Virus record (IMG/VR): IMGVR_UViG_3300026521_000003
Location: 186,001-250,000 of that record
Direction: 5' to 3' (one strand)
Length of the DNA stretch: 64,000 bases
Shown here: positions 1 to 64,000 of the stretch, piece after piece
Position numbering within the stretch: the first letter of the stretch is position 1
How the letters are laid out: every line of letters begins with the position of its first letter
Notes under the pieces: model-generated
Seen by the model: the letters and a program-made list of their open reading frames with translations, nothing else
What the model was told of the DNA's origin: nothing
Database searches by the model: none
Made by a program: the position numbers and the translations under genes

Positions 1-2
1 AA

Positions 3-662
3 GATTTATCTGATGATGAACAGTTTCAAGTTTTACGAATATATGATGTTCACTTTAGAATTGGTGCACCGATGATCACAGATGCAGAATATGATTTATA
101 TGATTCTATATATAAACAAGAAACAAATGATACTACTCCAATTATGTTTGAACCTAGTGTACAAGCTTGGGAGAAGGAAAAACATACTATTGTTATGGGT
201 TCATTGAGTAAATGCAATACTTTAGAAGAAGTAGAGAAATGGAATAATAAGCCTAATATTATTGCTAGTCATAAAGTTATATCTGAAAAACTAGATGGGA
301 TTTCTTTAGAATTGATATACGAGAAAGGTGTATTTAAAAAAGCTATTACTAGAGGAGATGGTAAAGTCGGTGAGAATATAACTGAAAATGCTATTTATTT
401 TGATGGTGTTGTAAAAGAATTAGGAGAAAAGCTAGATTGTGCTGTAAGAGGCGAGGTTATGATTTTAAAGGATAACCTTAATAGTATTAATACTATTCTT
501 TTAAGAGAAGGAAAGGATGCATTAAAGAATACTAGAAATGGTGTTGCCGGTCAAGCAACTAAATTTAAAGATAGAAATGAGGAAATATTATCTCTTATAA
601 CCTTTATTGCATATGAAATTCAAATTTTTAATATTTCTCATACAGGTGAAAATGTTCTTTAA
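3..662 (+). CDS. ligA: NAD-dependent DNA ligase, N-terminal part only (starts before the window; stops inside the adenylation domain)
   Basis: Frame open from base 3 (DLSDDEQFQVLRIYDVHFRIGAPMITDAEYD). Contains MGSL, motif I EKLDG, TRGDGKVGENIT, VRGEV, RNGVAG and FIAY. TAA at 660-662 precedes motifs IV/V and the OB, Zn and HhH domains. Confidence 0.9.
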   Translation, partial: DLSDDEQFQVLRIYDVHFRIGAPMITDAEYDLYDSIYKQETNDTTPIMFEPSVQAWEKEKHTIVMGSLSKCNTLEEVEKWNNKPNIIASHKVISEKLDGISLELIYEKGVFKKAITRGDGKVGENITENAIYFDGVVKELGEKLDCAVRGEVMILKDNLNSINTILLREGKDALKNTRNGVAGQATKFKDRNEEILSLITFIAYEIQIFNISHTGENVL

Positions 663-1102
663 GTTCTTTTAAATATACTTTCTTTCGGGTCATAACCTAC
701 GGTGGAATCATTAATCCATTGTTGGTCTGTAGCTAATCTTAATTCTAAAATTTCTGTGGTTTCAAATTCTAGATATAATAATTCCATTACAATTATAACT
801 TCTTGTTCTAGATTACCATGTGGATATGCTTCAATTCTAAGAACTTGTACTCTAGGTTCATATTTTTCAATAACTGTCTGAATTTCAGTTTTAGCTATAT
901 TACGAATTCTATTAATATTTTGTTCATGAATTAATCTATGAAGATTGGTACCATATTCTGGATCATAAACTCTTGAACCTTTTTCTGTTTTTAAAATATT
1001 TAAAATGGATCGTTTTATTAATTCTCTATCATGATCTACAAATCCATCAATACTAGATCCCTCAATAGGGAATAGTCTAAACATGCCTGTATATGTGCTC
1101 AT
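659..1102 (-). CDS. Baseplate wedge protein, GPW/gp25 family
   Basis: IKRSILNILKTEKGSRVYDPEYGTNL...IEKYEPRV is the gp25/GPW pattern. Confidence 0.85.
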   Translation of the reverse strand: MSTYTGMFRLFPIEGSSIDGFVDHDRELIKRSILNILKTEKGSRVYDPEYGTNLHRLIHEQNINRIRNIAKTEIQTVIEKYEPRVQVLRIEAYPHGNLEQEVIIVMELLYLEFETTEILELRLATDQQWINDSTVGYDPKESIFKRT

Positions 1103-1103
1103 T

Positions 1104-1487
1104 TTAATATCCTAATGCTTTTCTTACTGAATTCATAGAAGGTATTTTTAATTTTCTACCAAAGTAGAATCCTGTAAACGGATCTGTTATTCCATTTCGT
1201 TCGGCAATAATCCACCAAAATTTTGAATTACCATAGAATTTATATGATATTGCATCAGGTCTATTAGTGTATTTTGCATGGTCAATAGTCCATACATCAT
1301 CATCTAATTCTGCAATACTTAAATCGACTCTATGTTCCCATGTTTTACTTTTTGTTCCTGGTAACATATATGAAAATCTATTAACATCTCTTTTTGATGT
1401 ATCTTGAACTTTGAACCATTCTTGTTCTTGTTGAGGTACACTAGATCTGCTATCGTCGTATGGTCTTATAGGCATATCAAACTCCAT
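1104..1487 (-). CDS. Baseplate wedge protein, gp53-like (LysM-like)
   Basis: RPDAISYKFYGNSKFWWIIAERNGITDPF...LKIP; adjacent to gp25; AATAAATA upstream (1501-1508, minus). Confidence 0.8.
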   Translation of the reverse strand: MEFDMPIRPYDDSRSSVPQQEQEWFKVQDTSKRDVNRFSYMLPGTKSKTWEHRVDLSIAELDDDVWTIDHAKYTNRPDAISYKFYGNSKFWWIIAERNGITDPFTGFYFGRKLKIPSMNSVRKALGY

Positions 1488-1547
1488 TTAGTTATTTACT
1501 TATTTATTCAGTAAAATGTAAAATATTTGTATAAAGGGGAAAATCAT

Positions 1548-1979
1548 ATGCAAGACTATTTAAAAAATGTTTATAGAATACATATTGTTGATAGTCATTC
1601 ATTACCGATCAATTTAATATTAGAGGAAGTTTATCATTTATACGATACAACTGAAAGTGGTTATGATGGATGGTCAAGTAATGACAAGTCAAAAAAATCA
1701 TTAATTATTAGTCATCGTAATTGGGCTAATATAGCATTAATATCAAATCCAAAAAATAGATCTATATCTGAATTAATAGGGTATGGTGCTGAATTGGTTG
1801 AAAAATCTTTAGTTTATGACACGATAACAGATGCAACAATACAGATGGCTTTTATAGCTACAAAATTTGATGTAGGTGCAGATAAAATATATGATGTTAC
1901 TAATAATATTTTAAGTGCATCGGCTTATAAACAATTACTAAAAATATTTTATAATGATTTTCCTGAAAAAATTATTTAA
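1548..1979 (+). CDS. Hypothetical protein, C-terminal PE-tag family
   Basis: ATG at 1548 after AAGGGG; ends NDFPEKII*. Confidence 0.75.
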   Translation: MQDYLKNVYRIHIVDSHSLPINLILEEVYHLYDTTESGYDGWSSNDKSKKSLIISHRNWANIALISNPKNRSISELIGYGAELVEKSLVYDTITDATIQMAFIATKFDVGADKIYDVTNNILSASAYKQLLKIFYNDFPEKII

Positions 1980-1988
1980 GGATGAAAA

Positions 1989-2564
1989 ATGATAAGAATT
2001 GCGTTATTGGGTGCACCTGGATGTGGGAAATCGACATTAGCAGCATATGTTTTTGCTATGTTAAAAGATGAAGGATTAGATGGAGATCTCGTTCAAGAAT
2101 ATATTAGAGAACATATTAATAAGCATAAAAAAGTACCATCGATTACATTTCAATCAATAGTTTATGAGCGTCAATTAGAAAAAGAAAAGATACTGCCAAA
2201 AAACTTAGATTTCTTTGTAACAGATAGTCCTCATATTTTATCGTATGTTTATGCTGCAATGTATATAGATTATAATGATATTGATCAGGTAGAATTATTA
2301 GCGGATTTATATTTTAAATTTTTAAAAGAGAGTAGAACCGCTTATGATTTAGTTTATGTCTTGGAGCATAATCATAAACCTAATATGGAAGATGGAGTAC
2401 GATACCAATCTAAACAAGAGATGAAAATTCTTAAAAAAGGTATTCCACATTTTTTAGATATGCATAAAGTTAATTATAAAGTGTTAGATAAAGAATTGTC
2501 TACAAAAGATAGAGCTAAAAAAATAGTTAAAGATGTTAAAAAAATGCTAAAAAGTAATAAATAA
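1989..2564 (+). CDS. P-loop kinase/ATPase, NadR-like (AAA_28-type)
   Basis: Walker A GAPGCGKST, then QEYIRE, VTDSP, YDLVY and DGVR. Confidence 0.7.
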   Translation: MIRIALLGAPGCGKSTLAAYVFAMLKDEGLDGDLVQEYIREHINKHKKVPSITFQSIVYERQLEKEKILPKNLDFFVTDSPHILSYVYAAMYIDYNDIDQVELLADLYFKFLKESRTAYDLVYVLEHNHKPNMEDGVRYQSKQEMKILKKGIPHFLDMHKVNYKVLDKELSTKDRAKKIVKDVKKMLKSNK

Positions 2565-2592
2565 TACTAAAATAGTAAAGGAACATAAAAGT

Positions 2593-3237
2593 ATGAAATT
2601 AGAGCAATATATGTTTACGGAAGAAGAATATACGCAATTAGTTACAATTTTTGAAATGCAAGAAATTTTAAGAAGACCAGAATTATTAGACGAAGGATTT
2701 ATTTTAGAAGAAGGAATAACCGATACTTTTAAAAATATGATGGATACAGTTTATAAGCATTCTAATACAATTAAAAAACATGCTCATGGTGGTTTAATTT
2801 CACAAATTAAAAAAGCGACTACAAATGGATGGAAATTTTTAAAAGCTGTAGTTCAATTTTATAATAAAAAGATTACAGAAGATGAATTTAAAGCTGTATG
2901 GGAGGAATTAAAACCATCACAAAAAGAAATAATGGATTTTCTTATTAATTTAGATATGGTAACACTTCATTTAATTACCGGACCTTTACATATGATTGGA
3001 GCAATAACAGGAATTCATTTAGATCATATAGTAGCTGAAAGATTAAAAAAATCTGGAATAGAAACAGATTCTGAAGTTGGTTTGATAACAAATATTTATA
3101 ATATTGCTAAACAATTAAAAGATCGCGTTACTACAATTCTAGATGGTGAAGCAAAAGAGAAAGCTGTGGCTGCTGTAACTAATTTAGCTGCAGCACTACC
3201 AGGACCAACTCCGGAGGAATTTGGAGTTGCTTCATAA
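2593..3237 (+). CDS. Hypothetical late protein, possible head-internal protein
   Basis: AATAAATA upstream near 2557; acidic N-terminus with (L/I)xE sites. Confidence 0.6.
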   Translation: MKLEQYMFTEEEYTQLVTIFEMQEILRRPELLDEGFILEEGITDTFKNMMDTVYKHSNTIKKHAHGGLISQIKKATTNGWKFLKAVVQFYNKKITEDEFKAVWEELKPSQKEIMDFLINLDMVTLHLITGPLHMIGAITGIHLDHIVAERLKKSGIETDSEVGLITNIYNIAKQLKDRVTTILDGEAKEKAVAAVTNLAAALPGPTPEEFGVAS

Positions 3238-3282
3238 TTTATATTTTTTGTATAATTATATAAAACCAATGAAGGAATATTA

Positions 3283-3669
3283 ATGTCTAAAAATTTTGAA
3301 ATAAATTTAACACCGCAGCATGAAGAATGGATTAAGCTAATCCCAAATGCATCAAAAAATATGGATATTGTATTTAATAAACTTATTGAATATTCAATAA
3401 ACGATAATATTTTATTAGAGATTATTTCGCAAACTTTAACGGTTGCGGATTTACAAAAATTCAAAAATAGTTATTCAAAAATGCAATCAAAAAGAGCTTC
3501 GTTTATAGATGATTTAGAAATTACTAAAAAGTCTATGAAGCATATCGAAATAGTAGATGAACCAAAAATTATTGAAGATTTAGAACCTATAAAAAAAGAA
3601 ACTAAAATATCACAAAAACCAAAACAGTCTAAAAAAGTTTCTCATGGTTTTGATGAAGATACATTTTAA
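3283..3669 (+). CDS. Hypothetical protein
   Basis: ORF with AAGGA SD and upstream TGTATAAT. Confidence 0.7.
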   Translation: MSKNFEINLTPQHEEWIKLIPNASKNMDIVFNKLIEYSINDNILLEIISQTLTVADLQKFKNSYSKMQSKRASFIDDLEITKKSMKHIEIVDEPKIIEDLEPIKKETKISQKPKQSKKVSHGFDEDTF

Positions 3670-3678
3670 AGGAAAAAT

Positions 3679-3969
3679 ATGAAATTGTTATTAACTGATA
3701 AATTAACAAATGAAGAATTAATTGAACTAAAAAAAAGAGTATCCATTATGATGGGAGAAATGTTTATGGAGGGTATCACTACTGGTAGAGAGTTATATAC
3801 TGATGATCTCCATCCAGATACAGAACGTTTGATAAAAAATAGAATTGATGATATTTCTAAATATATTTTGGATGATGTTATATGGACAAGAAAACCAAAT
3901 GAAGATAATCCAGATTTAGATGAAATTGAAAAGTCTGGACCAGATCAACAAAATATTAAAGAGGTTTAA
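3679..3969 (+). CDS. Hypothetical protein
   Basis: ORF with AAGGA SD. Confidence 0.65.
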   Translation: MKLLLTDKLTNEELIELKKRVSIMMGEMFMEGITTGRELYTDDLHPDTERLIKNRIDDISKYILDDVIWTRKPNEDNPDLDEIEKSGPDQQNIKEV

Positions 3970-4334
3970 GCCTCTTTAACTTTGTCCATGTATTTAAATA
4001 TTAAATCTGCACGAGATTTTTCTAATTCTTTATATCGCTCTTGAAAATTAATTTTTTCAATATCTTCAAAATCAACATTTTCCATATTTTCTTTTAACTC
4101 TTGTGTAGTAATAAGATAAGCAACAGCAAATTTTGTAGCATCTTCTATATTTTTTGATACTGCCCACGAAGCTATAGTTAATGAGGATTCACCAGAAAAT
4201 TCTAAATATGTTTTTTCTTCATTAAAGTATCGCTCAAAAGTTCTTTTAATAATTAATATTTCATTTTTTGAATTCCACCTACCATTATCAAGGATATAAA
4301 TATCATCACCATGCTTAAACATTATTATCCCCAA
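3966..4334 (-). CDS. Hypothetical protein
   Basis: Last ORF of a minus-strand run. Confidence 0.6.
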   Translation of the reverse strand: MGIIMFKHGDDIYILDNGRWNSKNEILIIKRTFERYFNEEKTYLEFSGESSLTIASWAVSKNIEDATKFAVAYLITTQELKENMENVDFEDIEKINFQERYKELEKSRADLIFKYMDKVKEA

Positions 4335-4701
4335 TTACGGTAACTACAACACCATCTTTTACAGTAACTTTATGATTGTTTATAGAAAATGTGCCGTTTC
4401 CAATCAATTTAATTTCATCTAACTTATTTGATGGAATAATCTTATTCTGTAATTCATTTAGATCAATTCCTAGTACTCGTTCTATATAACGTAACATAGC
4501 ATGTTCACTAATTACTATATTTGATGGAGTCTTCTTTTTAAGTTTTTCTATTGCGCTTTGTAAATAGTCGATTTTTTTCTTCATAGCAGCAGATTCTTTT
4601 TGTTTCTCAGCAATTTCGATGTTTAATGTTTTTCTTTCTGCTTGAAGTTTATTTCGTCTAGTTTCAAGACCTTTCAGTTCGGCTGAATTTTTTATTGACA
4701 T
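4315..4701 (-). CDS. Coiled-coil protein with C-terminal SEHAxxRYxER domain
   Basis: N-terminal coiled coil followed by VISEHAMLRYIERV...GVVVTV. Confidence 0.65.
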   Translation of the reverse strand: MSIKNSAELKGLETRRNKLQAERKTLNIEIAEKQKESAAMKKKIDYLQSAIEKLKKKTPSNIVISEHAMLRYIERVLGIDLNELQNKIIPSNKLDEIKLIGNGTFSINNHKVTVKDGVVVTVIGDNNV

Positions 4702-5462
4702 GTTTTAACATCTCCTAATAATGATGAAATTTTTATTGGTGAAAGGCTAGTACAATGTTCTAACGATACATTAATACTATTTGAAAAAATACTATTTTTT
4801 GTATGTGTATGTCCATGTATATTGATTTCGCCCGATACATCTGTAAAAATTTCTTCTAATAAATCTGTTATCTTCCCATATTTTTTCACATCCCACTCAT
4901 TATTATTAAAAATAGGATAATGTGAAAATAATACTGTTTTGTTATCAATTTCAATAAATAAACCGTTCCAATATCTATCGATTTTTGGAGTTAGATCAAA
5001 GGTATTATTACCTATAACTATTTTTATATTTTCAATAACATCTTTCCAACCAGCTTCAATATATGTTCTTGCATTTTTTAAATCGTGATTTCCTCTTATA
5101 AGTATTTTATTACCGTTTAATCTTTTAGTTATTTCATCAATTCCTCTAAATGCAAAATCCCCAAGATGTAATACGGTGTCATTTACACCTATATTATTAT
5201 TCCATTTTTCAACTAACATTTCATCATGATAAGGTATTAAAAATTTTGCTAGTTTAGTCATACGTTCATTATTTCTTTGTTCATCGATAGGTATTGAGTT
5301 GATAAGAGATAAGAGTTCAGTACTTTCTGAAATAATATCGGTATTATAGTCTAATAGATATTCTAAACGTATAGGTTCAAATATAAGTACTCTCCAATGA
5401 CCGAAATGAGTATCGGATATAATCCAATTATCGTCATTGATTGTTGTAGATAAATCAATCAT
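4692..5462 (-). CDS. Calcineurin-like metallophosphoesterase
   Basis: Motifs SDTHFGH, HLGDF, RGNHD, SHYP and HGHTH. Confidence 0.9.
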   Translation of the reverse strand: MIDLSTTINDDNWIISDTHFGHWRVLIFEPIRLEYLLDYNTDIISESTELLSLINSIPIDEQRNNERMTKLAKFLIPYHDEMLVEKWNNNIGVNDTVLHLGDFAFRGIDEITKRLNGNKILIRGNHDLKNARTYIEAGWKDVIENIKIVIGNNTFDLTPKIDRYWNGLFIEIDNKTVLFSHYPIFNNNEWDVKKYGKITDLLEEIFTDVSGEINIHGHTHTKNSIFSNSINVSLEHCTSLSPIKISSLLGDVKTCQ

Positions 5463-5525
5463 AATTTTCCTTTAAATATTTGGAATATAATACCAAATAC
5501 AAACTTAAATTATGATTAATTATAA

Positions 5526-5798
5526 TTAAATGAGATTTTCTAAATAATCTAAAGCTTCGTCTTTTGATAAAATGATATGTTCGGCAGCAAAGATCATATT
5601 TCCAACGTCGTCTTTTGTTGCTCTATACAAGTCTGCCATTTCATCATTATTAGGTATTCTTATTGCTGCTAATGCTGCAAAATAAAAATCATCTATTTCA
5701 TCATCATCACTAGGAATATATAGTAGAATTATATATGGCGCAATAGAATCATATTCTTCAATGGCATCTATTAACATCTCTATTTGTGCTTCAAACAT
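5526..5798 (-). CDS. Acidic hypothetical protein
   Basis: ORF with AGGAG SD. Confidence 0.65.
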   Translation of the reverse strand: MFEAQIEMLIDAIEEYDSIAPYIILLYIPSDDDEIDDFYFAALAAIRIPNNDEMADLYRATKDDVGNMIFAAEHIILSKDEALDYLENLI

Positions 5799-5906
5799 AT
5801 ACTTGCTCCTTATTATCTTAATTATACAAAAATTAGATTATACTTTTTTTAATCTTTATCTAAGATTATTTATTATATAATTAATGAAAAAAAGGATTTT
5901 CTAATA

Positions 5907-6272
5907 TTGTTTAAGATAAGTAATGAAGAACTTATTATTGGTGATGGTATATGGGTCTTTAAACTAGATTTATTGGCTACATCAGTTTTAGAAATAACTC
6001 ACCCTAAATACTATATTTATAAAGGCAAATATTCGGATGATATGACAGAGTATATTTTACTTACTAATAATGGTTATGAGCTAAAAATACCGGTCACTAT
6101 ATATTTTACTCATTTAGAAACAGGCAATTATATTTTAAGATCGTCAAGACAGGATATTATCTATATTCTCAAAAATATATTAAAAAATACAACTTGTGAT
6201 ATGAGTTGTAGATTCTTAACTAGAGAATATTTGAAAACAATAGAAAAGGATTTTCCAGAATGGCTGGTTTAA
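5907..6272 (+). CDS. Hypothetical protein, C-terminal PE-tag family
   Basis: Ends KDFPEWLV*. Confidence 0.7.
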   Translation: MFKISNEELIIGDGIWVFKLDLLATSVLEITHPKYYIYKGKYSDDMTEYILLTNNGYELKIPVTIYFTHLETGNYILRSSRQDIIYILKNILKNTTCDMSCRFLTREYLKTIEKDFPEWLV

Positions 6273-6778
6273 TTGTTGAAGAATCTGGTTTAACTCCAGA
6301 TAATCTACCATATTATATTATTGTTGATGAAACTTTAGGTACACGTAATGGTTATGTTGGTGTTTTTAAAAATCATCCATATTATAAAAAGCACTATACT
6401 CATGGATTGTTAGAAATTGAAGATTACGAACAATCGATCGAATATAACATATCTGTTCATGGTGGAATAACATATAGTGGATTTTTACAGACTGAAATAA
6501 TCGGTGCGGATAATCCTTATTATTTTGGATTTGATTGTGGTCATTTAGGAGATGGAAAGATTTCTCCGGATGATATGGATTTAATTATTGCTGATACAAA
6601 ACTAGATGATAAAACCAAACAAAGATTGAAGAATAGCTATAGATCTACACATTCGCTATTTGCTAAGTATGGTGTTCTGAATTTTAATAGTCCAAATGAA
6701 AAAGTTCGTAGTAAAGAATATGTCCGAGAAGAATGTTTTAAATTGAGTTCTCAGTTAATAAAATTGGAGGATATATAA
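6260..6778 (+). CDS. Conserved phage hypothetical protein
   Basis: RNGYVGV...VHGGITYS...FGFDCGH pattern, recognised from phage hypothetical proteins. Confidence 0.7.
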   Translation: MAGLIVEESGLTPDNLPYYIIVDETLGTRNGYVGVFKNHPYYKKHYTHGLLEIEDYEQSIEYNISVHGGITYSGFLQTEIIGADNPYYFGFDCGHLGDGKISPDDMDLIIADTKLDDKTKQRLKNSYRSTHSLFAKYGVLNFNSPNEKVRSKEYVREECFKLSSQLIKLEDI

Positions 6779-7353
6779 TGTTATTTGATTTTGAAAGGCC
6801 TTTATATACAAGACAAGATTTAACTGAATATAATATTGATAGAAATAAGTTTTATTATATCGGATTTAAAAGTGGAAATCAGATTAAATCAAGACCGATA
6901 AAAATATTAGATATATATACTGTTCGATCAACTTCCACCGGCTCTAAATATTTACGTACAGACGTAAAGTGGAAATATATTTTTGAGGTTGAATCTAAAT
7001 TTAATAGGAAAATTAGAAAATTGGATTTTTGGAAGAAAATATTTGGATCTAAAAAAATATTAGATAAACCTATTACGGAAAAATATGAAATTATTTTTCA
7101 AGAAGATTATGATATGATTAACTTTTATTTGCTTGCTGAAACTCCGGAAGAAGCGGAAGTAAAATGTTTGTTGCAATTAGAGAGAAATAATAAATTATAT
7201 AATATATCTAAAAAAATAGTTATGGAATATAAGGAATTATATCCTAATATTTTTTTAAAGGTATTAGATCAAAAATATGATAAATTATGTAATGATACCA
7301 ATTATTACAGCTTTTTCAATATTTTAGATGATACAAGGAATAAACATGGCTAG
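6778..7353 (+). CDS. Hypothetical protein (degenerate internal PE-like motif)
   Basis: GGAGG SD; contains ELYPNIFL near the C-terminus. Confidence 0.65.
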   Translation: MLFDFERPLYTRQDLTEYNIDRNKFYYIGFKSGNQIKSRPIKILDIYTVRSTSTGSKYLRTDVKWKYIFEVESKFNRKIRKLDFWKKIFGSKKILDKPITEKYEIIFQEDYDMINFYLLAETPEEAEVKCLLQLERNNKLYNISKKIVMEYKELYPNIFLKVLDQKYDKLCNDTNYYSFFNILDDTRNKHG

Positions 7354-7774
7354 TTTTTTTTCAAAGTCTAACCCTAATATTTTTACATCAAAAAATACTT
7401 TTGTACATACATTAGTTTCAGAGGTCAGAGCAAACGGTAGTATTGATTTTTGGGTATTAAATAAACAACATTTAGAAATTTATAAATTTAGAGTTATACA
7501 AATATCAGATTTTGATATAACCATTGATTTGATTAATGATTTAGCTAATGAATTTATAATGAATACAACATTTGTAATTCATATGAAAAATAAAATTGTA
7601 GAGTTGATGGATGAAATACCGGGAAAAGTATATTTAAAACGATTAGATTGTTATCGAGATTTATATAGTGGTTTGAATGAAAAACTCAAAAGAGTAAAAA
7701 GTGATGATTTACGAATAGAATTAGAAGAAAAAGTAGATTACATTGAATCTACTTTTCCAGAATTATTAATTTGA
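7328..7774 (+). CDS. Hypothetical protein, C-terminal PE-tag family
   Basis: Ends STFPELLI*; true start is probably ATG 7346. Confidence 0.7.
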   Translation: MIQGINMASFFSKSNPNIFTSKNTFVHTLVSEVRANGSIDFWVLNKQHLEIYKFRVIQISDFDITIDLINDLANEFIMNTTFVIHMKNKIVELMDEIPGKVYLKRLDCYRDLYSGLNEKLKRVKSDDLRIELEEKVDYIESTFPELLI

Positions 7775-8548
7775 TTAACGTCTTTTTTTCTTTTTAATAC
7801 AACTCATAGTTTTAAAAGAGAATGTTTTGCCTTTACCAGCACATCTTTTAATTTTTGTTGCATATTTTTTTCTTTTTTTAGCCATTATTTTTCTAGATTT
7901 TTTACCTGCCACACTTCGTGCATATTTCTTAGCAGCCATACGTTTTTTCATGGATGATTTTTTAAGCATTAATCCTTCAGTTAGTCCTTCATCTTCTATA
8001 TAATCTAGCAACATTTGCCCTTTATCTGATTTTTTAAATGCTTCTGGATTTTCCATATAATCATCCCATAACATTTCAACTTCATCATCAATATATGTTG
8101 ATCCATAACATGATTTAAAATCGTCAAATGTTATAGCTTCTGCGATTAGGTTTTCATTGATAACTTTGCTTGATCCCCATCCATCGTGAGTAAAACCATA
8201 TTCATTGCTTAGTTTATCAGCGATAAAATCATCAATATCATCTTCAGACATGCCCTCTAATTCAACATCATCAATTTTTAATGTGACTGTTGTCGGAAGA
8301 TCGGCTATATCTTCTTCATCATCAGCATCCCACTTAACACCACTAATAATAATTTTAGCTTCAGCTAAATTTTCATCATCTAAAATTGAATTAAAAATAT
8401 ATTCTATATCTTCTGACAAAATATCTAATTCATTATAAGTTATAGCATTATTCTCAACCATTTCAATAATGCTTTCTATCGCCATGACATAATTTTCTGA
8501 CGTATTATTATCAGAAGTATTATTTAACATTTCTGATAATAATGCCAT
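7775..8548 (-). CDS. Acidic/basic late protein, possible prohead core or internal head protein
   Basis: Start MALLSE at 8548 overlaps the upstream stop (TAATG). Acidic body, K/R-rich tail; paralogue of 8548-9060. Confidence 0.6.
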   Translation of the reverse strand: MALLSEMLNNTSDNNTSENYVMAIESIIEMVENNAITYNELDILSEDIEYIFNSILDDENLAEAKIIISGVKWDADDEEDIADLPTTVTLKIDDVELEGMSEDDIDDFIADKLSNEYGFTHDGWGSSKVINENLIAEAITFDDFKSCYGSTYIDDEVEMLWDDYMENPEAFKKSDKGQMLLDYIEDEGLTEGLMLKKSSMKKRMAAKKYARSVAGKKSRKIMAKKRKKYATKIKRCAGKGKTFSFKTMSCIKKKKRR

Positions 8549-9060
8549 TATCTTCTCTCCATTGGTCTTGCACAACCACCTTTTCTTTTAGAATAAACCA
8601 TACCTTTTTTCTTACAAGCTTCTTTTTTCTTTTTAAGTTTTTTATCTTTAAGTTTTCTTTTCTTAGCAGCCATTTTAAGTTTAGCTTTATTTTTCATTCT
8701 GTATTTTCTAGCAGCCATTTTTGCTTTAGCTGACATTTTTTTAAGTTTCTTAGCTTCAGTTAAATCTTCTTCATCCATATCAAAATCTTCAGATAAAAAA
8801 TCGATAGTAGAATCTAAAACTTCTAATTCATCTTCATTAAGTGCATTTTCTTCAATCATTTCAATTAATGTATGTAATGCTTCAACTAATTCTTCATTAG
8901 AATCAATATCTTCCATCATTACTGTTTTTGAACAACCACATTCAGGACATCTATCACCTTCTTCACCTTCAAATTCATGACCACACTTAGTGCATTTAAT
9001 CATACTCATTTCTTCCATTAATTCACTTTCGTAGTCTACCATATCATTTAATCTAGCCAT
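8548..9060 (-). CDS. Acidic/basic late protein with CxxC-CxxC, possible prohead core protein
   Basis: TATAAATA at 9088-9095 (minus) and AGGAG SD. Shares IEM(I/V)ENNA/EENA...EL..L and LTE + basic tail with the neighbour. Confidence 0.6.
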   Translation of the reverse strand: MARLNDMVDYESELMEEMSMIKCTKCGHEFEGEEGDRCPECGCSKTVMMEDIDSNEELVEALHTLIEMIEENALNEDELEVLDSTIDFLSEDFDMDEEDLTEAKKLKKMSAKAKMAARKYRMKNKAKLKMAAKKRKLKDKKLKKKKEACKKKGMVYSKRKGGCARPMERR

Positions 9061-9087
9061 TTCTAACTCCTAATTATTATTTTAATT

Positions 9088-9095
9088 TATTTATA
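9088..9095 (-). promoter_or_regulatory. T4-type late promoter TATAAATA
   Basis: Exact TATAAATA 28 nt upstream of the 9060 start. Confidence 0.65.
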
Positions 9096-9175
9096 CTGCT
9101 AAACTTAAAATATGTAAAATAAAGATTGAAAATAGAAAAAAAGAATAAATAAAAGAAAAACTCTTAGGTAGATAA

Positions 9176-9826
9176 ATGCGATTAAATGATATTATTAATA
9201 AAGAACAGATTGATGAAAGTATGATGGGAATGATTGGGAGTATTTTTTTTATAAATGATAAAAAGAATATAATCCAAAATAACAAAACAATAGATAAAAC
9301 TAAAGAAGAAGTAGCATCAAAACCCTTTGGAGGTGTTTGCAAATATAAAAATAGTGTGTTAATACCAGAAACGCCCGAATACCGTATGAATGACGAAAAA
9401 CTTATTCGAGCTGCAGCTCAAATGTTTAGAGGTAATTGGGTTAATAATAAAGATGCTCAATCATGTTTAAAAAATGTATTGTCACATTTATTGAGCCGTT
9501 TTATATCTAAAATGGAAAATGATGTTAATGATATTGACTTAGGGGTTATAGCCGATTCATTGGCTTCAGATAAACTGGAATATGACAAAACAAATTCTGA
9601 TTTTAGAACAGTAAATAAAGTTTTTACAAGAATAAAATATCATAAAGAAAGAATTTTTGATAAGATGATTTCAGAACCTGGAAATTTTAAAGATAAGTGG
9701 GTTGATGCTAAAGAAGAATTATCAAAAGTTATTGAAAATATTTTAAAGAATGGTGGTGAAACTACAATGGCTTTGGGTCAATTAGCAGCAGAACGTTCAG
9801 ATAATATGAAAGAAAAAATAAAATAA
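9176..9826 (+). CDS. Hypothetical late protein
   Basis: AATAAATA at 9144-9151; N-terminus MRLNDIINKEQIDE. Confidence 0.65.
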   Translation: MRLNDIINKEQIDESMMGMIGSIFFINDKKNIIQNNKTIDKTKEEVASKPFGGVCKYKNSVLIPETPEYRMNDEKLIRAAAQMFRGNWVNNKDAQSCLKNVLSHLLSRFISKMENDVNDIDLGVIADSLASDKLEYDKTNSDFRTVNKVFTRIKYHKERIFDKMISEPGNFKDKWVDAKEELSKVIENILKNGGETTMALGQLAAERSDNMKEKIK

Positions 9827-9829
9827 AAA

Positions 9830-10063
9830 ATGACTATTTTAGATATGGAATTGGAGCCTCTTAGTATGCATGAATTAAGTACGTTAAAATATGAATTTAC
9901 TCAAGATTTTGATAAAATGACTACAAAAGATGCATTATCATTATTACGATTGGTAGTACCAACTATTAAAAATGATAATTATGATGATGAGAAAGTAATT
10001 TTATTATTGCGTAGACTTAATATGATACTGGATTTTAAAAATAACCCAGAATTATTAATTTAA
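9830..10063 (+). CDS. Hypothetical protein, C-terminal PE-tag family
   Basis: Ends KNNPELLI*. Confidence 0.65.
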   Translation: MTILDMELEPLSMHELSTLKYEFTQDFDKMTTKDALSLLRLVVPTIKNDNYDDEKVILLLRRLNMILDFKNNPELLI

Positions 10064-10315
10064 TCGTTCAATCGTTACACTATTCATAAATTCATTACCT
10101 AATAGGTTATTTAATCTATTAGCAGTATTTTCTATATTAATATCTTTGTTATTTAAACTACTTAATTGAAAATCAGATATTGATGGTTCTGGTATTTGGT
10201 CTTTAATTTCGGGTTGATTATTTTTAATCATTTCATCACCCCATGCTTTTTCTACCTCTCTGTAATTGGGGTCATTTAACCCTGCTAACTCTTTAATTAA
10301 ATCTAACTCATTCAT
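10055..10315 (-). CDS. Hypothetical protein
   Basis: AGGAG SD; directly downstream of the TerL C-half. Confidence 0.65.
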   Translation of the reverse strand: MNELDLIKELAGLNDPNYREVEKAWGDEMIKNNQPEIKDQIPEPSISDFQLSSLNNKDINIENTANRLNNLLGNEFMNSVTIERLN

Positions 10316-10326
10316 TTTTAAACTCC

Positions 10327-11640
10327 TTAAAATACACTAGGTAAAATATCATATTCATCAAGATCTAGATTATCATCATCTTCATCTTCAATTATCGAAG
10401 AGCCCATAGCAGCTTGTTTGGCATACATTTCTCTTTCTAATTTTTTAGCTTCTTCAATAATTTTTAATTCTTCGGCTTTTTTTTCTTCTTCTGACTTCTC
10501 TTTCTCTAAGGCTTCAGCTGCCATTCGTTTTCTATGTTGTTCAGCAGGATCTAACTCCTCTTTATCAATATTTACTATTTTCTCTTCTGGTTTAACCAAC
10601 ATCATATTATCAACTGAGAAATCTCCCTGAGCAAAATCGGCAAAAACATTCATAAGATAATAAACTATCTGAAATGCGCACATGACTCTATCATCATGGT
10701 ATCCACTTTTACCGGAATAAGTACCATTACCAGTTCTAATAAAACCATATAATTCGTCAATAAATTTCTCATCATTGATAATTAGTTTGTTATACTCTAA
10801 TAAATTTTTAAATTGTAGTGCCAATTTACTTTTCATAGTTGGATTTAAGTGTAATCCAGCTCCTTTACCATCATAAAAAATAGGTATTTCTAAATTTTCA
10901 ATTGCCTTTTCTGTCTGTGTTAGAATTTGAGCTAATCCCTCACCGATACCATTTCTTTCAAAAATCAATAATGATTCATCAGGCAAATAGTTCCACCTTT
11001 GTTGCATAAATTGTTGTAACCATAAAATCTTTTCAAATATTAGTGATGCATCCATATCTGGATCTACAATAGATCCAACTTGAAATACTTGTTTGGGGGC
11101 TATTTCCCATAAGTGTAAAACTGATGAATCTTCGCCTCCTGCACTAGGGTCAATAGTTATAATTAGAAGAGAGTCTACATGGTCTAGTTTATCTTTATAA
11201 ATCTCAAAGCCCATAATCTCTTCAATTACACCAGGAGTTTGATAAAAATCAAGAATATCAGTTTCAATTAGTGTTTTTTCAAAAGTGAGGAATTGACAAT
11301 TATGTGATTTAATTTTATTTGAAAGTAAAAAATTATTATCTGTACTTTCAACTTCGATAATATCTATCATCTGTGATTCGGAAAAGATTTCATTGATGTT
11401 GGAGATTTCTAGAATTGTATTTTCAGTTTTTAATTTCTGTCCAACCGCTAAATTATATCCTTTAATAAGTTCATTATCATCTGTCCAAAAAATATGATTT
11501 TTACTACATTTAATATTAATATCATTTTCAAATGTTATGCTTAAATATGATTTATGTTTTGATTCAGCAAGGCCTGCAAATGATTTATAGCCCTCGGTTG
11601 TTTTAATTAAGAATCGATTATTTTTTATTAAGTTGTCCAT
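10327..11640 (-). CDS. Terminase large subunit (gp17-like), C-terminal nuclease half, preceded by a split-intein C-fragment
   Basis: Residues 1-114 are intein (KSFAG, IKCSKNH, DIIEV, SHN). Extein begins CQFL and contains IDPSAGGEDSS, FERNGIG and GYHDDRVM (RNase H-like terminase nuclease). No ATPase half in the window. Confidence 0.85.
   Translation of the reverse strand: MDNLIKNNRFLIKTTEGYKSFAGLAESKHKSYLSITFENDINIKCSKNHIFWTDDNELIKGYNLAVGQKLKTENTILEISNINEIFSESQMIDIIEVESTDNNFLLSNKIKSHNCQFLTFEKTLIETDILDFYQTPGVIEEIMGFEIYKDKLDHVDSLLIITIDPSAGGEDSSVLHLWEIAPKQVFQVGSIVDPDMDASLIFEKILWLQQFMQQRWNYLPDESLLIFERNGIGEGLAQILTQTEKAIENLEIPIFYDGKGAGLHLNPTMKSKLALQFKNLLEYNKLIINDEKFIDELYGFIRTGNGTYSGKSGYHDDRVMCAFQIVYYLMNVFADFAQGDFSVDNMMLVKPEEKIVNIDKEELDPAEQHRKRMAAEALEKEKSEEEKKAEELKIIEEAKKLEREMYAKQAAMGSSIIEDEDDDNLDLDEYDILPSVF
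11299..11640 (-). mobile_element. Atypical split intein C-fragment (AceL/GOS-TerL type), 114 aa
   Basis: Has block B (CSKNH) and blocks F/G ending HN|C, but lacks block A (N-terminal Cys). Confidence 0.85.
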
Positions 11641-11679
11641 AAATCTATTTATTATAGAATATCTTAATTTTTAATAAAT

Positions 11680-11687
11680 TATTTATA
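11680..11687 (-). promoter_or_regulatory. T4-type late promoter for the TerL C-half
   Basis: TATAAATA on minus; a second AATAAATA at 11646-11653. Confidence 0.6.
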
Positions 11688-11696
11688 AAAGAGGAT

Positions 11697-11725
11697 TAAT
11701 TTAAAGGGTATATCCCTTTAAATTA
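11697..11725. terminator. Hairpin, probable terminator of 11723-12202
   Basis: TAATTTAAAGGG-TATAT-CCCTTTAAATTA, a 12-bp perfect stem. Confidence 0.6.
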
Positions 11726-12202
11726 TAAAAGTTTAGAAAGTAAAAATGTTTTATGGGTTCTGTTAGTGAATGATAGCATAACTTCATTTGATTTATTACT
11801 TTTATATAATGTAAATTCAGAATATACTTCAAATAATCTATTAATAGTATCAAAAATCTCTGCTATATTTACGTATAATTTTTCTTCATAACAATATTTT
11901 TGAAATTCTGTAAACATACTTCTATCAAAAGTTTTAAGTTTATCAAAGTTTGATAAAGATATAGCATCTCCAGGATTCGTATCAAGTGATTGTTCAACAG
12001 GTATCAGTTTATTTCTTGCTAGTTTAAATGTGCCTTCAAAATCAATTTCCTTTGCATTTGCATATACTATCATAGATTTATCATTAATTGATGTTAAATA
12101 ATTTCCATCAGACGATGTATATAAAATATTTTTATTTTTTTGTAAGGTTTTAAATCCTCTTAAAACGTCTTTATTAACCGTTTCTATTATTTCATCTGTC
12201 AT
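11723..12202 (-). CDS. Hypothetical protein
   Basis: AAGGA SD; no intein-N or ATPase motifs. Confidence 0.65.
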   Translation of the reverse strand: MTDEIIETVNKDVLRGFKTLQKNKNILYTSSDGNYLTSINDKSMIVYANAKEIDFEGTFKLARNKLIPVEQSLDTNPGDAISLSNFDKLKTFDRSMFTEFQKYCYEEKLYVNIAEIFDTINRLFEVYSEFTLYKSNKSNEVMLSFTNRTHKTFLLSKLL

Positions 12203-12277
12203 TTTCAGTTTCCTTTTAATTAAAATTATATATTATTATACAAAAATGTCAATAAATAAAAATAAAATGGTGTTGAA

Positions 12278-12436
12278 ATGTTAGAATATGTAAGAGAAAA
12301 GTGGTATAAGTTTTTAGAATTATTTCTTAAAGAAGAAAACGAAATTAAAGTAATAGAATCTGTGATAGATGATGATTTAGAATTGGATGATTGGTATTTA
12401 GATGTTGGAGCTAGAGCGGGGTTTAAGAAGAATTAA
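12278..12436 (+). CDS. Small acidic hypothetical protein (52 aa, not in the ORF track)
   Basis: MLEYVREKWYKFLELFLKEENE...ARAGFKKN*; AATAAATA at 12251 and GGTG SD. Confidence 0.5.
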   Translation: MLEYVREKWYKFLELFLKEENEIKVIESVIDDDLELDDWYLDVGARAGFKKN

Positions 12437-12448
12437 TTCTTCTTAAAC
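12421..12448. terminator. 28-bp perfect palindrome between convergent genes
   Basis: GTTTAAGAAGAATTAATTCTTCTTAAAC is its own reverse complement. Confidence 0.55.
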
Positions 12449-13294
12449 TTAAAGGTATTCTTTAGGAAGTTTAACAGCTATTTCTAAGCTATCTAAATAA
12501 TCAATCTTATCAATATGATCTAATTGAATATCTCCTTCCCCTGACCTATCTGTTATTAGATGTGCCATATAACCAACTTGATAAATGTTTTTACCTAAGT
12601 CTTCTCTATAATATAATGCAGCTGCAGTTTCTATTGTATTTTTATTAAAATATGGAGTACTAATATTTTTTCCATTTAAGTGAATAAATGATGGAATTAT
12701 ATTTACGAAGTATATTTCACCGTTATTAGGATTGTTAATAATATTATCCCATCTATTTTCCAGTCTAAGTGGTGTACTATGTTTCATAGTAAAATAATCA
12801 AATTGTTCATTGTATGACCATGTCATAGCACCAAAATTAATTTGATCAAAATACTCACATTCGTTTCTTGCTATTTCTAATTCTTCAGCAGTAATTAATG
12901 AATATTTTTCAAAAAGTTCATTCCATAATAGCATACGCTCATCTTTATTAAATACCATTAGTAGGTTTAACGCTCGAATATAATAAATATCCACTAGTGT
13001 CTCCCCACTTATAGCTGTAATAGTAGTTTCAAATGTACCATCATATAAAATCGTATTTAATTTATCTAGTAATTGTAAATATGCTTTTGAAGCAATCATC
13101 CATCTAGATTTTTTAAGGCCGGCTTTTTTCTGTACCTGTATCATACCAGTATAAAACATATATCTATTTAAATAGTCAACTTGGTATTGATTAAGCCCAT
13201 CTATTACTTTTTGTCCATCTGGATATATAATATCCTTAGCAGTTTTGCTAAGGAAATCTCTATTCATTTTTTTATTAATTATAAATTTCTTCAT
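12449..13294 (-). CDS. Virion structural protein, module B paralogue 3
   Basis: Starts MKKFIINKKMN; ends GDIQLDHIDKIDYLDSLEIAVKLP, shared with 15959-16789 and 17389-18171. Confidence 0.65.
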   Translation of the reverse strand: MKKFIINKKMNRDFLSKTAKDIIYPDGQKVIDGLNQYQVDYLNRYMFYTGMIQVQKKAGLKKSRWMIASKAYLQLLDKLNTILYDGTFETTITAISGETLVDIYYIRALNLLMVFNKDERMLLWNELFEKYSLITAEELEIARNECEYFDQINFGAMTWSYNEQFDYFTMKHSTPLRLENRWDNIINNPNNGEIYFVNIIPSFIHLNGKNISTPYFNKNTIETAAALYYREDLGKNIYQVGYMAHLITDRSGEGDIQLDHIDKIDYLDSLEIAVKLPKEYL

Positions 13295-13295
13295 T

Positions 13296-15950
13296 CTATG
13301 CTCCTATAATAGATACTGCAATATCTTTAACTGTATTGATCACACCATCATTTACAGTTAATGTAATAGTATCTGAACCAATAGTATCGGTCGCAGTATA
13401 TGTTATGATTTTATTAGTTTCATCAAATGTAACAGTACCTACTCCTGCAGTAATATTGTATGCTAGTGTATCTCCATCTATATCATTAATAGTTACATTA
13501 ATATCTGTTGTTGAATTAACTACAACTTCTATACTATCAACAGTATCAATAATTGGTGCATCATTAACAGCTAATACTGTTATTGTTAATGTTTCTGAAA
13601 CACTTCCACCTTCAAAGTCACTCGCTGTTATCACAACTGTATCGGTACCATTGAAATCATTATTCGGTGTATATATAATAGTGCTATTATCTTGATCCCA
13701 TTCAACCGAACCATTATCTGCAATACCAGTAACTTCAAACTCTCTATCATCTGTTGCTGTAATCGCAATAGTGATTGGAGTATCTTCATTCGTTTCATAT
13801 GTTAGAGGATCTATTACTAGCGTTGGAATTTGATCATTTACTGGTGTAACAGTAACATTGATAGTTTTAATTGTTTGTCCACCATCAACATCATCAACTA
13901 TAATAGTAATTGTATCTTCACCGCTAAAATCCGTATTAGGTGTATAATCTATAACTGGTGCATCTGAGTTAGAAACATTATATAATGCCGTACCATTTAA
14001 TGCTGAAATAGTGATATTACTAATGTCACTATCAATATCAGATATAGAAATAGGTATTGCAATCGAATTATCTTCTATAACGGTAGCATTATCAACTACT
14101 ACAATAGGATTATCATTTACTGGTGTAATTGTAATATCGATTGAAGTAGAATCAGTAAGACCATCAGCATCTGTTATGGTAATAGTTAAAGTATCAATTC
14201 CATTAAAGTCTGCGTTTGGTGTATAGATTAGATTAGTACCATCCCAAACTGATGTACCATTATTTGATACTCCCTCAACGGTAAATGTGCTATCAATATC
14301 ATTAAATGTAAATGGTATAGTTGTCGGTGTATCTTCATCTATTGTAATATTTGTTGCTCCAGTAATCGTAGGAGCATCATTAATTGGATTGACATTAACA
14401 TTTATAACTTTTGTAGATTCTGCTCCAAGACTATCAGTTGCTGTAATAGTAATTGTATCACTTCCATTAAAATTTGTATTTGGAGTATAACTTAATTTAT
14501 TTAAATTACTGTCAAAGGATACAGTACCATTTAAAGCACTAACTACAACAGAGGATACAGTTTCATCAGCATCAACAACTGTCATATCAACAGAAATTGT
14601 ATTATCTTCATCAACAAATAATGTGTCACTAACTGTTATAACAGGACCAACGTTTGTACCTGCTACAGTTATTGTTTGTTCTGCTGTTGCTAAGTTTCCA
14701 GCAATATCTCTAACTTCCACTTTAACTATATAATCAACACCATCTTCAAGAGCCGATATATCATCAATAGTTAAACTCCAAGTATTTGCATTTACTGTGG
14801 TAGAATATTCCTGACCATTTAAAGTAACTAATACAGGTTGATTATCTTCAATATCAATAGTTGTTCCAGAAATAACTAATGGTTCTAATTTTTCTGTATG
14901 GGTGATAAATCCATCTGAAATAGGATATATATTTACAACGCCCGGACTATTATCTGGTTCATAAGTTACAACTGGTAACGCTTCAATTTCAATATTTGAT
15001 GCATCTCTCATAGCAATTGTAAAATCTTTGAAAATATTAGGAGCTCCTTGATTTCCACTTAGAACTTCAAAATAACTGATAACATTATCATCTTCCCAAA
15101 CACCTACAGAATCAGTAAAAATAAATGATTCTTCATTAGATAATTTAGTGTAAAATTTCCCAGAGACAGCTCTTACTCTTATACTAGTAAGACCTTCTTT
15201 CATAATGAATTGAATTTTAATATATCTTGTAGAAATATCTGATAAATCAGTAATAAGTCTATCTCGTCCATATATATTTTTTTCTATAAATACAGGCTTA
15301 TTTATTATATTATAATTTATTCCATCATCAGAATATGAAATTAAGGCATAATCAATTGCATTATAATTATTAGAATCACTTTGATTTAATGTTAAAATAT
15401 ATTTTTCCAAGGATATATTTTCTTGAAGGTCGTATTTTAATATTGTTTCATTCCCTACAGCAGTTTCCAGACTAGATAAAATCATAACTGATTCATGCGG
15501 TTCATTATCGGTAATTGTGGTGATTGAAGGATATACAATATATCCTTCATAAGTAAAAATTGGAATATCTGTTGGGTATAATTCCGACTCTCTATTGTGT
15601 AGTTGAACAGCTACCCAACCAATAGTTCCATCTATTGCAAAATTAAAATCTAAAGCATCTGGCGCATGTCTTAAAATTTTTTCTTTTTTAAGTTTATCAT
15701 AGTCTGCATAAAACATTCTATTATCAAATCTAGCAATAATATTATCGCCGAAAGCACTTTCAAAAGCATGTTTATCCATAATTTCATATATTACGTCTGT
15801 TGATGGTATTGGGCCATTCATAACGTAAACTGTTGAATTCGGATAATATCTTCTAAAAGCATATATAGCTGGTGATAGAGTATTATATTTATTTTCTACT
15901 TCGGTATTAAAATCCCAAGCTATACCTAAATAATTTTTTAAAATCATCAT
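13296..15950 (-). CDS. Virion protein, module A paralogue 3, with discoidin-like insert and Ig/cadherin-like repeats
   Basis: PDALD..IDGTIGW and FTDSVGVW...FKDF...RD shared with 16792-17376 and 18174-18704. Repeated NDAP..(D/E)ED..YTPN.(D/N)FNG.DTITI units. Confidence 0.75.
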   Translation of the reverse strand: MMILKNYLGIAWDFNTEVENKYNTLSPAIYAFRRYYPNSTVYVMNGPIPSTDVIYEIMDKHAFESAFGDNIIARFDNRMFYADYDKLKKEKILRHAPDALDFNFAIDGTIGWVAVQLHNRESELYPTDIPIFTYEGYIVYPSITTITDNEPHESVMILSSLETAVGNETILKYDLQENISLEKYILTLNQSDSNNYNAIDYALISYSDDGINYNIINKPVFIEKNIYGRDRLITDLSDISTRYIKIQFIMKEGLTSIRVRAVSGKFYTKLSNEESFIFTDSVGVWEDDNVISYFEVLSGNQGAPNIFKDFTIAMRDASNIEIEALPVVTYEPDNSPGVVNIYPISDGFITHTEKLEPLVISGTTIDIEDNQPVLVTLNGQEYSTTVNANTWSLTIDDISALEDGVDYIVKVEVRDIAGNLATAEQTITVAGTNVGPVITVSDTLFVDEDNTISVDMTVVDADETVSSVVVSALNGTVSFDSNLNKLSYTPNTNFNGSDTITITATDSLGAESTKVINVNVNPINDAPTITGATNITIDEDTPTTIPFTFNDIDSTFTVEGVSNNGTSVWDGTNLIYTPNADFNGIDTLTITITDADGLTDSTSIDITITPVNDNPIVVVDNATVIEDNSIAIPISISDIDSDISNITISALNGTALYNVSNSDAPVIDYTPNTDFSGEDTITIIVDDVDGGQTIKTINVTVTPVNDQIPTLVIDPLTYETNEDTPITIAITATDDREFEVTGIADNGSVEWDQDNSTIIYTPNNDFNGTDTVVITASDFEGGSVSETLTITVLAVNDAPIIDTVDSIEVVVNSTTDINVTINDIDGDTLAYNITAGVGTVTFDETNKIITYTATDTIGSDTITLTVNDGVINTVKDIAVSIIGA

Positions 15951-15958
15951 TAATCTCC

Positions 15959-16789
15959 TTATATACTTGGTGGAGTTTTAAGTGTAAACTCAAAACTATC
16001 TATGTAATCTATAAAATCTATGTGATCGAATTTAATATCTCCATCACCATTTAAATCTGTAACTTTTAAAGCAATGTAAGATAAAAGCTGCTGCTTTCTA
16101 TCCAAGACTTTATTATATGAAGCACCGTATTGTGTACCGTCTGAATTTCTATATGGTATTACTATATAAAGATCTGTATTTCCACCTGCATCATATTCAG
16201 ATTTTATAAATCGTTCTTCTAATTTCATCGGCTTTAAAGCTTTAAAATTAACAGTATTATTTGGTACATCAATATTAATTTCAATATCATTTAAATTGAT
16301 GGTAAAACCTTGAAAAACTACATTTTCTTTTCCAGGAATCCATTTTCTAATAAATGATTGGAATCTTAAACCTTTTGTTGCACCAAATCCTTTCCAGAAG
16401 AAAGATATTTGTCGCTCAGTTTTATATTCAGAAGTAGCAATAATTCCAGGATAAGCATTGTCCATAATTATTTCAAAATCATTAGTATTGGCGTTAAATA
16501 TTAATTTATTTAAGTTATCTAATTCATCAAGACCTTCTTTAGATGTTAAGTAACATTGAAGGGGCAAAATATCCGATGGACGAAAGTTATTAATAGGCAA
16601 TAAATTATCGTACTTCAGATCTGCATAAAGTAATCCGTCATATTCAAAATGATTTCCAGACGAACCATTAAAGTATGAAGTATATTTTTTCGTCGTTCCT
16701 AGATTAAAATAATATAAGTTTTCAAAGAAATATACTATTGGATTTGGAACTCTATCTGACCATGTTTTATTAAATTGTATTTGTTGCAT
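15959..16789 (-). CDS. Virion structural protein, module B paralogue 2
   Basis: Ends GDIKFDHIDFIDYIDSFEFTLKTP. Confidence 0.65.
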   Translation of the reverse strand: MQQIQFNKTWSDRVPNPIVYFFENLYYFNLGTTKKYTSYFNGSSGNHFEYDGLLYADLKYDNLLPINNFRPSDILPLQCYLTSKEGLDELDNLNKLIFNANTNDFEIIMDNAYPGIIATSEYKTERQISFFWKGFGATKGLRFQSFIRKWIPGKENVVFQGFTINLNDIEINIDVPNNTVNFKALKPMKLEERFIKSEYDAGGNTDLYIVIPYRNSDGTQYGASYNKVLDRKQQLLSYIALKVTDLNGDGDIKFDHIDFIDYIDSFEFTLKTPPSI

Positions 16790-16791
16790 TT

Positions 16792-17376
16792 TTATACCCC
16801 CTCATACTTTGATTTATCTCTAATCATAAAAGAGAAGTCTTTAAATGAAACTGTTTCACCAGTAACACATCCAATTTTTTTCTCAAGAGTAATTACCATA
16901 TCTTCATCATTCCAAATACCTATAAAATCTGTAAACATAATATTATCTTTAGTTTCATCAATAGGTAATTCACCTTCAACTCTTTGGTGTGTCATTACAA
17001 CAGCAGCCCAAACAATATCACCATCTAGTTCAACAGTCATATCTAAAGCATCATAAGGTTTTCTTATTGATCTTTCTCTTGATGTTTCATCATAAGCCCA
17101 AATAACATCAATATTTTCTTTTCTAGTTATTAATCTATCAGCATAAGTAGCTAAAAGAGTAGCTTCATCCTCTATTGCAAAAAGTTCAGCCTCACTAGGT
17201 TTTACACCACTAAAGAAATAAAAATTATTTCCAGTAGTTGTAAATGTATGGTTATTATAAGCCACTGCAGGATATAACGCATAATCTGAACCAGGTTTTG
17301 CATCAAATCTAAATCCTCTAATTGCACTAACTGGCATAGTAGAAAGGGCATGACCATAAATATCACTAAATAACAT
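16792..17376 (-). CDS. Virion structural protein, module A paralogue 2
   Basis: PYDALD...DGDIVWAA...FTDFIGIW...FKDFSFMIRD...EGV. Confidence 0.65.
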   Translation of the reverse strand: MLFSDIYGHALSTMPVSAIRGFRFDAKPGSDYALYPAVAYNNHTFTTTGNNFYFFSGVKPSEAELFAIEDEATLLATYADRLITRKENIDVIWAYDETSRERSIRKPYDALDMTVELDGDIVWAAVVMTHQRVEGELPIDETKDNIMFTDFIGIWNDEDMVITLEKKIGCVTGETVSFKDFSFMIRDKSKYEGV

Positions 17377-17388
17377 AATGATACCTCC

Positions 17389-18171
17389 TTAGTTTAGAAC
17401 TTTTGGTAATCTAAATCTAAATCTAAAACTATCTATATAATCAATTTTATCAACATGATCGTATTTAATGTCCGCTGTTACGTCATTAATATCACCTAAT
17501 GCTACTGCTAAATACGTAGATTGTTCAACAGATACACCATTAGTATTTTTATACATATGAGTTGCAACGTAATCGCCATAAGTTCCAGATGTACCACCAT
17601 AAACTTTGTTTACTAATGGAAGAACAACTAAATATAATGCTTCACCATTTGAGTTATTAGCTTGATCGTAATAAGTTCCTAATTCAATAGGTGTATCATA
17701 TGAATATTCAATAACATCCGTTAATAGTTCATTACCTGGAATAGTAGTATCAACATAATTCATATTTAAAGCTGCAATATCAAAGTTTTTAAAATCTGTT
17801 GTTAGTGCTTTCGCTCCCGCAACTTCTAAATCAGTTACAATACCTTGAGCTACTAAATAATCTATAGCACTATTTCTTTCTAAAGCATTTTTTGAATAAA
17901 GAGTATTCATTAAAACCGTAAATTTAACAGTTCCACCAAGATTTAAATTTTCATTAAAGTTTAGTTCATTTAACTTATTAATAAGAGTTAAGTAGCTTTC
18001 CGGTACAAATAATAAAAATGGATAATCTCCATTAGTACTCATATTTTCAGTATTTGCTAAATCTGTATAAACTGTAAAACCGATATATGCATCAGGATTA
18101 GGTGCCATTATAGATGTTAGATAACTTTCTAAATAACCTTCATTCATTTTTTTATTTACTACTAAATTCAT
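17389..18171 (-). CDS. Virion structural protein, module B paralogue 1
   Basis: Starts MNLVVNKKMN; ends ADIKYDHVDKIDYIDSFRFRFRLP. Confidence 0.65.
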   Translation of the reverse strand: MNLVVNKKMNEGYLESYLTSIMAPNPDAYIGFTVYTDLANTENMSTNGDYPFLLFVPESYLTLINKLNELNFNENLNLGGTVKFTVLMNTLYSKNALERNSAIDYLVAQGIVTDLEVAGAKALTTDFKNFDIAALNMNYVDTTIPGNELLTDVIEYSYDTPIELGTYYDQANNSNGEALYLVVLPLVNKVYGGTSGTYGDYVATHMYKNTNGVSVEQSTYLAVALGDINDVTADIKYDHVDKIDYIDSFRFRFRLPKVLN

Positions 18172-18173
18172 TA

Positions 18174-18704
18174 TTAAACTCCCTCATTTGTTGAAATATC
18201 TCTTAAAATTAAAGAGAAATCTTTAAAAATATTTTTATCACCAGTTACACCAGTATATTTATCTATAATTATTGGTGAAGTTTGATCTCCCCAAGTACCG
18301 ATAGTATCTGTAAAAAGAATAATCTTTTCTGGATTAGCCATATCATCACCATCGTTTAAAATTATTGCTGCCCATCCAATAGTTGCATCAATTTCATAAA
18401 CAGTATCTAAAGCATCAACAGGTATTTTTTTAATTGTTTTTTCTTTAGTTAGTTCATCATAACTATATACGAATTGAAGATCTGCAACTTCAAAAACTTT
18501 TTTAGTTCCAAATGCATTTAATAATGTTTCCTCTGTAACTATATTGTATAAATCTTCTGTTGCTGGAATTCCACCATCAAAAAAGATAATTTTATTTCCA
18601 TCAACAGTAACATTTTTTGTTAAAGATGTACTTACATTATTAGAAACTACATTTCCAACGGGCATAAAGTGGTAACTAAGACCATAAAAATTTAAAACTT
18701 TCAT
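18174..18704 (-). CDS. Virion structural protein, module A paralogue 1
   Basis: PVDALD...IDATIGWAA...FTDTIGTW...FKDFSLILRD...EGV; late promoter upstream. Confidence 0.65.
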   Translation of the reverse strand: MKVLNFYGLSYHFMPVGNVVSNNVSTSLTKNVTVDGNKIIFFDGGIPATEDLYNIVTEETLLNAFGTKKVFEVADLQFVYSYDELTKEKTIKKIPVDALDTVYEIDATIGWAAIILNDGDDMANPEKIILFTDTIGTWGDQTSPIIIDKYTGVTGDKNIFKDFSLILRDISTNEGV

Positions 18705-18730
18705 TTGTTCTCCTTTTGTTTACTTAATAG

Positions 18731-18738
18731 TATTTATA
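18731..18738 (-). promoter_or_regulatory. T4-type late promoter TATAAATA
   Basis: Exact match upstream of the AAGGAG SD of 18704. Confidence 0.65.
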
Positions 18739-18761
18739 TTAAAATATAACTTTTTTTTCTA

Positions 18762-20483
18762 TTAAGGTGTTTTAATTTGATTCTCAGAATCACCCAAAAA
18801 TGCATTCTTAGTATATGTTTCAATACTTGCATTTTCAAAGCTATCCTCACTTTCTTTTATTACTTTAAATTCATAAGTATCACCTATTAGATTATGGATA
18901 TTAAATTCCTCTTTAATATAAGGATATTTATATTCAACCGATATAGCCTCTGTACTAATATCTTCTATAGACTCTAACTTATGGTTTGTTATTTTGTAAG
19001 TATTTTTTGCTTGTTTTTTTATACATGGGTTATTAACTATTATATCGACATTATTGAAATCAACACTCATATTTGCTCCGATTTCGGGGTGGGATATATC
19101 TATATTATCAAATACGTCTCTTGATAAGTTACATCCAATCGTTAAGTTAATATATTCTTCATAAGGAATGGTAATCGAAATATCTTTATAAACTGAATGA
19201 AATATTGATGTGACAATCTTTTCTACATGCCACCCATATGAGGCCGAACATCGATAACTATTATAATAAAGCCGACTATCGGTATTTGTATTTTTGGTCC
19301 AATCAAAACCGTATAAATCATCTATATTCGATATATAATTATAGGTGTAAAAAATTCCTCTACACTTGCCTCCTGTGGATTTAATTATGGGATAATTTCC
19401 ACCTTGATACAATCTAATAATTTCTTTTCCATTTGCTAAAATATAAAAATAATCCGACTCTTTATTCCATACACCATTACTATAAACCCGCATTTTTATA
19501 GTGATACTTCCAGCATTATATTCATTTAATTTTAATTCTAAATTAGTATAATCGTGATTTAATAATCTATGAGTAATTTTATCTTCCTGAGTTGATAATT
19601 TATTTGTGTTAGTCCACTTATTTATATCTATATTATCTAATTCATGATATATACTATTTAACCTATTACTTATATTGAGAGGGCTTACTATGTATGTGTA
19701 TTTCTCATTTTCCAGTAACCTATCCACTATTATAAAAGCCATATTATGTTGATTTAAAATTTTATACCCTATCTCTAATTTTTCAATAGCTTTAAAATGC
19801 GTACTGTCTACATACTCAAAACCTTCTATGTCTGTTACTTTAGAAGTTGTAGTTAATTTATAACTCATCCAAGTAGTATTTGTTGTATTTTCAAAAGTTT
19901 TACTTGACACCATCTCTTTATTAGTAACCAATTTAATATTTTCTTCAAGTATATGATTTTTATCAGCATATATACGTTCTATTAAATTTCTTTTACATCC
20001 ATGATATGTATGAGATAATGCATTTAAATTTAGATTTAAGTTATGCACATATATAATTATACCATCTACTGATGATTTTGTAATATAATTATAAAGAATA
20101 TAATCTATTATTAAATAATCAATATCTGTTGTAGAACTAAAACTATTTCCATCTATAACTACAAGATTATCTAAATTAAGTAGAGACTCATATTTTTTAA
20201 TTTGGTAATCAGTAAATGAAAAATCTGAAATAATTTTTTTTGATTCTGTAGTGTCTAAAATAGTTTTATTTTCTACTTTGTTTAAAATTTTTAGAAAGTC
20301 AATGTTAATTGATGATATATTATCATCATAATCAAAATCCAATGTTTCTAGTAAAATATCTGAATGTTCATTTTCATAAGCCAATAAATTATTTGAGTAG
20401 TATTTTGGAGTTAGACTTTTTGTGATATTTGAATTTTCTTCAATATTGATTTTTGGTATTATTTTTATTTCATTTGGAATCAT
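18762..20483 (-). CDS. Putative tail/structural protein
   Basis: 573-aa ORF within the minus-strand structural operon. Confidence 0.55.
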   Translation of the reverse strand: MIPNEIKIIPKINIEENSNITKSLTPKYYSNNLLAYENEHSDILLETLDFDYDDNISSINIDFLKILNKVENKTILDTTESKKIISDFSFTDYQIKKYESLLNLDNLVVIDGNSFSSTTDIDYLIIDYILYNYITKSSVDGIIIYVHNLNLNLNALSHTYHGCKRNLIERIYADKNHILEENIKLVTNKEMVSSKTFENTTNTTWMSYKLTTTSKVTDIEGFEYVDSTHFKAIEKLEIGYKILNQHNMAFIIVDRLLENEKYTYIVSPLNISNRLNSIYHELDNIDINKWTNTNKLSTQEDKITHRLLNHDYTNLELKLNEYNAGSITIKMRVYSNGVWNKESDYFYILANGKEIIRLYQGGNYPIIKSTGGKCRGIFYTYNYISNIDDLYGFDWTKNTNTDSRLYYNSYRCSASYGWHVEKIVTSIFHSVYKDISITIPYEEYINLTIGCNLSRDVFDNIDISHPEIGANMSVDFNNVDIIVNNPCIKKQAKNTYKITNHKLESIEDISTEAISVEYKYPYIKEEFNIHNLIGDTYEFKVIKESEDSFENASIETYTKNAFLGDSENQIKTP

Positions 20484-20485
20484 TT

Positions 20486-21031
20486 TTATTTTACCTCTAT
20501 TAGTTTAAGATTTACTGAAATTGAATCTATATCGGAAGTTTGGAATGTTAATTTTGTACATTCTATTTCAATCAATTCATTTTCGTTAAATGATAGTAAT
20601 TCTTCTATTGTACCATCTAAATTTTTATACGAAATAGTAATAGTTTTAGTGTCTAAACCAGTCGTATTAAATTGAAATCCTCTGATAATATCTTCAACAT
20701 CATTAGTAACGATTATACTAGAAAATCCATTCTCATCAGGGATTAACTCGATACTTTCAGATATATAGTAATCAGAAAGAATAACTTCAGCACCAAAAAT
20801 ATTGTCGGTAGTTAAAGTATATGTATTTGTATTTGCAACATCACGGATCAAAGAGGCTATTCTTATTATATCATTATCTCCTAAAACATAATCGCCAATT
20901 TCAAAGATATAATCTGATTGAAATTCTGTATCAGAAATAGGATTAAATGATAAATTCGGTAAAGTTACTTCAGCAGTAACTTTATAATCGAACCATGGTT
21001 TTTTAGTATTGTTGTTTAAAGATTTTAACAT
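20486..21031 (-). CDS. Putative structural protein
   Basis: In the structural operon; AGGAG SD. Confidence 0.55.
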   Translation of the reverse strand: MLKSLNNNTKKPWFDYKVTAEVTLPNLSFNPISDTEFQSDYIFEIGDYVLGDNDIIRIASLIRDVANTNTYTLTTDNIFGAEVILSDYYISESIELIPDENGFSSIIVTNDVEDIIRGFQFNTTGLDTKTITISYKNLDGTIEELLSFNENELIEIECTKLTFQTSDIDSISVNLKLIEVK

Positions 21032-21040
21032 TCATTACTC

Positions 21041-24000
21041 CTAGTTAATAGTTACAGATTCTATAATTTCTGTACTATCTTCATATATATTTATTTCCAA
21101 TTCAGAATCTTTTTCTATCGATAATTCTAAAGTAGTCGATGCTTCAGAATTTAGTTCTATATATGTACTTTCGATAGTAGGTTCATCCGCTGTAATTGAT
21201 GTTCCAGATATTTTAATCGTAGTGTCAGGATAGTATATAGTAGGTAAACCAACTCTTACTAATTCATTTAGATCTGCGACTTTAATTTCCTTAGTTGTAC
21301 TTACTCTAGTTCTTGTAGAAAGTATATTTATATCTTGACCTATTATAGAAATATTTTTATTTTCTTGAGATCTAACATTTGTACCATTTTTGTTTGTACC
21401 ATATGAATAAGATTCATTTACCTCAATTCTAGGAATTTTTAAGTTATTTTGACTTGGAATATTTGATCCACTTATATTTCTTCCAGTATTGATTTTAAAG
21501 TTACCATGTACTATTGGTATTTTTATATCTTTTTGTAATTGAATTCTTAATTCTTCATTCTCTTTAGTTTCAAATACTACTAAACCACCAATAAATTCAG
21601 CACTTGCTTCAAAATCTATTTCAACTATTTCATCTCTATTTTTTTGTTCAATAATATCAGTATCAAAGTAAATGGTTTCAACAGATGTAAAATCTATTTC
21701 AACTATTTCATCTCTATTTTTTTGTTCAATAATATCAGTATCAAAGTAAATGGTTTCAACAGATGTAAAATTTATTTCAACTATTTCATCTCTATTTTTC
21801 TGTTCAATAATATCAGTATCAAAGTAAATATCGGTTAATGATGTAAAATCAACAGTAACTTCATCAATATAATCTAATGCTTTTGTCCCATCTTGGTAAA
21901 CTGTAAAATCTAATTCTCTACCTGAATTTATATTAACAAATTCATCAATTTCAATAATTTGAACTTCAACTTGAGCTATAACAGTTGGATGATATGCATC
22001 CATGAATAACAATAATGTATCTAGTTCTATCACTTCCGCATCGATATAAGAAATATTATTTAGAGTATTATTACCATCATTATTAATAGCTTCACCTAAA
22101 TCGATAATATTTGTACTATTCTGAGTAATTATATTGGTAGTATTTGTATATAGTGTAACAAATTCATTTAAATCTATAATATCGAGAACATCATCAGTTG
22201 ATATAATATCAGCTATATTAGATTTTAAGCTATAATTAGATATAGGTTCAATAATTTCACTATATATATTAGATATAATATTTTCATGTGAAACGATATT
22301 TAATTTATAATTATTATCTATGGTTAGAGGATTGTCTTCAACTAATGATATATTATAAATAAAATTTGTTCTTTCAAATTCAATATTAGGCATTTCAAGA
22401 GCAATTTCCATAACCTCTAAATCTGTATTAGAAACCATATAAGGTCTTTCTTCAACTGCTAAAGAAACAAATTCATTTATGTTTAAAATATTATCTTCTG
22501 TATCACTAATTATATTTATTTCATCTGAAGATGTATTTATAAATTCTGATAATTCTATTACACCAATATTATCTAATGAAATTATCGCTATAAATTTAGA
22601 ATCTAAATTAATATATTCATTGATGTCTATTATTTCCTCAGTATCTTTAGATATATTATATGGAATTTCTATATTTGTTGAAATATATTCATTTAAATTG
22701 ATAATATCATTTATCGAATTTGATATTATTGACTTATGAATAGTTGATAGTTTCACAAAGTCATTAGGAATATCTATACTGCTTGTTTTTTCTTCCCAAG
22801 GTTCAGTAGTGATCATTGCAGGGTCAAAAATACTCTGGAATTTTATCTCTTCTAAAAATATTTCTGCCGCATCAAAACCTGTTACAGCACCAGTATTAAA
22901 AATAACAATTCTATCAGTTGGTATTATAGGTGTTATTGCACCTAATGGAGCATTTGCTGTTGTTGCATATTGAGTATAATCATCTGGAACAATAACTATC
23001 TGTCCTAGATCAGATTTTATAATATCTTCATTATATTCAATAAAAGTATTAGCTCTAGTATTCATAATATAATTATCAATAGACCCATTGATATTGAATA
23101 CGGTTGATGTATCCGTCATTATTTTGAAAGTAGCCATTGAATTAGTACTAGGTTGATCAACTCTTAGTTTATAGCTAAATGATTTAATTTTATATGGGAA
23201 CTCCAAAAATAAATATGATGGTGATTCAGAAGATGTATCGTCACTTGGATAATATTTTGGTCTAATACCATTATTGATAACACCGTCTAAAATAGTATTG
23301 TCATCACTTATATATCTACCAATTGAATCGGCTAAATTTCTAATACTTGTATTTGGTATGGTGGTCCATATTTCATCATTTCCATTTTGGTCTTTATTAA
23401 ATTCACAAATAACATTTATAGATGTATCATCTAATACTGATGGGAATATTCTAAATTCGCCAGATTCAGCATATGGGTCTAATCTCTTAATATCATAACA
23501 ACTCATTGGTTTTTCAACAGGTATCTTAGGTTGTTCTTCAACAACAATATAGTCAAAATATACGATTGGTTCTAAACTAACCTTTGCAGTTACAGTTTCA
23601 GTTCCATCGCCTTCATTATAGATTATAACACCAGAGTTATCATAAATATCAGTAACGGCAATTCTATGATTTAAGTCTGTTATAAGAGGAGTTTGAGCAT
23701 TACTAAAATCGATAGTTAAGTCGGAAATAATTTCTGTTTCAAAAATATTATCTTCAACCCAATATGAGGTAACATCATATACTTTTCCGATGTTATTTAA
23801 AATAAAACCATCTCTAATATCAATTCTTAATGTTGAGGTTGTATTTTTTAAAGTGAGTAACCAATCTAAACCTGCATTAGAATCACCCACAATCTCATCT
23901 GGTGGAGAAACTTTATATTTAATTCTTCTGATTCTATTATGTCCATACTTTGCACCTTCTACCCATAGATTACCAACTAAGTCTCCAGCTTTTAATTTTG

Positions 24001-25549
24001 TATCAGTATATACTGCTGTAGATGATAGATTTCCAGCTAAATTATCAATAGAATCATCTGGAAGAATTGCTATCCAATCTAGTAAAACTTTATCTGATTT
24101 CAAAACATTAAATGATATATCAACATAACTAGTTTCATCAATAGCTCTAACATTAACGGTACCTATTTCGGTAGGATAAAAGTATATATAACCCTCAGAT
24201 GTTGATACATCGCCATTATAAGGATTTATATCATATTTAATTTCGGACCTAACAAAATTTCCAGAAGGAGCCATTCCAATTATTGATAATGTTCCTTTTG
24301 CATTTGAAAATCGTATTTTTGCAGGTATATCTAATTGTATTACTTCTGGAGTTTCTACTATTAATTCTAAATCTTTATTAAATTTAACATGTGATATTAC
24401 CAATCTTGGTGATCTATCTATAACATTATCAACTATTTCTAATGGTTCTATATTAGATACTGCACTAGGTGTTATATATAACTCAGCTGAAAAGTTTGAT
24501 CTATCATATTCAAAACGACTTGTAAATGAAGGTAAATTATTAGTTGCATTTATAGTTAAATCTCCAATAACATTCCCTAGAGATATTTTAAATTCGGCTC
24601 CAACGTTTCCGAAAACATAATCTTTATTTTTAACGTATAAATCTTCCGGAGTTATATAAATATTACAAAATGTTACTTTTGTTGTTCCTGCAACGTTCGA
24701 TGATAAATCTAAACGATACCCCTCAATTAGTGGAGCTTTTACTTTGATCCATAATAAATTACCTTCAATATAGTAATCAAACCATTCAGTATTTAATGGT
24801 GAATCACATAAAATTTCCTCAGTAGTACCACTAATAAGAAACGGTTCATACTTAGTTGAAAGTTCATTTAATTTTATGTCGTATCCACCAGTTATAGACC
24901 TAATAGTACCAGCAAGTTGTCTGTTAAATTCATCATATGGATATAAATCATTAGCTAGTGATGATGGTAAAATACCAAGTCGCTCTCCATCAATAATCAT
25001 TACCTTTTTATAAATACTAACGACACTATTATCTGCTGCAGTAATTGTAAACTGTACATCGGTTATTGAATAATCTGATAACATATTTAAAGAAACTATA
25101 CCGCTGTTTATACTATGTGTAAAGTTTTCTGACGTATTGGTATATGATAAGGAAATGTCAAAGGGACTAGAAACCTTATCATCAGCTGTTAAATATCGAT
25201 TATAAAGATGAGACCACCTCTGCTCAACAATTTTTATATCTTGGGTATTATTAGTACTATTATAATATAGAATAATATCATCTATATCACTAAGTATTTT
25301 TCCATATACTTCTATACTGTATGAATAGTCTATAGCATCAACTTCAACTGGAATATCTAAAACTTCTCCAAGTAGTGTTTCTATATGTATTAAAGTAAAA
25401 CCTAATTGATTAGTTGTTTTAACTGTCAGTTCATCACCCGAAAGAAAATAATCTACTAAATCTTCATTATCAGCCCATATTGTATTAATAGCTACTTCAC
25501 CACCATTGGGTGAAACGATTTTAACTGTGTATGTATTATTAACAACCAT
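21041..25549 (-). CDS. Large tail fibre/baseplate-associated protein with a fibrinogen-like motif and ~26-aa repeats
   Basis: 1502 aa, beta-rich; SCYDIK...SGEFRIFP...VICEF...WT; repetitive acidic C-terminal half. Confidence 0.6.
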   Translation of the reverse strand: MVVNNTYTVKIVSPNGGEVAINTIWADNEDLVDYFLSGDELTVKTTNQLGFTLIHIETLLGEVLDIPVEVDAIDYSYSIEVYGKILSDIDDIILYYNSTNNTQDIKIVEQRWSHLYNRYLTADDKVSSPFDISLSYTNTSENFTHSINSGIVSLNMLSDYSITDVQFTITAADNSVVSIYKKVMIIDGERLGILPSSLANDLYPYDEFNRQLAGTIRSITGGYDIKLNELSTKYEPFLISGTTEEILCDSPLNTEWFDYYIEGNLLWIKVKAPLIEGYRLDLSSNVAGTTKVTFCNIYITPEDLYVKNKDYVFGNVGAEFKISLGNVIGDLTINATNNLPSFTSRFEYDRSNFSAELYITPSAVSNIEPLEIVDNVIDRSPRLVISHVKFNKDLELIVETPEVIQLDIPAKIRFSNAKGTLSIIGMAPSGNFVRSEIKYDINPYNGDVSTSEGYIYFYPTEIGTVNVRAIDETSYVDISFNVLKSDKVLLDWIAILPDDSIDNLAGNLSSTAVYTDTKLKAGDLVGNLWVEGAKYGHNRIRRIKYKVSPPDEIVGDSNAGLDWLLTLKNTTSTLRIDIRDGFILNNIGKVYDVTSYWVEDNIFETEIISDLTIDFSNAQTPLITDLNHRIAVTDIYDNSGVIIYNEGDGTETVTAKVSLEPIVYFDYIVVEEQPKIPVEKPMSCYDIKRLDPYAESGEFRIFPSVLDDTSINVICEFNKDQNGNDEIWTTIPNTSIRNLADSIGRYISDDNTILDGVINNGIRPKYYPSDDTSSESPSYLFLEFPYKIKSFSYKLRVDQPSTNSMATFKIMTDTSTVFNINGSIDNYIMNTRANTFIEYNEDIIKSDLGQIVIVPDDYTQYATTANAPLGAITPIIPTDRIVIFNTGAVTGFDAAEIFLEEIKFQSIFDPAMITTEPWEEKTSSIDIPNDFVKLSTIHKSIISNSINDIINLNEYISTNIEIPYNISKDTEEIIDINEYINLDSKFIAIISLDNIGVIELSEFINTSSDEINIISDTEDNILNINEFVSLAVEERPYMVSNTDLEVMEIALEMPNIEFERTNFIYNISLVEDNPLTIDNNYKLNIVSHENIISNIYSEIIEPISNYSLKSNIADIISTDDVLDIIDLNEFVTLYTNTTNIITQNSTNIIDLGEAINNDGNNTLNNISYIDAEVIELDTLLLFMDAYHPTVIAQVEVQIIEIDEFVNINSGRELDFTVYQDGTKALDYIDEVTVDFTSLTDIYFDTDIIEQKNRDEIVEINFTSVETIYFDTDIIEQKNRDEIVEIDFTSVETIYFDTDIIEQKNRDEIVEIDFEASAEFIGGLVVFETKENEELRIQLQKDIKIPIVHGNFKINTGRNISGSNIPSQNNLKIPRIEVNESYSYGTNKNGTNVRSQENKNISIIGQDINILSTRTRVSTTKEIKVADLNELVRVGLPTIYYPDTTIKISGTSITADEPTIESTYIELNSEASTTLELSIEKDSELEINIYEDSTEIIESVTIN
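21611..21850. repeat. Three tandem copies of a 78-bp (26-aa) unit
   Basis: Units start at 21611, 21689 and 21767, with a partial at 21845; protein unit DFTSVETIYFDTDIIEQKNRDEIVEI. Confidence 0.9.
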
Positions 25550-28500
25550 TATATTGTCTCCTCATTTAATTCAATTTCAAAAAATACTTCTGATGTATCA
25601 ATTTCTAAATAAAATAGATTTTCAGCTAAACTTTTACTATTAAACCACAATGATGCATCTATTGACTGTACAGTAAATGAATTACTAACATTGCCTGTGG
25701 AAATAATATCATTAAAATTGATTACTGTTGATCCAGGAATATCTGAAAGTAATCGGAATTCTATACTATTATTATTTACTATGCGTACTTCAACAAGTGT
25801 TGAATCATAATTATCAATTATTTCAAGAGTACCCTGTACATTTAAAATATCGACCGTATGCCAGTCTATATCAGTATTTATCAACTTATAAAGTTTATAT
25901 GACGGTAATAATAATTCATTATAATTGCAATTTATATTGATTTTTAATGATTTATGATAATCGGATATAAAAATATTTGTTGTACCTATATGATTAAAAG
26001 TTAATTCTAATTCTTGAGTTTCTTTATTAATATTAAAATCTGCTATACTATCATCATCACTCCATACCAATAAGTTGTCCCAATCATTATTATATGGGTG
26101 TAATAGTTGTATTGTTGCCTGACTTCCAATTATAACTGGAAAAAGAGTATGAGTTCTAGAAGAGTTATTGTATGGTAAATTTATATCTATATATTGTACA
26201 ACTTCAACATTAATATTTATTTCAGATTCAGAATCTGAAAAATTTATTATAGATGATCCTATATCTGTATATTGAGTATCAGTAACAAATGTAAACATTT
26301 TAGGTCTAGGCCCACCATTACGACAATCAAAATACTTATCTTCACCATTATATATACTTGCATATTTCAATCCTAAAATATTTGGATTTTCGATATTTAT
26401 ATTTAGTCCTTCTGCCTGATACTCAATTTTTAAATCTCGATAAGCAGTATTTGTGCCTTCATTATAGATAAATTCTGTTTTGGAATTCATAAATCGATAT
26501 TTGTCTATTATAAAGTTTTGTGCTTCTTGACCATTAACTGTTAGGTATTTATTAACAGTATAATATGCAGTAACTATATGTACCATAGATGGTTCAATTA
26601 ACCCATCTCTAACATTTATTTCATTGAAGTATGGATCTATGATATACATCATTCGTTCATTTAATTGTTGCTGGTATGGATTTATAACTAATTTATTTTG
26701 TGTGCAATATGTATTTATTCCTGGTTGATAACAAGGGCCTGTTGATATATCCAAAATAGCTCTATTAGAATGGCTTCTTCCATACTGTTGTAAATATGAT
26801 CTAAAACCACCAGCAGTAAGAGAAGTAGGTACAATATTATCAATATTAAATAAATCAATTTGTACTTCACCATCATCCACTATTAATTCACCTAGATTTA
26901 TCTCTTTCTCTCTATTTTCTAAACCCTTTATTCTCATATGTTTAGTGATGTATAATTTATATAAGATTTCACTTGATCCATTTACTATTTTAAATTCCTC
27001 TAAATACCATCCTTCAGTAATTTCATCAGCTGATATATTTGGCTTGATTTTTATTAATCCATTTTTATTCTCACCAGGCTCAATAGTTACAACCACTTTA
27101 TCTGAAGCTCCAATAATTGAAATTGTGTCAGCATAATAATAATTTAGAAGAGCTCCTGGTTCATCATACTCAAATGCTTTAATTACTGTATTATTATCTT
27201 TTTCAAATAAAGGGTTTGTAAAAGGAGCATTAATACTAATTGGTTCTAAAACTGAAAGAGTTGGCTCTTTAATATCTAAACTAAATGAATATGTATTTAT
27301 CCCATCAGATAAAGTTATTTCTGCTACACCTGATGTCATACCTTCTGGTAAATTTATAGTATCAAAAATTATTTTAATATTTTCTCTTTGTTCAAACTCC
27401 CCTGGAATAGGTTTACCATCAATATCTAAAACTGGAACTTCAATAATTTCTCGTTCAATTTTATAGGATAACGCACCTAATGAATCAACGATTTCTAAGT
27501 TATTTAAATCTAAGTTCATTTCTGTAATAATTATTTCTGGTTGATATGTATTATCACTATCATATACTGGAGGCAGTTTAACACAATTTTCAACATTTAC
27601 AATTATCTGTTCTCCTGTTGATGGGTTTTCAAGTAGAACTTCACAAGGATTGCCTAGTGTATCTAAATTCTCTACTAATGTCCAACCATCTGATATTAAA
27701 CCGTCTATATATGCCTGTTGTAACTCTGATGGTGATTGGGCAGGAAAAACTAAATTTTTATATTCTGCTGCAGTTATAGTGATTTTTTCACCTGTTGCAG
27801 GATTTAAAACTGTAATCATAGGGTTTGAAGAATCTATAATTTCATCTAAATTAGATAATAATGATTCTTGAGTATCGGTATTTTCCGGTAAGAAAACTGG
27901 ATCTGGATCAGTAGTACAAATAATATTTCGATCTCTTAAATAATCTTCAACATTTTGCTCAATTTTATTTAAATTTATATCATAATCAATTACTTTAGTT
28001 AAAGGGTTACGCTCTTTAGCTTCACATAAAGTTTCTATACATTGCGTGTATTCAGAACCGGAGAATTGACTACACCCATCAATTTGACATATATAATTAT
28101 TATTAACTAAAAATGAAGAAATTGTTTCTTCTTTATATTCATTGTTTAAATCTTTTGTTAATATAATTGATCTTGGATCTTTATCACATAATGATGATAG
28201 GTATTCTAAATAATCTGGATCATTAGGGTCTTTATATTCAATCAAATCAGGAAACTCACAATAAATTGAAGTTAATTGACCGGTATATGGATTCATAACT
28301 AAATGAATTCCATCTTCAGTTAAGCCATTTAAAAATAATTCCATACATGGATCATCGGGTCTAATATTTTGAGTTGCTTTAAATGGTCTAGCAGGTCGCA
28401 TACCATCAATTTCCATACTAAATGCTTTGTAGAAAACTAAAGTCTCAACTTTTGTTTGAACATCATCTTTGTTTTTAACAGCAAAAATAGATATTGAATA

Positions 28501-29076
28501 TGGGATTCTTCCTTCTGGAGAACCAGCTATAAGTTCTATACTGTCAATAACTTGCATTTGTTTAGGAGTTAATCTTATATAAAAAACGCTTTCTTTATCA
28601 TAATTATCTGGACCTAGATTAAAAATAGTTGATGAAATTTCACCATCACCAGTAGTCTGATAAAGGTCATTACCATTAAATAGGTTTTCACCTTCAAAAT
28701 TATCAGTTTCTAACCAGTTTAAATCATTAGATAGATTTAAATCTTCAAAATTACTTAAATTATATGATAGGTTGTTTCCTAAAATATCCTTGAATCTTAT
28801 TTCAGTAATAGTTGCACCTTTATCTATTCCGTATGCACCATTAACAACAAATTTTAATAATTCTGCATCTCGCAATAATAATTCATCTTCAGGATTTTTT
28901 ATTGTTGGGTTTAATTTACTATTATCGGTACAGTAAATTCTTTCAAAATCGGTATCTGACCAGAAATTGGTTGTTTGCTTTCTTTTAATAAAACCACACC
29001 CGTCATGATAAACAAAACTGTTTATTGGTATATATGATATATCTTGATCTTTACTATCAATTACATATGCTCTCAT
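25549..29076 (-). CDS. Large tail/structural protein
   Basis: 1175 aa; PCMEL...DGIHLV...SIYCEF fibrinogen-like motif; AGGAG SD. Confidence 0.6.
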   Translation of the reverse strand: MRAYVIDSKDQDISYIPINSFVYHDGCGFIKRKQTTNFWSDTDFERIYCTDNSKLNPTIKNPEDELLLRDAELLKFVVNGAYGIDKGATITEIRFKDILGNNLSYNLSNFEDLNLSNDLNWLETDNFEGENLFNGNDLYQTTGDGEISSTIFNLGPDNYDKESVFYIRLTPKQMQVIDSIELIAGSPEGRIPYSISIFAVKNKDDVQTKVETLVFYKAFSMEIDGMRPARPFKATQNIRPDDPCMELFLNGLTEDGIHLVMNPYTGQLTSIYCEFPDLIEYKDPNDPDYLEYLSSLCDKDPRSIILTKDLNNEYKEETISSFLVNNNYICQIDGCSQFSGSEYTQCIETLCEAKERNPLTKVIDYDINLNKIEQNVEDYLRDRNIICTTDPDPVFLPENTDTQESLLSNLDEIIDSSNPMITVLNPATGEKITITAAEYKNLVFPAQSPSELQQAYIDGLISDGWTLVENLDTLGNPCEVLLENPSTGEQIIVNVENCVKLPPVYDSDNTYQPEIIITEMNLDLNNLEIVDSLGALSYKIEREIIEVPVLDIDGKPIPGEFEQRENIKIIFDTINLPEGMTSGVAEITLSDGINTYSFSLDIKEPTLSVLEPISINAPFTNPLFEKDNNTVIKAFEYDEPGALLNYYYADTISIIGASDKVVVTIEPGENKNGLIKIKPNISADEITEGWYLEEFKIVNGSSEILYKLYITKHMRIKGLENREKEINLGELIVDDGEVQIDLFNIDNIVPTSLTAGGFRSYLQQYGRSHSNRAILDISTGPCYQPGINTYCTQNKLVINPYQQQLNERMMYIIDPYFNEINVRDGLIEPSMVHIVTAYYTVNKYLTVNGQEAQNFIIDKYRFMNSKTEFIYNEGTNTAYRDLKIEYQAEGLNINIENPNILGLKYASIYNGEDKYFDCRNGGPRPKMFTFVTDTQYTDIGSSIINFSDSESEININVEVVQYIDINLPYNNSSRTHTLFPVIIGSQATIQLLHPYNNDWDNLLVWSDDDSIADFNINKETQELELTFNHIGTTNIFISDYHKSLKININCNYNELLLPSYKLYKLINTDIDWHTVDILNVQGTLEIIDNYDSTLVEVRIVNNNSIEFRLLSDIPGSTVINFNDIISTGNVSNSFTVQSIDASLWFNSKSLAENLFYLEIDTSEVFFEIELNEETI

Positions 29077-29295
29077 TTAGTTCTCCTGTAAAAACGCTAT
29101 TACGTTATCTGTATCTTCTTTAGTAAAATGAAGTTGATTGAATTGTTTTTTAATATTTGATAAAAAACTAGAATCATTGACTTTGTTTAAGAGTTGTGTT
29201 TTTTCGCTAGAACTCATAATTTTACTAAGCTTTATTTTTTTAACAAGTGATAAAATAAAAGGTCTATTAATTATATCTTTGTGTAAATATGGCAT
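29077..29295 (-). CDS. Small hypothetical protein heading the structural operon
   Basis: AAGGGG SD; AATAAATA at 29321-29328 (minus). Confidence 0.6.
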   Translation of the reverse strand: MPYLHKDIINRPFILSLVKKIKLSKIMSSSEKTQLLNKVNDSSFLSNIKKQFNQLHFTKEDTDNVIAFLQEN

Positions 29296-29389
29296 TGCTT
29301 CCCCTTTTAATCTTTGTAATTATTTATTCCTACATATACTTTTTTAAATAATGAGTTTTGTATAATATAATATAAAAAAGGAAATAGTA

Positions 29390-30622
29390 TTGGATGAAAA
29401 TAATCAAAAATTAGATAATATGGATCATAGAAGTCTAGGTAATAAACTTAAACTATTTATGTTTAGTGATTCTACTCCTGGAATGCCATTTTGGCTTCCA
29501 AATGGTGCTCAACTTAGAAAAAGATTGGATGACGTAGTTTATAAAGCTCATAAATTAAGAGGATACAAACCAGTATTATCACCTGCTATGATGGAGGATA
29601 CAATGTGGAAAGTGTCCGGACATTATGAAAATTATAGAGAAAATATGTTTCCTTCGGAAGTAGAAAAAAGAGATTATTTACTTAAACCTATGAATTGTCC
29701 AGGACATGTTATTATGTATCAACATGATGTAGTATCATATAAAGATTTACCAATGAGATACTTTGAATTTGGTCAAGTGCATAGAAATGAGAATGCAGGT
29801 TCACTTCATGGTCTTTTTAGAGTAAGGGAATTTACACAAGATGATGCACATATTTTCTGTCGGGAAGATCAAGTTGAAAACGAAATTAGAAAAGTTATGA
29901 ATTTTATTGATGATTTCCTTAATACATTTGATTTTAAATATAAAATTGAATTTTCAACTAAACCAGAAAAAGCTGTAGGTGATACAGAAATTTGGGATAA
30001 AGCTGAAAATTCAATAAAAAATGCATTAGAGTCTATGGATTTAGATTATCGTATAAATGATGGAGACGGTGCATTTTACGGTCCTAAAATTGATATTAAA
30101 ATTCTTGATAATCATAAAAGAGAGTGGCAATTAGGTACTGTACAAATTGATTTTAATTTGCCTCAGCGTTTTAACTTGGAATATACTGGGTCTGATGGAC
30201 AGTTTCACCAACCAGTTATGATTCATAGAGCTATTATGGGTAGTTTCGAGAGATTTATAGGTATTCTTCTTGAACATAAAAAAGGGTTATTGCCTGTTTG
30301 GATGAGTCCAAATCAAGTAGCAATAGTACCTATTAGTGGTTCGGACGAAAAAATTATGAATTATGTATCTGAGATAAAAGAAATTTTAGAAACTAGATTA
30401 GGAGCAGATATTGTTATTTATGATGATAACAACACGCTTAATAGACGTATAAAAACAGCCGAACAAATGAAAAATCCTATTATTATGATTATTGGTGAAC
30501 AGGAAGTAGATAATAGAAGTGTTAATTTAAGACATAAGATTAAACAAAAGAGATATGAAGAATCACTACAAGATTTTATATATCATTTAGAAGATGAAAT
30601 GAAAATAACTATTGGAGATTAA
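29390..30622 (+). CDS. thrS: Threonyl-tRNA synthetase (catalytic and anticodon domains only; no N-terminal editing domain)
   Basis: DHRSLG, SGHY, LKPMNCP, HRNE..G.LHGLFRVREFTQDDAHIF, GAFYGPKID, WQLGTVQIDF and IHRAIMGSFERF. Start is TTG 29390 or ATG 29420. Confidence 0.96.
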   Translation: MDENNQKLDNMDHRSLGNKLKLFMFSDSTPGMPFWLPNGAQLRKRLDDVVYKAHKLRGYKPVLSPAMMEDTMWKVSGHYENYRENMFPSEVEKRDYLLKPMNCPGHVIMYQHDVVSYKDLPMRYFEFGQVHRNENAGSLHGLFRVREFTQDDAHIFCREDQVENEIRKVMNFIDDFLNTFDFKYKIEFSTKPEKAVGDTEIWDKAENSIKNALESMDLDYRINDGDGAFYGPKIDIKILDNHKREWQLGTVQIDFNLPQRFNLEYTGSDGQFHQPVMIHRAIMGSFERFIGILLEHKKGLLPVWMSPNQVAIVPISGSDEKIMNYVSEIKEILETRLGADIVIYDDNNTLNRRIKTAEQMKNPIIMIIGEQEVDNRSVNLRHKIKQKRYEESLQDFIYHLEDEMKITIGD

Positions 30623-30623
30623 T

Positions 30624-30917
30624 ATGAAAGATATAATTATAGGATTTGGTGCAATAATACTTTTAATAACTGGTTTTGTACTATTATTTGCTCTTATAGG
30701 AGCATTAGTTTACGGATTTGGATATATTTTAGGTTGGGCTATTAATTTAATTGTTGGTCCAAAAATATTATTTGGTATTACATTTCCTCAATTTTTTGGG
30801 GTAGTATTTTTAACAGGTGGTACTATTGCAGGTATAATTAGTAGTAACATTCAAGAAAAAAATAATAAAGCTATAGTAGAAATAACTAATAAATTAAAAG
30901 CGTATCGAGGTTATTAA
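30624..30917 (+). CDS. Membrane protein
   Basis: Two or three hydrophobic segments; GGAG SD before ATG 30624. Confidence 0.7.
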   Translation: MKDIIIGFGAIILLITGFVLLFALIGALVYGFGYILGWAINLIVGPKILFGITFPQFFGVVFLTGGTIAGIISSNIQEKNNKAIVEITNKLKAYRGY

Positions 30918-30937
30918 TCCTAAACCCTTATTTTTTA

Positions 30938-30945
30938 TATAAATA
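30938..30945 (+). promoter_or_regulatory. T4-type late promoter TATAAATA
   Basis: Exact match 22 nt upstream of 30967. Confidence 0.65.
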
Positions 30946-30966
30946 AAAGAAAAAAGGAATTTTTTA

Positions 30967-31518
30967 ATGGCTGATATTGTTTCGCAAAAGCTTGCAGAAG
31001 TATTAAATGTCGAAGATGAGATTAATGGTACTTCTAATGAATCTGAAGATAGTGTTAATCCATTGACGGAACAACCGGTTTATAGTTCATCGTTGGTTAC
31101 TCAAGCTGATATTGATGCATTTAATGATGTTGAAGCGGGAATAGGGTTGGAAAATTTTAGTAAAGTCGTCCTTATGAAATGTGCTCAAAAAGCTATGAAT
31201 GACCATGATGAATTAATAGATACAATGGCTAAAGTAGATGATTCAAAAGCTGCTAGACTTGCAGAAGTAGCAGTTTCTGCTCTCTCTAATGCATCGGATG
31301 CTGCAAAAGCATTAATGAATTTTACAATGTCTAAAGAAAAACTACAAATTGAAAAATCTAAATTAGAAATTAAATCTGTTACCATTAATAATTTAGGTGA
31401 TAATACTGGTGGAGCTATGTTAGGTGGTACCCAAAAAGAGGTTTTACAACAAATTAAAGATATGATGAATGATGATAGTGATGCTACCGATGATCCTCCA
31501 CCATTAGTAGAAGTTTAA
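30967..31518 (+). CDS. Probable terminase small subunit (gp16-like)
   Basis: Helical core AARLAEV...A..LM, then TINN and GGTQKEVLQ, resembling gp16 (PRxxEV ... GSxxEL); late promoter upstream. Confidence 0.5.
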   Translation: MADIVSQKLAEVLNVEDEINGTSNESEDSVNPLTEQPVYSSSLVTQADIDAFNDVEAGIGLENFSKVVLMKCAQKAMNDHDELIDTMAKVDDSKAARLAEVAVSALSNASDAAKALMNFTMSKEKLQIEKSKLEIKSVTINNLGDNTGGAMLGGTQKEVLQQIKDMMNDDSDATDDPPPLVEV

Positions 31519-31598
31519 AATTATGTTAAAATAATGTATAATTTTGTTTTAAGTGATATAAATATAATCGAAAAAAAAACTTAGAAGGAAATCTATAC

Positions 31599-31841
31599 AT
31601 GAATTATAAACAAATTCAACAAAAATTAAATGAAATCTCTAATAATTCTTTTCATATGCTTGGATTAGATGCATTAGAAGATATTTTAACAGATCTTGAA
31701 GAATTAAGTGAAACTGCGGATACATTAAATGAAACCGATGAAGGTGATGGAGAATACTCTGAAATTATGGAACAGATTGAAGATTTAATGTACACTATTG
31801 ATCAAGAAATAGATGCTCTAGAAGACCCAGATTTTTATTAA
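31599..31841 (+). CDS. Highly acidic small protein
   Basis: TATAAATA at 31557-31564; D/E-rich helical hairpin. Confidence 0.65.
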   Translation: MNYKQIQQKLNEISNNSFHMLGLDALEDILTDLEELSETADTLNETDEGDGEYSEIMEQIEDLMYTIDQEIDALEDPDFY

Positions 31842-31860
31842 AACCATATTTAACCGAACT

Positions 31861-31882
31861 TTAAGTAATATATTTGTATAAT
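31861..31882 (+). promoter_or_regulatory. TTAAG-N11-TATAAT early/middle promoter
   Basis: Same spacing recurs at 33953, 42071, 43459 and 59644. Confidence 0.55.
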
Positions 31883-31909
31883 AATAATAAACGTTTAAAG
31901 GTTTGTTAT

Positions 31910-32800
31910 ATGAAAATTACTTTTTTAGGTTCGGGTTCAGCATTTGTACCAATGTCTGAAAATTATCAATCAAATATTTTATTTGAAAAAACATTAACAG
32001 AAACTACATTTTCAACCCCTGAATCATCACCATTACCAATGGTCGGTGGTGTATATCCCATTGGCGAAGAAACCAAAACTTATAAACTTTTAATGGATGC
32101 AGGAACTCATATCCAAGAATCATTACTCTCTCAAAATATAGACGCAATAGATTTAGATGCAATTTTTATTTCTCATTTGCATGGAGATCATTGTCATGGT
32201 CTGGAATACATTGGATTCAAACGCTACTTTATTCCTGAATTTGGTACTAATAAACCTAAACTTCTTTTAAACAATGAAATATCAGATAAATTATGGAATG
32301 CTGTTTTAAAAGGTACAATGGGTAGTATAAATGGAAGTAGAACTGAACTAGATACTTATTTTAATGTAGTACGTATTAAACCTAGAGATGGTTTTCAATT
32401 TGCAAATATAGAATTTTCATTGATTCAGGTTCCACATGTAATCGATGATTACGAAGAAGTTCCAGCATTCGGTTTAAAATTTAAAGATGATGATATTAAA
32501 GTTTTTATTACTGGTGATACTCAATTTGATTTTTGGAGGATGATTGGACAATATGAAGACGCTGATATTATCTTTCATGATTGTGAAATGTTAGAATATC
32601 CAAATTCTGTACATGCGCAATTTCATCAGCTAAAAGAGCTACCTGCACAGTATAAACAAAAAATGTGGTTATATCATTATATGTTATATAATAAAACCTT
32701 TGAAGAATTAGAGAAAGAAGTATTGGATGCAGGTTTCGCAGGCTTAGTTAAGCGAGGTCAAGTTTTCGATACTAAATTAATAAAGGAAGAAGGAAAATGA
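31910..32800 (+). CDS. MBL-fold metallohydrolase, Apyc1 (anti-Pycsar)-like cyclic nucleotide phosphodiesterase
   Basis: MKITFLGSGSAF, LLMDAG, ISHLHGDH..GLE, KPKL, LW, GDT, IFHDC, VHA and LP...K.WLYHY. Confidence 0.75.
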   Translation: MKITFLGSGSAFVPMSENYQSNILFEKTLTETTFSTPESSPLPMVGGVYPIGEETKTYKLLMDAGTHIQESLLSQNIDAIDLDAIFISHLHGDHCHGLEYIGFKRYFIPEFGTNKPKLLLNNEISDKLWNAVLKGTMGSINGSRTELDTYFNVVRIKPRDGFQFANIEFSLIQVPHVIDDYEEVPAFGLKFKDDDIKVFITGDTQFDFWRMIGQYEDADIIFHDCEMLEYPNSVHAQFHQLKELPAQYKQKMWLYHYMLYNKTFEELEKEVLDAGFAGLVKRGQVFDTKLIKEEGK

Positions 32801-33057
32801 GTTTAAGTTATAATAAGTTAAAAGAAATAAATGCCGGCGATATATTATATGATTGCGAAGCTGGGATTAATATCGAATTTAAAGTTTTAGAAGTTCCTAT
32901 GGAAGAATACAACGAATCATTAAAAAGTAATCAGCTTTCATGGAAAGGTATAACTCCAGAAGGGGAAGAAATTAAGTTTTTAATAATTGAAAAATTTTCA
33001 CATTATGGACCGAGAATTTATACTTATAAAGCATACGCACATATAATAGGAGATTAA
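32797..33057 (+). CDS. Hypothetical protein
   Basis: ATGA overlap with the upstream gene. Confidence 0.65.
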   Translation: MSLSYNKLKEINAGDILYDCEAGINIEFKVLEVPMEEYNESLKSNQLSWKGITPEGEEIKFLIIEKFSHYGPRIYTYKAYAHIIGD

Positions 33058-33061
33058 TATT

Positions 33062-33370
33062 ATGGGTAAAAAAAATACTGAAATGGAAATTAAAGACTTT
33101 GAATACTATTTAGTAGTTATGGATAGCAGGCAAGATTATATAATTAGTTATGGGTATGAAGAATTTCCATTAATTTTGGATATAAAATATGCCTTTGAAC
33201 AAATACCTAAAGAACCAGATCTTATAGCTGCAATTCCTGATTGGCAAAAAGTTTTTGATTATGCATCAATCGAAATTATGCCACATAAAAAATTTATTAA
33301 GTACATGCTAAAACAGGAAGAAAAAGCGTTAAAACAAGATAAAAAGAAAAAAAAGAAGAAAGGTAAATAA
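33062..33370 (+). CDS. Hypothetical protein with poly-Lys tail
   Basis: AGGAG SD. Confidence 0.65.
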   Translation: MGKKNTEMEIKDFEYYLVVMDSRQDYIISYGYEEFPLILDIKYAFEQIPKEPDLIAAIPDWQKVFDYASIEIMPHKKFIKYMLKQEEKALKQDKKKKKKKGK

Positions 33371-33708
33371 TGTATTATCATCATATGCATTATAATTACT
33401 TTTCAAATGATAATAATAATTATGAAATAAAATTTTATATTTGGACGGATTACGATGATCGTATTAGGAAATATGCTATTATTGGTGAAATTGAAACAAA
33501 ATATATAGCCTATAATGAATTTACTAAGAGTAAGTTTGCAATCGATAAAAAAGATACATATCGTAATAAAGATGATTTAAAATATGAAAAATTTAAAAAA
33601 TATACACTAAAGAAGCCTTTAAAAAGTCGAATAAAATATCTTAAAACTACAAAACAGATAGAATTTCGAGATAAATTTATGAAAGAATTTCCGGAGAAAA
33701 TATTATGA
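33370..33708 (+). CDS. Hypothetical protein, C-terminal PE-tag family
   Basis: Ends KEFPEKIL*. Confidence 0.7.
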   Translation: MYYHHMHYNYFSNDNNNYEIKFYIWTDYDDRIRKYAIIGEIETKYIAYNEFTKSKFAIDKKDTYRNKDDLKYEKFKKYTLKKPLKSRIKYLKTTKQIEFRDKFMKEFPEKIL

Positions 33709-33956
33709 AAGAAATCAATGTTACGACTGAAACTATTACTAAAGAAGAAATTATAAGTTTAACATGTAATAAATGTGGTAAAACAGTAGAAGGCGATCAT
33801 GTTGCTTATGCATCGGATATTGAAACATGGACTCATGAATTTGGATATGGTAGTAGATTCGATACAGATAAATTAGAATTTGAACTATGTGATGACTGTG
33901 TTGAATCGTTTCTTAACTCATTTAAAATTCCAATAAAATTCATAAGCTCTTATTAA
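33705..33956 (+). CDS. Small Zn-finger-like protein
   Basis: CNKCG...FGYGS.FD...LCDDC. Confidence 0.65.
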   Translation: MKEINVTTETITKEEIISLTCNKCGKTVEGDHVAYASDIETWTHEFGYGSRFDTDKLEFELCDDCVESFLNSFKIPIKFISSY

Positions 33957-33992
33957 GGTGATATTTTATATAATTTAAAAAAGGATTATATA

Positions 33993-34553
33993 ATGACAAA
34001 CGCACAAAAGCATATATCAAAATTTATTAGTTTGATTCTTAGACATAACCCTAAAAAATTTAATTTTAATATTGAATATAATGGGGCTTGGGCAAATACT
34101 CAAGATTTAATCGATCTTATGAAAAACAACGGTAAAAATGTATCAATGCAAGATTTAGAAATTGTAGTTTTAGAAGATTCAAAAGGTCGTTATTCATTTA
34201 ATGATGATAAAACTAAAATTCGAGCAAATCAAGGACATTCTATTGATGTTGATCTAGGTTTTAAACCGTTAGAAAAGAATGAACTCCCAACATGGCTTTA
34301 CCATGGTACAAATAGTCGATTTGTGGATAGTATTTTAGAAATTGGATTAAAACCTATGAGTCGACAATATGTACACTTATCGGATAATATAGAAACTGCT
34401 TTACAGGTAGGAGATAGAAGGAAGAAAGATAATACTGAAACTCATATTTTTAAAATTTCAACTATTGAGGCCATAAATCAAGGGATAGAATTTTATAAAT
34501 CGGAAAATGGTGTATATCTAGCTAATTTTATTCCATCAAAGTTATTACGGTAA
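33993..34553 (+). CDS. kptA: RNA 2'-phosphotransferase (Tpt1/KptA)
   Basis: SKFISLILRHNP, KGRY, IRANQGHS, LYHGT, MSRQYVHLS and NGVYL. Confidence 0.93.
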   Translation: MTNAQKHISKFISLILRHNPKKFNFNIEYNGAWANTQDLIDLMKNNGKNVSMQDLEIVVLEDSKGRYSFNDDKTKIRANQGHSIDVDLGFKPLEKNELPTWLYHGTNSRFVDSILEIGLKPMSRQYVHLSDNIETALQVGDRRKKDNTETHIFKISTIEAINQGIEFYKSENGVYLANFIPSKLLR

Positions 34554-34559
34554 ACTAAT

Positions 34560-35057
34560 ATGAACACATTTAACTCGGATTATGAATTTACTGATGAAGA
34601 GATAAAATATTTTAAGCAAGTGAGTTTCCAACATTCAAAGCTCAAAAGAGAAAATAAAAGACAGGAAATGATTGACGGCTATGAAGAGCCAATAGATATG
34701 AATTTTAGGAAGCTTAAGCAGGGATTAAAAGTTTTTGTTACGAATCCAAGAGGGTTAATTATCCTAGGATTTATTCGTATGGCAAAATTAAGAGATTCGT
34801 ATATTGTTGAAAATGAGGACGGTATTCCTATAACACATGAAATGTTGAATCCGAGTGCAAAAATAACAAATAATAAACCTATTGTTTTTGATATTGCGAA
34901 ACCAAATCATAGGATGATATTTTTAAGTTTTAAGGAAGCAGAATTACATTTTTTACAACCCTTGTTTGATTGGCAAGAAAGATATAATGTACCTATTCCT
35001 GAAATCTTAAATAGTGCAAAGATATTAATTTCTAAGTATCCGGAAGAATTTATATAA
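34560..35057 (+). CDS. Hypothetical protein, C-terminal PE-tag family
   Basis: Ends SKYPEEFI*. Confidence 0.7.
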   Translation: MNTFNSDYEFTDEEIKYFKQVSFQHSKLKRENKRQEMIDGYEEPIDMNFRKLKQGLKVFVTNPRGLIILGFIRMAKLRDSYIVENEDGIPITHEMLNPSAKITNNKPIVFDIAKPNHRMIFLSFKEAELHFLQPLFDWQERYNVPIPEILNSAKILISKYPEEFI

Positions 35058-35067
35058 GGAGTTTATA

Positions 35068-35565
35068 ATGAAAAGAGCAATTTATGCAGGAAGTTTTGAT
35101 ATTATTCATAATGGTCATATATCAATAATAGAAAGAGCAATCAATTTATTCCCAACAAGAAAAATTACAATTATAGTTGCTAATAATCGTAATAAAAATC
35201 ATATGTTTAGTGCTGAAAAGAGAATGGCAATAGTAAAAGCTTCACTCGACCATTTATCTGATAAAGTTGAAATTATTATGTATGATGGTATTGTGAGTGA
35301 TTGGACTAATAAACACTCTGCTGATATTATGATTCGAGGATTGAGAGATGGTAATGACCTAACTTATGAATTTTCGTTAGAGCAATTTACAAGAGGTACA
35401 TCGAATATGGAAACTATTTATTTATCACCATATACTCAGCACCTAAATACCTCATCATCGTTGTTACGAATGTTTATTCAAACAAATAATTTGGATAAAG
35501 TTAAAAATTATATTTCAGAAGAAGGATTTAATACATTGTATAAAATTTTAAAGGATCGGGTATGA
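35068..35565 (+). CDS. coaD: Phosphopantetheine adenylyltransferase
   Basis: AIYAGSFDIIHNGH, K..MFS.E.R, IRGLR...D..YE and SSSL. Confidence 0.85.
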   Translation: MKRAIYAGSFDIIHNGHISIIERAINLFPTRKITIIVANNRNKNHMFSAEKRMAIVKASLDHLSDKVEIIMYDGIVSDWTNKHSADIMIRGLRDGNDLTYEFSLEQFTRGTSNMETIYLSPYTQHLNTSSSLLRMFIQTNNLDKVKNYISEEGFNTLYKILKDRV

Positions 35566-35840
35566 TATATCAATCATGCAACGTATCTCGAGGAGATAAG
35601 GATGAATATTATACATCAATAGATCTTAGTATTCAAGATAATAAATTGGAAACTTTGTATGCGCAAAAAGTTTTTGCATTAGATACAGAAATCACAATAG
35701 TACCCAAGTCAATTTTAAATGTGCTAAAACGTTACAATAAAGATTTAATTGAGCTAATTTCAACAAAGTATCCAGAAGATGAATTACGAGGTGATTTAAT
35801 TGAATTTTCTAAGTTGATGGATGTTATAAAAGATGACTAA
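35562..35840 (+). CDS. Hypothetical protein
   Basis: Overlapping ORF in the operon. Confidence 0.6.
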   Translation: MIYQSCNVSRGDKDEYYTSIDLSIQDNKLETLYAQKVFALDTEITIVPKSILNVLKRYNKDLIELISTKYPEDELRGDLIEFSKLMDVIKDD

Positions 35841-36219
35841 AAAATATATACTTGTAAAAGATTTAATACCAAATAATGAATATTTGTATCTTTTTAGTAC
35901 ATCTGGTTCTTATAGAATTATAAAAGTTAAGTATGTAATTGATAAAAAATTTGAAGTTATTATAGAAAATGAGGAAGAATCGTTATTTTATAATGAAATA
36001 CCACTTAATTTGGAATATAATGAATTTAGTATAGATTCTGAAGAAGATGGAATTGAAAATTTATATAATCTTGATGAAGAAGAAGACATCGAAATAATGT
36101 GGGTGTTAAATACTATTAAAGATTTTAAAATAGCAACAAATATAGAATTCTCAAAGTTTTTAACATTAGTTGAAAAATTAAAAAGGGATTATCCTGAATT
36201 AATAGTTAAAGGTATCTAA
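35833..36219 (+). CDS. Hypothetical protein, PE-tag family (3-aa extension)
   Basis: Ends RDYPELIVKGI*. Confidence 0.7.
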   Translation: MTKKYILVKDLIPNNEYLYLFSTSGSYRIIKVKYVIDKKFEVIIENEEESLFYNEIPLNLEYNEFSIDSEEDGIENLYNLDEEEDIEIMWVLNTIKDFKIATNIEFSKFLTLVEKLKRDYPELIVKGI

Positions 36220-36560
36220 TGAAAAAGATTTATTTTATACATGAAAATACTTCACCAATTAAGGTTGCCGGTGTATTTGTGCAGATCCCAACAGACTACG
36301 TGGTAACAGTAGGATTTATTAAAACAGAAGAAGAGATAGCACTTTCAATGGGTGATGAACCAAAAAATACAGTTTATATGTATAATGATAATATGGCTAG
36401 AGTTGAATTACATAATTTTTTACCGGGTATTGTTTTTGATAGCTATGAAGAAGGGTGTCGAGTTTTAGTTAAAATATTAAGTACTCGTATTAAATATGAT
36501 AAAGAAATTAATAAAACTTATCTTACATTATTGGATGAATTTCCAGAAGGAGTTTTATAA
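36219..36560 (+). CDS. Hypothetical protein, C-terminal PE-tag family
   Basis: Ends DEFPEGVL*. Confidence 0.7.
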   Translation: MKKIYFIHENTSPIKVAGVFVQIPTDYVVTVGFIKTEEEIALSMGDEPKNTVYMYNDNMARVELHNFLPGIVFDSYEEGCRVLVKILSTRIKYDKEINKTYLTLLDEFPEGVL

Positions 36561-36883
36561 TGTATAAAATAGGTGATAAAGTGTGGTTTTATACTTATGA
36601 TTCTGGATTACGAAAAGTCTCGATTATTAAGATAGAAGAAAATAATGTTATTTTAGAAAATGAAGATATTCTGCCTCCTGATTTACCTTTACGAGTTCCT
36701 AAAAAAGATATTTCTTTTTCTAAAGAACGTATAGAATTGTTAGCTTTCGCTGTTAATTATAAGAAAGGTTGGCTGAAGCGAGATATAGATAGAAGTATAG
36801 AAGATAATGATATTGAACAAATAAAATATCATAGGAAAATGATGGATTTATCTATTAAGGAGTTCCCAGAATTATGGGTTTGA
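36560..36883 (+). CDS. Hypothetical protein (SH3-like N-terminus), PE-tag family
   Basis: Starts YKIGDKVW; ends KEFPELWV*. Confidence 0.7.
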   Translation: MYKIGDKVWFYTYDSGLRKVSIIKIEENNVILENEDILPPDLPLRVPKKDISFSKERIELLAFAVNYKKGWLKRDIDRSIEDNDIEQIKYHRKMMDLSIKEFPELWV

Positions 36884-37152
36884 AATCAAGTAAAAGCTTA
36901 GAACCATGTAATTGTAAAATATGTGTAAGAACAAGAAAATTTAAAGCTGTTTTAAAACGTGTAACAAATGATGAAGATAAGAAATTTTTAGAAACACTTT
37001 TTGACAGTTTAAATGATCTTGAGGATGAAATGGATTATCTTGAAATATATTTAGAAAATTTAAGAACTTTATACCCAAAAGTATATAGGGAAATCCATAC
37101 AGTTGAAAAGTTAAAAAATGGTGATGAGAATTTTCCAGAATTAAACGTATAA
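36874..37152 (+). CDS. Hypothetical protein, C-terminal PE-tag family
   Basis: CxCxxC near the N-terminus; ends ENFPELNV*. Confidence 0.7.
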   Translation: MGLKSSKSLEPCNCKICVRTRKFKAVLKRVTNDEDKKFLETLFDSLNDLEDEMDYLEIYLENLRTLYPKVYREIHTVEKLKNGDENFPELNV

Positions 37153-37169
37153 AGTGGAGGTGTTTTAAA

Positions 37170-37514
37170 ATGGGTGTAGTATTAGATGGTGATAGTATAA
37201 ATGAACTTGAAGAAATGATGGATGAGTTAGATATTCCTCATTTTCCATTATTTTTATTTAATGAGCGAGATAGGACTGTCAAGGAACTTACAAAATCATA
37301 TATAGAAGATGAACTAGGTTTAGATGCATCAACTATATCATCTATATGGGAAAGCTTTGCAGAATACTTAGGACACCCAGAATTTATTATCTTTGAGGAT
37401 TCGTTATCGATGGTGAGGACATTTAAAGAACGTTTAGTAGAATTGGATCGTCTTAAACAGCAAGAAGATATTTTAAAAAGTGTATTAAAAATCTATCCAG
37501 AACATATTATTTAG
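37170..37514 (+). CDS. Hypothetical protein, PE-tag family (likely paralogue of 38104-38448)
   Basis: GGAGG SD; ends KIYPEHII*. Confidence 0.7.
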   Translation: MGVVLDGDSINELEEMMDELDIPHFPLFLFNERDRTVKELTKSYIEDELGLDASTISSIWESFAEYLGHPEFIIFEDSLSMVRTFKERLVELDRLKQQEDILKSVLKIYPEHII

Positions 37515-37522
37515 GAGTAGAT

Positions 37523-38101
37523 ATGAATGATAAAAGATTAAGAAAGCCAAATTTTCCAGATACAGACTTTGGAAAAATAATGCAAAAAGCTGATGAAATA
37601 AAATATACAAAAATTTATAATTATGAGTATTCGTATTTTAAAAAAACGCCTAATGGATTTCGAGAAGACGAATATTTGAATCATACTTATGGGGATGATA
37701 GAGATGGGTATGAGAAATGGAAATCATCGGATGATGCTATAAATTTAACAGTAGGATACTCTGGGGTTATCTCGGCTAGGGAAATCTTAAATAGTGATGA
37801 TAAATTAGTAGGGTATGTATTTGAACGTAAATTACCCGATGAACCTTGGTTAAATGATTTAAATCAAGAATTTGATAAAGCCTGGAATTTATTCTGTAAT
37901 CTTTTAGATGTTAAAGATAAAGAAACTGTTAAATATTATCTATTTAAAGATATTTATGCTTCAGTTCGAGATCGTGGTCAAGAGACAATCGAAAAATTAA
38001 ATACTATGAATAAAATTTTAGAAAAATTTGATGAATATGAACAATATAAAGATGAAGATGATAAGCAATTCATAGATTTTTTTAATAAATTAAAGGGGTA
38101 G
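37523..38101 (+). CDS. Hypothetical protein
   Basis: AGGAG SD. Confidence 0.7.
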   Translation: MNDKRLRKPNFPDTDFGKIMQKADEIKYTKIYNYEYSYFKKTPNGFREDEYLNHTYGDDRDGYEKWKSSDDAINLTVGYSGVISAREILNSDDKLVGYVFERKLPDEPWLNDLNQEFDKAWNLFCNLLDVKDKETVKYYLFKDIYASVRDRGQETIEKLNTMNKILEKFDEYEQYKDEDDKQFIDFFNKLKG

Positions 38102-38103
38102 AT

Positions 38104-38448
38104 ATGGCGGATATTTTATCACAAGATGAGATTGATAGATTGTTGGGATTAGATTATGAACTTAGTGATTTTCCAATTTATATTATTTCTAGCAAAGGTA
38201 TTATGGAAGTTACGTTTGATTCTTTAGGTGTAGAAAGTGATTCAATTGATGAATTTGATTTAAAAAATATTCTTTCTAAAAGATTCGATATTTCAAGAGA
38301 AAATATAGAAGTTTTTAGAAGTAAATTAAATGCAATTAATGCAATTCAAAGAGAATACGAAAATACAGAAAGACTTGCGAAAAAATATAATACGGCGTTA
38401 AAAAGTTTGGAAAAATATTTTGAAGAACACCCTGAATATAAAATTTAA
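38104..38448 (+). CDS. PE-tag protein with a FliM-like N-terminal CheY-binding peptide
   Basis: Starts MADILSQDEIDRLL; ends EEHPEYKI*. Confidence 0.75.
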   Translation: MADILSQDEIDRLLGLDYELSDFPIYIISSKGIMEVTFDSLGVESDSIDEFDLKNILSKRFDISRENIEVFRSKLNAINAIQREYENTERLAKKYNTALKSLEKYFEEHPEYKI

Positions 38449-38459
38449 AAAGGAATCAT

Positions 38460-38993
38460 ATGGGATTTAGAACATATATAGGTAAAATATCAAAAGAGGA
38501 ATTTAATAAGATAAAGGATAAATCATTTGAAGAAATGCCTATTTATAATGAAGATTTTGATGAAGATGAAATGCCAGGACCTTATGATTTAGTAGAAATG
38601 GTTTACGAGTTAGGAAAATATGTTAATATTGAAAAAGAAACGTACTGTCTGTTTTCAGATGATCATCTAAATGACTATTATAATCAAGACTATACTTTTA
38701 TAGGATTGACTCAAGAAGGGTTTAGATTAATAATTAATGATTATGTGGAAAATACACATAAGTATTATCAGGGTCTTTTTGATTCTATAGGTATTATTGG
38801 TGTCGATGACCAAAAAATAAAACAGCACTTTGCTTCAATGGTTATGGAGTGGAAAAATAATCCAGTAAATTTAAATTTAGATGTGGATTATATAACCGAT
38901 TCATGGAAATATGAATATGCTATTTTTGAGTTAGTTAGGTTATTTAAAGTGTTTGATTGGGATAATGATATAGCTGTTATATATGGATATTAA
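38460..38993 (+). CDS. Hypothetical protein
   Basis: AAGGA SD. Confidence 0.7.
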   Translation: MGFRTYIGKISKEEFNKIKDKSFEEMPIYNEDFDEDEMPGPYDLVEMVYELGKYVNIEKETYCLFSDDHLNDYYNQDYTFIGLTQEGFRLIINDYVENTHKYYQGLFDSIGIIGVDDQKIKQHFASMVMEWKNNPVNLNLDVDYITDSWKYEYAIFELVRLFKVFDWDNDIAVIYGY

Positions 38994-39002
38994 GGAAATA
39001 AT

Positions 39003-39473
39003 ATGGGAATAGAAATAGAACGAAAATTTTTAATTGATTTTAAAAAGATAGACTTGTATGATAAAAAAATAGAAATTAAGCAGGGATATATTCTGAATAG
39101 TCCTGAAAAGGTAGTACGTATTAGAGTTGCCGATAAAGATGCATTTTTAACAATTAAAGGTAAAAATGAAGGCGCTTCAAGACCAGAATTTGAGTACGAA
39201 ATACCATATGATAATGCTATCGAATTATTAAAATTTACTGATGATAGAATTATAGAAAAAACTAGATATATTTTGAAAATAAATAATGATATTTGGGAAA
39301 TTGATAAATTTCATGGCAAAAACGAAGGTCTTGTAGTCGCTGAGATAGAAATACCATCTGAGGATTATGATATAGAGTTGCCTGAATGGATACTTAAAGA
39401 AGTAACATCAGATACAAAATATTATAATAATAATCTTATAATTCATCCATATTCTACATGGGATAATGTATAA
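39003..39473 (+). CDS. CYTH-domain protein (triphosphate tunnel metalloenzyme)
   Basis: EIERKFL, QGY, VRIR, LTIKG, EFEYEI, EKTRY, WEID.F, AEIE and EVT.D..Y.N. Confidence 0.92.
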   Translation: MGIEIERKFLIDFKKIDLYDKKIEIKQGYILNSPEKVVRIRVADKDAFLTIKGKNEGASRPEFEYEIPYDNAIELLKFTDDRIIEKTRYILKINNDIWEIDKFHGKNEGLVVAEIEIPSEDYDIELPEWILKEVTSDTKYYNNNLIIHPYSTWDNV

Positions 39474-39494
39474 TGTTGATATATAGGAGAAATA

Positions 39495-39605
39495 ATGATT
39501 CTGGATGAGATTGTAAACATTGAAAAGATCGGTATTGAAAAAACTATTGATATTGAAGTGGATGGAGACCACCTATTTTATTGTAATGGTATTTTAACTC
39601 ATAAT
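39495..39605 (+). mobile_element. Split intein C-fragment, gp41-1-like (37 aa)
   Basis: MILDEIVNIEKIGIEKTIDIEVDGDHLFYCNGILTHN|S. Confidence 0.9.
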
Positions 39606-40100
39606 TCAGCAGCAGGTGATGTTGCTGATGTCTCAGAAGAAAATATCCAAGGGGGTATTTCTAAAATTCAAGCAGCCGATAATGTTATTGGTTTTATACC
39701 AAATGCACAATCAAGAGAAATGGGTATAATGCGAGCTAAATTCTTAAAAACAAGAGATAGTAGTGGTGTTGGTAGTACTGTTGATTTTAAAGTCGATTGG
39801 AGTACCTTAACATTTGAACCTTGGGATACAACTGGAGAGAATAATCCATCAGTTTTGAATTATGCAGCACAAGCGCAAAATGCAGCACAATCATTAAATG
39901 CAGATCAACCCTTGCAAAAAACTACAAAAGGTAAGAAAAAACCATCTGCTAGTGATTTAAAAGGTAATTCGGGTGCAGTAGTAAAATCGGATGATGAAGA
40001 TGATGATTCTAGCACATCGGGTAAAAAAACCAAAGGTATTATTAAGGGACTTGGTGGTAAAAAGAAAAAAGGACTTAACAGAGAAGTTAAGATGTTATAA
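39495..40100 (+). CDS. gp41-type replicative helicase C-terminal fragment preceded by a split-intein C-fragment
   Basis: 37-aa IntC ending THN, then S+1 and the helicase tail IQGGISKIQAADNVI...FLKTR.S.GVG. Own TATAAT (39469-39474) and AGGAG SD. Confidence 0.85.
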   Translation: MILDEIVNIEKIGIEKTIDIEVDGDHLFYCNGILTHNSAAGDVADVSEENIQGGISKIQAADNVIGFIPNAQSREMGIMRAKFLKTRDSSGVGSTVDFKVDWSTLTFEPWDTTGENNPSVLNYAAQAQNAAQSLNADQPLQKTTKGKKKPSASDLKGNSGAVVKSDDEDDDSSTSGKKTKGIIKGLGGKKKKGLNREVKML

Positions 40101-40102
40101 AA

Positions 40103-40480
40103 ATGCGAATAATATTCTATAATTATTTTGTACCTTACAGAAATTTACTTAAAAAAAATAATATTGAGCGATTTAATACTTTTAAAGAATTTCATAATAA
40201 TTGGATAAGGGATGAAGAATGTATTATAATACTCCCTGTGCAAGTATTTGATTTAGTTGGATTAGATATTCGATTCATATTACGAAATTATGGAAGAGAT
40301 GATTCTAAGAGATTTTTATTTATTGGTGATAGAAAACAAATTGAATTTGCATTAAGTCAGAATGATAAATTTTTACAAAATATTATAGATGAGGTACATT
40401 TACCAATATTATCTAATACTCTAGAAGTAACAATATTAGAAAAAATTAAATTATTGGAAAAAAAAGGTAAGAAGGTTTAA
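40103..40480 (+). CDS. Hypothetical protein
   Basis: ORF in the operon. Confidence 0.6.
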   Translation: MRIIFYNYFVPYRNLLKKNNIERFNTFKEFHNNWIRDEECIIILPVQVFDLVGLDIRFILRNYGRDDSKRFLFIGDRKQIEFALSQNDKFLQNIIDEVHLPILSNTLEVTILEKIKLLEKKGKKV

Positions 40481-40481
40481 G

Positions 40482-41645
40482 ATGTATGGTGCAAATACAA
40501 TAGTTAGAGTTTATATTGGGCCTAATGATAAATACACTTATGAACATTTGAGAAAATTTTATCATTTAGCCAAAAGACGTTGGAAAGTTGCTGATGTATG
40601 GGGAGCCGATGAAGTTATGGTTTTAGAAAATAATAGACGACATGCAAATAAATATCAGCGCTCTCTTTCTATTTTAGGTTGGATTACATCTAATAAAAAA
40701 TATTTAAAAATTGAGAAGTATTATCAGGGCTTAGTAGGTGATCCATACTATGAATATTTTGCTAAATTCTCTAAATATGTTTTGACTTGGTGGGGCTTAG
40801 GTTCTAGATTCGTAAAAAAATCATCAAAAAAAGATAGAAATATAAAATCGATACCTAATACACCAATGTTCGACCCATCAATTCATTTTGATAAGAATTC
40901 CATTATGGAAAAAATCTATATGCAGGGTATGAGTTATGATGATGCTATGAAAACCACCTTTAAAGGTAAAGCTCAACTTGCAGATATTATTAATGGTTTA
41001 ACAGATTATAATAAAAAAATTGGTATGTCTGATGAAGAAGCTTATGCTGATGCATTAAGAGTTTCGGAGATTGTGAGTAGAAACTTGGCATTAGATAAAA
41101 ATGCTCCTATGGATAATCAGTATTCGTTTTTAATAAATTATTATAATAAATTCATTGATACAACTAGACGAATTATGATGCCCTTAGATATGAATTTATT
41201 TTTTATTAAAGAAGCTCTAAAATACAATCCTAATCTTTCATTATATGTTTTAAGTCCTGACAATAATATGCATAGAATCCAGGGTATTGTTGGGGAACGT
41301 TGTGAAAATATAATGATTGCTATTTCAGCTTTTAAAGATACAAAAAAATATGATTATGAGTTTGTTTATTCGTATGGGTCTCACACCTTATTTAATCATG
41401 CTGAAAATGGTTTTATTAAAGCTAAAGATTTAAAAAAGCTCACTACAAAAACCAATAATCTTATGTATGGTTCCAAAAAATGTAAGATTGAACATAGATA
41501 TGATTCAGAATATATGTTTGACCTTATTTTAGAAGGAACACCCGCGGGAAATTATTTTCCTTGGGTCGATGCATTTCATAATGTTCAGTTATCCCCAGAT
41601 TATTCAAAAATAATAAATCTTGAAGGGAAAGATATTATAGTATAA
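40482..41645 (+). CDS. Hypothetical protein (387 aa)
   Basis: Long ORF with AAGG SD; no recognised motif. Confidence 0.7.
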   Translation: MYGANTIVRVYIGPNDKYTYEHLRKFYHLAKRRWKVADVWGADEVMVLENNRRHANKYQRSLSILGWITSNKKYLKIEKYYQGLVGDPYYEYFAKFSKYVLTWWGLGSRFVKKSSKKDRNIKSIPNTPMFDPSIHFDKNSIMEKIYMQGMSYDDAMKTTFKGKAQLADIINGLTDYNKKIGMSDEEAYADALRVSEIVSRNLALDKNAPMDNQYSFLINYYNKFIDTTRRIMMPLDMNLFFIKEALKYNPNLSLYVLSPDNNMHRIQGIVGERCENIMIAISAFKDTKKYDYEFVYSYGSHTLFNHAENGFIKAKDLKKLTTKTNNLMYGSKKCKIEHRYDSEYMFDLILEGTPAGNYFPWVDAFHNVQLSPDYSKIINLEGKDIIV

Positions 41646-41667
41646 ATAAAGGAAAAAAGGATTCTGT

Positions 41668-42069
41668 ATGTTACTTAAAAATTTAAAAACCCTTATTGAA
41701 GTTGATGAAAATGTAGATACTAAACAACCGGAAAATAATAATGTTCCTGTTAAAACAGATAAACAACGAAAATTGGATAAAGAAACTACTGATGGTATTG
41801 CTAATGAAGAACAAAATACAGCAATTAAAGTAGCAGAATTTTTAGAACCTATTCTTTCTCAATCATATGGTGCAAAAGATATTAAAGCTGAAAAATCTAT
41901 GGTTATTATTAAAGGTGTAAAAGATAAAGCGACAAACTCAGATTTTATCAATTCTGTTCAACAAGCTACTATTGCAGCTATTGGTATGGATGGTAATAAA
42001 AAATTCGATATAACTGGTCCATTTCCATTTGGTGATGGAGTAGCTATGACTTTCACTAAAAAAGGTTAA
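41668..42069 (+). CDS. Hypothetical late protein
   Basis: TATAAATA at 41641-41648; N-terminus MLLKNLKTLIE. Confidence 0.65.
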   Translation: MLLKNLKTLIEVDENVDTKQPENNNVPVKTDKQRKLDKETTDGIANEEQNTAIKVAEFLEPILSQSYGAKDIKAEKSMVIIKGVKDKATNSDFINSVQQATIAAIGMDGNKKFDITGPFPFGDGVAMTFTKKG

Positions 42070-42116
42070 TTTAAGTTATTAAAATGTATAATTCACTCTA
42101 AATATGGAGTTTAATT

Positions 42117-42668
42117 ATGCAGCGTTTATCATCAGAACACAGATCTTTATTACAAACTAATCCACTATTTTCAAAAATGATTTTTGAATTTCATGATGGG
42201 TGGTTTGAATTAATTTACGACTTGGGTATGAAAATCCTAGGTTATTGTAATGCTAAAAAAATTGAACTTCCTCAAATCCGCCAAATTAAAGAAAAATTTG
42301 GAACTCTCCGTTTTTATTATATTGATAAAACCAATGATGCACAGATTAGAGAGTGGGTTAGAGATGCTGAATCTCGATCAGAATTTATATGTGAAGAATG
42401 TGGTGAACGTGGCGAATTGAGAGTTGATAACGGCAGATGGGGAGTAGTTTGTAGTATTCATAGTTCCCCTACTTCATTATCTCTATCAGAATATCAAGAA
42501 ATGAGAACAAAAGCAGAGCATGAAGCAAGAAAATGTTCTAAATGTGGTATTGGTGGAGCAGAGATTTACTGGGATGGAGCTCAAACTATAAATTTATGTA
42601 ATCAGCATAAAGAAAATTATTCTTTATTATCTCAATATTTATCAGAACAAAAGGTTGCGGATCTATGA
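42117..42668 (+). CDS. Conserved phage hypothetical protein with Zn-binding motifs
   Basis: GWF.LI...QIKEKFGTLRFY...CEECG...CSKCG. Confidence 0.7.
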   Translation: MQRLSSEHRSLLQTNPLFSKMIFEFHDGWFELIYDLGMKILGYCNAKKIELPQIRQIKEKFGTLRFYYIDKTNDAQIREWVRDAESRSEFICEECGERGELRVDNGRWGVVCSIHSSPTSLSLSEYQEMRTKAEHEARKCSKCGIGGAEIYWDGAQTINLCNQHKENYSLLSQYLSEQKVADL

Positions 42669-42988
42669 CTGAGGCAGAAAGAAAGTTTTTATATAGTTTT
42701 AGTAATAGCATACGGGAAGCTATGTTGGAAGAACATTATATGTTGCATTTTGATGAAGAGAAAGAAGAATTTATATTTGTTTTAAGAACTGCAACAAATT
42801 GTAATACTCGGCATGCACTAACAAAAAAAGAAGTTTTAAGATGGTATTACTCGGAATTAAATAATGATGATTCTAACCTACTTAGGAATTTTTCAAATTA
42901 TTATGATTTAGAATATGATTATTTTTTATTTAAACTTAAAGAAATTATAAAAAAATATTTAAGAATATATCCGGAATATTTTGTTTAG
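42665..42988 (+). CDS. Hypothetical protein, C-terminal PE-tag family
   Basis: Ends RIYPEYFV*. Confidence 0.7.
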   Translation: MTEAERKFLYSFSNSIREAMLEEHYMLHFDEEKEEFIFVLRTATNCNTRHALTKKEVLRWYYSELNNDDSNLLRNFSNYYDLEYDYFLFKLKEIIKKYLRIYPEYFV

Positions 42989-42994
42989 GAGTAA

Positions 42995-43333
42995 ATGGTG
43001 GAAGAACGGGTTACAGGAACTTTTAAAAATATGGAACAAACATATGGTTCGATTGTTACGGAACGAACTATCAATAATGAAGTCTTATGGTCTGATACTG
43101 ATTCCATGAGAGAGTTAAGAGATCGATTAGCTACGATTCATAGTAACCAAATTGATCTTAATTTACTTGAAGAATTAAAAAGAGTATTGGCAGAACCAAT
43201 TCAAAAAACAAAAGAAGAGAGAGTTATTGATATTGTTTGTGGTGGTTTTGAAAAACATTTTAATATGTCATTAGACGAATTCAATGATATTTATAAAAAA
43301 ATTTTAGAAAATAATCCAGAAAAATTGATATGA
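42995..43333 (+). CDS. PE-tag protein carrying a PolB motif-C-like peptide
   Basis: Contains VLWSDTDS; ends ENNPEKLI*. Confidence 0.7.
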   Translation: MVEERVTGTFKNMEQTYGSIVTERTINNEVLWSDTDSMRELRDRLATIHSNQIDLNLLEELKRVLAEPIQKTKEERVIDIVCGGFEKHFNMSLDEFNDIYKKILENNPEKLI

Positions 43334-43479
43334 ATAGTTTAATAATACCCTTTGCTTTAATATATTTTATTTTTATAGTTTTAATTTATATTTCTGTTTT
43401 ATTGAGTATTTTCGTAATTAACAGTTTGACTTATCTAATTTATTACTTTAAGGCACTATTAAGAAAATTAAAACTATAA
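43330..43479 (+). CDS. Small membrane peptide (49 aa, not in the ORF track)
   Basis: ATGA overlap; MNSLIIPFALIYFIFIVLIYISVLLSIFVINSLTYLIYYFKALLRKLKL*. Confidence 0.45.
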   Translation: MNSLIIPFALIYFIFIVLIYISVLLSIFVINSLTYLIYYFKALLRKLKL

Positions 43480-43498
43480 TATAATAAAAAGGTTTTTT

Positions 43499-43912
43499 AT
43501 GGCTAAATTTAAACGATTTATGTATTCACCATTTATTTTATTTTCTGTATCAATCAGTTTATTCATTATAGGATATTTGACTCATCAAATCAATGCTGTA
43601 ATTCTGTATATGTTAGAATTTACAGTTATTTTTGAACTTGTACGAGGATTTACACATTATTTAAAAGATGGTCAGCTTAAAGTTCGATATGGTATTGATG
43701 CAGCTATTTTTTATTCTATGAAAGAATTATATATAGGATTTGTTGAATTCAAAATTGATAGTGACCCTACACTTATTATGGTAAGTTTAGTCGTCTTTGT
43801 TGTTTTAATATTCGGACGATTTATTAATTCAAAAATGATAGAAGAGAAACGTAAATATTGTAAGTATAATGATGGTACTGGTAATTGTTCTAAAGATACG
43901 TTTAAGGTATAA
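43499..43912 (+). CDS. PsiE-like membrane protein
   Basis: Four hydrophobic segments; LEF..IFELVR...Y....LKVRY.IDAAIF. Confidence 0.5.
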   Translation: MAKFKRFMYSPFILFSVSISLFIIGYLTHQINAVILYMLEFTVIFELVRGFTHYLKDGQLKVRYGIDAAIFYSMKELYIGFVEFKIDSDPTLIMVSLVVFVVLIFGRFINSKMIEEKRKYCKYNDGTGNCSKDTFKV

Positions 43913-43914
43913 TT

Positions 43915-44508
43915 ATGATTAGAGTTGATATTCAAATGGATAAAGAAGATGCCATCAGAGCTATGCTTGATGGCTATCATATAATTGAATCTACATTACA
44001 AAGTAAAAGCGAATATAATGGTGAATATTGTACTTATATAAAAGGTACTTTTAAGCGTATTTCACCAAAAGGTATATCATTATTAAATCCGAATGATATG
44101 GTTAAAAAATATTGGACAATAGCTAAACCGGTCAAAACAATGTTTCCCAGAAAAATATATAAGACCAATTTAACTACTGGAGAAATTTTAGAATTAAATT
44201 TTGTTGATGTCTATGATAATAGATTAAATGATAAAACTATTGAGAGTATTCTAATTTATAAAACATCTAATAATATTAATCCCGAGATTACTATTTGTGC
44301 AACAGTAGGAGATTATTTTCAAAATGGAAATAGATTAGTACATTTTAAAACTAAAGGTATTTATTATACTAGGACTAATGCTGTTTTTGAACTAAAATGT
44401 CATATTGATGATATTTTAAGATTGAAGAAACTTAATAAAAAGGTTCCAAAAGCCAAACTATTATTAGTTGAGAATCTTCTAGAACATTCACCAGAATTGT
44501 TTATTTAA
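43915..44508 (+). CDS. Hypothetical protein, C-terminal PE-tag family
   Basis: Ends EHSPELFI*. Confidence 0.7.
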   Translation: MIRVDIQMDKEDAIRAMLDGYHIIESTLQSKSEYNGEYCTYIKGTFKRISPKGISLLNPNDMVKKYWTIAKPVKTMFPRKIYKTNLTTGEILELNFVDVYDNRLNDKTIESILIYKTSNNINPEITICATVGDYFQNGNRLVHFKTKGIYYTRTNAVFELKCHIDDILRLKKLNKKVPKAKLLLVENLLEHSPELFI

Positions 44509-44538
44509 AAATGTATAATTTAAATAAAAAGGGCTTTT

Positions 44539-44826
44539 ATGTATAATATATATGATATAGAAATGGAATTAAATAACCAAACATTATATTCCGTTCCTCA
44601 ATTAGATGGTTCTAAAGTTGAGGCAATTATTAGGATTCTTACTGAAGAGATACGAAATCTTCAGACGTTAAATTCGACTGTCGAAACATTACAAATGGAA
44701 TTAAATGCTCTAAAATTTGAACACAAAGAATTAACAAATATTGTAGAAAATATTGGATATGATTACCCTGAAATAATTTTAAAATATCCCCAATTTTTCA
44801 CACAAAAGGAAAGTATATGCGAATAG
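44539..44826 (+). CDS. Coiled-coil protein with a sub-terminal PE motif
   Basis: YDYPEIILKYPQFF near the end. Confidence 0.65.
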   Translation: MYNIYDIEMELNNQTLYSVPQLDGSKVEAIIRILTEEIRNLQTLNSTVETLQMELNALKFEHKELTNIVENIGYDYPEIILKYPQFFTQKESICE

Positions 44827-45041
44827 AAAGTAAGATACCATTAGTTGTACAAGGCATACAATGTGATAATCCCCAATGCACTTTTAAGGAGGAAAATATT
44901 CCATTTGAAGATTATGCAGAGTGGCTAGAACGTCCATGTCCAGAATGTGGTGAAATTTTATTAACAGAAGAAGATTTTAATACTCTTAAACTTCTAATGT
45001 CGATTTCTGCAATAGCAAATAATATCGATAAAAAAGAATAA
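44817..45041 (+). CDS. Small Zn-ribbon protein
   Basis: CDNPQC...CPECGEILLT. Confidence 0.65.
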   Translation: MRIESKIPLVVQGIQCDNPQCTFKEENIPFEDYAEWLERPCPECGEILLTEEDFNTLKLLMSISAIANNIDKKE

Positions 45042-45047
45042 TATGCT

Positions 45048-45500
45048 ATGAAAATTTATACTTCGTATTATGCTAATATTAGACATATACCCGATGATTA
45101 TTTTATAGTCGCTACAAGTGGAGCAATTTCTGATGAAATAGCCTCGGTAGTTGATAGTTGGGACAGAAAGTTAGCACCATCAAAAGACATCTATTTTGAA
45201 TATAAAGATAATCCTGATTGGGAAAAATATACCAGAAGATTCAAAGAAGAAAGACTTAAAAAAATCGATTGGTTAGAGTTGTTAGAAAAATGGGAAGAAA
45301 TAGCAAATCAGAAGAATAAACCGTTAGAAAATATTGTATTGTGTTGTTATGAAAAACCGACCGAATTTTGCCATAGACACATTTTGAGCGAAGATCTCGA
45401 GAAATTATTTAAAACGGAGGTTAAAGAATTTGGATTGGATCGTCATGAGAGAGTAGACTATAAAATGCAACCAATGGCATCCACAGATTTTTTATTTTAA
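45048..45500 (+). CDS. DUF488-like protein
   Basis: IYTSYYA, LAPS, Y..RF and LCCYEKP.EFCHRHIL; ends ASTDFLF*. Confidence 0.75.
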   Translation: MKIYTSYYANIRHIPDDYFIVATSGAISDEIASVVDSWDRKLAPSKDIYFEYKDNPDWEKYTRRFKEERLKKIDWLELLEKWEEIANQKNKPLENIVLCCYEKPTEFCHRHILSEDLEKLFKTEVKEFGLDRHERVDYKMQPMASTDFLF

Positions 45501-45501
45501 T

Positions 45502-45741
45502 ATGAGTATTTTAGAAAAATCATTAGAAGAATTTATTTTTCCTTTTAGTAAATTGCGATTTGAGTTATTAACTTCACCATCAAAAAATAATATAATTCAA
45601 GCAGTAGAAACGGTTAAAAGATATTTTTATTCTAATGATTATCCACACGACAAAGATTTATATTTGGATGATTTAATTGCAATAAAAAATTATATTGAAA
45701 TTAATTATCCTATTAGTAAATTTCCAGAGTATTACATATGA
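45502..45741 (+). CDS. Hypothetical protein, C-terminal PE-tag family
   Basis: Ends SKFPEYYI*. Confidence 0.7.
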   Translation: MSILEKSLEEFIFPFSKLRFELLTSPSKNNIIQAVETVKRYFYSNDYPHDKDLYLDDLIAIKNYIEINYPISKFPEYYI

Positions 45742-46106
45742 AATATTTATGGGTGCAAAAAGGTGGTGGTGATTTTAAAATAGGTAAAGATATAACTGAA
45801 TGCAATCTGAAATTTAATCCTATAAAAATTAATGTGTCGATTGATGAAGATTTTCATAGTAATATAGAATTGCTAAAGTATTTACCTGCAGGTACTGATA
45901 CGGGATCAGGTAACTTTATTATAATGTATGTTGATACTATTGAAAAAGTACGAGTAAAATGGTATAAGTTAATTATATCTCATTATAATCATTTATTATG
46001 TTTAGGAGATTTGATTAATTTATCATCTGACTGGAGTAGTAAGATAAAAGCTATAGAAGAAGAAATAATAAATCATAGAAAGGGGTATCCAGAATTATGG
46101 GTATAA
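45738..46106 (+). CDS. Hypothetical protein, C-terminal PE-tag family
   Basis: Ends KGYPELWV*. Confidence 0.7.
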   Translation: MKYLWVQKGGGDFKIGKDITECNLKFNPIKINVSIDEDFHSNIELLKYLPAGTDTGSGNFIIMYVDTIEKVRVKWYKLIISHYNHLLCLGDLINLSSDWSSKIKAIEEEIINHRKGYPELWV

Positions 46107-46342
46107 TATATGATAGATGTAACCTTTTAGCCATGATCGATAGGGTTAAAAATAAAAAATCTATAAGTGAAATAGTTGATAGATATGGTTTTTTTAATGT
46201 ACGCAAAGAGCTATTACTTATGGATGAACTCCGAAAACTACCTAGTTTTAAGGAAGATAGAACATCAAAGCGTAGAAAAGCCCGTCTTAGTGAACTTACA
46301 TCTTATTTTTCTAAAGAGGAGTATCCAGAATTATGGGTCTAA
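46097..46342 (+). CDS. Hypothetical protein, C-terminal PE-tag family
   Basis: Ends EEYPELWV*. Confidence 0.7.
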   Translation: MGIIYDRCNLLAMIDRVKNKKSISEIVDRYGFFNVRKELLLMDELRKLPSFKEDRTSKRRKARLSELTSYFSKEEYPELWV

Positions 46343-46584
46343 ATGATGATTTAGCGAAAGAATTTAAGAATATTAGTTTTATAAATCAACTATGTATGGA
46401 ATGTATATCACCTAAAAGTATTATCGATGAATTTGAGTTGATGTTTGTTCTTCAATTTGTACGTCGTACTCTAGAATATAAAAATTTTCAATTAAGTGAT
46501 AATCTTATAAAAAATTCAGAAATTGTTTATACTTATATAGTTCATTTATATCCTGTTGACCAATATCCAGAATTATGGATTTGA
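46333..46584 (+). CDS. Hypothetical protein, C-terminal PE-tag family
   Basis: Ends DQYPELWI*. Confidence 0.7.
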   Translation: MGLNDDLAKEFKNISFINQLCMECISPKSIIDEFELMFVLQFVRRTLEYKNFQLSDNLIKNSEIVYTYIVHLYPVDQYPELWI

Positions 46585-46618
46585 TATAAATAATTATAAC
46601 CCAACTAAGGTGATAATT

Positions 46619-46858
46619 ATGGAAGAATTTTACGCTAGAATATCTCAGATTCATAGTACTTTCCAACCTGATTTAAATTCTATTGCTAAGAGAGAATTAT
46701 TTTTATCAACTATTCAATGTTGCTTAATTACAAAATTTCCACTAATAGCTCATTATGATGGATTGACTATAAATTATTATGGTGATGATATTGAAATTTT
46801 AATCGATGAAGAATTAGAACAAGAGTTAAAGACTAAATACCCAGAATCATTTAAATAA
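46619..46858 (+). CDS. Hypothetical protein, C-terminal PE-tag family
   Basis: ATG 46619 after AAGGTG; ends TKYPESFK*. Confidence 0.65.
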   Translation: MEEFYARISQIHSTFQPDLNSIAKRELFLSTIQCCLITKFPLIAHYDGLTINYYGDDIEILIDEELEQELKTKYPESFK

Positions 46859-46895
46859 TGTATAATTTTATATAAACTACTCATAAAGGTTATAT

Positions 46896-48899
46896 ATGAA
46901 AACATTAATATCATCGAATGTTATAAACAAATTTAAAGCTACAATTTCTGAAGATGAATATTTAGAAAAATATGAAATACTCAAAAATTATCAATCATCT
47001 AAAAATCAGATTCTAAAAATGAAAGAGACAGAATTTCAAAGTGAATTTTTATCAAGTATTTTTGGTGATGTATTGGGATATATTCCTAGAAATAAATCTA
47101 TTTCAAATCCAAATTTAATAGTTGAAAAGAAAATCGAGGAAGGGCAAAAGTATATTGACGGAGCTATAATTGATAAAAATGGACGTTCGAGAATTGTTAT
47201 TGAACTCAAAAGTACACATCACAAAGATTTATTAGTACAAAAAAATAGTAAAGGTGGATCTGGTTTGCATGGGTTAGCACCTATTCAACAAGCATCAATA
47301 TATTTGTTTTCTGAACCTCTTGCAGCATTAGCAGTAGTTTCTAATTTTGATTCATTAATAATTTTTGATAAAAAAGAATACTTTCGTCAAGAGTTTTCAT
47401 TGTTTGAAATGGATTATGAAGAATTTAAAGAATTTTATTTAATTTTGTCATCAAATAGTTTTTGGTCTGGACTAACAAAACTCATGATTGATCAAACTTC
47501 TGAATCTGATAAAAAAATTGATGATGAGTTTTTTATTAAAACGACTGCATTATACAGAATGCTTATGAATCAAATGGATAAAAAATATGCTGAAGACCTT
47601 TTTAATAAATTTTTAGCCTTAGCAATACTAGAAGATAATGGTTCATTACCTACAAATTTAATTAATAGTGTTTATGATAAAAAAGTAGATTTTACTACAA
47701 AAGGTAGCTTTTGGGATTTATGGTCTAATTTTTTAAGAGCCATGAAAAATGATACTACATGGCAAAAATCCCAAGGTATTAATGAAAATATTGTAAAAAT
47801 GGATGTGTGGCAAGATATATCATATTTTGGGAAAGTTAAAGTAAGTAAAGCTACTTTAGATTTACTATTAGAAATATCCAAATACGATTTATGGTCTATA
47901 CCGTTGGATAGATTATTTTTTGAAATATCTAAAGATATTTTTAATCCTTACAATCTAGTTGGTGGTGAAAATTCATTTGATTTATATAAAGATATAATGA
48001 ATGAAAGTAATCATGTTGCTGGTTTCCAAACACTTTCATTTGTTTGTAAACAAATTATGCCAAATGATTTTTCACTAATTAAGTTGTTTAACGAAATTTC
48101 ATCAGAAAAAATAGTTGTTATTGATTCATCTGAGAGCAAAATTATTATGGATCGAGTTTCATCATTACCAAATTATTTTTTAGTAGTTGATTTAGATACA
48201 CTTGAAGATATAGACTTTTTAAATAGTATTAAAAATGATGTTTTCACAATATCTATAACTGAAGAATATGATGAAATATTAGTTTTTATCCAAATGTCAA
48301 TTAAACCCGGTAATGATATATGTGTTCGCAGTATAGACAATAATGGAAATATCGATTATGAATATGAAATTAAAAGAGAAGAATTGGATAAATTTAAAGT
48401 TATGTCAATTAATGATAAAAAATGGTTAGATAAGTATAATGAAACTTCAACGTATAAGTTAAAAAATTTATTAGATGTATCATCAGAAGATAAAGCTACA
48501 ATTAGATTTAATTTTGACACCCAAATAGTTACATTATTTGACGCTGAATTAGGACTATGGGAACAATCTCTAGATGATTTTATTGATTCAGATAATTATA
48601 TTTACTTTACACCTAAAGTTGATCATGCTCATTTAATTTTAAAATCATCGGATTTTAAAAAATATCTTAAATTGACGTATGTTGATAAAACAAATATATT
48701 AGATATTCTAATCTCTGAAAAATTAATAAGTTCTGAGTTTTTAGAACGTGCTATAAAGCAAGAAGAATTAAGAAAACGAATTGATTTATTTGAATTAAAA
48801 TTAGATAAAATAAAACAAACCGATGATGAACTTAAAATTGTCGAATGCGAGTCTCAACTTGATAGATTGTATGAACTTGAAAATGAATACCGTGAATAG
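46896..48899 (+). CDS. Type IIG-like restriction protein: PD-(D/E)xK nuclease plus helical domain, no recognisable methyltransferase motifs
   Basis: E..FQ..FL..IFGDVLGY, IDGAI, IVIELKS, QASIY, VVSNF and EDNGSLP. No GxG SAM-binding or NPPY motif found. Confidence 0.6.
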   Translation: MKTLISSNVINKFKATISEDEYLEKYEILKNYQSSKNQILKMKETEFQSEFLSSIFGDVLGYIPRNKSISNPNLIVEKKIEEGQKYIDGAIIDKNGRSRIVIELKSTHHKDLLVQKNSKGGSGLHGLAPIQQASIYLFSEPLAALAVVSNFDSLIIFDKKEYFRQEFSLFEMDYEEFKEFYLILSSNSFWSGLTKLMIDQTSESDKKIDDEFFIKTTALYRMLMNQMDKKYAEDLFNKFLALAILEDNGSLPTNLINSVYDKKVDFTTKGSFWDLWSNFLRAMKNDTTWQKSQGINENIVKMDVWQDISYFGKVKVSKATLDLLLEISKYDLWSIPLDRLFFEISKDIFNPYNLVGGENSFDLYKDIMNESNHVAGFQTLSFVCKQIMPNDFSLIKLFNEISSEKIVVIDSSESKIIMDRVSSLPNYFLVVDLDTLEDIDFLNSIKNDVFTISITEEYDEILVFIQMSIKPGNDICVRSIDNNGNIDYEYEIKREELDKFKVMSINDKKWLDKYNETSTYKLKNLLDVSSEDKATIRFNFDTQIVTLFDAELGLWEQSLDDFIDSDNYIYFTPKVDHAHLILKSSDFKKYLKLTYVDKTNILDILISEKLISSEFLERAIKQEELRKRIDLFELKLDKIKQTDDELKIVECESQLDRLYELENEYRE

Positions 48900-49149
48900 T
48901 AATGGAAGAATATATTCCGAAGAAGTTATAGGAGATGCTATAACTTCTATGATTATACGTAAGAAAATAGGTGAAGGTACTATAACTGTTGATAAACTCT
49001 ATGAGGAATATTCATTTTTAGATATTGATTCAATAGTTGTTGATTTATTTAAAAAGGGTATTCAGGAAAATTATTCTGAGCAAACCAAAAAATTATTAGA
49101 AGAAATAAAAAATGATATTATTGAGCGGAGACCAGAAATTTGGATTTAG
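48883..49149 (+). CDS. PE-tag protein with a gp21-protease-like N-terminal motif
   Basis: MNTVNSNGRIYSEEVI; ends ERRPEIWI*. Start uncertain (48871 or 48883). Confidence 0.65.
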   Translation: MNTVNSNGRIYSEEVIGDAITSMIIRKKIGEGTITVDKLYEEYSFLDIDSIVVDLFKKGIQENYSEQTKKLLEEIKNDIIERRPEIWI

Positions 49150-49739
49150 AAGAACAATTTAAAGATTATATTTATATTGATGAAGCAGGTAGAGGTTGTG
49201 CTGCAGGTGAATTAGTTTTTACAGGGGTTAAAGTGATTGGTGATGTATCATTTGCTAATGATTCTAAAAAGACATCGTTTAAAGAAAGAGAAGAAATGCT
49301 TCAAAAAATACTTAATAATGTTGAACATTGTACAGTTATAACTACTGCTGAAGAAATCGATAAGATAGGCTTGTCATCTGCTATTAAAAAATCTTTAGAA
49401 ACGATAATTTTATATTTTCCGAATAGTAATTATCTTTATGATGGTGATAAAACATTCGGTGTTGATGAACCTAATTTAAAAACCTTAGTTAAAGCTGATG
49501 CAAAAATTAAAGGTGTTGGTGCGGCTTCAATTATTGCTAAGTCAACTAAAGATAAGTTGATGTTGGAACATCATGAAGAATATCCTCAATATAGTTGGAA
49601 TACTAATTTTGGATATATTACTAAAAAGCATGTAGAAGCAATATTAGAATATGGATATACTTTGTATCATAGACAATCTTATAAAATAAAAGAGATAGAA
49701 TCTGTAAGAAATAAAGAGACTACTAATATTTTATTTTAG
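49140..49739 (+). CDS. rnhB: Ribonuclease HII
   Basis: IDEAGRG, DSKK, DG, VKADA, AASIIAK, YP.Y.W..N.GY.T..H and HR.SY. Confidence 0.93.
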   Translation: MDLEEQFKDYIYIDEAGRGCAAGELVFTGVKVIGDVSFANDSKKTSFKEREEMLQKILNNVEHCTVITTAEEIDKIGLSSAIKKSLETIILYFPNSNYLYDGDKTFGVDEPNLKTLVKADAKIKGVGAASIIAKSTKDKLMLEHHEEYPQYSWNTNFGYITKKHVEAILEYGYTLYHRQSYKIKEIESVRNKETTNILF

Positions 49740-50710
49740 TTTGTTTGATAGATATAATAATCAAAATCTTTTCCATTAAATTTAAATGATATTTCCCATT
49801 CTTGTCCATCGTAAGAAGCTAATTCATCGCCTCTGTTAGTGTAGCCGTGATCAAACACCCATTTCGCAATTTTATCATTATATAGTAAATTATGTCTTTT
49901 AACTATATCAGAAAGAGCTTCATCACCAAAGTGCTCTCTATACCATTCTATCGCAGAATCATATTGATTATTTAAAATTTCAATATAATCATCTTTATTT
50001 TGTTCACATTCTTGTAATGTTTCTTCGTATAATTGCATCATTTCTGATTGCCATTCACTCCACTCATCACTATCTTCATCTTCTGGTTCTTCAGGCCATT
50101 CTGGTTCATCCATTAAATTATTTTCAATTAATTCTTCATGTAGTCTATTGATTGGTTCATTAAATTGAGGTTGTTCATTTACAGCTTCATTTTCAATCTC
50201 TTGTACATAATCATAATTATTATCTTGCATTATTGGTTCAAACCATGATCTATCAATTAGTGAATCTTCTGCTAAAATGCTTTCAACCATATTATCTGGA
50301 AATGCCTCAAATATACCAATATCATCTAATAAACTTTCAATGTGTTCTAATACTTTGGTATCAGCTTCTTCATCGGTTAAAACTAAAAATGTACCTTCTC
50401 CTTCATAATCGAATTCATCAATAGAATTATAAATTGAAGATAGATTATTAACATCTACTTCAGAATTTAGGTTGTCTTTAACATGCATTATTACAGCGAA
50501 TGCTCTGCTACTATTCCAATATTCATCATCAGCTAAAGCCATATATAGTTCAGACATTAATTCATCTGTTAAATCTTCTTCTTTGATAGTAGTTTCAGAA
50601 CTAAAAAACATTAGTGCAGCATCAATATGATTTTTAATAAGTTTTCCAATTTCTCCACCAATCTCAATATCGTTCATATTGATAGTGCCTAAGGGTGTCT
50701 TGACAATCAT
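49736..50710 (-). CDS. Acidic hypothetical phage protein
   Basis: FLVLTDEEAD...RGDELASYDGQE; AATAAATA at 50731-50738 (minus). Confidence 0.7.
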   Translation of the reverse strand: MIVKTPLGTINMNDIEIGGEIGKLIKNHIDAALMFFSSETTIKEEDLTDELMSELYMALADDEYWNSSRAFAVIMHVKDNLNSEVDVNNLSSIYNSIDEFDYEGEGTFLVLTDEEADTKVLEHIESLLDDIGIFEAFPDNMVESILAEDSLIDRSWFEPIMQDNNYDYVQEIENEAVNEQPQFNEPINRLHEELIENNLMDEPEWPEEPEDEDSDEWSEWQSEMMQLYEETLQECEQNKDDYIEILNNQYDSAIEWYREHFGDEALSDIVKRHNLLYNDKIAKWVFDHGYTNRGDELASYDGQEWEISFKFNGKDFDYYIYQTN

Positions 50711-50767
50711 ATTATTTCCTTTTTTTCTTTTATTTATTCTTAAACTTTCTTTTGATATAATAAATCT

Positions 50768-51085
50768 ATGAAAAGAAAATGTGATATTTGTAATACTGAT
50801 TATTATGTTAAAAAATCTGATTTAGCTAGAGGATGGGGATTAACATGTAGTAAATCTTGTGCAGCTAAAAAAAGAGAAAGATCTAGGAATAACTATGATG
50901 AAACAACAGTTAAAATCAATAACCTTAAAAGAAAATTATGGTTTAACAAATATAGAAGTATTGAATTAGAACTCAGAAAGAAAAATAAAAATATGACCGA
51001 TATTGAAATTTGGGTTGAAATGTATAAGATTACAAATGATGAGATATTTTTATTTGATGAAATAAAAGATATTTTCATTTTTTAA
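50768..51085 (+). CDS. Zn-finger protein with C-terminal DIFIF tag
   Basis: CDIC...RGWG..CSKSC; ends MYKITNDEIFLFDEIKDIFIF*. Confidence 0.7.
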   Translation: MKRKCDICNTDYYVKKSDLARGWGLTCSKSCAAKKRERSRNNYDETTVKINNLKRKLWFNKYRSIELELRKKNKNMTDIEIWVEMYKITNDEIFLFDEIKDIFIF

Positions 51086-51094
51086 AGGATATTG

Positions 51095-51673
51095 ATGCAT
51101 ATAATATTAACAGATCATGTAAAAAATAGAAGAAAGAAAGGTAAGATCCCACCGCAAAGATTAATAGACTTTGCAACATATCTTATAAAAGAACACGATT
51201 TAAAAAATAAAGAAGATGGCCGATATAAGTTCCGTAGGAAATCAACATCAGCGATTATTTCTAAGAAAAAAGAAAAATTCACATTTATCACCTTTTTTGG
51301 TGGTACAGGATGGTTGATTGATTCTGATGATTTTTCCGGATTTAATTGCAAAAAACAAACGGCTGAACGAGTTAAACTTTCCATAAAAAGAAGTAAAGAG
51401 AAGAATAAAAATAAAATTATAAAAGAGATTAAACCATTACAAAACCTTAATGCTGAAATAAAAGATAAACTGAAAAGAGACACTTTCAAAATTGATAAGT
51501 TGCGGGGCACTACAAAAGTAATTCTTAAAGCTATGTTTGGTAATAATCCTGAATTTTTATTTTTATCTAAATTCAAATCATACAATTTAGTTTCAATTTT
51601 AAGAAGAGATGGTGGAATTATAAAAACGATTCACAAAAATAAACTTATAGAAATAGGAGTACTAGATGGATAG
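51095..51673 (+). CDS. Basic hypothetical protein
   Basis: AAGGA SD; Lys-rich. Confidence 0.65.
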   Translation: MHIILTDHVKNRRKKGKIPPQRLIDFATYLIKEHDLKNKEDGRYKFRRKSTSAIISKKKEKFTFITFFGGTGWLIDSDDFSGFNCKKQTAERVKLSIKRSKEKNKNKIIKEIKPLQNLNAEIKDKLKRDTFKIDKLRGTTKVILKAMFGNNPEFLFLSKFKSYNLVSILRRDGGIIKTIHKNKLIEIGVLDG

Positions 51674-52175
51674 TAATGGTTTTATAAAGATGATAGGTAA
51701 AATGCAAAATATGTGGCAACCTACATATATAGATGAAGAATATGTCAAGGTTTATAAAGATATTTGGTTTGTTGATTCTAGTTATCCTTTTGAAATAACC
51801 AGAGATTATGAAATGGTTTTAAAAAATGAAGATGAAATTTTATCTCAAATTGGTTTATTACCAAATGCTCAAAAAATGGTACAAATGATGATGAATTCAA
51901 CGTACGGTAGTTACGGAGTACCATCGTCAAGATTATATGGAAACCCTTCTCATTATTATGCTCGAACGATGTCTACCAATAATTTTTTTAAAGAGTACAA
52001 ATATGAAGAAGCAGCTAAAGTAGCACAAAATGAAAAATTGATTGCTCACTATAATCATAAAATTAAAAAAGCACCAAAGAAGAAAGAACAAGTTGAACGT
52101 CTTACAAAAATTATTGAAATGCTCGAACAAGAAAACGAAGATTTTATCACAGAATATCCAGAAAGGTTTATTTAA
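51666..52175 (+). CDS. PE-tag protein carrying a PolB motif-B-like peptide
   Basis: Contains QKMVQMMMNSTYGSYG; ends TEYPERFI*. Confidence 0.7.
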   Translation: MDSNGFIKMIGKMQNMWQPTYIDEEYVKVYKDIWFVDSSYPFEITRDYEMVLKNEDEILSQIGLLPNAQKMVQMMMNSTYGSYGVPSSRLYGNPSHYYARTMSTNNFFKEYKYEEAAKVAQNEKLIAHYNHKIKKAPKKKEQVERLTKIIEMLEQENEDFITEYPERFI

Positions 52176-52642
52176 TGAATACATCAACAAATCATGTACA
52201 TACGATTAATACGATACCACTTTATCAAGCCCAACATCATCTAACACAAAAACACCAAAGTACTGGAAGAATCAAGCGTTCTTTTAATCTTGGTTCCTCT
52301 TTCCAAACCGGATATAAATATCGGGTATTAACACGATTTCCATTTAGTGTTTCTAGACATGAGGAACTTGATGAAGTAACAGTTTTTGATTTTTTTGACC
52401 GTATTACTTATCATCTTTGTGAAACGAGATTGGAAGCTGAAAAAATAAGATTGGAAGCTTTAGAAGAACATTATGATGAACAATATAAAAAATATTTAGC
52501 AGATACTTCTAAATTTAAGCGCAAATCGTATAAATTTAATGGGTATGTTTCAGTTGATGGTTTAAAGGCCAAAAGGTTACTTAATAGATACAAAACTGAA
52601 TTGAATAATTTGGAAAAGGATCATCCAGAATGGCTAATTTGA
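52175..52642 (+). CDS. PE-tag protein (paralogue of 53355-53813)
   Basis: FPF, RLEAEK.R; ends KDHPEWLI*. Confidence 0.7.
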   Translation: MNTSTNHVHTINTIPLYQAQHHLTQKHQSTGRIKRSFNLGSSFQTGYKYRVLTRFPFSVSRHEELDEVTVFDFFDRITYHLCETRLEAEKIRLEALEEHYDEQYKKYLADTSKFKRKSYKFNGYVSVDGLKAKRLLNRYKTELNNLEKDHPEWLI

Positions 52643-52980
52643 ATCATATCTTATTGCCGGAACACCGAGGTAGAACATGGCTTAATAAATGGTGGAAAAC
52701 TACTTCTTCCATTAATGAAGAAGCGTTCGATATTATACTTGAGCGAGTTAATATTTTAATAGAACGTTTTGAAATTCCTGTACAAAATCCATCAATGCTA
52801 ACCTCTATAATGGATCGAATAATTAGGAACTACAATGCTATTGTTTATGAAGAAAATGGAGAAATTATGATAGTTGATTTATTTAATTATCAAACGGAGG
52901 ATACCTATGCTTTTGGCCTTGGTAACACACCAATATTCAATAAGTATATTTTCGATAATTACCCAGAGTTATTAGTATGA
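52630..52980 (+). CDS. Hypothetical protein, C-terminal PE-tag family
   Basis: Ends DNYPELLV*. Confidence 0.7.
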   Translation: MANLNHILLPEHRGRTWLNKWWKTTSSINEEAFDIILERVNILIERFEIPVQNPSMLTSIMDRIIRNYNAIVYEENGEIMIVDLFNYQTEDTYAFGLGNTPIFNKYIFDNYPELLV

Positions 52981-53342
52981 TTGATGTAGAAGATATAAAA
53001 CCAGGTACAGTTATTGAAATTCCATTAAACTTTAAATCGCATAATTTTAGTAATTTAGTTCCTGGTTCACTAGTACTTATTTACTATGTGAATAAATTTT
53101 TGTGTTCTGGGATTGATATGAAACGTTCAAAGATGATGGGAATGGATATATCATGGGATGATTTAAAGCAGGGAGTAATTGTAGATTTTATCCCTGAACC
53201 AGAACCACTTTTTTATCATTGGGTTGGAGAAGGAAGAACTACTTCGAGTACTGATGCAGTAGAAATTATTTTAAAAAAACAAGAATATCGAAAAAAATTA
53301 GGTTTATTAATAGCCGAATTTTATCCAGAATATACTTTATAA
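52977..53342 (+). CDS. Hypothetical protein, C-terminal PE-tag family
   Basis: Ends EFYPEYTL*. Confidence 0.7.
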   Translation: MIDVEDIKPGTVIEIPLNFKSHNFSNLVPGSLVLIYYVNKFLCSGIDMKRSKMMGMDISWDDLKQGVIVDFIPEPEPLFYHWVGEGRTTSSTDAVEIILKKQEYRKKLGLLIAEFYPEYTL

Positions 53343-53354
53343 TAAGGTTTAAAT

Positions 53355-53813
53355 ATGAGTTTAAATTCACTTAATTCTAAAATCGTATCTAGTCTAGGAG
53401 TCCCACTTTCAAAGATTAGACCTTTGAATACAACAATCACATCAGCACCACCTACGGCATCATCGATGGTGATGGGAGTAGATGTAGCATCTATGTATCC
53501 AAGTAGTACTAGTTCTTATAATTCTGGTGGAAATTTAAATTTTGGCTCTTTAATAGATGTACCATATTTAGTTTCTAAAGATTTTCCATTTAAAATAAAA
53601 GTTATTTCAAAATCGGATATTAAAACTATTCAAAATAGTTTTAGTGATATGATTGATCTTATGAGTAAGTATGATGGATATGGCTCAAGATTAGAAGCTG
53701 AGAAACAGCGTATTAAAAAACTTATAGATGCCACCGTAGATATTAGTATAGTAAAAGAATTAGAAAAATCATTAGAAAACATTGAAGTAGATCATCCAGA
53801 GTGGCTAATTTAA
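53355..53813 (+). CDS. PE-tag protein carrying a PolB motif-A-like peptide
   Basis: Contains MVMGVDVASMYPS; FPF, RLEAEKQR; ends VDHPEWLI*. Confidence 0.7.
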   Translation: MSLNSLNSKIVSSLGVPLSKIRPLNTTITSAPPTASSMVMGVDVASMYPSSTSSYNSGGNLNFGSLIDVPYLVSKDFPFKIKVISKSDIKTIQNSFSDMIDLMSKYDGYGSRLEAEKQRIKKLIDATVDISIVKELEKSLENIEVDHPEWLI

Positions 53814-53836
53814 ATTAATTCATAAGTGATTTAAAG

Positions 53837-53844
53837 TATAAATA
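53837..53844 (+). promoter_or_regulatory. T4-type late promoter heading the DIFIF-tag array
   Basis: Exact TATAAATA 38 nt upstream of 53882. Confidence 0.6.
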
Positions 53845-53881
53845 AGTTAAAATTCACTATTATAGTGTATTAGGAATTTTA

Positions 53882-54703
53882 ATGATTGATTTAGATTATA
53901 TTTTTGATGATGTTAAAAATAAGACAATAACAAAAAAAGAAGCGTATGAGTTAGTAAAAAATATTGGTGATAGTATGACATTTACTACGTCTAAACATAC
54001 TAGTACTGATGTGTATGTTGAAATAGCAAAAAAAATCCCTGATGATGATTTGATTGAGACTATGATAAATTCTCAAATAGAAAATTATCGTAGTAGTCAA
54101 GGGATATATAGATTGTTAGATTTAGCTTCAAAAACTTTTTTTGAAAAAAAGTGGGATGAAGCTATCAATCAACCCGGTGGTTATTATTTAAACTATTATA
54201 AGTCAAAGCATACTGATGGAGAAAAACTGTATTATTTATGGACTCATATTTTAAAGAAAAAACCGGCAGCAAAGAATTGGAAAGAAAAACTTAAACAGGG
54301 TATTTTAAGTCATCCTAATTGTCCACCAAAGATTACAAATAGACAATTAAGGAATTTAGATAATATACATATTATAGCTTTAAATAAAAATTTAGCATCT
54401 AATCCAAAGGCTCTAAAAGCTGTAGGTGATTATGCAGCAGTATTTAGACATGATGGTATATTTGAAAATCTTACAAGAAACAAATATGTTCCTTGGGAGA
54501 AAATTTCAGAAGTTGTTGATATGAAAAATCAAGTAAAAGCCATGATGACACCTTCTGTACCTGTAACGTTTAGAAGAAAAGCTGCAATATTAGAATTTTT
54601 TAGAAGAGAAGATACTCCTGATAAAGCGAGAGAGGTAATGTATAAAATTACTGGTGATGATGAATTTTTACCTAAAGAGGTACGAGACCTCTTTATTTTT
54701 TAA
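53882..54703 (+). CDS. Helical-repeat protein, DIFIF-tag family
   Basis: LRV-like HPNCP; ends MYKITGDDEFLPKEVRDLFIF*. Confidence 0.75.
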   Translation: MIDLDYIFDDVKNKTITKKEAYELVKNIGDSMTFTTSKHTSTDVYVEIAKKIPDDDLIETMINSQIENYRSSQGIYRLLDLASKTFFEKKWDEAINQPGGYYLNYYKSKHTDGEKLYYLWTHILKKKPAAKNWKEKLKQGILSHPNCPPKITNRQLRNLDNIHIIALNKNLASNPKALKAVGDYAAVFRHDGIFENLTRNKYVPWEKISEVVDMKNQVKAMMTPSVPVTFRRKAAILEFFRREDTPDKAREVMYKITGDDEFLPKEVRDLFIF

Positions 54704-54712
54704 GGATATATT

Positions 54713-56254
54713 ATGAGAAAAAATGCAATTCAAACTAAAGAAAATATACGAGAATGGGTAAAGAATCATTTAGATTCATTCCCTTTTAAAATGAGTATTG
54801 AAGAATATGATAATTTAACGGATGGATTAAAATCATTAATTGAAAATAAATTGATTTCTATTCATAATAAGCAATACCCTAATAAAACAAAAGATTCATG
54901 GAGACATGACTATAAATTTACTAAAACAGAATTAAATAAACTTAAAATTCCAGACCCGTTTTTACCTCCAAGTAGTTTAAAACGTATTGAAAGTGGGTTG
55001 ATTAAAGCTAGACAAATAGCTGAAGATAATAAACCTATTAAGTGGGTTGATATTAATGAACGTTTAAAAAAGAATTTTAAAAAATGGGTAGATGAATACG
55101 CTGAAACATTTGATGAAGACTTTCTTGGAAGATATTTTGATGATTTACCTGAAGATATAAAATTAGAATGGATTACACTAATGGGTAAAAAGTTTGGTTT
55201 AAAAACTCCAGGAGCATTAAAAAAAGGTTTTATTTCAGCAAAAGATATGATTGACCAAGTCCAACATATGAGAATTCCTAATAATATTCATAATGCTATA
55301 TTAGATGTATTGCCGGAATCAGCATTTTTACAAACTACTAATAAATCTGATATGAAAAACTGGGATGCAAAAGAACAAGTTGCTTTTACGAAATCATTAT
55401 CTCAAGAAGAATTAAAAGCAGCACGAGAAAATAGAAAAATTGATAAAAAGCGAGTAAAACTACTAGCTAAAGCTAGAACTATTAAAAGTTTAGAATCTTA
55501 TCAAGAACTTCTTTCAGATCCTCTATTTGATAGAGATATGCTTGAAACGATTATTAAACGTATGGAGCGAAAAACAGCTTTTGATAATGGTTGGGGAGAT
55601 CAAAATAAAAAAGAAATTCTGAAATTGATTGTTACTCATCCTTTCTTATCATATGAAGATTTAAAAAGAATAGAAAAAGTAAAAGCCCCAAATTATTATG
55701 CAGGTTCACAAAAAGAGTATGTTTCAAAAGAATTAAATACTGCTCTAGCATCTAAAAAAGATTTACCTGAAAGTGATCTAATGAAGATGGTAAAAAAGCA
55801 GCAATTCGATATTAAAGTAATTGCATCTAAAAGAGATTTAAAAGAAGAAAATAGAGAAATCTTGATTACATATACTATAAAGCATCACTCACATATGCCA
55901 GCTCAATTAGAAGAAGTATTTTCTAATTTAAAGATTAAAAAAGATAAGTATAAAAAGGAAATTATAGAAGCATTATATTCAAAATATATAGAGAAAAATT
56001 GGTTAGCTAACGGAATCCGATTCTTAGAGGTTGTAGATAAATATAATTGGCTGTCTGAAATTGATGAAGAATTAAAATCAAAAATAGCAAGATCATTAGT
56101 TAAGAACTATAAAGATAATAGGATTAGTCAAGATAGATTAATAAAAATGCTAAACAAAATATCTGCAGGTGCGGATTATTTAATGAAACTATATGAAGAA
56201 ACTGGCGATGACGCTTTCTTACCAACTGATGTTAAAGACATTTTTATATTTTAG
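54713..56254 (+). CDS. Helical protein, DIFIF-tag family
   Basis: Ends LYEETGDDAFLPTDVKDIFIF*. Confidence 0.75.
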   Translation: MRKNAIQTKENIREWVKNHLDSFPFKMSIEEYDNLTDGLKSLIENKLISIHNKQYPNKTKDSWRHDYKFTKTELNKLKIPDPFLPPSSLKRIESGLIKARQIAEDNKPIKWVDINERLKKNFKKWVDEYAETFDEDFLGRYFDDLPEDIKLEWITLMGKKFGLKTPGALKKGFISAKDMIDQVQHMRIPNNIHNAILDVLPESAFLQTTNKSDMKNWDAKEQVAFTKSLSQEELKAARENRKIDKKRVKLLAKARTIKSLESYQELLSDPLFDRDMLETIIKRMERKTAFDNGWGDQNKKEILKLIVTHPFLSYEDLKRIEKVKAPNYYAGSQKEYVSKELNTALASKKDLPESDLMKMVKKQQFDIKVIASKRDLKEENREILITYTIKHHSHMPAQLEEVFSNLKIKKDKYKKEIIEALYSKYIEKNWLANGIRFLEVVDKYNWLSEIDEELKSKIARSLVKNYKDNRISQDRLIKMLNKISAGADYLMKLYEETGDDAFLPTDVKDIFIF

Positions 56255-56262
56255 GTGATATT

Positions 56263-56736
56263 GTGGAAAATGATTACAAAATTTTATTAAATGATATTAA
56301 ACAAAGTGCTAAGGGTAAAATGGTTTTTAATTCAAAAGAGATTGTGAGTCAAGAAATGTTAAGTCCTCAATTAGCAAGAATAGCTATTGATTTAGTTACA
56401 TCAAGAAGAGGAAATGAAATCTATGAACTTGCTCCAGCTGTAGCCGTAGAGATCAATGACCCAATGGTTAAAGATCATATTTTAGATGAAATTCTTAAAA
56501 ACTATTTAAATAGGCAATCGGCACCAACAGCAATTATTGAATTTCTTATTAAAAATGCTAATAAATTAGACATTGGTCTAATGGAAAAAATTTATGATAC
56601 ATCGGATGAAGATTTTAAACTTTTTTTAAGAAATATAGGACAAAAGTTTAGAGAAGATTTTAATATAAAAGTATATAATGAAACTGGCGACAAATCATAT
56701 TTGCCAGAAGAAGTAGCAAGTATATTTATTTTTTAA
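56263..56736 (+). CDS. DIFIF-tag family protein
   Basis: Ends VYNETGDKSYLPEEVASIFIF*. Confidence 0.75.
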   Translation: MENDYKILLNDIKQSAKGKMVFNSKEIVSQEMLSPQLARIAIDLVTSRRGNEIYELAPAVAVEINDPMVKDHILDEILKNYLNRQSAPTAIIEFLIKNANKLDIGLMEKIYDTSDEDFKLFLRNIGQKFREDFNIKVYNETGDKSYLPEEVASIFIF

Positions 56737-56746
56737 AGGATAAAAA

Positions 56747-57631
56747 ATGTTTGAAATAGATGAAATGGTATATAAATTAAGAAGTATTATTGATTATGAT
56801 ACAGCGATAAAATATTATAACGATGAAATAAAAATAAAGTTAAATCATGACTTTCAATATGCAGAATTATTACGCAAATATTTAGATAAAACAACAGCTT
56901 TAAAATATTGGCAAATTGGATTTGATATAGTATCTGATATAGATTCTGAATCACTTTGGTCTGATTTTGTATATCTATTAAATTCTAAATTAGCTTCTAA
57001 AAATAAAAATATCCCTTGGTTAGCATCAATGGTAAGTAATCTATCAAAAAAAATTAAAGTTGGGCATAATCTTGAAACATTAATTATGTTATTTATTAAT
57101 GTTAATTTGTTCCGATTTTATATAAAAGAAGTTCATCCAAAGTTAGACCAAGATGATTCCTATTGGGCAATATCTTCAGCAAGTAAAAATATGAATTTAA
57201 ATAATATCGATGAATTAGTTGAAATAGCAGATTATAAGCTTTTTGAACGTATTTTAAACAATGATAAGGTAATGCCTGAAAATAAATTAAGATTATTAGA
57301 GTTGTTTTTAAGAAAAACTCAATTTGGTGTTAAAAATTTTAGTAGTCTGGATTTTTTATTTTTGCTTGAAAATCATCGTCGATGGTTTAATAATGTAAAT
57401 GTTATGAATTCAACAACAGCAGCATATAGAAATTTATTACCTGATGAAAGTGTTGCAAAATTATTAACTGAAATTATAATGGATGGAGATTTTACAGATG
57501 AATCTAAATACTTATGGCTATCAAGTATGTATCAATATAAATTAAATGATACAATGGGAGTAGCATTGTATGGATTAACTCAAGATGTTAAATATCTAAC
57601 AGATGAAATTAAAGATATATTTGTATTTTAA
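56747..57631 (+). CDS. DIFIF-tag family protein
   Basis: Ends LYGLTQDVKYLTDEIKDIFVF*. Confidence 0.75.
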   Translation: MFEIDEMVYKLRSIIDYDTAIKYYNDEIKIKLNHDFQYAELLRKYLDKTTALKYWQIGFDIVSDIDSESLWSDFVYLLNSKLASKNKNIPWLASMVSNLSKKIKVGHNLETLIMLFINVNLFRFYIKEVHPKLDQDDSYWAISSASKNMNLNNIDELVEIADYKLFERILNNDKVMPENKLRLLELFLRKTQFGVKNFSSLDFLFLLENHRRWFNNVNVMNSTTAAYRNLLPDESVAKLLTEIIMDGDFTDESKYLWLSSMYQYKLNDTMGVALYGLTQDVKYLTDEIKDIFVF

Positions 57632-57642
57632 GGATGTAAATT

Positions 57643-58158
57643 ATGAGATATAAAATAAGTAGTAAATTATTGTCGGATATTGTATCTAGTTATCAAGAGA
57701 GTATGAGATTGAGTGTTGGTCCAGAAATTAAATTTGTAGATGCAGAAATTGAACATCTTACATGGGATGTACTTTTAGAAGAACCTATTTTTCTAATTAA
57801 TTATTATGGCTTTGATGAAGATATTTATGATTCTGATGGGTTTTTCTTTTGTCGGGATATTATTGGTTTTTCGATGGATGATGAAAGTGAAAATGAATTA
57901 GAACGTAGATTTGGTGTAGATAATGAAAAAGTTGAAAAACTATTTATTGAACTTTTTAAAGAATTTATATCAAATAATAGTTTACCAACTATGGACATTA
58001 TAGAAGAAATTTATTATTACAATTATAATTTAATTAAGATAATGAATGATATTGAATTTTTTAATAAGTTAGAAAATGAAGAAAAAGAGTACCTTTATAA
58101 AGTTACGAATGATACTTTATTTTTACCAAAAGACGTAACTGATATATTTGTATTTTAA
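57643..58158 (+). CDS. DIFIF-tag family protein
   Basis: Ends LYKVTNDTLFLPKDVTDIFVF*. Confidence 0.75.
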   Translation: MRYKISSKLLSDIVSSYQESMRLSVGPEIKFVDAEIEHLTWDVLLEEPIFLINYYGFDEDIYDSDGFFFCRDIIGFSMDDESENELERRFGVDNEKVEKLFIELFKEFISNNSLPTMDIIEEIYYYNYNLIKIMNDIEFFNKLENEEKEYLYKVTNDTLFLPKDVTDIFVF

Positions 58159-58172
58159 TAAGAGGCTTAAAA

Positions 58173-58988
58173 ATGACTAGAAGAAAACCAAGAAGTTTGC
58201 GAGGTAGAGTAGCAAAGAGAGGATTTAGAGAATTATCATATGATGATAAATTAGATTATATAAATAATTCACATCAAGCAGTAAGTGAATTTAGATCATA
58301 TCCTGAAGATTTTTATAATTTTCTTGATAAGATTGATTGGCATAATGTAGATTTTTGTAAAGCTTTACGGAGACCAAAGGAATTAAAACTTCTTTTAGAT
58401 CAAAAACTTTTAGACCAAAAGGCTATCGATATAATATTTTTAAATACTCATTTCTTCCCTATCTTTAAAAATCTAATTAAATTAACTAGTGAATCTAATA
58501 GTGTTATTACTAAACGTATGCTGGAATTTTTAAAGCGAGATTTTGAAAGTCAAGAACCAAAGCATAAGTTATTTAAAAAATTAGATAAAGAGGGAATAAT
58601 AGATTGGGATGTTTTGAATATGCATAGTTATTTCCAAAGTTATATGAGTTATATTTTTGGAAACTATGAGTCTTATACAGATTTCGCCAATTATTTGCTA
58701 GATTCGGATAAAATTAGTTTAAATGGTGAAACTGAACGTAGTATTTGGCATACGTTTGATATTGATTTAATGATTAAATTATTAAAAAAAGATAGAAAAA
58801 TAGCAACTACCCCAAATGTCTTTTTAGATAATGGGAATATTGATGAATTTTTTGATAAATGGCCTAAAGATAAAGTACAGGAATTTATAAAACTAGTTAA
58901 TGATAGACCGGAACTTCAAAACTGTATTATTGAAAATGCATACATATCATTATTACCAGAAGAAGTAGCAAATATATTTGTTTTTTAA
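58173..58988 (+). CDS. DIFIF-tag family protein
   Basis: Ends SLLPEEVANIFVF*. Confidence 0.75.
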   Translation: MTRRKPRSLRGRVAKRGFRELSYDDKLDYINNSHQAVSEFRSYPEDFYNFLDKIDWHNVDFCKALRRPKELKLLLDQKLLDQKAIDIIFLNTHFFPIFKNLIKLTSESNSVITKRMLEFLKRDFESQEPKHKLFKKLDKEGIIDWDVLNMHSYFQSYMSYIFGNYESYTDFANYLLDSDKISLNGETERSIWHTFDIDLMIKLLKKDRKIATTPNVFLDNGNIDEFFDKWPKDKVQEFIKLVNDRPELQNCIIENAYISLLPEEVANIFVF

Positions 58989-58998
58989 AGGATAAAAA

Positions 58999-59637
58999 AT
59001 GTTTAAATGGGATAATTCAAAAGATTATGATGCAAATGTATTTGATTATATAGTCTATTCTGATCCAGAGAAATTGGTACAAACTTTTTATAAAGATTTA
59101 TCTCTAAGAGTTGAGTTTGAAACATCGGATCCAAATAGACATATGCCAATGGTTATTAGTACTAATTCAATAATTGAAACTTTATTGCAAGAATTTCATG
59201 ATGTTTTCACAGAACAAGAATTAATAAAGATGGTTAAATTATTATTTAAATTAGATTATGAAGATAAGTATTTTATTATCCGTACTTTAAATAGAAATTT
59301 TTTGCATAATGAACTAACTATTGATAATTATATGCTTTGTCGTATTATTGAAAAAGTAACACCTAGTAAAAATATATTTACATCTGATATTGTTGATTTG
59401 ATGCATAGGAGTAAGCAATTTATTATACCTTATTTAACAGCATTTAAATATCGATTGTCCAATCATGATAAACATTTTCTTTATACTGAATTTACTGAAG
59501 ATTTTTCTGGTATGTTTGATAAAAAAATAACATACTGGATTATGGATAATATTGATGGTATTAGTAAAATGGTTATAGATTCTGGAGAAGAACTCATTTA
59601 TATACCAAAAGAAGTTAGAGAAATTTTTATTTTTTAA
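58999..59637 (+). CDS. DIFIF-tag family protein
   Basis: Ends SGEELIYIPKEVREIFIF*. Confidence 0.75.
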   Translation: MFKWDNSKDYDANVFDYIVYSDPEKLVQTFYKDLSLRVEFETSDPNRHMPMVISTNSIIETLLQEFHDVFTEQELIKMVKLLFKLDYEDKYFIIRTLNRNFLHNELTIDNYMLCRIIEKVTPSKNIFTSDIVDLMHRSKQFIIPYLTAFKYRLSNHDKHFLYTEFTEDFSGMFDKKITYWIMDNIDGISKMVIDSGEELIYIPKEVREIFIF

Positions 59638-59685
59638 GAGAAATTAAGGATATATTTAATATAATTAAAAATAAGAGGAATTAAA

Positions 59686-60393
59686 ATGAGAACGGAAATA
59701 GAAATACTTGCAGAAATTGAATCAGGTAAGATTACAATAACTGATGCATTAGAAGAAGTTCATGAAACCGGTGCATACTTACTAATACAAAAAATTGCTA
59801 ATATGGAATTGACTAAATCCGAAAGATTATTATTAATATCTCTTATACCACAAGTAGATGATGTCTTGAGTCTTAAAAATTTCTTTTTAACTTTAAAAAG
59901 TCATGATGAAATAAAATTATTTTTAGAAGAATGTAATAAATCAAATATTAGTACAAGTATATATTATGCTCTTATGATACGGAATGATATAGATAAAAAA
60001 ATCTACTTTCGTCCTATAATTGATGCCCTTGCGGGAAGAAGCCAAGAATTTGTGGGGTTGATAAAGAAACTGATAAAAAAAATAGATAATATTTTATTAT
60101 CTGATATTGAATATCTTTATAAAAATGCTGCAAGAAGGGATTTTGCTAATATTATCAACGAACATATATCAATTTTTTCAGAGGATATCATCAAGTACAT
60201 TTTTGGAATTGTAAAGGATATGGAAGATAAAAATCCTCCAGTTTCAAGACTATTACTTCATGCTTTAGATGTTCAAATTATGGACAATCCAAGAAAATAT
60301 AGTTTTGAAGATGAATTTAAAATGTATATGTATGAATTTACTGGAAATGATGAATACTTGCCAGACGATATAAAAACGATTTTTATATATTAA
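59686..60393 (+). CDS. DIFIF-tag family protein
   Basis: Ends MYEFTGNDEYLPDDIKTIFIY*; TTAAG-N11-TATAAT upstream. Confidence 0.75.
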   Translation: MRTEIEILAEIESGKITITDALEEVHETGAYLLIQKIANMELTKSERLLLISLIPQVDDVLSLKNFFLTLKSHDEIKLFLEECNKSNISTSIYYALMIRNDIDKKIYFRPIIDALAGRSQEFVGLIKKLIKKIDNILLSDIEYLYKNAARRDFANIINEHISIFSEDIIKYIFGIVKDMEDKNPPVSRLLLHALDVQIMDNPRKYSFEDEFKMYMYEFTGNDEYLPDDIKTIFIY

Positions 60394-60403
60394 AGGGGGT
60401 TTA

Positions 60404-61075
60404 GTGTTATCTAATAATAAAATTAAATTTTATAATGAAAACATACGTAAACCCCTAGAACTTCTTGGTTTTAACTCTATTCCAAGAGGTGAAACTTACA
60501 ATGAATTTTCTAAAGGTCGTAATTATAAATATAATGCGTTGATGCATATTTCTGTTCAAGTAGATTTTGAAAAATTATTATTTAAATATCGTCTTAGCTT
60601 TCCGTGGTATAGTAATTTTTCAACTATTCCAATTGCATATAAAATACTACTTTTACCTAAAAGAGAAATAGTTGTAGAATTATCAAAAGAGAATTATCAA
60701 CAAGAATTAGAAAATATTTTTTCCGAAATTGTGGACCAATTAGAAAAAAATAAAAAAGAATTTGATATTATGATTCGAGAAAAATTAAATGAAGTAGATG
60801 AAAATAGTATAGCTAAATTATTTACACCTATCAATACACCAATACTACTAAATTATTTAGATTTAGAATATACAGATTATATCAAAATTATTTTTAGTTT
60901 AAGAAAAAGATTAAAGAATTATACTGAAAAAATAACTATTCTTTTTATGCATAACATGTCTAAAAAGGGATTGAGACTTTCAACTTCTGATTTAGAATTA
61001 TTAGAAACTATTGAGTATAATAGTTCTATAAAATTTTCTCAACTTGAGGAACTTAAATCTATTTTTATATATTAA
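60404..61075 (+). CDS. DIFIF-tag family protein (degenerate tag)
   Basis: Ends QLEELKSIFIY*. Confidence 0.7.
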   Translation: MLSNNKIKFYNENIRKPLELLGFNSIPRGETYNEFSKGRNYKYNALMHISVQVDFEKLLFKYRLSFPWYSNFSTIPIAYKILLLPKREIVVELSKENYQQELENIFSEIVDQLEKNKKEFDIMIREKLNEVDENSIAKLFTPINTPILLNYLDLEYTDYIKIIFSLRKRLKNYTEKITILFMHNMSKKGLRLSTSDLELLETIEYNSSIKFSQLEELKSIFIY

Positions 61076-61084
61076 AGGTACATT

Positions 61085-62593
61085 ATGATACTAAAATCAA
61101 TGAAAGTTTATGATAAAAAATGTTTATTAGAAAATGATCAGTTAGAATCCAGTATTGTAGATAAACTGGCTAATGATAGATCAATCACTATTCGATATTG
61201 GGCTGTTTCTCATAAAAATATTAGTAGTCAGAGTTTATCTAGAGCATTGTTATCAAAAAAGAATTTTGATAGAGAACAGATTTTATCTTCAATTTTATAT
61301 AATAAAAAATTAGATTTTGAAACAAGATTAACATTCGTAGAAAAATATCTTCATAATATTGAAGTAGTACTAGATTTTTATGATATAGTTTATAATACCT
61401 CTTTAGAGGAACGAAATCAAATAATAGAAATCTTTGTTAATCGATTATTATTAAAGCAGACTTTAAAATATGAATATTTTAAATATATTCCAAGTTATAT
61501 AAATTTAGCGTTAGATGAATATTCTAAGATTTATGAAATATTTTTAAAGCGTGCACCATCAATTTTGTTAGTTACGCAAAATGGTTTTGAAAGGGACAAT
61601 CAAACATTTTCTAAAACTCAAATTAAGCAAATTTTTAAAGCTGTCGTGGATAATAATAAAAATTATGGATGTTTAGTATATGATTTAGGACCTACATATT
61701 TAAAATCAATCCCATCACATTTTTTAAATTATGTGATAAAGACAAAAAATATAACAAAAAAAGAAATTGAACTTTTTTTAATGAATGAAAATTTTAACGA
61801 AAAAATGATAATGAAAATCATTAATACTGTTGATTATGATGTACTACTAGAAATTGCTAGATCATCTATTTTAACAGAAGATATTGAACAACGGATTTAT
61901 AATAAAATAAAAACTCATGATATTGACAGTACTTTGTTCTATGCATTATTATCGAATCCAACTCATAATTTTGAAAGGTCATATGATTTTATGGTAATGC
62001 ATCATACTTATTTTACGATATCTTCAATTATGAAGTCTATTATAAGTTCAAATTACCCTGTTACATTAATTGATAAAGTCATTAATGAAATCAAAATAGT
62101 GCATCCTTTAACAGCACTAGGTTTATATATAGTAGAAAATAATACATCAGAAATATATTTAAATAAAATTTGGGATAAGTATTGGGATGGTCAAATCATT
62201 AGTTATACACCCAGATATAGAGCTTATAATAGGTTTGATAATAGTATAAAAGATACTTCATATATTATTCAGTTGATGATTACAGAATCATCACTAAGTT
62301 ATAAATTTGCGTATAAATATTATAAAGAGACTAATGAAGTTAGATATTGTAGGAATATATCGGAGTATAATTCTGATGAAATAGATAGTATATGGTCAAG
62401 TGTTAGAGACACTAATATTTTTGAATATTCTAAGAGTTATTATAATGATGCATATTATATTGAAGATGTAAAAGTTGCGTTATTAGAATATGCAAAAGAG
62501 AATAATTTATCAAAATATATAGTTGATGAATATCAGATGTTTAATAATACAAAATATATTGCTAAGGAAGCATTAGACTTATTTGAATTTTAG
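61085..62593 (+). CDS. LRV/HEAT-like repeat protein, DIFIF-tag family
   Basis: LANDRSITIRYWAVSHKN; ends NNTKYIAKEALDLFEF*. Confidence 0.7.
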   Translation: MILKSMKVYDKKCLLENDQLESSIVDKLANDRSITIRYWAVSHKNISSQSLSRALLSKKNFDREQILSSILYNKKLDFETRLTFVEKYLHNIEVVLDFYDIVYNTSLEERNQIIEIFVNRLLLKQTLKYEYFKYIPSYINLALDEYSKIYEIFLKRAPSILLVTQNGFERDNQTFSKTQIKQIFKAVVDNNKNYGCLVYDLGPTYLKSIPSHFLNYVIKTKNITKKEIELFLMNENFNEKMIMKIINTVDYDVLLEIARSSILTEDIEQRIYNKIKTHDIDSTLFYALLSNPTHNFERSYDFMVMHHTYFTISSIMKSIISSNYPVTLIDKVINEIKIVHPLTALGLYIVENNTSEIYLNKIWDKYWDGQIISYTPRYRAYNRFDNSIKDTSYIIQLMITESSLSYKFAYKYYKETNEVRYCRNISEYNSDEIDSIWSSVRDTNIFEYSKSYYNDAYYIEDVKVALLEYAKENNLSKYIVDEYQMFNNTKYIAKEALDLFEF

Positions 62594-62603
62594 TGAGGAT
62601 TAA

Positions 62604-62996
62604 ATGAAACTACATGAATTAAATGAAAAGGTTAAAATTGTTAATAAAAGTGATTTAGATATGTTTAGCAATTGGGATGCTAGATTTTGGATTGATATGG
62701 ACGATTATATAGACACAGTAAAAAAAGAAGGTGTAGAAACGGCAATTACACTTGTATCAAAAACAATCAAGAAAATAGGTGAAGAAAATTATATCACCTT
62801 AAAAAATCTTGCAGATAAAGAGAAATTTGGTGTACCAGAGTTTAATAAAGCGATAGATACCAAACATTTAAAAAGTATTGATGCTTCAAAAATAGTCATT
62901 CTTATGGATTTAGTTGATCGACGTGCTAAGATACGTAAAAGTAAATTGGAATCTGAACTTAAAAAGATTCAAAAACAAATTGATATGCTGGGGTAA
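62604..62996 (+). CDS. Hypothetical protein with MKLxELNE N-terminus
   Basis: GAGG SD; no C-terminal tag. Confidence 0.65.
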   Translation: MKLHELNEKVKIVNKSDLDMFSNWDARFWIDMDDYIDTVKKEGVETAITLVSKTIKKIGEENYITLKNLADKEKFGVPEFNKAIDTKHLKSIDASKIVILMDLVDRRAKIRKSKLESELKKIQKQIDMLG

Positions 62997-62999
62997 AAA

Positions 63000-63191
63000 A
63001 TGAAAATAAAAGATTTAAATGAAATGTTTTTAAGTGGTAATCTAGACGCTGCTCTGGATTGGGATGAAACTCCTTCAGATGTTAAGGATATGGATGGTAA
63101 TCCAAGTAAATTACCTATTCAAATACCTAAAAAATTTAAAGTAAAATATAAGAAAAAACGAAACAAAAAAAATGACACAAAAGCAGTATGA
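63000..63191 (+). CDS. Small protein with MKIxDLNE N-terminus and basic tail
   Basis: Follows 62604-62996 directly. Confidence 0.55.
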   Translation: MKIKDLNEMFLSGNLDAALDWDETPSDVKDMDGNPSKLPIQIPKKFKVKYKKKRNKKNDTKAV

Positions 63192-63840
63192 TCGAATAGT
63201 TGAACGTTCTAAAAGTTCAAGGTATTCTACAAGACAAAAAGTAGCAAAAGATCCGGATACACCTATTGAAATTGTAAACAATTTAATTCTTGATGATGAT
63301 TCTAGAGTTTCATTAGTTGCCGCATTAAATGGTAACATTGATGAGAGTACATTAGGACTTCTTTTAGAATCATACGATATATCTTCAAATATTTTTATTG
63401 AGATATATAAAAATAGAAATTTTAAAGAAAAATGGATCCCAAATTTTATCCGTATTTTGAAATCGCATAATATTTCTCCAATGTTTATAATTTATTCTAA
63501 TCGCTTTTTACAAAATATGGATGATTGGTTGAAAACTTTTGATGAAGTAATTAAAGTTCAAGAGGAAGTTGGTAGTTTAATTACTGTTTCTATCTCAAAT
63601 AAATTTTTTGTTGTATTTGTAAGAAAAGTAGGATATAATAAAAACATTTTTAAGTCTAAGGCTATATTAAAGATTTTAGATACGTTCGGCGAATTATTTC
63701 ATAATGTTTCTGGTGGTATATTTAGTGCTATATTAGAAAATATTGATGATGATGATCAGGAAGTAAGAAAAAAGATTTATGAAATTACTAATGATTCAAA
63801 ATACTTACCACAAATATTACAAGATGTATTTATATTCTAG
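63172..63840 (+). CDS. LRV-repeat protein, DIFIF-tag family
   Basis: RQKVAKDPDTPIEIVNNLILDDDSRVSLVAALN; ends IYEITNDSKYLPQILQDVFIF*. Confidence 0.75.
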   Translation: MTQKQYDRIVERSKSSRYSTRQKVAKDPDTPIEIVNNLILDDDSRVSLVAALNGNIDESTLGLLLESYDISSNIFIEIYKNRNFKEKWIPNFIRILKSHNISPMFIIYSNRFLQNMDDWLKTFDEVIKVQEEVGSLITVSISNKFFVVFVRKVGYNKNIFKSKAILKILDTFGELFHNVSGGIFSAILENIDDDDQEVRKKIYEITNDSKYLPQILQDVFIF

Positions 63841-63849
63841 GAATTAATT

Positions 63850-64000
63850 ATGAAAATAAATCAAAAAGCAAAACAAAAAGAGAGAACGAGACTATTAAAA
63901 TACATTAAAGATGATAATATTGATAGTGTAAAAGAGTTTTTATTGACCTATACTTATGATGACTTCGATAAGTTATTTAGGTATGCTTGTGAGAATGGTG
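63850..64000 (+). CDS. Partial ORF running off the window, possibly ankyrin-like
   Basis: MKINQKAKQKERTRLLKYIKDDNIDSVKEFLL...LFRYACENG; AGGA SD. Confidence 0.55.
   Translation, partial: MKINQKAKQKERTRLLKYIKDDNIDSVKEFLLTYTYDDFDKLFRYACENG

Follow-up and report, generated by a model that had tools for sequence, protein, structure and literature searches.

In a vent jumbo phage, an IntC of the gp41-1 class heads the last part of a DnaB-like helicase, far from any N-terminal half

The DNA analysed here is a 64-kb stretch, hereafter the window, of a 289,880-bp IMG/VR virus record from a genome of 27% G+C, and at window positions 39495-40100 on the plus strand it carries an ORF of 201 amino acids that joins three parts: a 37-aa C-terminal split-intein fragment (IntC), the last motifs of a DnaB-like helicase, and a tail rich in Lys, Asp and Gly. 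This fusion had been described in a sequence-only reading of the window, and it is plainly seen in the ORF, which we call the C-half. The reading frame opens five codons before the Met and contains neither an IntN nor an N-extein. Upstream lies the gene of a CYTH-domain protein (39003-39473, +; Pfam PF01928, 2e-13), which ends 21 nt before the C-half gene, and both are part of a long co-directional gene array. Downstream, two ORFs of 125 and 387 aa (40103-41645, +) match no Pfam or PHROG family, and the previously noted flanks of a CYTH gene and hypothetical genes thus hold. This neighborhood is shared by relatives: the CYTH gene is beside or near the C-half in them too, and the 125-aa and 387-aa ORFs follow the C-half in the relatives checked (L025, L027, L028, L029, L026, L041, L042 and G001). 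No endonuclease gene adjoins the C-half, its neighbors being the CYTH protein and the ORFs without family matches. The 387-aa ORF was considered as a degenerate Hint domain or as an N-half and rejected, having no Walker A and no family match.

Two expression signals had also been claimed for the C-half gene, and only one of them survives. The Shine-Dalgarno sequence AGGAG (39485-39489, +), read from the sequence, is a good match and is placed 5 nt before the ATG. The supposed promoter, a TATAAT hexamer at 39469-39474 (+), shares bases with the CYTH stop codon, and no -35 element is listed for it; because promoter-like sites in the region occur at shuffle frequency (55 observed vs 48.1 +/- 8.1 in shuffles, no excess), and given the low G+C of the genome, the hexamer is uninformative about an own promoter, and it is probably not a dedicated promoter of this gene. 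A metatranscriptome library holds fragments identical to 39471-39646, a weak sign of transcription, as the library may contain DNA.

The IntC (39495-39605, +) contains intein blocks F and G, reads ...IDIEVDGDHLFYCNGILTHN and then Ser38, and ends in ...HLFYCNGILTHN, giving the junction ...ILTHN/S (a slash marks the splice junction here and below). Block G is represented by the penultimate His36, the terminal Asn37 and the +1 Ser38, all three of which are invariant in 17 of 17 homologues. TIGR01443, the NCBIfam intein C-terminal model, scores the fragment at 25.9 bits against a cut-off of 15.6, and of the sequences in the PDB, the gp41-1 intein (6QAZ) matches best, with query residues 1-37 aligned to chain residues 92-128 (E 9.5e-6) and 21/37 identical. 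On sequence grounds, the fragment is confirmed as the C-terminal fragment of a gp41-1-class split intein of the HINT superfamily. It is like gp41-1 in its length of 37 aa, in aligning end to end, in its +1 Ser and in having a phage replicative helicase as host. The likeness extends to charge: gp41-1 pairs a negative IntC with a positive IntN (PMC2677866), and we calculate a net charge of -6 for the window IntC and of +4 to +8 for four IntNs of its family. The -1 residue differs, being Tyr in gp41-1 and the Arg of SQLNR in the helicase family of the window, whose own N-extein is not among the sequences; with this difference, the identity of 21/37 would not establish the window IntC as the same allele as gp41-1. 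Few known split inteins are as fast as those of the gp41-1 class, which find wide use in protein ligation, and the window locus adds a diverged natural member to them.

Which protein does the IntC belong to? The C-extein core (39606-39827, +) corresponds to the end of the RecA-like domain in a DnaB-like replicative helicase, as identified by tblastn and profile alignment. ORF residues 37-165 match positions 340-459 of a profile built from five jumbo-phage DnaB-like helicases (E 8.8e-22) and residues 342-463 of the PA5oct helicase, directly after its SQLNR motif. The C-extein aligns by both methods with the helicases of PA5oct, Vibrio phage 2.275.O, Atu_ph07, XaC1 and Phosso, is 38-48% identical to DnaB-like helicases of the PA5oct, Atu_ph07 and Vibrio 2.275.O type, and matches phrog_239 (DNA primase/helicase) at 6e-9. 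Starting at the +1 Ser, the core passes through GGISKIQAADNV and reaches the KFLKTRDSSGVG stretch and DWSTLTFEPW, and the motifs that follow H3 are in register with the DnaB family, namely the H4 loop GGISK..ADN and the K.R..G arginine-finger region. Walker A, Walker B and the N-terminal domain are absent from the ORF, as expected of a C-half, which here amounts to no more than the last third of the helicase. The host of gp41-1 is a T4/cyanophage-type gp41, more than 85% similar to P-SSM2 gp41, in which the insertion point is position 356 and residues +1 to +3 are Ser (PMC2677866). Among the 17 phage records matched by the C-extein, none is T4-like. The sequence-only reading, which had placed a gp41-1-like IntC on gp41 itself, was therefore right about the intein and about a replicative helicase as its carrier, and wrong about the helicase, which by these alignments is of the PA5oct/Atu_ph07 type and not the T4/cyanophage type.

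The remainder of the ORF (39828-40097, +) is a low-complexity tail of Lys, Gly, Ser and Asp that ends in a conserved motif, KGLGGKKK..N..VKL. Residues 112-201 hold 16 K, 10 G, 9 S and 7 D in 90 aa, and across 31 homologues the tail varies except at K199 and L200, which hardly change. The dN/dS of the tail is 0.05 against a close relative and 0.4-0.7 against distant ones. We speculate that it is a partner-binding tail of the helicase.

Is the C-half a working gene, or could it be debris? We found 61 homologues, and the approximately 25 that were aligned at full length share the start and the HN/S junction. Compared with a 95% relative, the C-half shows 47 synonymous and 10 non-synonymous differences (dN/dS 0.043), and the IntC by itself 12 and 4 (dN/dS 0.044); the C-half gene is under strong purifying selection. 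The source is a metagenome assembly, and misassembly of a normal helicase gene could in principle have produced such an ORF; we give this explanation almost no credence, as the same ORF, with the Met start of the IntC behind the CYTH gene, appears in independent assemblies from several studies, and the stretch recurs without a single difference in a contig of 49,912 bp from a public run, possibly that of the source sample.

N-halves that would suit this C-half do occur in metagenomes. At least 12 end in ...SQLNR/C followed by an IntN of 88-95 aa, and cis-splicing versions of the intein occupy the same helicase site. In 47 of 47 informative IMG/VR loci, the C-half is on the same strand as its N-half and 56-2,500 bp downstream of it (median 1,302 bp), and the one intervening ORF that has a named family match is a homing endonuclease (phrog_3339 / DUF7487). 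The N-halves of these adjacent-type loci, which include P0256, P0268, P0324, P0361 and P0408, belong to the same helicase family as the window ORF, and the insertion point is the same (SQLNR/C...HN/S, C or T). The IntCs of these loci are 23-26/37 identical to the window IntC among the best 25 ranked of 47, closer than gp41-1 with its 21/37, and the C-halves listed from them are 39-55% identical to that of the window.

The window phage differs. That no helicase N-half is present in the 64-kb window had been noted before and is confirmed here, and the same is true of the whole 289,880-bp record. Here no N-half came from tblastn queries with the helicases of five cultured phages, from a profile of five helicases searched under --max, or from the models PF03796 (DnaB_C), PF13481 (AAA_25) and phrog_239. 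Thirteen real N-halves used as tblastn seeds gave only intein-level matches to other inteins; regular-expression scans for IntN blocks A and B recovered only the IntNs of DNA polymerase B and topoisomerase; scans with TIGR01445 and PF14890 found no helicase IntN and missed the topoisomerase IntN as well. A full list of the Walker-A-bearing frames in the record includes no DnaB-like one that ends in an intein. The record encodes a primase, a DNA polymerase B and a clamp loader, and no other DnaB-type helicase. The earlier proposal to look for a helicase N-half with an IntN of about 90 aa thus yields nothing in this record, while N-halves of exactly that kind are found in metagenomes.

Several candidates were considered and rejected. 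A second phrog_239 match in the record is a ClpA-like AAA+ protein; weak AAA_25/Walker-A matches at G000 187,986 and 146,370 are small NTPases of 180-192 aa; weak helicase matches at 169.6 kb and 199.3 kb fall inside repeat-rich structural ORFs; and PF14890 matches at G000 252,242-253,075 and 254,695-255,168 are false positives, in ORFs that end ...IFVF. The topoisomerase IntN was also considered as a shared partner and dismissed, as its GyrB-like extein fits its own C-part at an EGD/SA junction.

Nor was an N-half found beyond the record, whether in the 33.9 kb past its right end supplied by a near relative (contig Ga0256837_1000041, to the point where the contig ends; proteins 91-95% identical to those of the window phage), in approximately 14 kb past the equivalent of its left end in a second, P0011-type relative, or in the whole of the 306-kb relative G001, itself incomplete. 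There is likewise none within +/-10 kb of the C-half in L013, L025, L027 and L031, which have full flanks, or in L030 and L032, which have shorter ones. A protein-database search with an N-part profile returned contiguous helicases only, as did an IMG/VR scan; an AT-biased DNA pattern for TASQLNRC had no match in IMG/VR; and the cluster members listed for the N-halves link none of these to the large contigs carrying C-halves. The statement of the sequence-only reading that any partner is more than 23 kb away was correct as a separation and an understatement as a figure, as there is none within 225 kb upstream or 64 kb downstream of the C-half in the record, or in the further 34 kb.

What do these negative results mean? 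The C-half had been called an orphan, a label that does not follow from the record, because the record is a fragment: CheckV estimates a completeness of approximately 87%, and both ends stop inside repeat-bearing ORFs. A true orphan would be one whose N-half was lost, leaving a remnant or a protein with a new role, such as binding replication partners in the form of a free C-terminal domain or tail. The lack of an N-half in approximately 324 kb of sequence from the phage itself and its near relative, and in the relative of 306 kb, agrees with such a loss, and that two large assemblies of different relatives both come without an N-half is an uncomfortable coincidence. We nevertheless consider a true orphan improbable. 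Both large records are incomplete, a C-half without Walker A and B is no helicase by itself, and an intein fragment without a partner would have no reason for its conservation, with dN/dS of 0.04 for the gene and little different for the IntC alone, and with H36, N37 and S38 invariant in the aligned homologues. In other words, because dN/dS is low, the HN/S junction is kept and the record has no other DnaB-type helicase among its replication genes, the function of the C-half appears to be maintained.

It is comparably improbable, in our view, that an N-half is present in the sampled DNA and escaped recognition by being highly divergent, further fractured or equipped with an atypical IntN. Intein models do fail in this genome: TIGR01445 and PF14890 missed the topoisomerase IntN, which was detected only via its extein, and the terminase IntNs of 33-41 aa are flagged by no model. 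However, the N-extein has to include the Walker A/B core, which in this helicase family is as conserved as the C-part, itself detected at 1e-22, and the record offers no DnaB-like Walker-A frame with an intein end, while the tblastn search with 13 N-halves and five full helicases returned intein-level matches to other inteins only.

Could the partner be encoded outside of the phage genome, in the host, a satellite or a co-infecting phage? If so, phage replication would depend on a second genome. This explanation, which we regard as very improbable, draws only on the negative N-half searches and on the abundance of the C-half clade in several hydrothermal-vent and epibiont metagenomes. In IMG/VR, the relatives of the C-half are only G001 and G002, apparently one virus, and genome collections yield one match, on a contig of 2.7 kb assigned to a Cloacimonadota MAG, in which the only helicase match is the MAG's own ordinary bacterial DnaB. 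An outside partner has no known precedent, and wherever the two parts of another split gene were seen, the phage genome encodes them both.

The reading that we prefer, and consider likely to be correct, is that this ORF is a working gene for the C-terminal half of a replicative DnaB-like helicase, trans-spliced to a distant N-half that most likely resides in the part of the genome left uncovered by the record and by the contigs of relatives. That this partner exists, where it lies, that splicing occurs and what the tail does are points that we infer. In the proposed mechanism, the C-half product would comprise the 37-aa IntC, the +1 Ser, helicase motif H4, the arginine-finger region and the C-terminal tail, and a separately translated N-half would supply the N-terminal domain, Walker A and B, ...SQLNR and a positively charged IntN of approximately 90 aa. 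IntN and IntC would assemble into a HINT fold, and trans-splicing would then excise the intein and link ...SQLNR with SAAGDV..., to yield the whole helicase of approximately 500 aa. The assembly step has been modelled in silico with the IntN of IMG/VR locus L166: paired with the window IntC it scores 0.80, and the best of three controls 0.04, a result that may reflect likeness to the solved gp41-1 structure, which is in the PDB, and not binding of the window copy, the IntN being heterologous. Among 78 solved complexes, 51 attained this docking mark; among 108 mismatched pairs, 2 did. The predicted interface is made up of IntC residues 1-38, three docking runs share at least 88% of contacts, and the partner pLDDT is at least 67. 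As far as these models go, the window IntC is predicted to assemble with a family IntN into the intein fold.

The arrangement of the halves is what sets this clade apart. The halves of gp41-1 flank a homing-endonuclease gene in one locus, whereas the window partner is not within 64-225 kb; the adjacent-type loci of uncultured phages keep their halves together, whereas in the window clade the 10 kb around the C-half are free of an N-half in those relatives that were checked, and an adjoining endonuclease is missing. The fractured-gene arrangement of N-part, homing endonuclease and C-part in one locus is not seen in the window clade, and because all 47 related loci are adjacent and the N-half here is not nearby, we conclude that this clade has uncoupled the halves. 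The previously claimed separation from any N-half, far larger than in described fractured loci, is borne out by the same comparison. In the gene-breaking model, cyanobacterial dnaE-n and dnaE-c at separate loci represent the uncoupled end state, 'step IV' (Dassa et al. 2009, PMC2677866), and an ancestral order of N-half, homing endonuclease and C-half would have been uncoupled in the window clade to the same state. The DnaE split intein resembles the present case in that an essential replication protein is trans-spliced from two distant genes, and differs in its cellular genome, its host protein and its intein family. The window clade would thus document the last gene-breaking step in a phage lineage, with the endonuclease lost and the halves uncoupled in the genome. 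If the halves are in differently timed transcription units, trans-splicing could gate replisome assembly.

In this genome, halves normally lie far from each other. For topoisomerase II, the N-part and its IntN are at G000 176,790-178,418 (+) and the IntC-C-part is at 59,247-60,476 (-), 116 kb apart; the two halves of DNA polymerase B are separated by 20 kb; and the large terminase is in three pieces with two inteins, the third piece being approximately 78 kb from the other two. To judge from their sequences, these three proteins are also built by trans-splicing, and the description of the helicase as a second essential protein made in trans stands as to trans and falls short as to second. The inteins of helicase, topoisomerase, polymerase and terminase must be mutually orthogonal in one cell. 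In the window, the terminase C-terminal piece lies at 10327-11640 (-) behind an IntC of approximately 113 aa (...KIKSHN/C) of an atypically split intein, as identified by a phrog_24361 match and from its translation, and it is 60% identical to a G001 ORF that carries a TIGR01443 match. The terminase inteins, which we take to resemble the atypically split AceL-TerL / GOS-TerL type, divide into an IntN of 33-41 aa and this long IntC, whereas the helicase intein has the standard split site, with approximately 90 + 37 aa. A weaker proposal, but likelier than an N-half supplied from outside, is that in the vent jumbo phage clade five or more essential genes have had their halves dispersed, with helicase, topoisomerase II, DNA polymerase B, terminase (twice) and, in relatives, UvsX or RNR among them. 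If true, the clade would assemble its replication and packaging machines post-translationally from at least 10 dispersed gene pieces. The DNA missing from the record does hold split replication genes, as a UvsX in fractured form and an exonuclease piece of DNA polymerase B are present in the 34-kb continuation of the near relative.

The open reading frame at window 39495-40100 (+) encodes a protein of 201 aa in three parts, which we call the C-half. Residues 1-37 are an IntC, the C-terminal fragment of a split intein, that ends ...HLFYCNGILTHN before Ser38 and scores above the cut-off of the NCBIfam intein C-terminus model; residues 38-111 make up the end of a DnaB-like helicase, as judged by alignment to phage helicases; and residues 112-201 form a variable tail rich in Lys, Gly, Ser and Asp, with the conserved end KGLGGKKK..N..VKL. 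The helicase part aligns with residues 342-463 of the PA5oct helicase, immediately past the conserved motif SQLNR, and in the same post-SQLNR position with the helicases of Vibrio phage 2.275.O, Atu_ph07, XaC1 and Phosso; a profile of these five matches the C-half at 8.8e-22 over profile positions 340-459. Among all PDB sequences, the gp41-1 intein is the top match to the IntC, aligning end to end with 21/37 identities (E 9.5e-6). The sequence-only reading had called the intein gp41-1-like, and the resemblance stands in that the window intein would work in a similar way; it need not be the same allele, however, as its host is a helicase of a different subfamily, the -1 residue is Arg in the window's family rather than Tyr, and the locus architecture differs.

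Is the C-half a live gene? Matches number 61 in protein databases, and about 25 aligned full-length homologues share its length, start and HN/S junction (a slash marks the splice junction); in 17 of the full-length homologues D4, E5, I6, D19, G24, D25, F28, H36, N37 and S38 are invariant. Against a 95%-identical relative, the gene shows 47 synonymous and 10 non-synonymous differences (dN/dS 0.043), and the IntC alone shows 12 and 4 (dN/dS 0.044); purifying selection therefore acts on the intein fragment itself, evidence against its being a relic. A metatranscriptome library contains short contigs identical to window 39471-39646; the evidence is weak, since DNA may be present in libraries of this type. 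C-half DNA is present in several hydrothermal-vent and epibiont metagenomes, and independent assemblies share one gene order, in which a CYTH gene is followed by the C-half and then by ORFs of about 125 aa and about 387 aa; the C-half is a real, functional-looking feature, and an artefact is extremely improbable. Within it, window 39543-39686 (the conserved IntC end and extein start) is the sole stretch matched by other public vent and epibiont contigs, with 16-19 differences, so diverged C-half copies co-occur in these samples. One homologue sits on a 2.7-kb contig (QMNM01000334.1) assigned to a 'Candidatus Cloacimonadota' MAG from Guaymas; the contig probably comes from a phage and was placed there on composition, and the assignment is at best a weak hint at the host.

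The CYTH neighbour named in the sequence-only reading is indeed the upstream gene, although one ORF sometimes intervenes in relatives, and the proposed Shine-Dalgarno sequence is a good match (AGGAG, 5 nt upstream of the ATG). The TATAAT read as the gene's own promoter is not informative: it overlaps the stop codon of the CYTH gene, and promoter-like sites around the C-half are no commoner than in shuffled sequence (55 vs 48 +/- 8). No terminator-like sites were found in the region. Since the C-half also begins only 21 nt past the preceding gene within a long co-directional array, co-transcription with its neighbours is at least as likely as a promoter of its own. The two ORFs that follow, at window 40103-40480 (+, 125 aa) and 40482-41645 (+, 387 aa), are downstream of the C-half in the relatives checked; neither has a match in Pfam or PHROGs, and the conserved linkage hints at a function shared with the helicase.

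The absence of a helicase N-half (N-extein plus IntN) from the window extends to the whole IMG/VR virus record it comes from (G000; 289,880 bp, linear, 27% G+C), of which the window is bases 186,001-250,000. Pfam DnaB_C and AAA_25, phrog_239, tblastn with five full helicases and queries with 13 genuine N-halves all returned the C-half only, as did an unfiltered helicase profile, whose next ORF (E 0.064) is a small NTPase. The Walker A frames of G000 all belong to other proteins: a clamp loader, SbcC-like, UvrD-like, MoxR-like and ClpA-like proteins, two small NTPases, a kinase and the terminase. Standard IntCs number three (helicase, DNA polymerase B, topoisomerase II) and standard IntNs only two (DNA polymerase B, topoisomerase II); thus, the helicase IntC is the sole unpaired one. 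A partner hidden in the sampled DNA is accordingly unlikely, even though TIGR01445 and PF14890 both miss the 95-aa topoisomerase II IntN.

G000 is estimated by CheckV to be 87% complete, and repeat-bearing ORFs are interrupted at both of its ends. Contig Ga0256837_1000041, whose C-half is 95% identical, is collinear with G000 to base 289,874 and continues for 33.9 kb with no helicase N-half; the continuation carries a fractured UvsX/RecA gene, RNase H and a DNA polymerase B exonuclease piece. No N-half was found in about 14 kb past the equivalent of the left end in a second relative, within 10 kb on each side of the C-half in four relatives (L013, L025, L027, L031), or in the shorter flanks of L030 and L032. 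The 306-kb relative G001, read whole, has the C-half only; nothing in it corresponds to G000 1-45 kb or 159-180 kb, and 57 kb of it are absent from G000. The partner, if it exists, is in DNA outside all of these pieces. A C-half that truly has no partner would fit this absence and sits poorly with the selection on its IntC; we consider it improbable, and in a genome that is not closed 'orphan' status is unproven.

Matching N-halves do occur in nature. A profile of the helicase N-part, run against 1.84 billion cluster representatives, gave at least 12 proteins of 364-438 aa ending ...SQLNR/C plus an IntN of 88-95 aa, and also cis-splicing versions with the intein at the identical point. Scanning IMG/VR with a junction-plus-IntN alignment gave 52 loci with SQLNR/C: 3 cis-splicing, 47 split and 2 cut off by the contig end. 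In the split loci a gap of 56-2,500 bp (median 1,302 bp) separates the N-half from a downstream C-half in the same orientation, an arrangement that Dassa et al. 2009 described as a 'fractured gene'. Of the four intervening ORFs tested, that of locus L196 has the family matches of a homing endonuclease (phrog_3339, DUF7487), another matches a PHROG of unknown function and two are without a Pfam match. Among the best 25 ranked of the split loci, IntC identity to the window IntC is 23-26/37, higher than that of gp41-1. The window intein is one of a large family inserted in PA5oct-type helicases at the SQLNR site, for which the fractured gene is the usual arrangement. In the phage GenBank collection searched, no record carries this IntC, all 17 matches beginning at query residue 37 or later. 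What is new is that the halves are uncoupled, an arrangement that a clade of vent jumbo phages has in common and that matches 'step IV' of the published gene-breaking model (PMC2677866), a step cited there from cyanobacterial dnaE.

Net charge is +4 to +8 in the four family IntNs computed and -6 in the window IntC, the polarity reported for gp41-1 (PMC2677866). The IntN of locus L166 and the window IntC are predicted to form one domain via IntC residues 1-38, with a score of 0.80 against 0.04 for the best of three controls; contacts agree to at least 88% among the three runs, with a partner pLDDT of 67 or more. The mark used is reached by 51/78 solved complexes and 2/108 mismatched pairs, and a pass, which here may partly reflect the solved gp41-1 structure, shows likeness rather than binding by this copy. 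Our favored explanation, which we hold to be probable, is that the C-half and an N-half encoded elsewhere in this genome are trans-spliced into the replicative helicase. The C-half would be translated separately, its IntC would pair electrostatically with the IntN of an N-half carrying the N-terminal domain, Walker A and B and SQLNR, and ...SQLNR would be joined to SAAGDV... to give the full enzyme; its basic/acidic tail is a probable binding site for a replisome partner. Supply of the N-half from outside the phage genome is very unlikely.

G000 makes other essential genes in pieces too, and distance between pieces is usual. The topoisomerase II N-part, ending ...SEGD/C plus a 95-aa IntN (G000 176,790-178,418, +; L158), and its C-part, an IntC followed by SAIASF...PLKGKVLNV (59,247-60,476, -; L159), are 116 kb apart on opposite strands; gp41-1 is the top PDB match of this IntN. 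The enzyme is GyrB-like, with a gp41-1-class split intein at the EGD/SA Toprim motif. DNA polymerase B is encoded in at least three genes: a middle piece ending ...DTD/S plus a 118-aa IntN that starts with Ser (4,449-5,249, +; L047), a piece beginning with an IntC and then SCYF... (25,461-26,630, +; L161) and, in the relative's continuation, an exonuclease piece that does not end in an intein (Ga0256837_1000041 107,002-108,765). The cysteine-less intein of the polymerase (Ser1, Ser+1) may resemble the Aes123 PolB1 split intein (PMC11923092). A multi-copy ORF family shares the C-terminal motif ..E/D-I/V-K/Q-D/E-I/M-F-V/I/L-F (G000 24,469-25,425; 252,242-253,075; 254,695-255,168; 260,381-261,385; 262,054-263,260; relative contig L049 16,671-17,990); PF14890 matches in two of its members are false positives.

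The large terminase is in three pieces with two atypically split inteins (short IntNs, long IntCs). The N piece ends in a 33-aa IntN (CVDGETKIT...; G000 275,182-275,799, +), and the middle piece runs from a long IntC (...LISHN, then CDEMAFIP) to a 41-aa IntN (CLDEETKVD...; 279,367-280,167, +), both in locus L160. About 78 kb from these, on the opposite strand, the C piece starts with an IntC of about 113 aa (...KIKSHN/C; window 10327-11640, -). The PHROG terminase match of the middle piece takes up where that of the N piece leaves off (profile positions 522-637 and 434-522, respectively). Just past the right end of G000, the relative's UvsX/RecA gene (Ga0256837_1000041 82,142-85,196; L049 18,775-21,532; L051) is a classic fractured gene, comprising an N-part with an IntN, an oppositely oriented gene for a DUF7487 endonuclease of 415 aa and an IntC with the C-part; further split genes are therefore probable in the part that G000 lacks. 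Additionally, G001 (IMGVR_UViG_3300035665_000001) has a portal-like ORF of 1,066 aa with two contiguous inteins (63,427-66,624), a ribonucleotide reductase fractured by two split inteins into three adjacent genes (106,990-110,465) and a UvsX-like gene that carries a split intein as well as a cis one (241,513-244,611).

What the first reader, a model, noticed from the sequence alone, without database searches (positions are those of the whole stretch)
42995..53813. Family-B DNA polymerase motifs A, B and C each appear alone in three different PE-tagged mini-proteins
Seen: MVMGVDVASMYPS (53466-53504), QKMVQMMMNSTYGSYG (51870-51917) and VLWSDTDS (43082-43105). Known: PolB motifs are DxxSLYPS, KxxxNSxYG and YGDTDS (T4/RB69 gp43: IMSFDLTSLYPS, QLNRKILINSLYGALG, VLYGDTDS, recalled). 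The flanking sequence is not polymerase-like, the motif-B Lys is replaced by Gln, and the proteins are only 112-169 aa, so catalysis is unlikely. ORFs 51666, 52175 and 53355 share a scaffold ((Y/F)PF, RLEAEK in two, helix + PE tag) that carries motif B, nothing, or motif A, as if peptides were inserted into a common chassis. Inference: decoys displaying the most conserved epitopes of the phage replicase to titrate pattern-recognition immune sensors, or captured fragments of the polymerase gene.
Basis: partly seen in the sequence, partly recalled or inferred. Interest (0 to 1): 0.85.

Follow-up and report, generated by a model that had tools for sequence, protein, structure and literature searches.

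The report
Polymerase-like motifs in small phage proteins
Two neighbouring small proteins of a deep-sea-vent giant phage carry conserved copies of the two nucleotide-binding signature motifs of family-B DNA polymerases without being polymerases, while the third reported motif is a chance match; what the copies do is unknown.

Summary
All three strings are at the stated coordinates. They are not equally meaningful.

- **Motif A** (DVASMYPS, ORF 53355-53813) is real. Expected matches in the window proteome are 1e-3. 109 of 110 occurrences of DVASMYP in IMG/VR lie in family-B polymerases. D, M, Y, P and a downstream N are invariant in four orthologues of 28-67% identity, in the spacing of polymerase region II (permutation p 0.002 or lower).
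- **Motif B** (ORF 51666-52175) is conserved across 14 homologues, four of which carry the textbook KxxxN[SA]xYG. Its likeness to the polymerase is only suggestive (p 0.007-0.13).
- **Motif C** (SDTDS, ORF 42995-43333) is chance. About 0.5 matches are expected, and orthologues read SDNDS and NDTSE.

None of the proteins is a polymerase: Pfam, PDB, profile comparison and fold searches found nothing. Motif A lies in a low-confidence, probably disordered arm.

The A and B genes belong to one tightly packed six-gene operon that is syntenic in distant relatives. They share a C-terminal helix and PE tail.

The most likely reading is non-catalytic mimicry or an ancient capture of polymerase active-site segments. 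The decoy idea is untested. The phage's own polymerase was not found.

The parts
51092..51673 (+). First gene of the tightly packed operon. It encodes a 193-aa basic protein of unknown function and overlaps the next gene by 8 nt.
   Evidence: ORF list. Orthologues of 41-45% identity sit in the same position in L141, L142 and L139. No Pfam or PHROG hit.
51666..52175 (+). B-type small protein, 169 aa. Its layout is an N-terminal W..P / DEWWV / YPF block, then the motif-B-like helix, a variable Y/G/S-rich linker, a helical hairpin and the YPERFI tail.
   Evidence: 14-member family of 30-41% identity found by HMMER against 1.84e9 proteins. In the AF2 model only residues 114-163 are confident.
51870..51917 (+). 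Motif-B-like segment QKMVQMMMNSTYGSYG (residues 69-84).
   Evidence: Across the family N is kept in 11/14, [SAT] in 12/14, Y in 11/14 and G in 12/14. Position -4 is K in 5, R in 2 and Q in 2. The best hhalign register against the PolB profile is exactly motif B (P 0.0083).
52175..52642 (+). FPF/RLEAEK-family paralogue without the polymerase-like motif (155 aa, HPEWLI tail).
   Evidence: BLASTP against ORF 53355 gives E 3e-8, or 4e-5 with the tail removed. Family alignment.
52630..53342 (+). Two further PE-tailed small genes of the operon (52630-52980 and 52977-53342).
   Evidence: ORF list. The 52630 orthologue is conserved in L141, L142 and L139.
53355..53813 (+). A-type small protein, 152 aa. 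It has an S/T-rich N-terminal arm (residues 1-65) that carries the motif, a folded FPF...RLEAEK domain (residues 66-152) and the HPEWLI tail.
   Evidence: AF2 gives pLDDT below 50 for residues 1-65 and 72-84 for residues 66-152. Orthologues are P0002, L142:12588-12959 and L141:12311-12685.
53466..53522 (+). Motif-A-like (region II-like) segment MVMGVDVASMYPSSTSSYN. D43, M47, Y48, P49 and N56 are invariant.
   Evidence: Alignment A9. Coincidence of invariant residues with PolB D408, Y413, P414 and N421 gives p 0.002, and 0/1000 in the windowed test. DVASMYP lies in a PolB in 109 of 110 IMG/VR occurrences.
42995..43333 (+). 112-aa PE-tailed protein that carries SDTDS (nt 43091-43105). It is not part of the feature, because the match is a chance one.
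   Evidence: 0.5 DTDS matches are expected per window proteome. Orthologues read SDNDS and NDTSE. The full PolB profile scores it at -0.3 bits.

Best explanation
**What is shown**
- ORF 53355 (A-type) and ORF 51666 (B-type) belong to two small-protein families found in one lineage of AT-rich giant phages from hydrothermal vents.
- They are co-transcribed in a six-gene operon, 51092-53813, downstream of an RNase HII gene.
- Each has a folded or helical C-terminal part that ends in a conserved PExxx tail.
- Each displays a short conserved segment that copies a signature of family-B DNA polymerases.
  - A-type: region II / motif A (hh-G-h-D-x-x-S-M-Y-P-S-x5-N), in a flexible N-terminal arm.
  - B-type: region III / motif B ([KRQ]-x3-N-S-x-Y-G-x-Y-G), in a predicted helix.
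- They are not polymerases. There is no motif C, no exonuclease, no palm, fingers or thumb, and they are only 152-169 aa long.
- The DTDS in ORF 42995 is a coincidence.

**What is inferred**
- The segments were captured from a polymerase gene long ago, or converged on it.
- They are kept because they work as binding peptides. They mimic the two polymerase segments that line the nucleotide-binding pocket.
- In this way they engage a partner that normally contacts those segments, while the PE tail docks the protein on a common hub.
- Neither the partner nor the hub is identified.
For: **Motif A is beyond chance.**
- Expected matches are 1e-3, or 7e-5 with the downstream N. 0/300 shuffled proteomes reach its motif-profile score.
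- 109/110 DVASMYP sites in IMG/VR are polymerases.
- D, M, Y, P and N are invariant in four orthologues of 28-67% identity. Only 20 of 152 columns are invariant in that alignment.
- The invariant residues coincide with PolB invariants: p 0.002, and 0/1000 in the windowed test.

**Motif B is conserved in its family.**
- It is kept in 14 homologues. The textbook K...N[SA].YG occurs in four of them.
- The B protein is the best hit of the window proteome to the full PolB profile (5/300 shuffled proteomes reach it).
- B orthologues are again the best hits in the relatives' loci.

**Both families align to PolB at the right place.** The best profile-profile register of each family is the corresponding motif.

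**Selection acts on the protein.** Motif and tail codons carry synonymous changes between orthologues.

**Same operon, conserved synteny** in L141, L142 and L139.

**Shared C-terminal module**.

**Not an enzyme**.
Against: - The hhalign P values (about 0.008) are no better than the best of 98 unrelated window proteins.
- The invariant-coincidence test is not significant for motif B (p 0.13-0.8).
- The stretch after motif B is Y/G/S-rich low complexity. It matches 53 repeats of an unrelated 2736-aa protein.
- Only four A-type sequences are available.
- Conservation of the motifs between the two closest genomes is no higher than that of the rest of each protein.
- The AF2 models of both motif regions have low confidence.
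- No partner, hub or polymerase of this phage was identified, so the mimicry step is pure inference.
Confidence: 0.5

Rival explanations
1. Coincidence. The two families have their own conserved motifs with unrelated roles. These happen to resemble the polymerase signatures, and the third motif was found by looking for it.
For: - Motif C is demonstrably chance.
- Motif B is marginal in unbiased tests: 36/300 and p 0.13-0.8.
- The hhalign P of about 0.008 equals the background minimum of 98 proteins.
- Only 5-8 residues match in each case.
Against: - Motif A is expected 1e-3 to 7e-5 times per window.
- The heptapeptide is 99% specific for polymerases in IMG/VR.
- The residues that are invariant in polymerases are the ones invariant in the small family.
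- The second-best polymerase-like protein of the window sits in the same operon, 1.2 kb away.
Confidence: 0.2
2. The proteins are decoys that display conserved replicase epitopes and so titrate a host immune sensor, or an inhibitor, that recognises the phage polymerase.
For: - The motifs are conserved.
- Motif A sits in a probably exposed, low-confidence N-terminal arm.
- The genes lie in an early-looking block of many small tailed proteins.
- From my own knowledge: defence systems that sense a short peptide of a conserved phage protein exist, for example the Gol peptide of T4 gp23 and the Lit protease.
Against: - No sensor is known or was found.
- Motifs A and B line the active-site cleft of the polymerase and are poor surface epitopes.
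- It is not shown that this phage encodes a family-B polymerase at all. None lies in contig 186-290 kb.
- Motif C, one of the three supposed epitopes, is not conserved.
Confidence: 0.1
3. Relics or working pieces of a fragmented polymerase. An ancestral family-B polymerase gene broke up. The two proteins are either degenerate leftovers with a new role, or small subunits that supply motif A and motif B in trans to a cryptic polymerase core.
For: - Genes do split in giant phages. The PhiKZ polymerase is split in two (PMC13648687). Acinetobacter phage ZZ1 is annotated with a 'split DNA polymerase'. In this window, ORF 10327-11640 matches only the nuclease end of the terminase.
- A separate epsilon-like proofreading exonuclease is encoded at L134:17185-18063.
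- The six operon products add up to 906 aa, about the size of a polymerase.
Against: - The gene order is B before A.
- Nothing beyond roughly 30-50 residues around each motif resembles a polymerase.
- No motif C partner exists.
- The predicted folded part of the A protein shows no palm-like fold.
- The other operon members score nothing against the PolB profile.
Confidence: 0.1

Closest known systems
Family-B DNA polymerases of phages (T4/RB69 gp43 type), regions II and III
   Same: The A-type arm follows the region II pattern hh-x-h-D-x-x-S-[LM]-Y-P-[SN]-x5-N. B-type homologues follow K-x3-N-[SA]-x-Y-G. Both use the same spacing as 8 phage PolBs.
   Different: - The proteins are only 152-169 aa long.
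- The motifs sit on different polypeptides and in reverse gene order.
- There is no motif C, exonuclease, fingers or thumb.
- Pfam, PDB and fold searches gave no hit.
- The window's own B protein has Gln in place of the catalytic Lys.
Split family-B polymerases (PhiKZ DNAP-N/DNAP-C, PMC13648687; split gp43 of some T4-like phages, e.g. Acinetobacter phage ZZ1)
   Same: Polymerase motifs are distributed over separate gene products of a giant phage.
   Different: Known split polymerases consist of two large subunits (638 and 731 aa in PhiKZ). Together these hold all polymerase domains and are active. Here only a short motif per protein is polymerase-like.
Viral short-linear-motif mimicry and peptide triggers or decoys (e.g. 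the Gol peptide of T4 gp23 sensed by Lit; recalled from my own knowledge)
   Same: A short conserved peptide of an essential phage protein acts as the recognised unit. Motif A lies in a probably disordered arm, as such motifs usually do.
   Different: No binding partner or sensor is known here. No such mimic of polymerase active-site motifs has been described, to my knowledge or in the papers searched.
C-terminal docking tails of T4 replication and transcription proteins that bind the gp45 clamp (recalled from my own knowledge)
   Same: Many unrelated proteins of one phage share a short conserved C-terminal tail. In this window there are two classes: PExx[IVL], and [DSE][ILM]F[IV][FY].
   Different: The PE tail has a different sequence. 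Its receptor is unknown, and it is carried by at least 24 proteins in 64 kb.

Membership tests
Family-B DNA polymerase (Pfam DNA_pol_B / DNA_pol_B_exo1) | Motif A, DxxSLYPS, with the metal-binding Asp | tested here: met
   ORF 53355 reads DVASMYPS. D, [M], Y, P and N(+13) are invariant in 4 orthologues.
Family-B DNA polymerase (Pfam DNA_pol_B / DNA_pol_B_exo1) | Motif B, KxxxNSxYG, with the catalytic Lys | tested here: inconclusive
   The window protein reads QMMMNSTYG, with Gln in place of Lys. Four homologues have the full K...N[SA].YG. Likeness to PolB is only marginal statistically.
Family-B DNA polymerase (Pfam DNA_pol_B / DNA_pol_B_exo1) | Motif C, YGDTDS, with the second catalytic Asp, in the same enzyme | tested here: not met
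   Neither the A nor the B protein has it. The DTDS of ORF 42995 is not conserved (SDNDS, NDTSE) and is at chance level.
Family-B DNA polymerase (Pfam DNA_pol_B / DNA_pol_B_exo1) | Significant profile match and palm, fingers, thumb and exonuclease domains | tested here: not met
   No Pfam hit at E up to 10 for 14 family members. No PDB hit. hhalign probability is about 5% over 16-34 columns. Fold searches found nothing; the best Z is 4.4.
Split family-B polymerase (PhiKZ type) | Two large subunits that together contain all polymerase domains | tested here: not met
   The proteins are 152-169 aa, and only the motif segment aligns. No other operon member scores against the PolB profile. The comparison rests on PMC13648687.
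Intein- or intron-interrupted polymerase gene | Hint or homing-endonuclease domains, or a group I intron, flanked by collinear exteins or exons | tested here: not met
   No Rfam family anywhere in the window. No Pfam domain in the operon proteins. The motifs are in reverse order, inside complete ORFs that are under selection along their whole length.
phiKZ-like internal head proteins (PF12699) | Pfam score above the gathering threshold | tested here: not met
   21.3 bits against a cut-off of 27, covering residues 73-126 only.
Phage anti-defence decoy or mimic proteins | Demonstrated binding to, or inhibition of, a host defence component | not testable with these tools
   This needs co-expression or binding experiments.

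The most novel reading that the evidence does not exclude
The A-type and B-type proteins are a matched pair of molecular mimics of the polymerase nucleotide-binding pocket. They are delivered by a common PE-tail docking system. They either blind a host sensor or inhibitor that recognises family-B polymerase active-site segments, or plug into a polymerase core in trans. Either way this would be a new class of viral active-site-motif mimics.
Probability: 0.12. Interest if true: 0.9.

Novelty: categorically new. Interest (0 to 1): 0.62.

Why it matters
Signature motifs of replicative polymerases are treated as diagnostic of the enzyme. Here the region II signature, and probably region III as well, is kept under selection in small non-enzymatic proteins across a phage lineage.

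- **If the segments act as binding mimics,** this would show a new way for viruses to reuse pieces of their most conserved enzymes. It would also give a handle on whatever recognises those pieces.
- **If they are relics,** they document how fragments of an essential gene are recruited into new small genes.

The finding also warns against motif-based annotation. In addition it points to two very large families of C-terminal tails in this phage lineage, which suggest hub-and-adaptor organisation of dozens of unknown proteins.

Tried and rejected
**Searches that found no polymerase relationship**
- Pfam, PHROGs and PDB sequence searches of the three proteins and their neighbours: nothing.
- ESM Atlas look-alikes: nothing above noise.
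- AF2 models followed by Foldseek (viral, PDB) and VIA-align wide: no polymerase or other convincing fold.

**Searches for relatives**
- Word-indexed protein searches, and IMG/VR and JGI locus scans with the small proteins and a 667-aa neighbour: only the phage itself and one close relative.
- Distant homologues came only from the exhaustive HMMER search.

**Hunt for the phage's own polymerase: not found**
- Walking the contig from 248 to 290 kb and into relatives.
- PolB-profile scans of every fetched locus.
- A codon-restricted DVASMYP scan.
- A scan with a lineage-specific 1017-aa protein.
- The look-up of the first window ORF failed, so the region upstream of the window was not walked.

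**Ideas rejected**
- Group I intron or intein fragmentation.
- Stop-codon reassignment: stop-codon use looks normal and the genes are tightly packed.
- The PE tail as a DNA-level signal: its codons change synonymously between orthologues.

**Uninformative**
- Promoter and terminator scan.
- Laying contigs of four other runs on the operon: no variation in the motif codons among near-identical strains.
- The local G+C peaks at motif A (0.48) and motif B (0.40) may simply reflect amino-acid content.
Full report
**Source and setting.** The window is positions 186001-250000 of a 289,880-bp viral contig (IMGVR_UViG_3300026521_000003 = Ga0256828_1000001). It has 27% G+C. The same sequence is present in several hydrothermal-vent and epibiont metagenomes from different studies and years. 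Almost none of its genes matches Pfam or PHROGs. It has no DNA match in the phage collection, and a 1175-aa window protein found no relative there. The region of the finding is a long + strand array of tightly packed small genes that use the standard genetic code.

**Observation.**
- MVMGVDVASMYPS is in ORF 53355-53813.
- QKMVQMMMNSTYGSYG is in ORF 51666-52175.
- VLWSDTDS is in ORF 42995-43333.

All three ORFs end in a PExxx tail. At least 24 genes of the window do.

**Chance.** Expected matches in the 98-protein window proteome, from each protein's own composition, are as follows.

| Pattern | Expected matches |
|---|---|
| D..S[LM]YPS | 1.0e-3 |
| the same with N at +13 | 7e-5 |
| NS.YG..G | 8e-3 |
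| DTDS | 0.5 |

Shuffles agree. I then built profiles from eight diverse phage family-B polymerases, fetched and aligned.
- With short motif profiles, each of the three ORFs is the top hit of the proteome. Only A is significant: 0/300 shuffled proteomes reach it, against 36/300 for B and 16/300 for C.
- With the full-length profile, the two best local hits of the whole proteome are the B protein (8.5 bits, 5/300) and the A protein (6.4 bits, 20/300). The C protein scores -0.3 bits.
109 of them lie in family-B polymerase contexts. The heptapeptide is therefore nearly diagnostic of the enzyme, and its presence in a 152-aa protein is exceptional.

**Conservation.** Word-indexed searches found one close relative only, Ga0256837_1000041. 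In that relative:
- Motif A is kept (DVASMYPN) and motif B is kept (RKMVQMMINSTYGSYG). Several codon changes inside them are synonymous.
- Motif C reads SDNDS, although the protein is 91% identical.

An exhaustive HMMER search with the B protein then found 13 more homologues of 30-41% identity.
- The central block is the family's hallmark. N is kept in 11/14, [SAT] in 12/14, Y in 11/14 and G in 12/14.
- The position four residues upstream is K in five members, R in two and Q in two. Four members carry the textbook K...N[SA].YG.

Two of these homologues lie on contigs (L141, L142) that are syntenic with the window from the DUF488 and RNase HII genes onward.
- The gene in the position of ORF 53355 reads NIDAASMYPSMTSFSN in L142 and FDYDATLMYPTEMISMN in L141.
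- In the four-sequence alignment only 20 of 152 columns are invariant. Among them are D43, M47, Y48, P49 and N56, which match the positions and spacing of the region II invariants of polymerases.
- A permutation test of coincident invariant residues against the polymerase alignment gives p 0.002, and 0/1000 when the coincidences must lie within 15 columns.
- The same tests are not significant for the B family (p 0.13-0.8), for the C family, or for a control.
- The L141 orthologue of the C protein reads NDTSE.

**Not polymerases.**
- No member of the B family hits DNA_pol_B in Pfam, even at E up to 10.
- Single-sequence and profile searches of the PDB return no polymerase.
- Profile-profile comparison finds only the motif itself: 16 columns for B and 34 for A, with P about 0.008 and probability about 5%. 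That P value equals the best of 98 unrelated window proteins.
- AF2 models the A protein as a low-confidence arm (residues 1-65, which contain the motif) plus a small alpha/beta domain (pLDDT 72-84). In the B protein only the C-terminal helical hairpin is confident.
- Foldseek and VIA-align find no polymerase-like fold.

**Architecture.**
- ORFs 51092, 51666, 52175, 52630, 52977 and 53355 overlap or abut, and so form one operon.
- 52175 and 53355 are paralogues (E 4e-5 with the tail removed). They belong to a family with several copies per genome.
- The paralogues keep a degenerate form of the A segment, for example D-S-S-V-V-Y-Q...N in L141. The segment is therefore ancestral and not a recent insert.
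- The B family shares only the last roughly 50 residues with them, namely the AE[KC] helix, a further helix and the PE tail (hhalign P 5.8e-5).
- PE-tail codons change synonymously between orthologues, so the tail is selected as protein.

**The phage's own polymerase.** I could not find it.
- Contig positions 186-290 kb hold none, and neither do the fetched loci of relatives.
- A complete scan for DVASMYP with A/T-ending codons hits the contig only at the window site.
- An epsilon-like exonuclease lies near the contig end.
- Whether the motifs were copied from this phage's own enzyme therefore remains open.

**Interpretation.**
- Shown: motif A is a real, selected, polymerase-type signature in a non-polymerase protein. 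Motif B is a selected family motif whose likeness to the polymerase is suggestive, and it gains weight from lying in the same operon. Motif C is chance.
- Inferred: the segments act as binding peptides that mimic the two polymerase elements lining the nucleotide pocket. They would be displayed on small adaptor proteins that dock through the PE tail.

**Comparison with known systems.**
- Known split polymerases, such as that of PhiKZ, are two large subunits that together hold all domains. These proteins do not meet that definition, nor that of a family-B polymerase.
- I found no description of small proteins carrying isolated polymerase motifs.
- The feature is best called a new kind of small phage protein. 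Confidence that it is real is moderate to good, and confidence in any mechanism is low.

Noticed in passing
window 1527-53813 (24 genes, e.g. 36560-36883, 45738-46106, 46097-46342, 52175-52642): At least 24 of 98 genes end in [FYH]-P-E-x-x-[IVL]-stop. Without the tail, no pair among them scores E below 0.01 in an all-against-all BLASTP. Tail codons change synonymously between orthologues, and the tail recurs in distant relatives (L141, L142). This looks like a C-terminal docking or targeting peptide with an unknown receptor.
   Followed up: partly
window 50768-63840 and contig 250-280 kb (L008, L131, L133): A second tail class, ...(F)LPxE[VI]x[DSE][ILM]F[IV][FY]-stop, ends about 12 window genes (nearly every gene from 53882 to 62593) and most of the genes read beyond the window to about 259 kb. 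It also occurs in relatives (L136, L141). RNase HII (49140-49739) ends TTNILF and the DUF488 protein (45048-45500) ends STDFLF, which recalls clamp-binding tails.
   Followed up: partly
window 10327-11640 (-): This 437-aa ORF matches only the C-terminal nuclease part of the terminase large subunit (PHROG 38, positions 547-713 of 760). The terminase may be split.
   Followed up: no
window 29390-30622 (+): A phage-encoded class II aminoacyl-tRNA synthetase (tRNA-synt_2b plus HGTP_anticodon domains) sits at the strand switch.
   Followed up: no
window 21617-21850 (-), inside ORF 21041-25549: At least three exact copies of a repeat spaced 78 nt apart lie within the 1502-aa ORF. The neighbouring 884-aa ORF (13296-15950) carries Big_9 and cadherin-like Ig domains, so these are probably fibre or adhesin genes.
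   Followed up: no
L134:17185-18063, L134:11368-12153 and L131:16991-18181 (contig about 266-287 kb): A stand-alone DNA polymerase III epsilon-like exonuclease, a 261-aa protein with a weak intein-splicing-domain hit (E 0.001, below threshold), and a TnpB/IS605 OrfB gene.
   Followed up: partly
window 51879-51968 (residues 72-101 of ORF 51666): The stretch from motif B onward (Y/G/S-rich) matches 53 repeats in an unrelated 2736-aa protein (P0026). Part of the apparent motif B lies in low-complexity sequence.
   Followed up: partly
window 53400-53519 and 51876-51980: Local G+C peaks of 0.48 and 0.40 in a 27% G+C genome coincide with the motif A and motif B segments. Whether this is an amino-acid composition effect or foreign origin is not resolved.
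   Followed up: partly
L136:12098-18157 (relative contig Ga0611982_000011): Two adjacent proteins of about 1000 aa with no detectable family lie between a DUF4116 gene and a RecA-like gene. The DUF4116 protein has about 20 relatives of 44-58% identity, so the phage lineage is wider than IMG/VR suggests.
   Followed up: partly

What the first reader, a model, noticed from the sequence alone, without database searches (positions are those of the whole stretch)
53882..63840. Array of 11 helical/repeat proteins sharing a second, ~20-aa C-terminal tag (DIFIF)
Seen: 11 of 13 consecutive ORFs (157-513 aa, divergent bodies) end in a motif with consensus Y..T(G/N)D..(Y/F)LP.(E/D)(V/I).(D/x)IF(I/V)(F/Y)*. 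A twelfth copy is fused to an unrelated Zn finger at 50768-51085, which shows the tag is modular. The array follows an exact TATAAATA at 53837. Some bodies have LRV/HEAT-like repeats, and the next, partial ORF looks ankyrin-like. Known: T4-family sliding-clamp-binding motifs are C-terminal aromatic peptides (T4 gp43 SLDFLF, RB69 gp43 LFDMFDF, recalled), and LDLFEF at 62593 resembles them. Poxvirus ANK/F-box proteins provide a precedent for a variable binder plus a constant adaptor tail. Inference: a bank of substrate-recognition adaptors plugging into one shared machine (clamp, protease or packaging/ejection apparatus), using a different address from the PE tag.
Basis: partly seen in the sequence, partly recalled or inferred. 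Interest (0 to 1): 0.88.

Follow-up and report, generated by a model that had tools for sequence, protein, structure and literature searches.

The report
Phage binder-protein bank sharing one C-terminal tail
A 290-kb phage from deep-sea vents devotes about a tenth of its genome to at least 42 otherwise unrelated repeat-scaffold proteins that all end in the same 12-residue tail, which most likely plugs many different binders into one shared, still unidentified, partner.

Summary
The window is part of a 289,880-bp vent phage contig. The 11 tagged ORFs are the first third of a 34-kb, single-strand array of 38 tagged genes. With 4 strays, at least 42 genes carry the tag.

The tail is (F/Y)LPx(E/D)(V/I)x(D/S)(I/L)F(I/V)F. 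It is always followed by a stop and never occurs internally. It is conserved as peptide, with synonymous codon variation. It is absent from cellular genomes and present in related vent and aquatic phages of 25-42% GC.

The bodies show no pairwise sequence similarity and fall into several fold classes:
- an LRV/HEAT-like alpha-solenoid (one member modelled);
- ankyrin;
- a Zn ribbon;
- an unassigned tandem Cys/Leu repeat in relatives.

The tail is therefore modular. TATAAATA behaves as a real T4-late-type promoter and precedes the array, and a T4-type terminase follows it.

Best reading: a late-expressed bank of binders sharing one docking helix. The partner is unknown; I rank virion or prohead loading first. 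The clamp idea is weak: T4's own tails, fetched here, read (S/T)LDFL(F/Y/L), which is a different register and not strictly terminal. A structural end-cap is the main rival.

The parts
53837..53844 (+). TATAAATA, a T4-late-type promoter-like motif 38 nt ahead of the first array gene
   Evidence: Exact match. 6 of the window's 28 copies lie in the 3% of intergenic DNA, all 22-40 nt upstream of a gene start and correctly oriented (binomial P 1.6e-4). It is conserved at the same place in strain 2 (L007 9956). A further copy precedes the array's restart after a TnpB insertion (L006 8328).
50768..51085 (+). 105-aa protein: N-terminal CxxC...CxxxC Zn-ribbon-like part, a basic linker, and the 35-aa tag module ending DIFIF
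   Evidence: matrix score 29.0. No Pfam family. Present in strain 2 (L023) but absent at the syntenic place in the more distant relative L008.
53882..54703 (+). Array gene 1, 273 aa, alpha-solenoid body, tail ..FLPKEVRDLFIF
   Evidence: AF2 mean pLDDT 88, all-helical. The tail helix (265-270) lies in a block averaging pLDDT about 78; the last 3 residues average 54. Shape search gives TM 0.5-0.65 to LRV/HEAT clusters. The ortholog P0003 is 44% identical overall; its last 39 aligned residues are 32/39 identical.
54713..56254 (+). Array gene 2, 513 aa, tail ..FLPTDVKDIFIF
   Evidence: score 32.5. No Pfam or PHROG family. No match in GenBank phages.
56263..56736 (+). Array gene 3, 157 aa, GTG start, tail ..YLPEEVASIFIF
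   Evidence: score 31.8.
56747..57631 (+). Array gene 4, 294 aa, tail ..YLTDEIKDIFVF
   Evidence: score 29.2.
57643..58158 (+). Array gene 5, 171 aa, tail ..FLPKDVTDIFVF
   Evidence: score 32.8. A relative, P0018, carries the same body type with tail ..FIPKEAQDIFIF.
58173..58988 (+). Array gene 6, 271 aa, short-form tag (no Y..T.D part), tail ..LLPEEVANIFVF
   Evidence: score 29.2.
58999..59637 (+). Array gene 7, 212 aa, short-form tag, tail ..YIPKEVREIFIF
   Evidence: score 30.2.
59686..60393 (+). Array gene 8, 235 aa, tail ..YLPDDIKTIFIY
   Evidence: score 25.3.
60404..61075 (+). Array gene 9, 223 aa, GTG start, degenerate tag ..SQLEELKSIFIY
   Evidence: score 17.0.
61085..62593 (+). Array gene 10, 502 aa, degenerate tag ..YIAKEALDLFEF
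   Evidence: score 17.8. This is the weakest window member.
62604..62996 (+). Untagged 130-aa gene inside the array, conserved at the same place in relatives
   Evidence: Its ortholog precedes the tagged genes in L011. No family or fold match.
63000..63191 (+). Untagged 63-aa gene inside the array (acidic N-terminal part, basic tail)
   Evidence: no family.
63172..63840 (+). Array gene 11, 222 aa, tail ..YLPQILQDVFIF
   Evidence: score 28.3. The only homolog found is its strain-2 ortholog.
63850..64000 (+). Start of array gene 12 (188 aa in full, weakly ankyrin-like, ends ..LLPDDIKDMFVF at window-equivalent 64416); the array continues to window-equivalent 87800

Best explanation
The tail is a lineage-specific, strictly C-terminal docking peptide. 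Its core is an N-capped amphipathic helix, LPx(E/D)(V/I)x(D/S)(I/L)F(I/V)F-COOH. About 20 residues of body-type-specific helix come before it. It has been joined to at least 42 otherwise unrelated soluble scaffold proteins, mostly acidic, that carry no enzyme domain. The genes form one tightly packed, co-directional operon-like array with a median gap of 10 nt, where each stop codon runs into the next Shine-Dalgarno site. A T4-late-type promoter motif stands in front and a T4-type terminase follows. The proposed working is that each variable body binds a different target and the constant tail couples all of them to one shared partner. I rank the candidate partners as follows, as overall probabilities.
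- The assembling head (scaffold or capsid interior, or the capsid surface), about 0.25. The binders would then travel with the virion and act in the next host, following the logic of T4 internal proteins with their shared capsid-targeting sequence, or of encapsulin cargo-loading peptides.
- A protease or unfoldase, as adaptor or degron, about 0.15.
- A sliding clamp or replisome hub, about 0.1.
Shown: the tail's existence, terminal position, peptide-level conservation, modularity, clade restriction and array structure. Inferred: late timing, docking itself, and the partner.
For: Scale and discreteness. 39 tagged ORFs were found on the + strand between contig 236768 and 273800, and 3 more at about 281-283.6 kb. 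The matrix scores are bimodal with nothing in between. All 37 strong matches are terminal and none is internal.
Peptide-level selection. Codons vary synonymously at conserved positions. F at -3 is 39/39, F/Y at -1 is 39/39, and [ILVM] at -4 is 39/39.
Modularity. No body pair reaches BLASTP E 1e-3. Ankyrin passes the Pfam cutoff in 4 members. The one member modelled is an LRV/HEAT-like solenoid. There is one Zn-ribbon fusion. Relatives P0022 and P0025 carry an FxCxxNxLxSL-type tandem repeat that Pfam does not name.
Clade-wide conservation. A profile of the last 36 aa found 38 proteins at E below 1e-3 among 1.84 billion. 37 of the 38 matches end exactly at the protein's C-terminus, and many come from other contigs. 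Arrays or single copies occur in relatives of 25-42% GC, including contigs of 155 and 261 kb.
Absent from cells. A strict DNA pattern found only 4 singletons in 185,579 species genomes, three of them chance and one at the low-GC end of a MAG contig.
Ortholog pair. 44% identity overall, but 32 of the last 39 aligned residues are identical.
Late-type promoter. TATAAATA is enriched in intergenic DNA ahead of gene starts (P 1.6e-4). It stands before array gene 1 and again before the array's restart (L006 8328).
T4-type neighbours. Terminase_6N lies just downstream, and a gp25 baseplate gene is in the window.
Precedent. [quoted passage not shown]
Transcripts. Metatranscriptomic libraries hold small exact contigs from the array, one bridging genes 1 and 2. 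This is weak evidence.
Against: No partner was identified and no binding was tested. In the only confident model the tail helix lies in a block averaging pLDDT about 78, and shape matches extend to residue 273. It may therefore pack on the solenoid as a terminal repeat rather than hang free. Between two strains at 86% nucleotide identity the last 22 residues change as often as the bodies (17% against 15%), so only a handful of positions are constrained. The proteins are mostly acidic (median pI 5.4), unlike the basic T4 internal proteins. The tag is C-terminal, not N-terminal like the T4 capsid-targeting sequence. Late timing rests on analogy with the T4 promoter consensus. Only about 122 kb of the 290-kb genome could be read.
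Confidence: 0.5

Rival explanations
1. Structural end-cap. The tail, with the helix before it, is the last and slowest-evolving repeat unit of a solenoid. It shields the hydrophobic end of the repeat stack and has no external partner. The family would be very old paralogues whose bodies have diverged beyond recognition.
For: The tail has the helix-start signature LPxE-hydrophobic, which also matches leucine-rich-repeat units in the profile search of solved chains. I also judge it similar to LRV repeat starts, by eye. In the AF2 model the tail helix is moderately confident and lies within the stretch that superposes on longer LRV/HEAT solenoids. In the ortholog pair the conserved part covers about 45 aa, not just the tail. 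Repeat proteins generally need caps (general knowledge).
Against: The same 11-12 residues end ankyrin proteins, solenoids, a Zn-ribbon protein with a basic linker, and tandem-repeat proteins in relatives; one cap is unlikely to fit all of these. The aromatic residues at -3 and -1 are invariant and the motif is always at the very end (0 of 37 internal), which is more than a cap needs. The last 3 residues are low-confidence in both models.
Confidence: 0.2
2. Protease link. The tail either recruits an AAA+ protease or unfoldase of host or phage, so that the bodies deliver bound targets for degradation, or it acts as a C-terminal degron that keeps the binders short-lived.
For: The tail is an exposed hydrophobic, aromatic extreme C-terminus with a fixed end position. 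Binder-type bodies fit adaptor logic. Terminal peptides are the usual address for ClpX, ClpA, Lon, FtsH and Tsp, and SspB docks on ClpX by a C-terminal peptide (general knowledge, not tested here).
Against: The tail does not resemble known tags such as ..LAA or the SspB tail (from memory, not tested). No protease gene was seen in the 122 kb read. Late expression (inferred) fits host takeover poorly.
Confidence: 0.15
3. Sliding-clamp or replisome docking. The tail binds a phage gp45-like clamp or host DnaN, as the T4 polymerase, gp33 and gp55 tails do.
For: The phage has T4-type features: TATAAATA promoters, a T4-type terminase N-domain and a gp25 baseplate gene. The T4 tails fetched here (..SLDFLFG..SLDFLYEAND..TLDFLL) share acid-x-F-hydrophobic-aromatic near the end with D-I-F-I-F.
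Against: The register differs by one residue (D-F-L-F against D-I-F-I-F). The T4 motif need not be terminal (gp55 has 4 more residues and gp43 has 1), whereas this tail always is. T4 tails score -22 to -39 on the tail matrix. The bacterial QL[SD]LF motif needs Q at position 1, but here -6 is K (19), R (5) or Q (5) of 39. More than 40 clamp ligands expressed together would compete with the replisome. Late expression is inferred.
Confidence: 0.1
4. Effectors aimed at a eukaryote, with a minimal F-box/PRANC-like tail. The phage's host would be an animal epibiont or symbiont, and the proteins would mimic substrate receptors of ubiquitin ligases, as poxvirus ANK-PRANC proteins and the phage WO eukaryotic association module do.
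For: The sequence is found in 'epibiont' and hydrothermal vent metagenomes. Ankyrin bodies carry a short C-terminal helix beginning LPxE-hydrophobic, like F-box helix 1 (the F-box consensus is from memory). PRANC and ankyrin are documented in phage WO (PMC5062602).
Against: No F-box or PRANC hit appears among the 25 Pfam families listed for the 39 members. The module is shorter than an F-box and ends after one helix. I saw no signal peptide in the listed N-termini (by eye), and no secretion route is known. The genome looks like that of a large lytic T4-like myovirus.
Confidence: 0.04
5. Nucleic-acid-level element. The U-rich last codons, the stop and the Shine-Dalgarno site form a translational-coupling or recombination cassette, and the peptide is a by-product.
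For: The junctions are stereotyped..TTT-ATT-TTT-TAA/TAG merges into AGGA or GGAG, with a median gap of 10 nt.
Against: Synonymous variation at every conserved position. Conservation reaches 12-20 codons upstream. The tail is kept in relatives of 38-42% GC, in the last array gene and in a lone minus-strand copy.
Confidence: 0.01

Closest known systems
T-even phage internal proteins (IPI, IPII, IPIII, Alt) with a shared capsid-targeting sequence
   Same: Unrelated, fast-diversifying proteins of a T4-type phage share only a short terminal address peptide. They are made late and are thought to be an arsenal against host defences (PMC3012670).
   Different: The T4 address is N-terminal, about 10 aa long, and is removed by the prohead protease; here it is C-terminal and 12-35 aa long. 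T4 has a handful of such genes; this phage has at least 42. Virion location is not shown here. These proteins are mostly acidic.
Poxvirus, Orientia and phage-WO ankyrin proteins with a C-terminal PRANC / F-box-like domain
   Same: A multigene family of repeat-scaffold binders with a short constant C-terminal helical adaptor, and a helix start of LPxE-hydrophobic.
   Different: No Pfam F-box or PRANC match among the families listed. The module ends after one short helix. The host is a bacterium with no ubiquitin system. The bodies include non-ankyrin classes.
T4-family clamp-binding tails of gp43, gp33 and gp55, (S/T)LDFL(F/Y/L)
   Same: A short acidic-aromatic peptide at or near the C-terminus, shared by functionally different proteins of one phage, that docks them on one hub.
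   Different: Different register and consensus, and not strictly terminal in T4. In T4 it is carried by replication and transcription enzymes, not by repeat scaffolds.
Encapsulin cargo-loading peptides and scaffolding-protein C-terminal capsid-binding helices (P22 gp8, HK97 protease tail)
   Same: Short C-terminal peptides that load varied cargo into HK97-fold shells (general knowledge).
   Different: No sequence resemblance to those peptides that I know of (not tested), and no evidence here of shell binding.
LRV / HEAT and ankyrin repeat proteins of bacteria and phages
   Same: The body of array gene 1 superposes on LRV/HEAT clusters, some of them viral and some from Campylobacterota (TM 0.5-0.65). 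Four members are Pfam ankyrin.
   Different: Pfam LRV models do not match any member tested. None of those families is known to carry this tail.

Membership tests
T4-type clamp-binding tail | Consensus (S/T)LDFL(F/Y/L) at or near the C-terminus | tested here: not met
   T4 gp43, gp55 and gp33 tails were fetched from AF158101 and score -25, -39 and -22 on the tail matrix. The tail here is D(I/L)F(I/V)F, one residue out of register.
T4-type clamp-binding tail | The same motif on the phage's own polymerase and late-transcription factors, and binding to a gp45-like clamp | not tested
   Those genes were not in the roughly 122 kb of the contig that could be fetched. Binding cannot be tested with these tools.
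Bacterial beta-clamp-binding motif QL[SD]LF | Conserved Gln at position 1, then L-x-L-F | tested here: not met
   Position -5 is D/S/N/E. Position -6 is K (19), R (5) or Q (5) of 39.
F-box / PRANC | Match to the Pfam F-box, F-box-like or PRANC models; a three-helix module of about 40 aa | tested here: not met
   None appears among the 25 families listed for the 39 members at E up to 0.1 (28 families matched; 3 were not shown). The module ends after one short helix.
Ankyrin repeat proteins (bodies) | Pfam Ank models above the gathering score | tested here: met
   Met for 4 members beyond the window: L004:10012-10461 (Ank_2 36.9 bits), L006:10856-11554 (Ank_2 44.8), L006:14272-15024 (Ank_2 28.6) and L006:5616-6101 (Ank_4 29.9). 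The window's partial ORF from 63850 is below the cutoff (17.3 bits). No hit for the 11 window genes.
LRV / HEAT repeat proteins (bodies) | Pfam LRV or HEAT model match | tested here: not met
   No LRV or HEAT hit for the members tested at E up to 0.1-1.
LRV / HEAT repeat proteins (bodies) | Alpha-solenoid fold superposable on LRV/HEAT proteins | tested here: inconclusive
   The AF2 model of gene 1 (pLDDT 88) gives TM 0.58, 0.53 and 0.52 to LRV clusters in the ESM Atlas. Foldseek E-values are weak: 0.01-0.07 in AFDB and 0.03 or more in PDB. Only one member was modelled well.
T4 internal proteins / capsid-targeting sequence | An N-terminal address of about 10 aa cleaved by the prohead protease; proteins found inside the head | tested here: not met
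   The address here is C-terminal. Cleavage and virion location cannot be tested. The shared logic (diverse bodies, one address, late promoter) is met.
Encapsulin-type cargo-loading peptide | A C-terminal peptide that binds the inner face of an HK97-fold shell | not testable with these tools
   The C-terminal position is met. The capsid gene was not located and no co-folding tool is offered.

The most novel reading that the evidence does not exclude
The tail is a new kind of phage cargo or docking address. A single 12-residue C-terminal helix would load or tether more than 40 different binder proteins (ankyrin, LRV/HEAT-like solenoid and others) onto one phage machine, most plausibly the assembling head. 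The virion would then deliver a ready-made panel of host-protein binders into the next cell. This would be a phage counterpart of the poxvirus ANK-adaptor families and a greatly expanded C-terminal version of the T4 internal-protein system. It would also be a natural plug-in tag for loading foreign proteins.
Probability: 0.25. Interest if true: 0.9.

Novelty: new variant of a known kind. Interest (0 to 1): 0.74.

Why it matters
If the tail is a docking address, one short peptide organises about a tenth of a jumbo phage's coding capacity. Finding its partner would give roles to more than 40 orphan genes at once, and to their relatives in vent and aquatic phages. It would show that phages, like poxviruses and giant viruses, build large banks of repeat-scaffold binders on a constant adaptor. 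It could also give a compact natural tag for directing proteins to a phage structure or a bacterial machine. Even under the end-cap reading, the finding documents an unusually large, sequence-orphan binder family. That family shows gene turnover between strains, and a TnpB element and a channel gene have inserted into it.

Tried and rejected
1. Pfam and PHROGs on the window's array genes gave nothing significant.
2. Megablast and tblastn against GenBank phages found no match.
3. Word-indexed protein searches restricted to the tail region, or using a whole member, returned only the phage itself and near strains, because the index needs several shared words.
4. The tail profile against solved structures gave no significant hit, only leucine-rich-repeat look-alikes at E 0.2-1.
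5. The AF2 model of an ankyrin member was too poor to use (pLDDT 55).
6. Sigma-70 and terminator scans matched chance (153 found against 153.7 expected; 6 against 3.8). One hairpin overlapping the tail of gene 1 is not conserved in strain 2.
7. I walked the genome to look for the phage's clamp, polymerase, gp33, gp55 or head genes. Upstream I found a ligase, ThyX, a GyrB-like protein and large unnamed proteins. Downstream I found a split terminase, a DEDDh exonuclease and DUF4116; in strain 2 I found a RecA/UvsX with an intein and a FlgK-like gene. There was no clamp, protease, PDZ or TPR candidate. One look-up was lost to a wrong start codon.
8. I tested whether the tail is under stronger constraint than the bodies between strains at 86% identity. 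It is not, overall.
9. RNA libraries gave only a few small contigs, too sparse to map transcript ends.
10. The embedded untagged 130-aa gene, considered as a possible hub, has no family or fold match.

Full report
SOURCE AND SCOPE
The window is contig positions 186001-250000 of IMGVR_UViG_3300026521_000003 (= Ga0256828_1000001). The contig is 289,880 bp and about 27% GC. Public runs holding the sequence are labelled hydrothermal vent and epibiont metagenomes. The genome has T4-type features: a gp25 baseplate wedge, sheath and baseplate families, and a T4-type terminase N-domain. It also carries auxiliary genes: a ThrRS fragment, an Apyc1-like hydrolase, Tpt1, an NMN adenylyltransferase, RNase HII and an NAD ligase. 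Genes use Shine-Dalgarno sites. A Campylobacterota host is a guess from habitat, GC content and ribosome-binding sites; it is not shown. I could read contig positions of about 166.8-289.3 kb, except for an 832-nt gap.

THE OBSERVATION
- The chance expectation for [ILVM]F[IVLE][FY]-stop among the window's 256 ORFs is 0.17; 12 are seen (P about 8e-19).
- A matrix of the last 12 residues separates the tags from every other ORF end, with an empty gap between. The 12 window tags score 17-34, all 39 score 7.9-36.8, and other ends score under 3.
- All 37 strong matches in 93 kb and six frames are followed by a stop.
- Conserved residues are written with varying synonymous codons. The peptide is what is conserved, not a DNA or RNA element.

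EXTENT
- It continues past the window to window-equivalent 87800: 38 tagged genes on one strand over 34 kb.
- The Zn-ribbon gene lies 2.8 kb upstream.
- Three more tagged genes lie 7-10 kb downstream, one of them on the minus strand.
- The total is at least 42 genes, about 11% of the genome.
- Gaps between array genes have a median of 10 nt, and the stop codon usually runs into the next Shine-Dalgarno site.

Several untagged genes interrupt the array:
- the genes at 62604-63191;
- a Gly_transporter/UPF0126 membrane protein (PF03458, E 9e-36);
- a TnpB/IS605 element on the opposite strand;
- probably two small untagged genes in the unread gap, judging from strain 2.

THE TAIL
Counts from the C-terminus, out of 39:

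| Position | Residues |
|---|---|
| -1 | F 37, Y 2 |
| -2 | I/V/L 38 |
| -3 | F 39 |
| -4 | I/L/V/M 39 |
| -5 | D 23, S/N/E/T for most of the rest |
| -6 | K/R/Q 29 |
| -7 | V/I/L 35 |
| -8 | E/D 33 |
| -10 | P 29 |
| -11 | L 27 |
| -12 | F/Y 25 |

Upstream of this core there are two forms.
- The form with the Y..T(G/N/E)D signature occurs on 19 members. The one member modelled, gene 1, has an alpha-solenoid body.
- The other form reads roughly ..D.RV(I/V)..L......(D/F)LLP. It is found on the ankyrin-type members and their look-alikes.

The universal unit is therefore the last 11-12 residues, and the transferable module is about 30-35 residues. LPxE-hydrophobic is a common helix start, and AF2 models residues 265-270 of gene 1 as a short helix.

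THE BODIES
- No pair of the 39 bodies reaches BLASTP E 1e-3, and searches of a whole member find only strain-level orthologs.
- Gene 1 folds with confidence (pLDDT 88) as an alpha-solenoid. It superposes best on LRV/HEAT clusters, some viral and some from Campylobacterota. Foldseek support is weak, and Pfam LRV models do not match.
- Four members pass the Pfam ankyrin cutoff.
- One member has a Zn ribbon.
- Relatives P0022 and P0025 carry tandem FxCxxNxLxSL-type repeats that Pfam does not name.
- The proteins have a median pI of 5.4 and negative hydropathy. I saw no signal peptide in the listed N-termini, and no enzyme domain was found.

A very old common solenoid origin for part of the family cannot be excluded.

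DISTRIBUTION
- A profile of the last 36 residues found 38 proteins at E below 1e-3 among 1.84 billion. 37 of the 38 matches end exactly at the C-terminus, and many come from other contigs. Their consensus is ..HPNCPxELKxxLYExTGDExFLPxE(V/A)xDIF(I/V/L)F.
- A strict back-translated pattern hit no other IMG/VR contig.
- In JGI metagenomes the same pattern hit several related contigs:
  - a syntenic strain at 86% identity (109,916 bp);
  - a lineage with an array of 7 genes and the variant tail ..AKD(I/V)FLF (L022);
  - contigs of 155 kb and 261 kb at 38-42% GC with one or two copies.
- In 185,579 species genomes there were only 4 single hits. Three look like chance; one real tail sits at the low-GC end of a contig binned as Rhodoferax.

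The tail therefore belongs to a phage clade, not to cells. Gene content differs even between the two strains: a 233-aa ankyrin member is missing in strain 2 (L056).

CONSTRAINT
- In the more distant ortholog of gene 1, overall identity is 44%, but 32 of the last 39 aligned residues are identical. The only DNA similarity left in that gene is its 3' end.
- Between the two close strains the last 22 residues change as often as the bodies (17% against 15%). Constraint therefore sits on a few positions.

EXPRESSION
- TATAAATA is not enriched overall (28 found, 32.5 expected).
- However, 6 of the 28 copies lie in the 3% of intergenic DNA. All 6 are 22-40 nt upstream of a start and correctly oriented (P 1.6e-4).
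- One copy precedes array gene 1 and is conserved in strain 2. Another precedes the array's restart after the TnpB insertion.
- By analogy with T4, where TATAAATA is the late promoter read by gp55 (general knowledge), I infer late expression.
- Two metatranscriptomic libraries hold a few exact small contigs from the array, one spanning the junction of genes 1 and 2, and none from the upstream block. This is too sparse to prove transcription.

MECHANISM
The anatomy has four elements: many unrelated binder scaffolds, one strictly terminal conserved helix with invariant aromatic residues, a single co-regulated array, and restriction to one phage clade. This is the anatomy of 'variable receptor plus constant adaptor' systems. 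I put 0.5 on the tail being a docking address for one shared partner.

- Virion or prohead (about 0.25 overall). Reasons: the late-type promoter, the adjacent T4-type terminase, and the precedent of T-even internal proteins that share only a capsid-targeting sequence (PMC3012670).
- Protease adaptor or degron (0.15). Any terminal hydrophobic peptide invites this reading.
- Clamp (0.1). This is weak. T4's own tails, fetched here, read ..SLDFLFG..SLDFLYEAND and ..TLDFLL. They are in a different register, are not strictly terminal, and are carried by enzymes.
- Structural end-cap (0.2). This is the serious rival. The tail helix is moderately confident in the model and lies within the stretch that superposes on longer solenoids. 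Against it, one cap would have to serve ankyrin, solenoid, Zn-ribbon and tandem-repeat bodies, and a cap would not need an invariant extreme terminus.
- F-box/PRANC-like effector reading (0.04). The epibiont habitat and the LPxE start prompt it. It lacks HMM support among the families listed, a secretion route, and a full-length module.
- Nucleic-acid-level explanation. The codon data exclude it.

NOVELTY
I found no family, structure or paper describing this tail. It is a new variant of a known design: a terminal address or adaptor on diverse proteins. It is unusual for its copy number, its C-terminal position in a T4-like phage, and its spread across fold classes.

Noticed in passing
window 1515-53813 (25 + strand ORFs, e.g. 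36539-36883, 45720-46106, 52118-52642, 53346-53813): A second C-terminal tag. 25 mostly small ORFs end in (Y/F/H)PE plus three residues, e.g. YPELWV, FPELLI, HPEWLI. P is nearly always CCA and E is GAA. The tag also occurs in relatives (L008, L028, L032). It shares the P-E helix-start look of the longer tail and may be a short cousin of it. I did not test whether it is peptide-level or partly an RNA or overlap constraint.
   Followed up: partly
L006 7018-8226, minus strand (contig 265791-266999; window-equivalent about 79.8-81.0 kb): A TnpB / IS605 OrfB (Cas12f-like) gene is inserted in the array on the opposite strand (Pfam E 1.8e-18 and 9.5e-15). The array restarts after it behind its own TATAAATA.
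   Followed up: partly
L004 9370-9987 (contig 254077-254694): A membrane protein of the Gly_transporter / UPF0126 family (PF03458, E 9e-36) sits inside the array without the tail. This is an unusual auxiliary gene for a phage.
   Followed up: partly
L006 16421-20552 and L016 11368-12153 (contig about 275.2-280.2 kb): The T4-type large terminase appears split. A 202-aa piece has the Terminase_6N domain. It is followed by a 711-aa ORF with DUF7487, REase and Mom-like domains, a 435-aa ORF, and an ORF with a weak intein-splicing match. Intein or homing-endonuclease invasion is likely.
   Followed up: no
window 31874-32800: A metallo-beta-lactamase-fold hydrolase; the batch Pfam scan of the window's ORFs includes an Apyc1 (anti-Pycsar) match (PF23023, E 1.4e-12), probably this gene, though the scan does not name the member. 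It is a candidate counter-defence gene. Next to it (29390-30622) is a 410-aa threonyl-tRNA synthetase core.
   Followed up: no
L051 3129-4259 (strain 2 contig Ga0256837_1000041, record about 69.4-70.6 kb): A phage-borne flagellar rod/hook-type protein (FlgK_D1 E 2e-17, Flg_bbr_C E 3e-14, Flg_bb_rod E 2e-8). In L034 there is also a RecA/UvsX-like gene carrying an intein.
   Followed up: no
window 54673-54695: A 9-bp stem-loop followed by a T-run overlaps the tail codons of array gene 1 (KEVRDLFIF). It depends on the unusual CTC Leu codon. It is probably not conserved in strain 2, whose tail has Ile (DIF) at that position; the strain-2 DNA was not inspected. It is probably fortuitous.
   Followed up: partly
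L019 3807-3947 (JAXHOO010000017.1, a MAG labelled Rhodoferax, contig end): A perfect tail (..YEETKDEKYLPKEVRDIFVF) on a 46-codon ORF, in a low-GC stretch at the end of an otherwise high-GC bacterial contig. It could be a mis-binned phage fragment, a chimeric assembly or an integrated remnant.
   Followed up: no
window 12449-18704, minus strand: Alternating paralogous ORF pairs have conserved C-terminal ends (..DHIDKIDYLDS.. and ..KDFS..RD.S..EGV). They lie next to an 884-aa Big_9/cadherin-like protein. This is probably a tail-fibre or adhesin cassette with duplicated modules.
   Followed up: no
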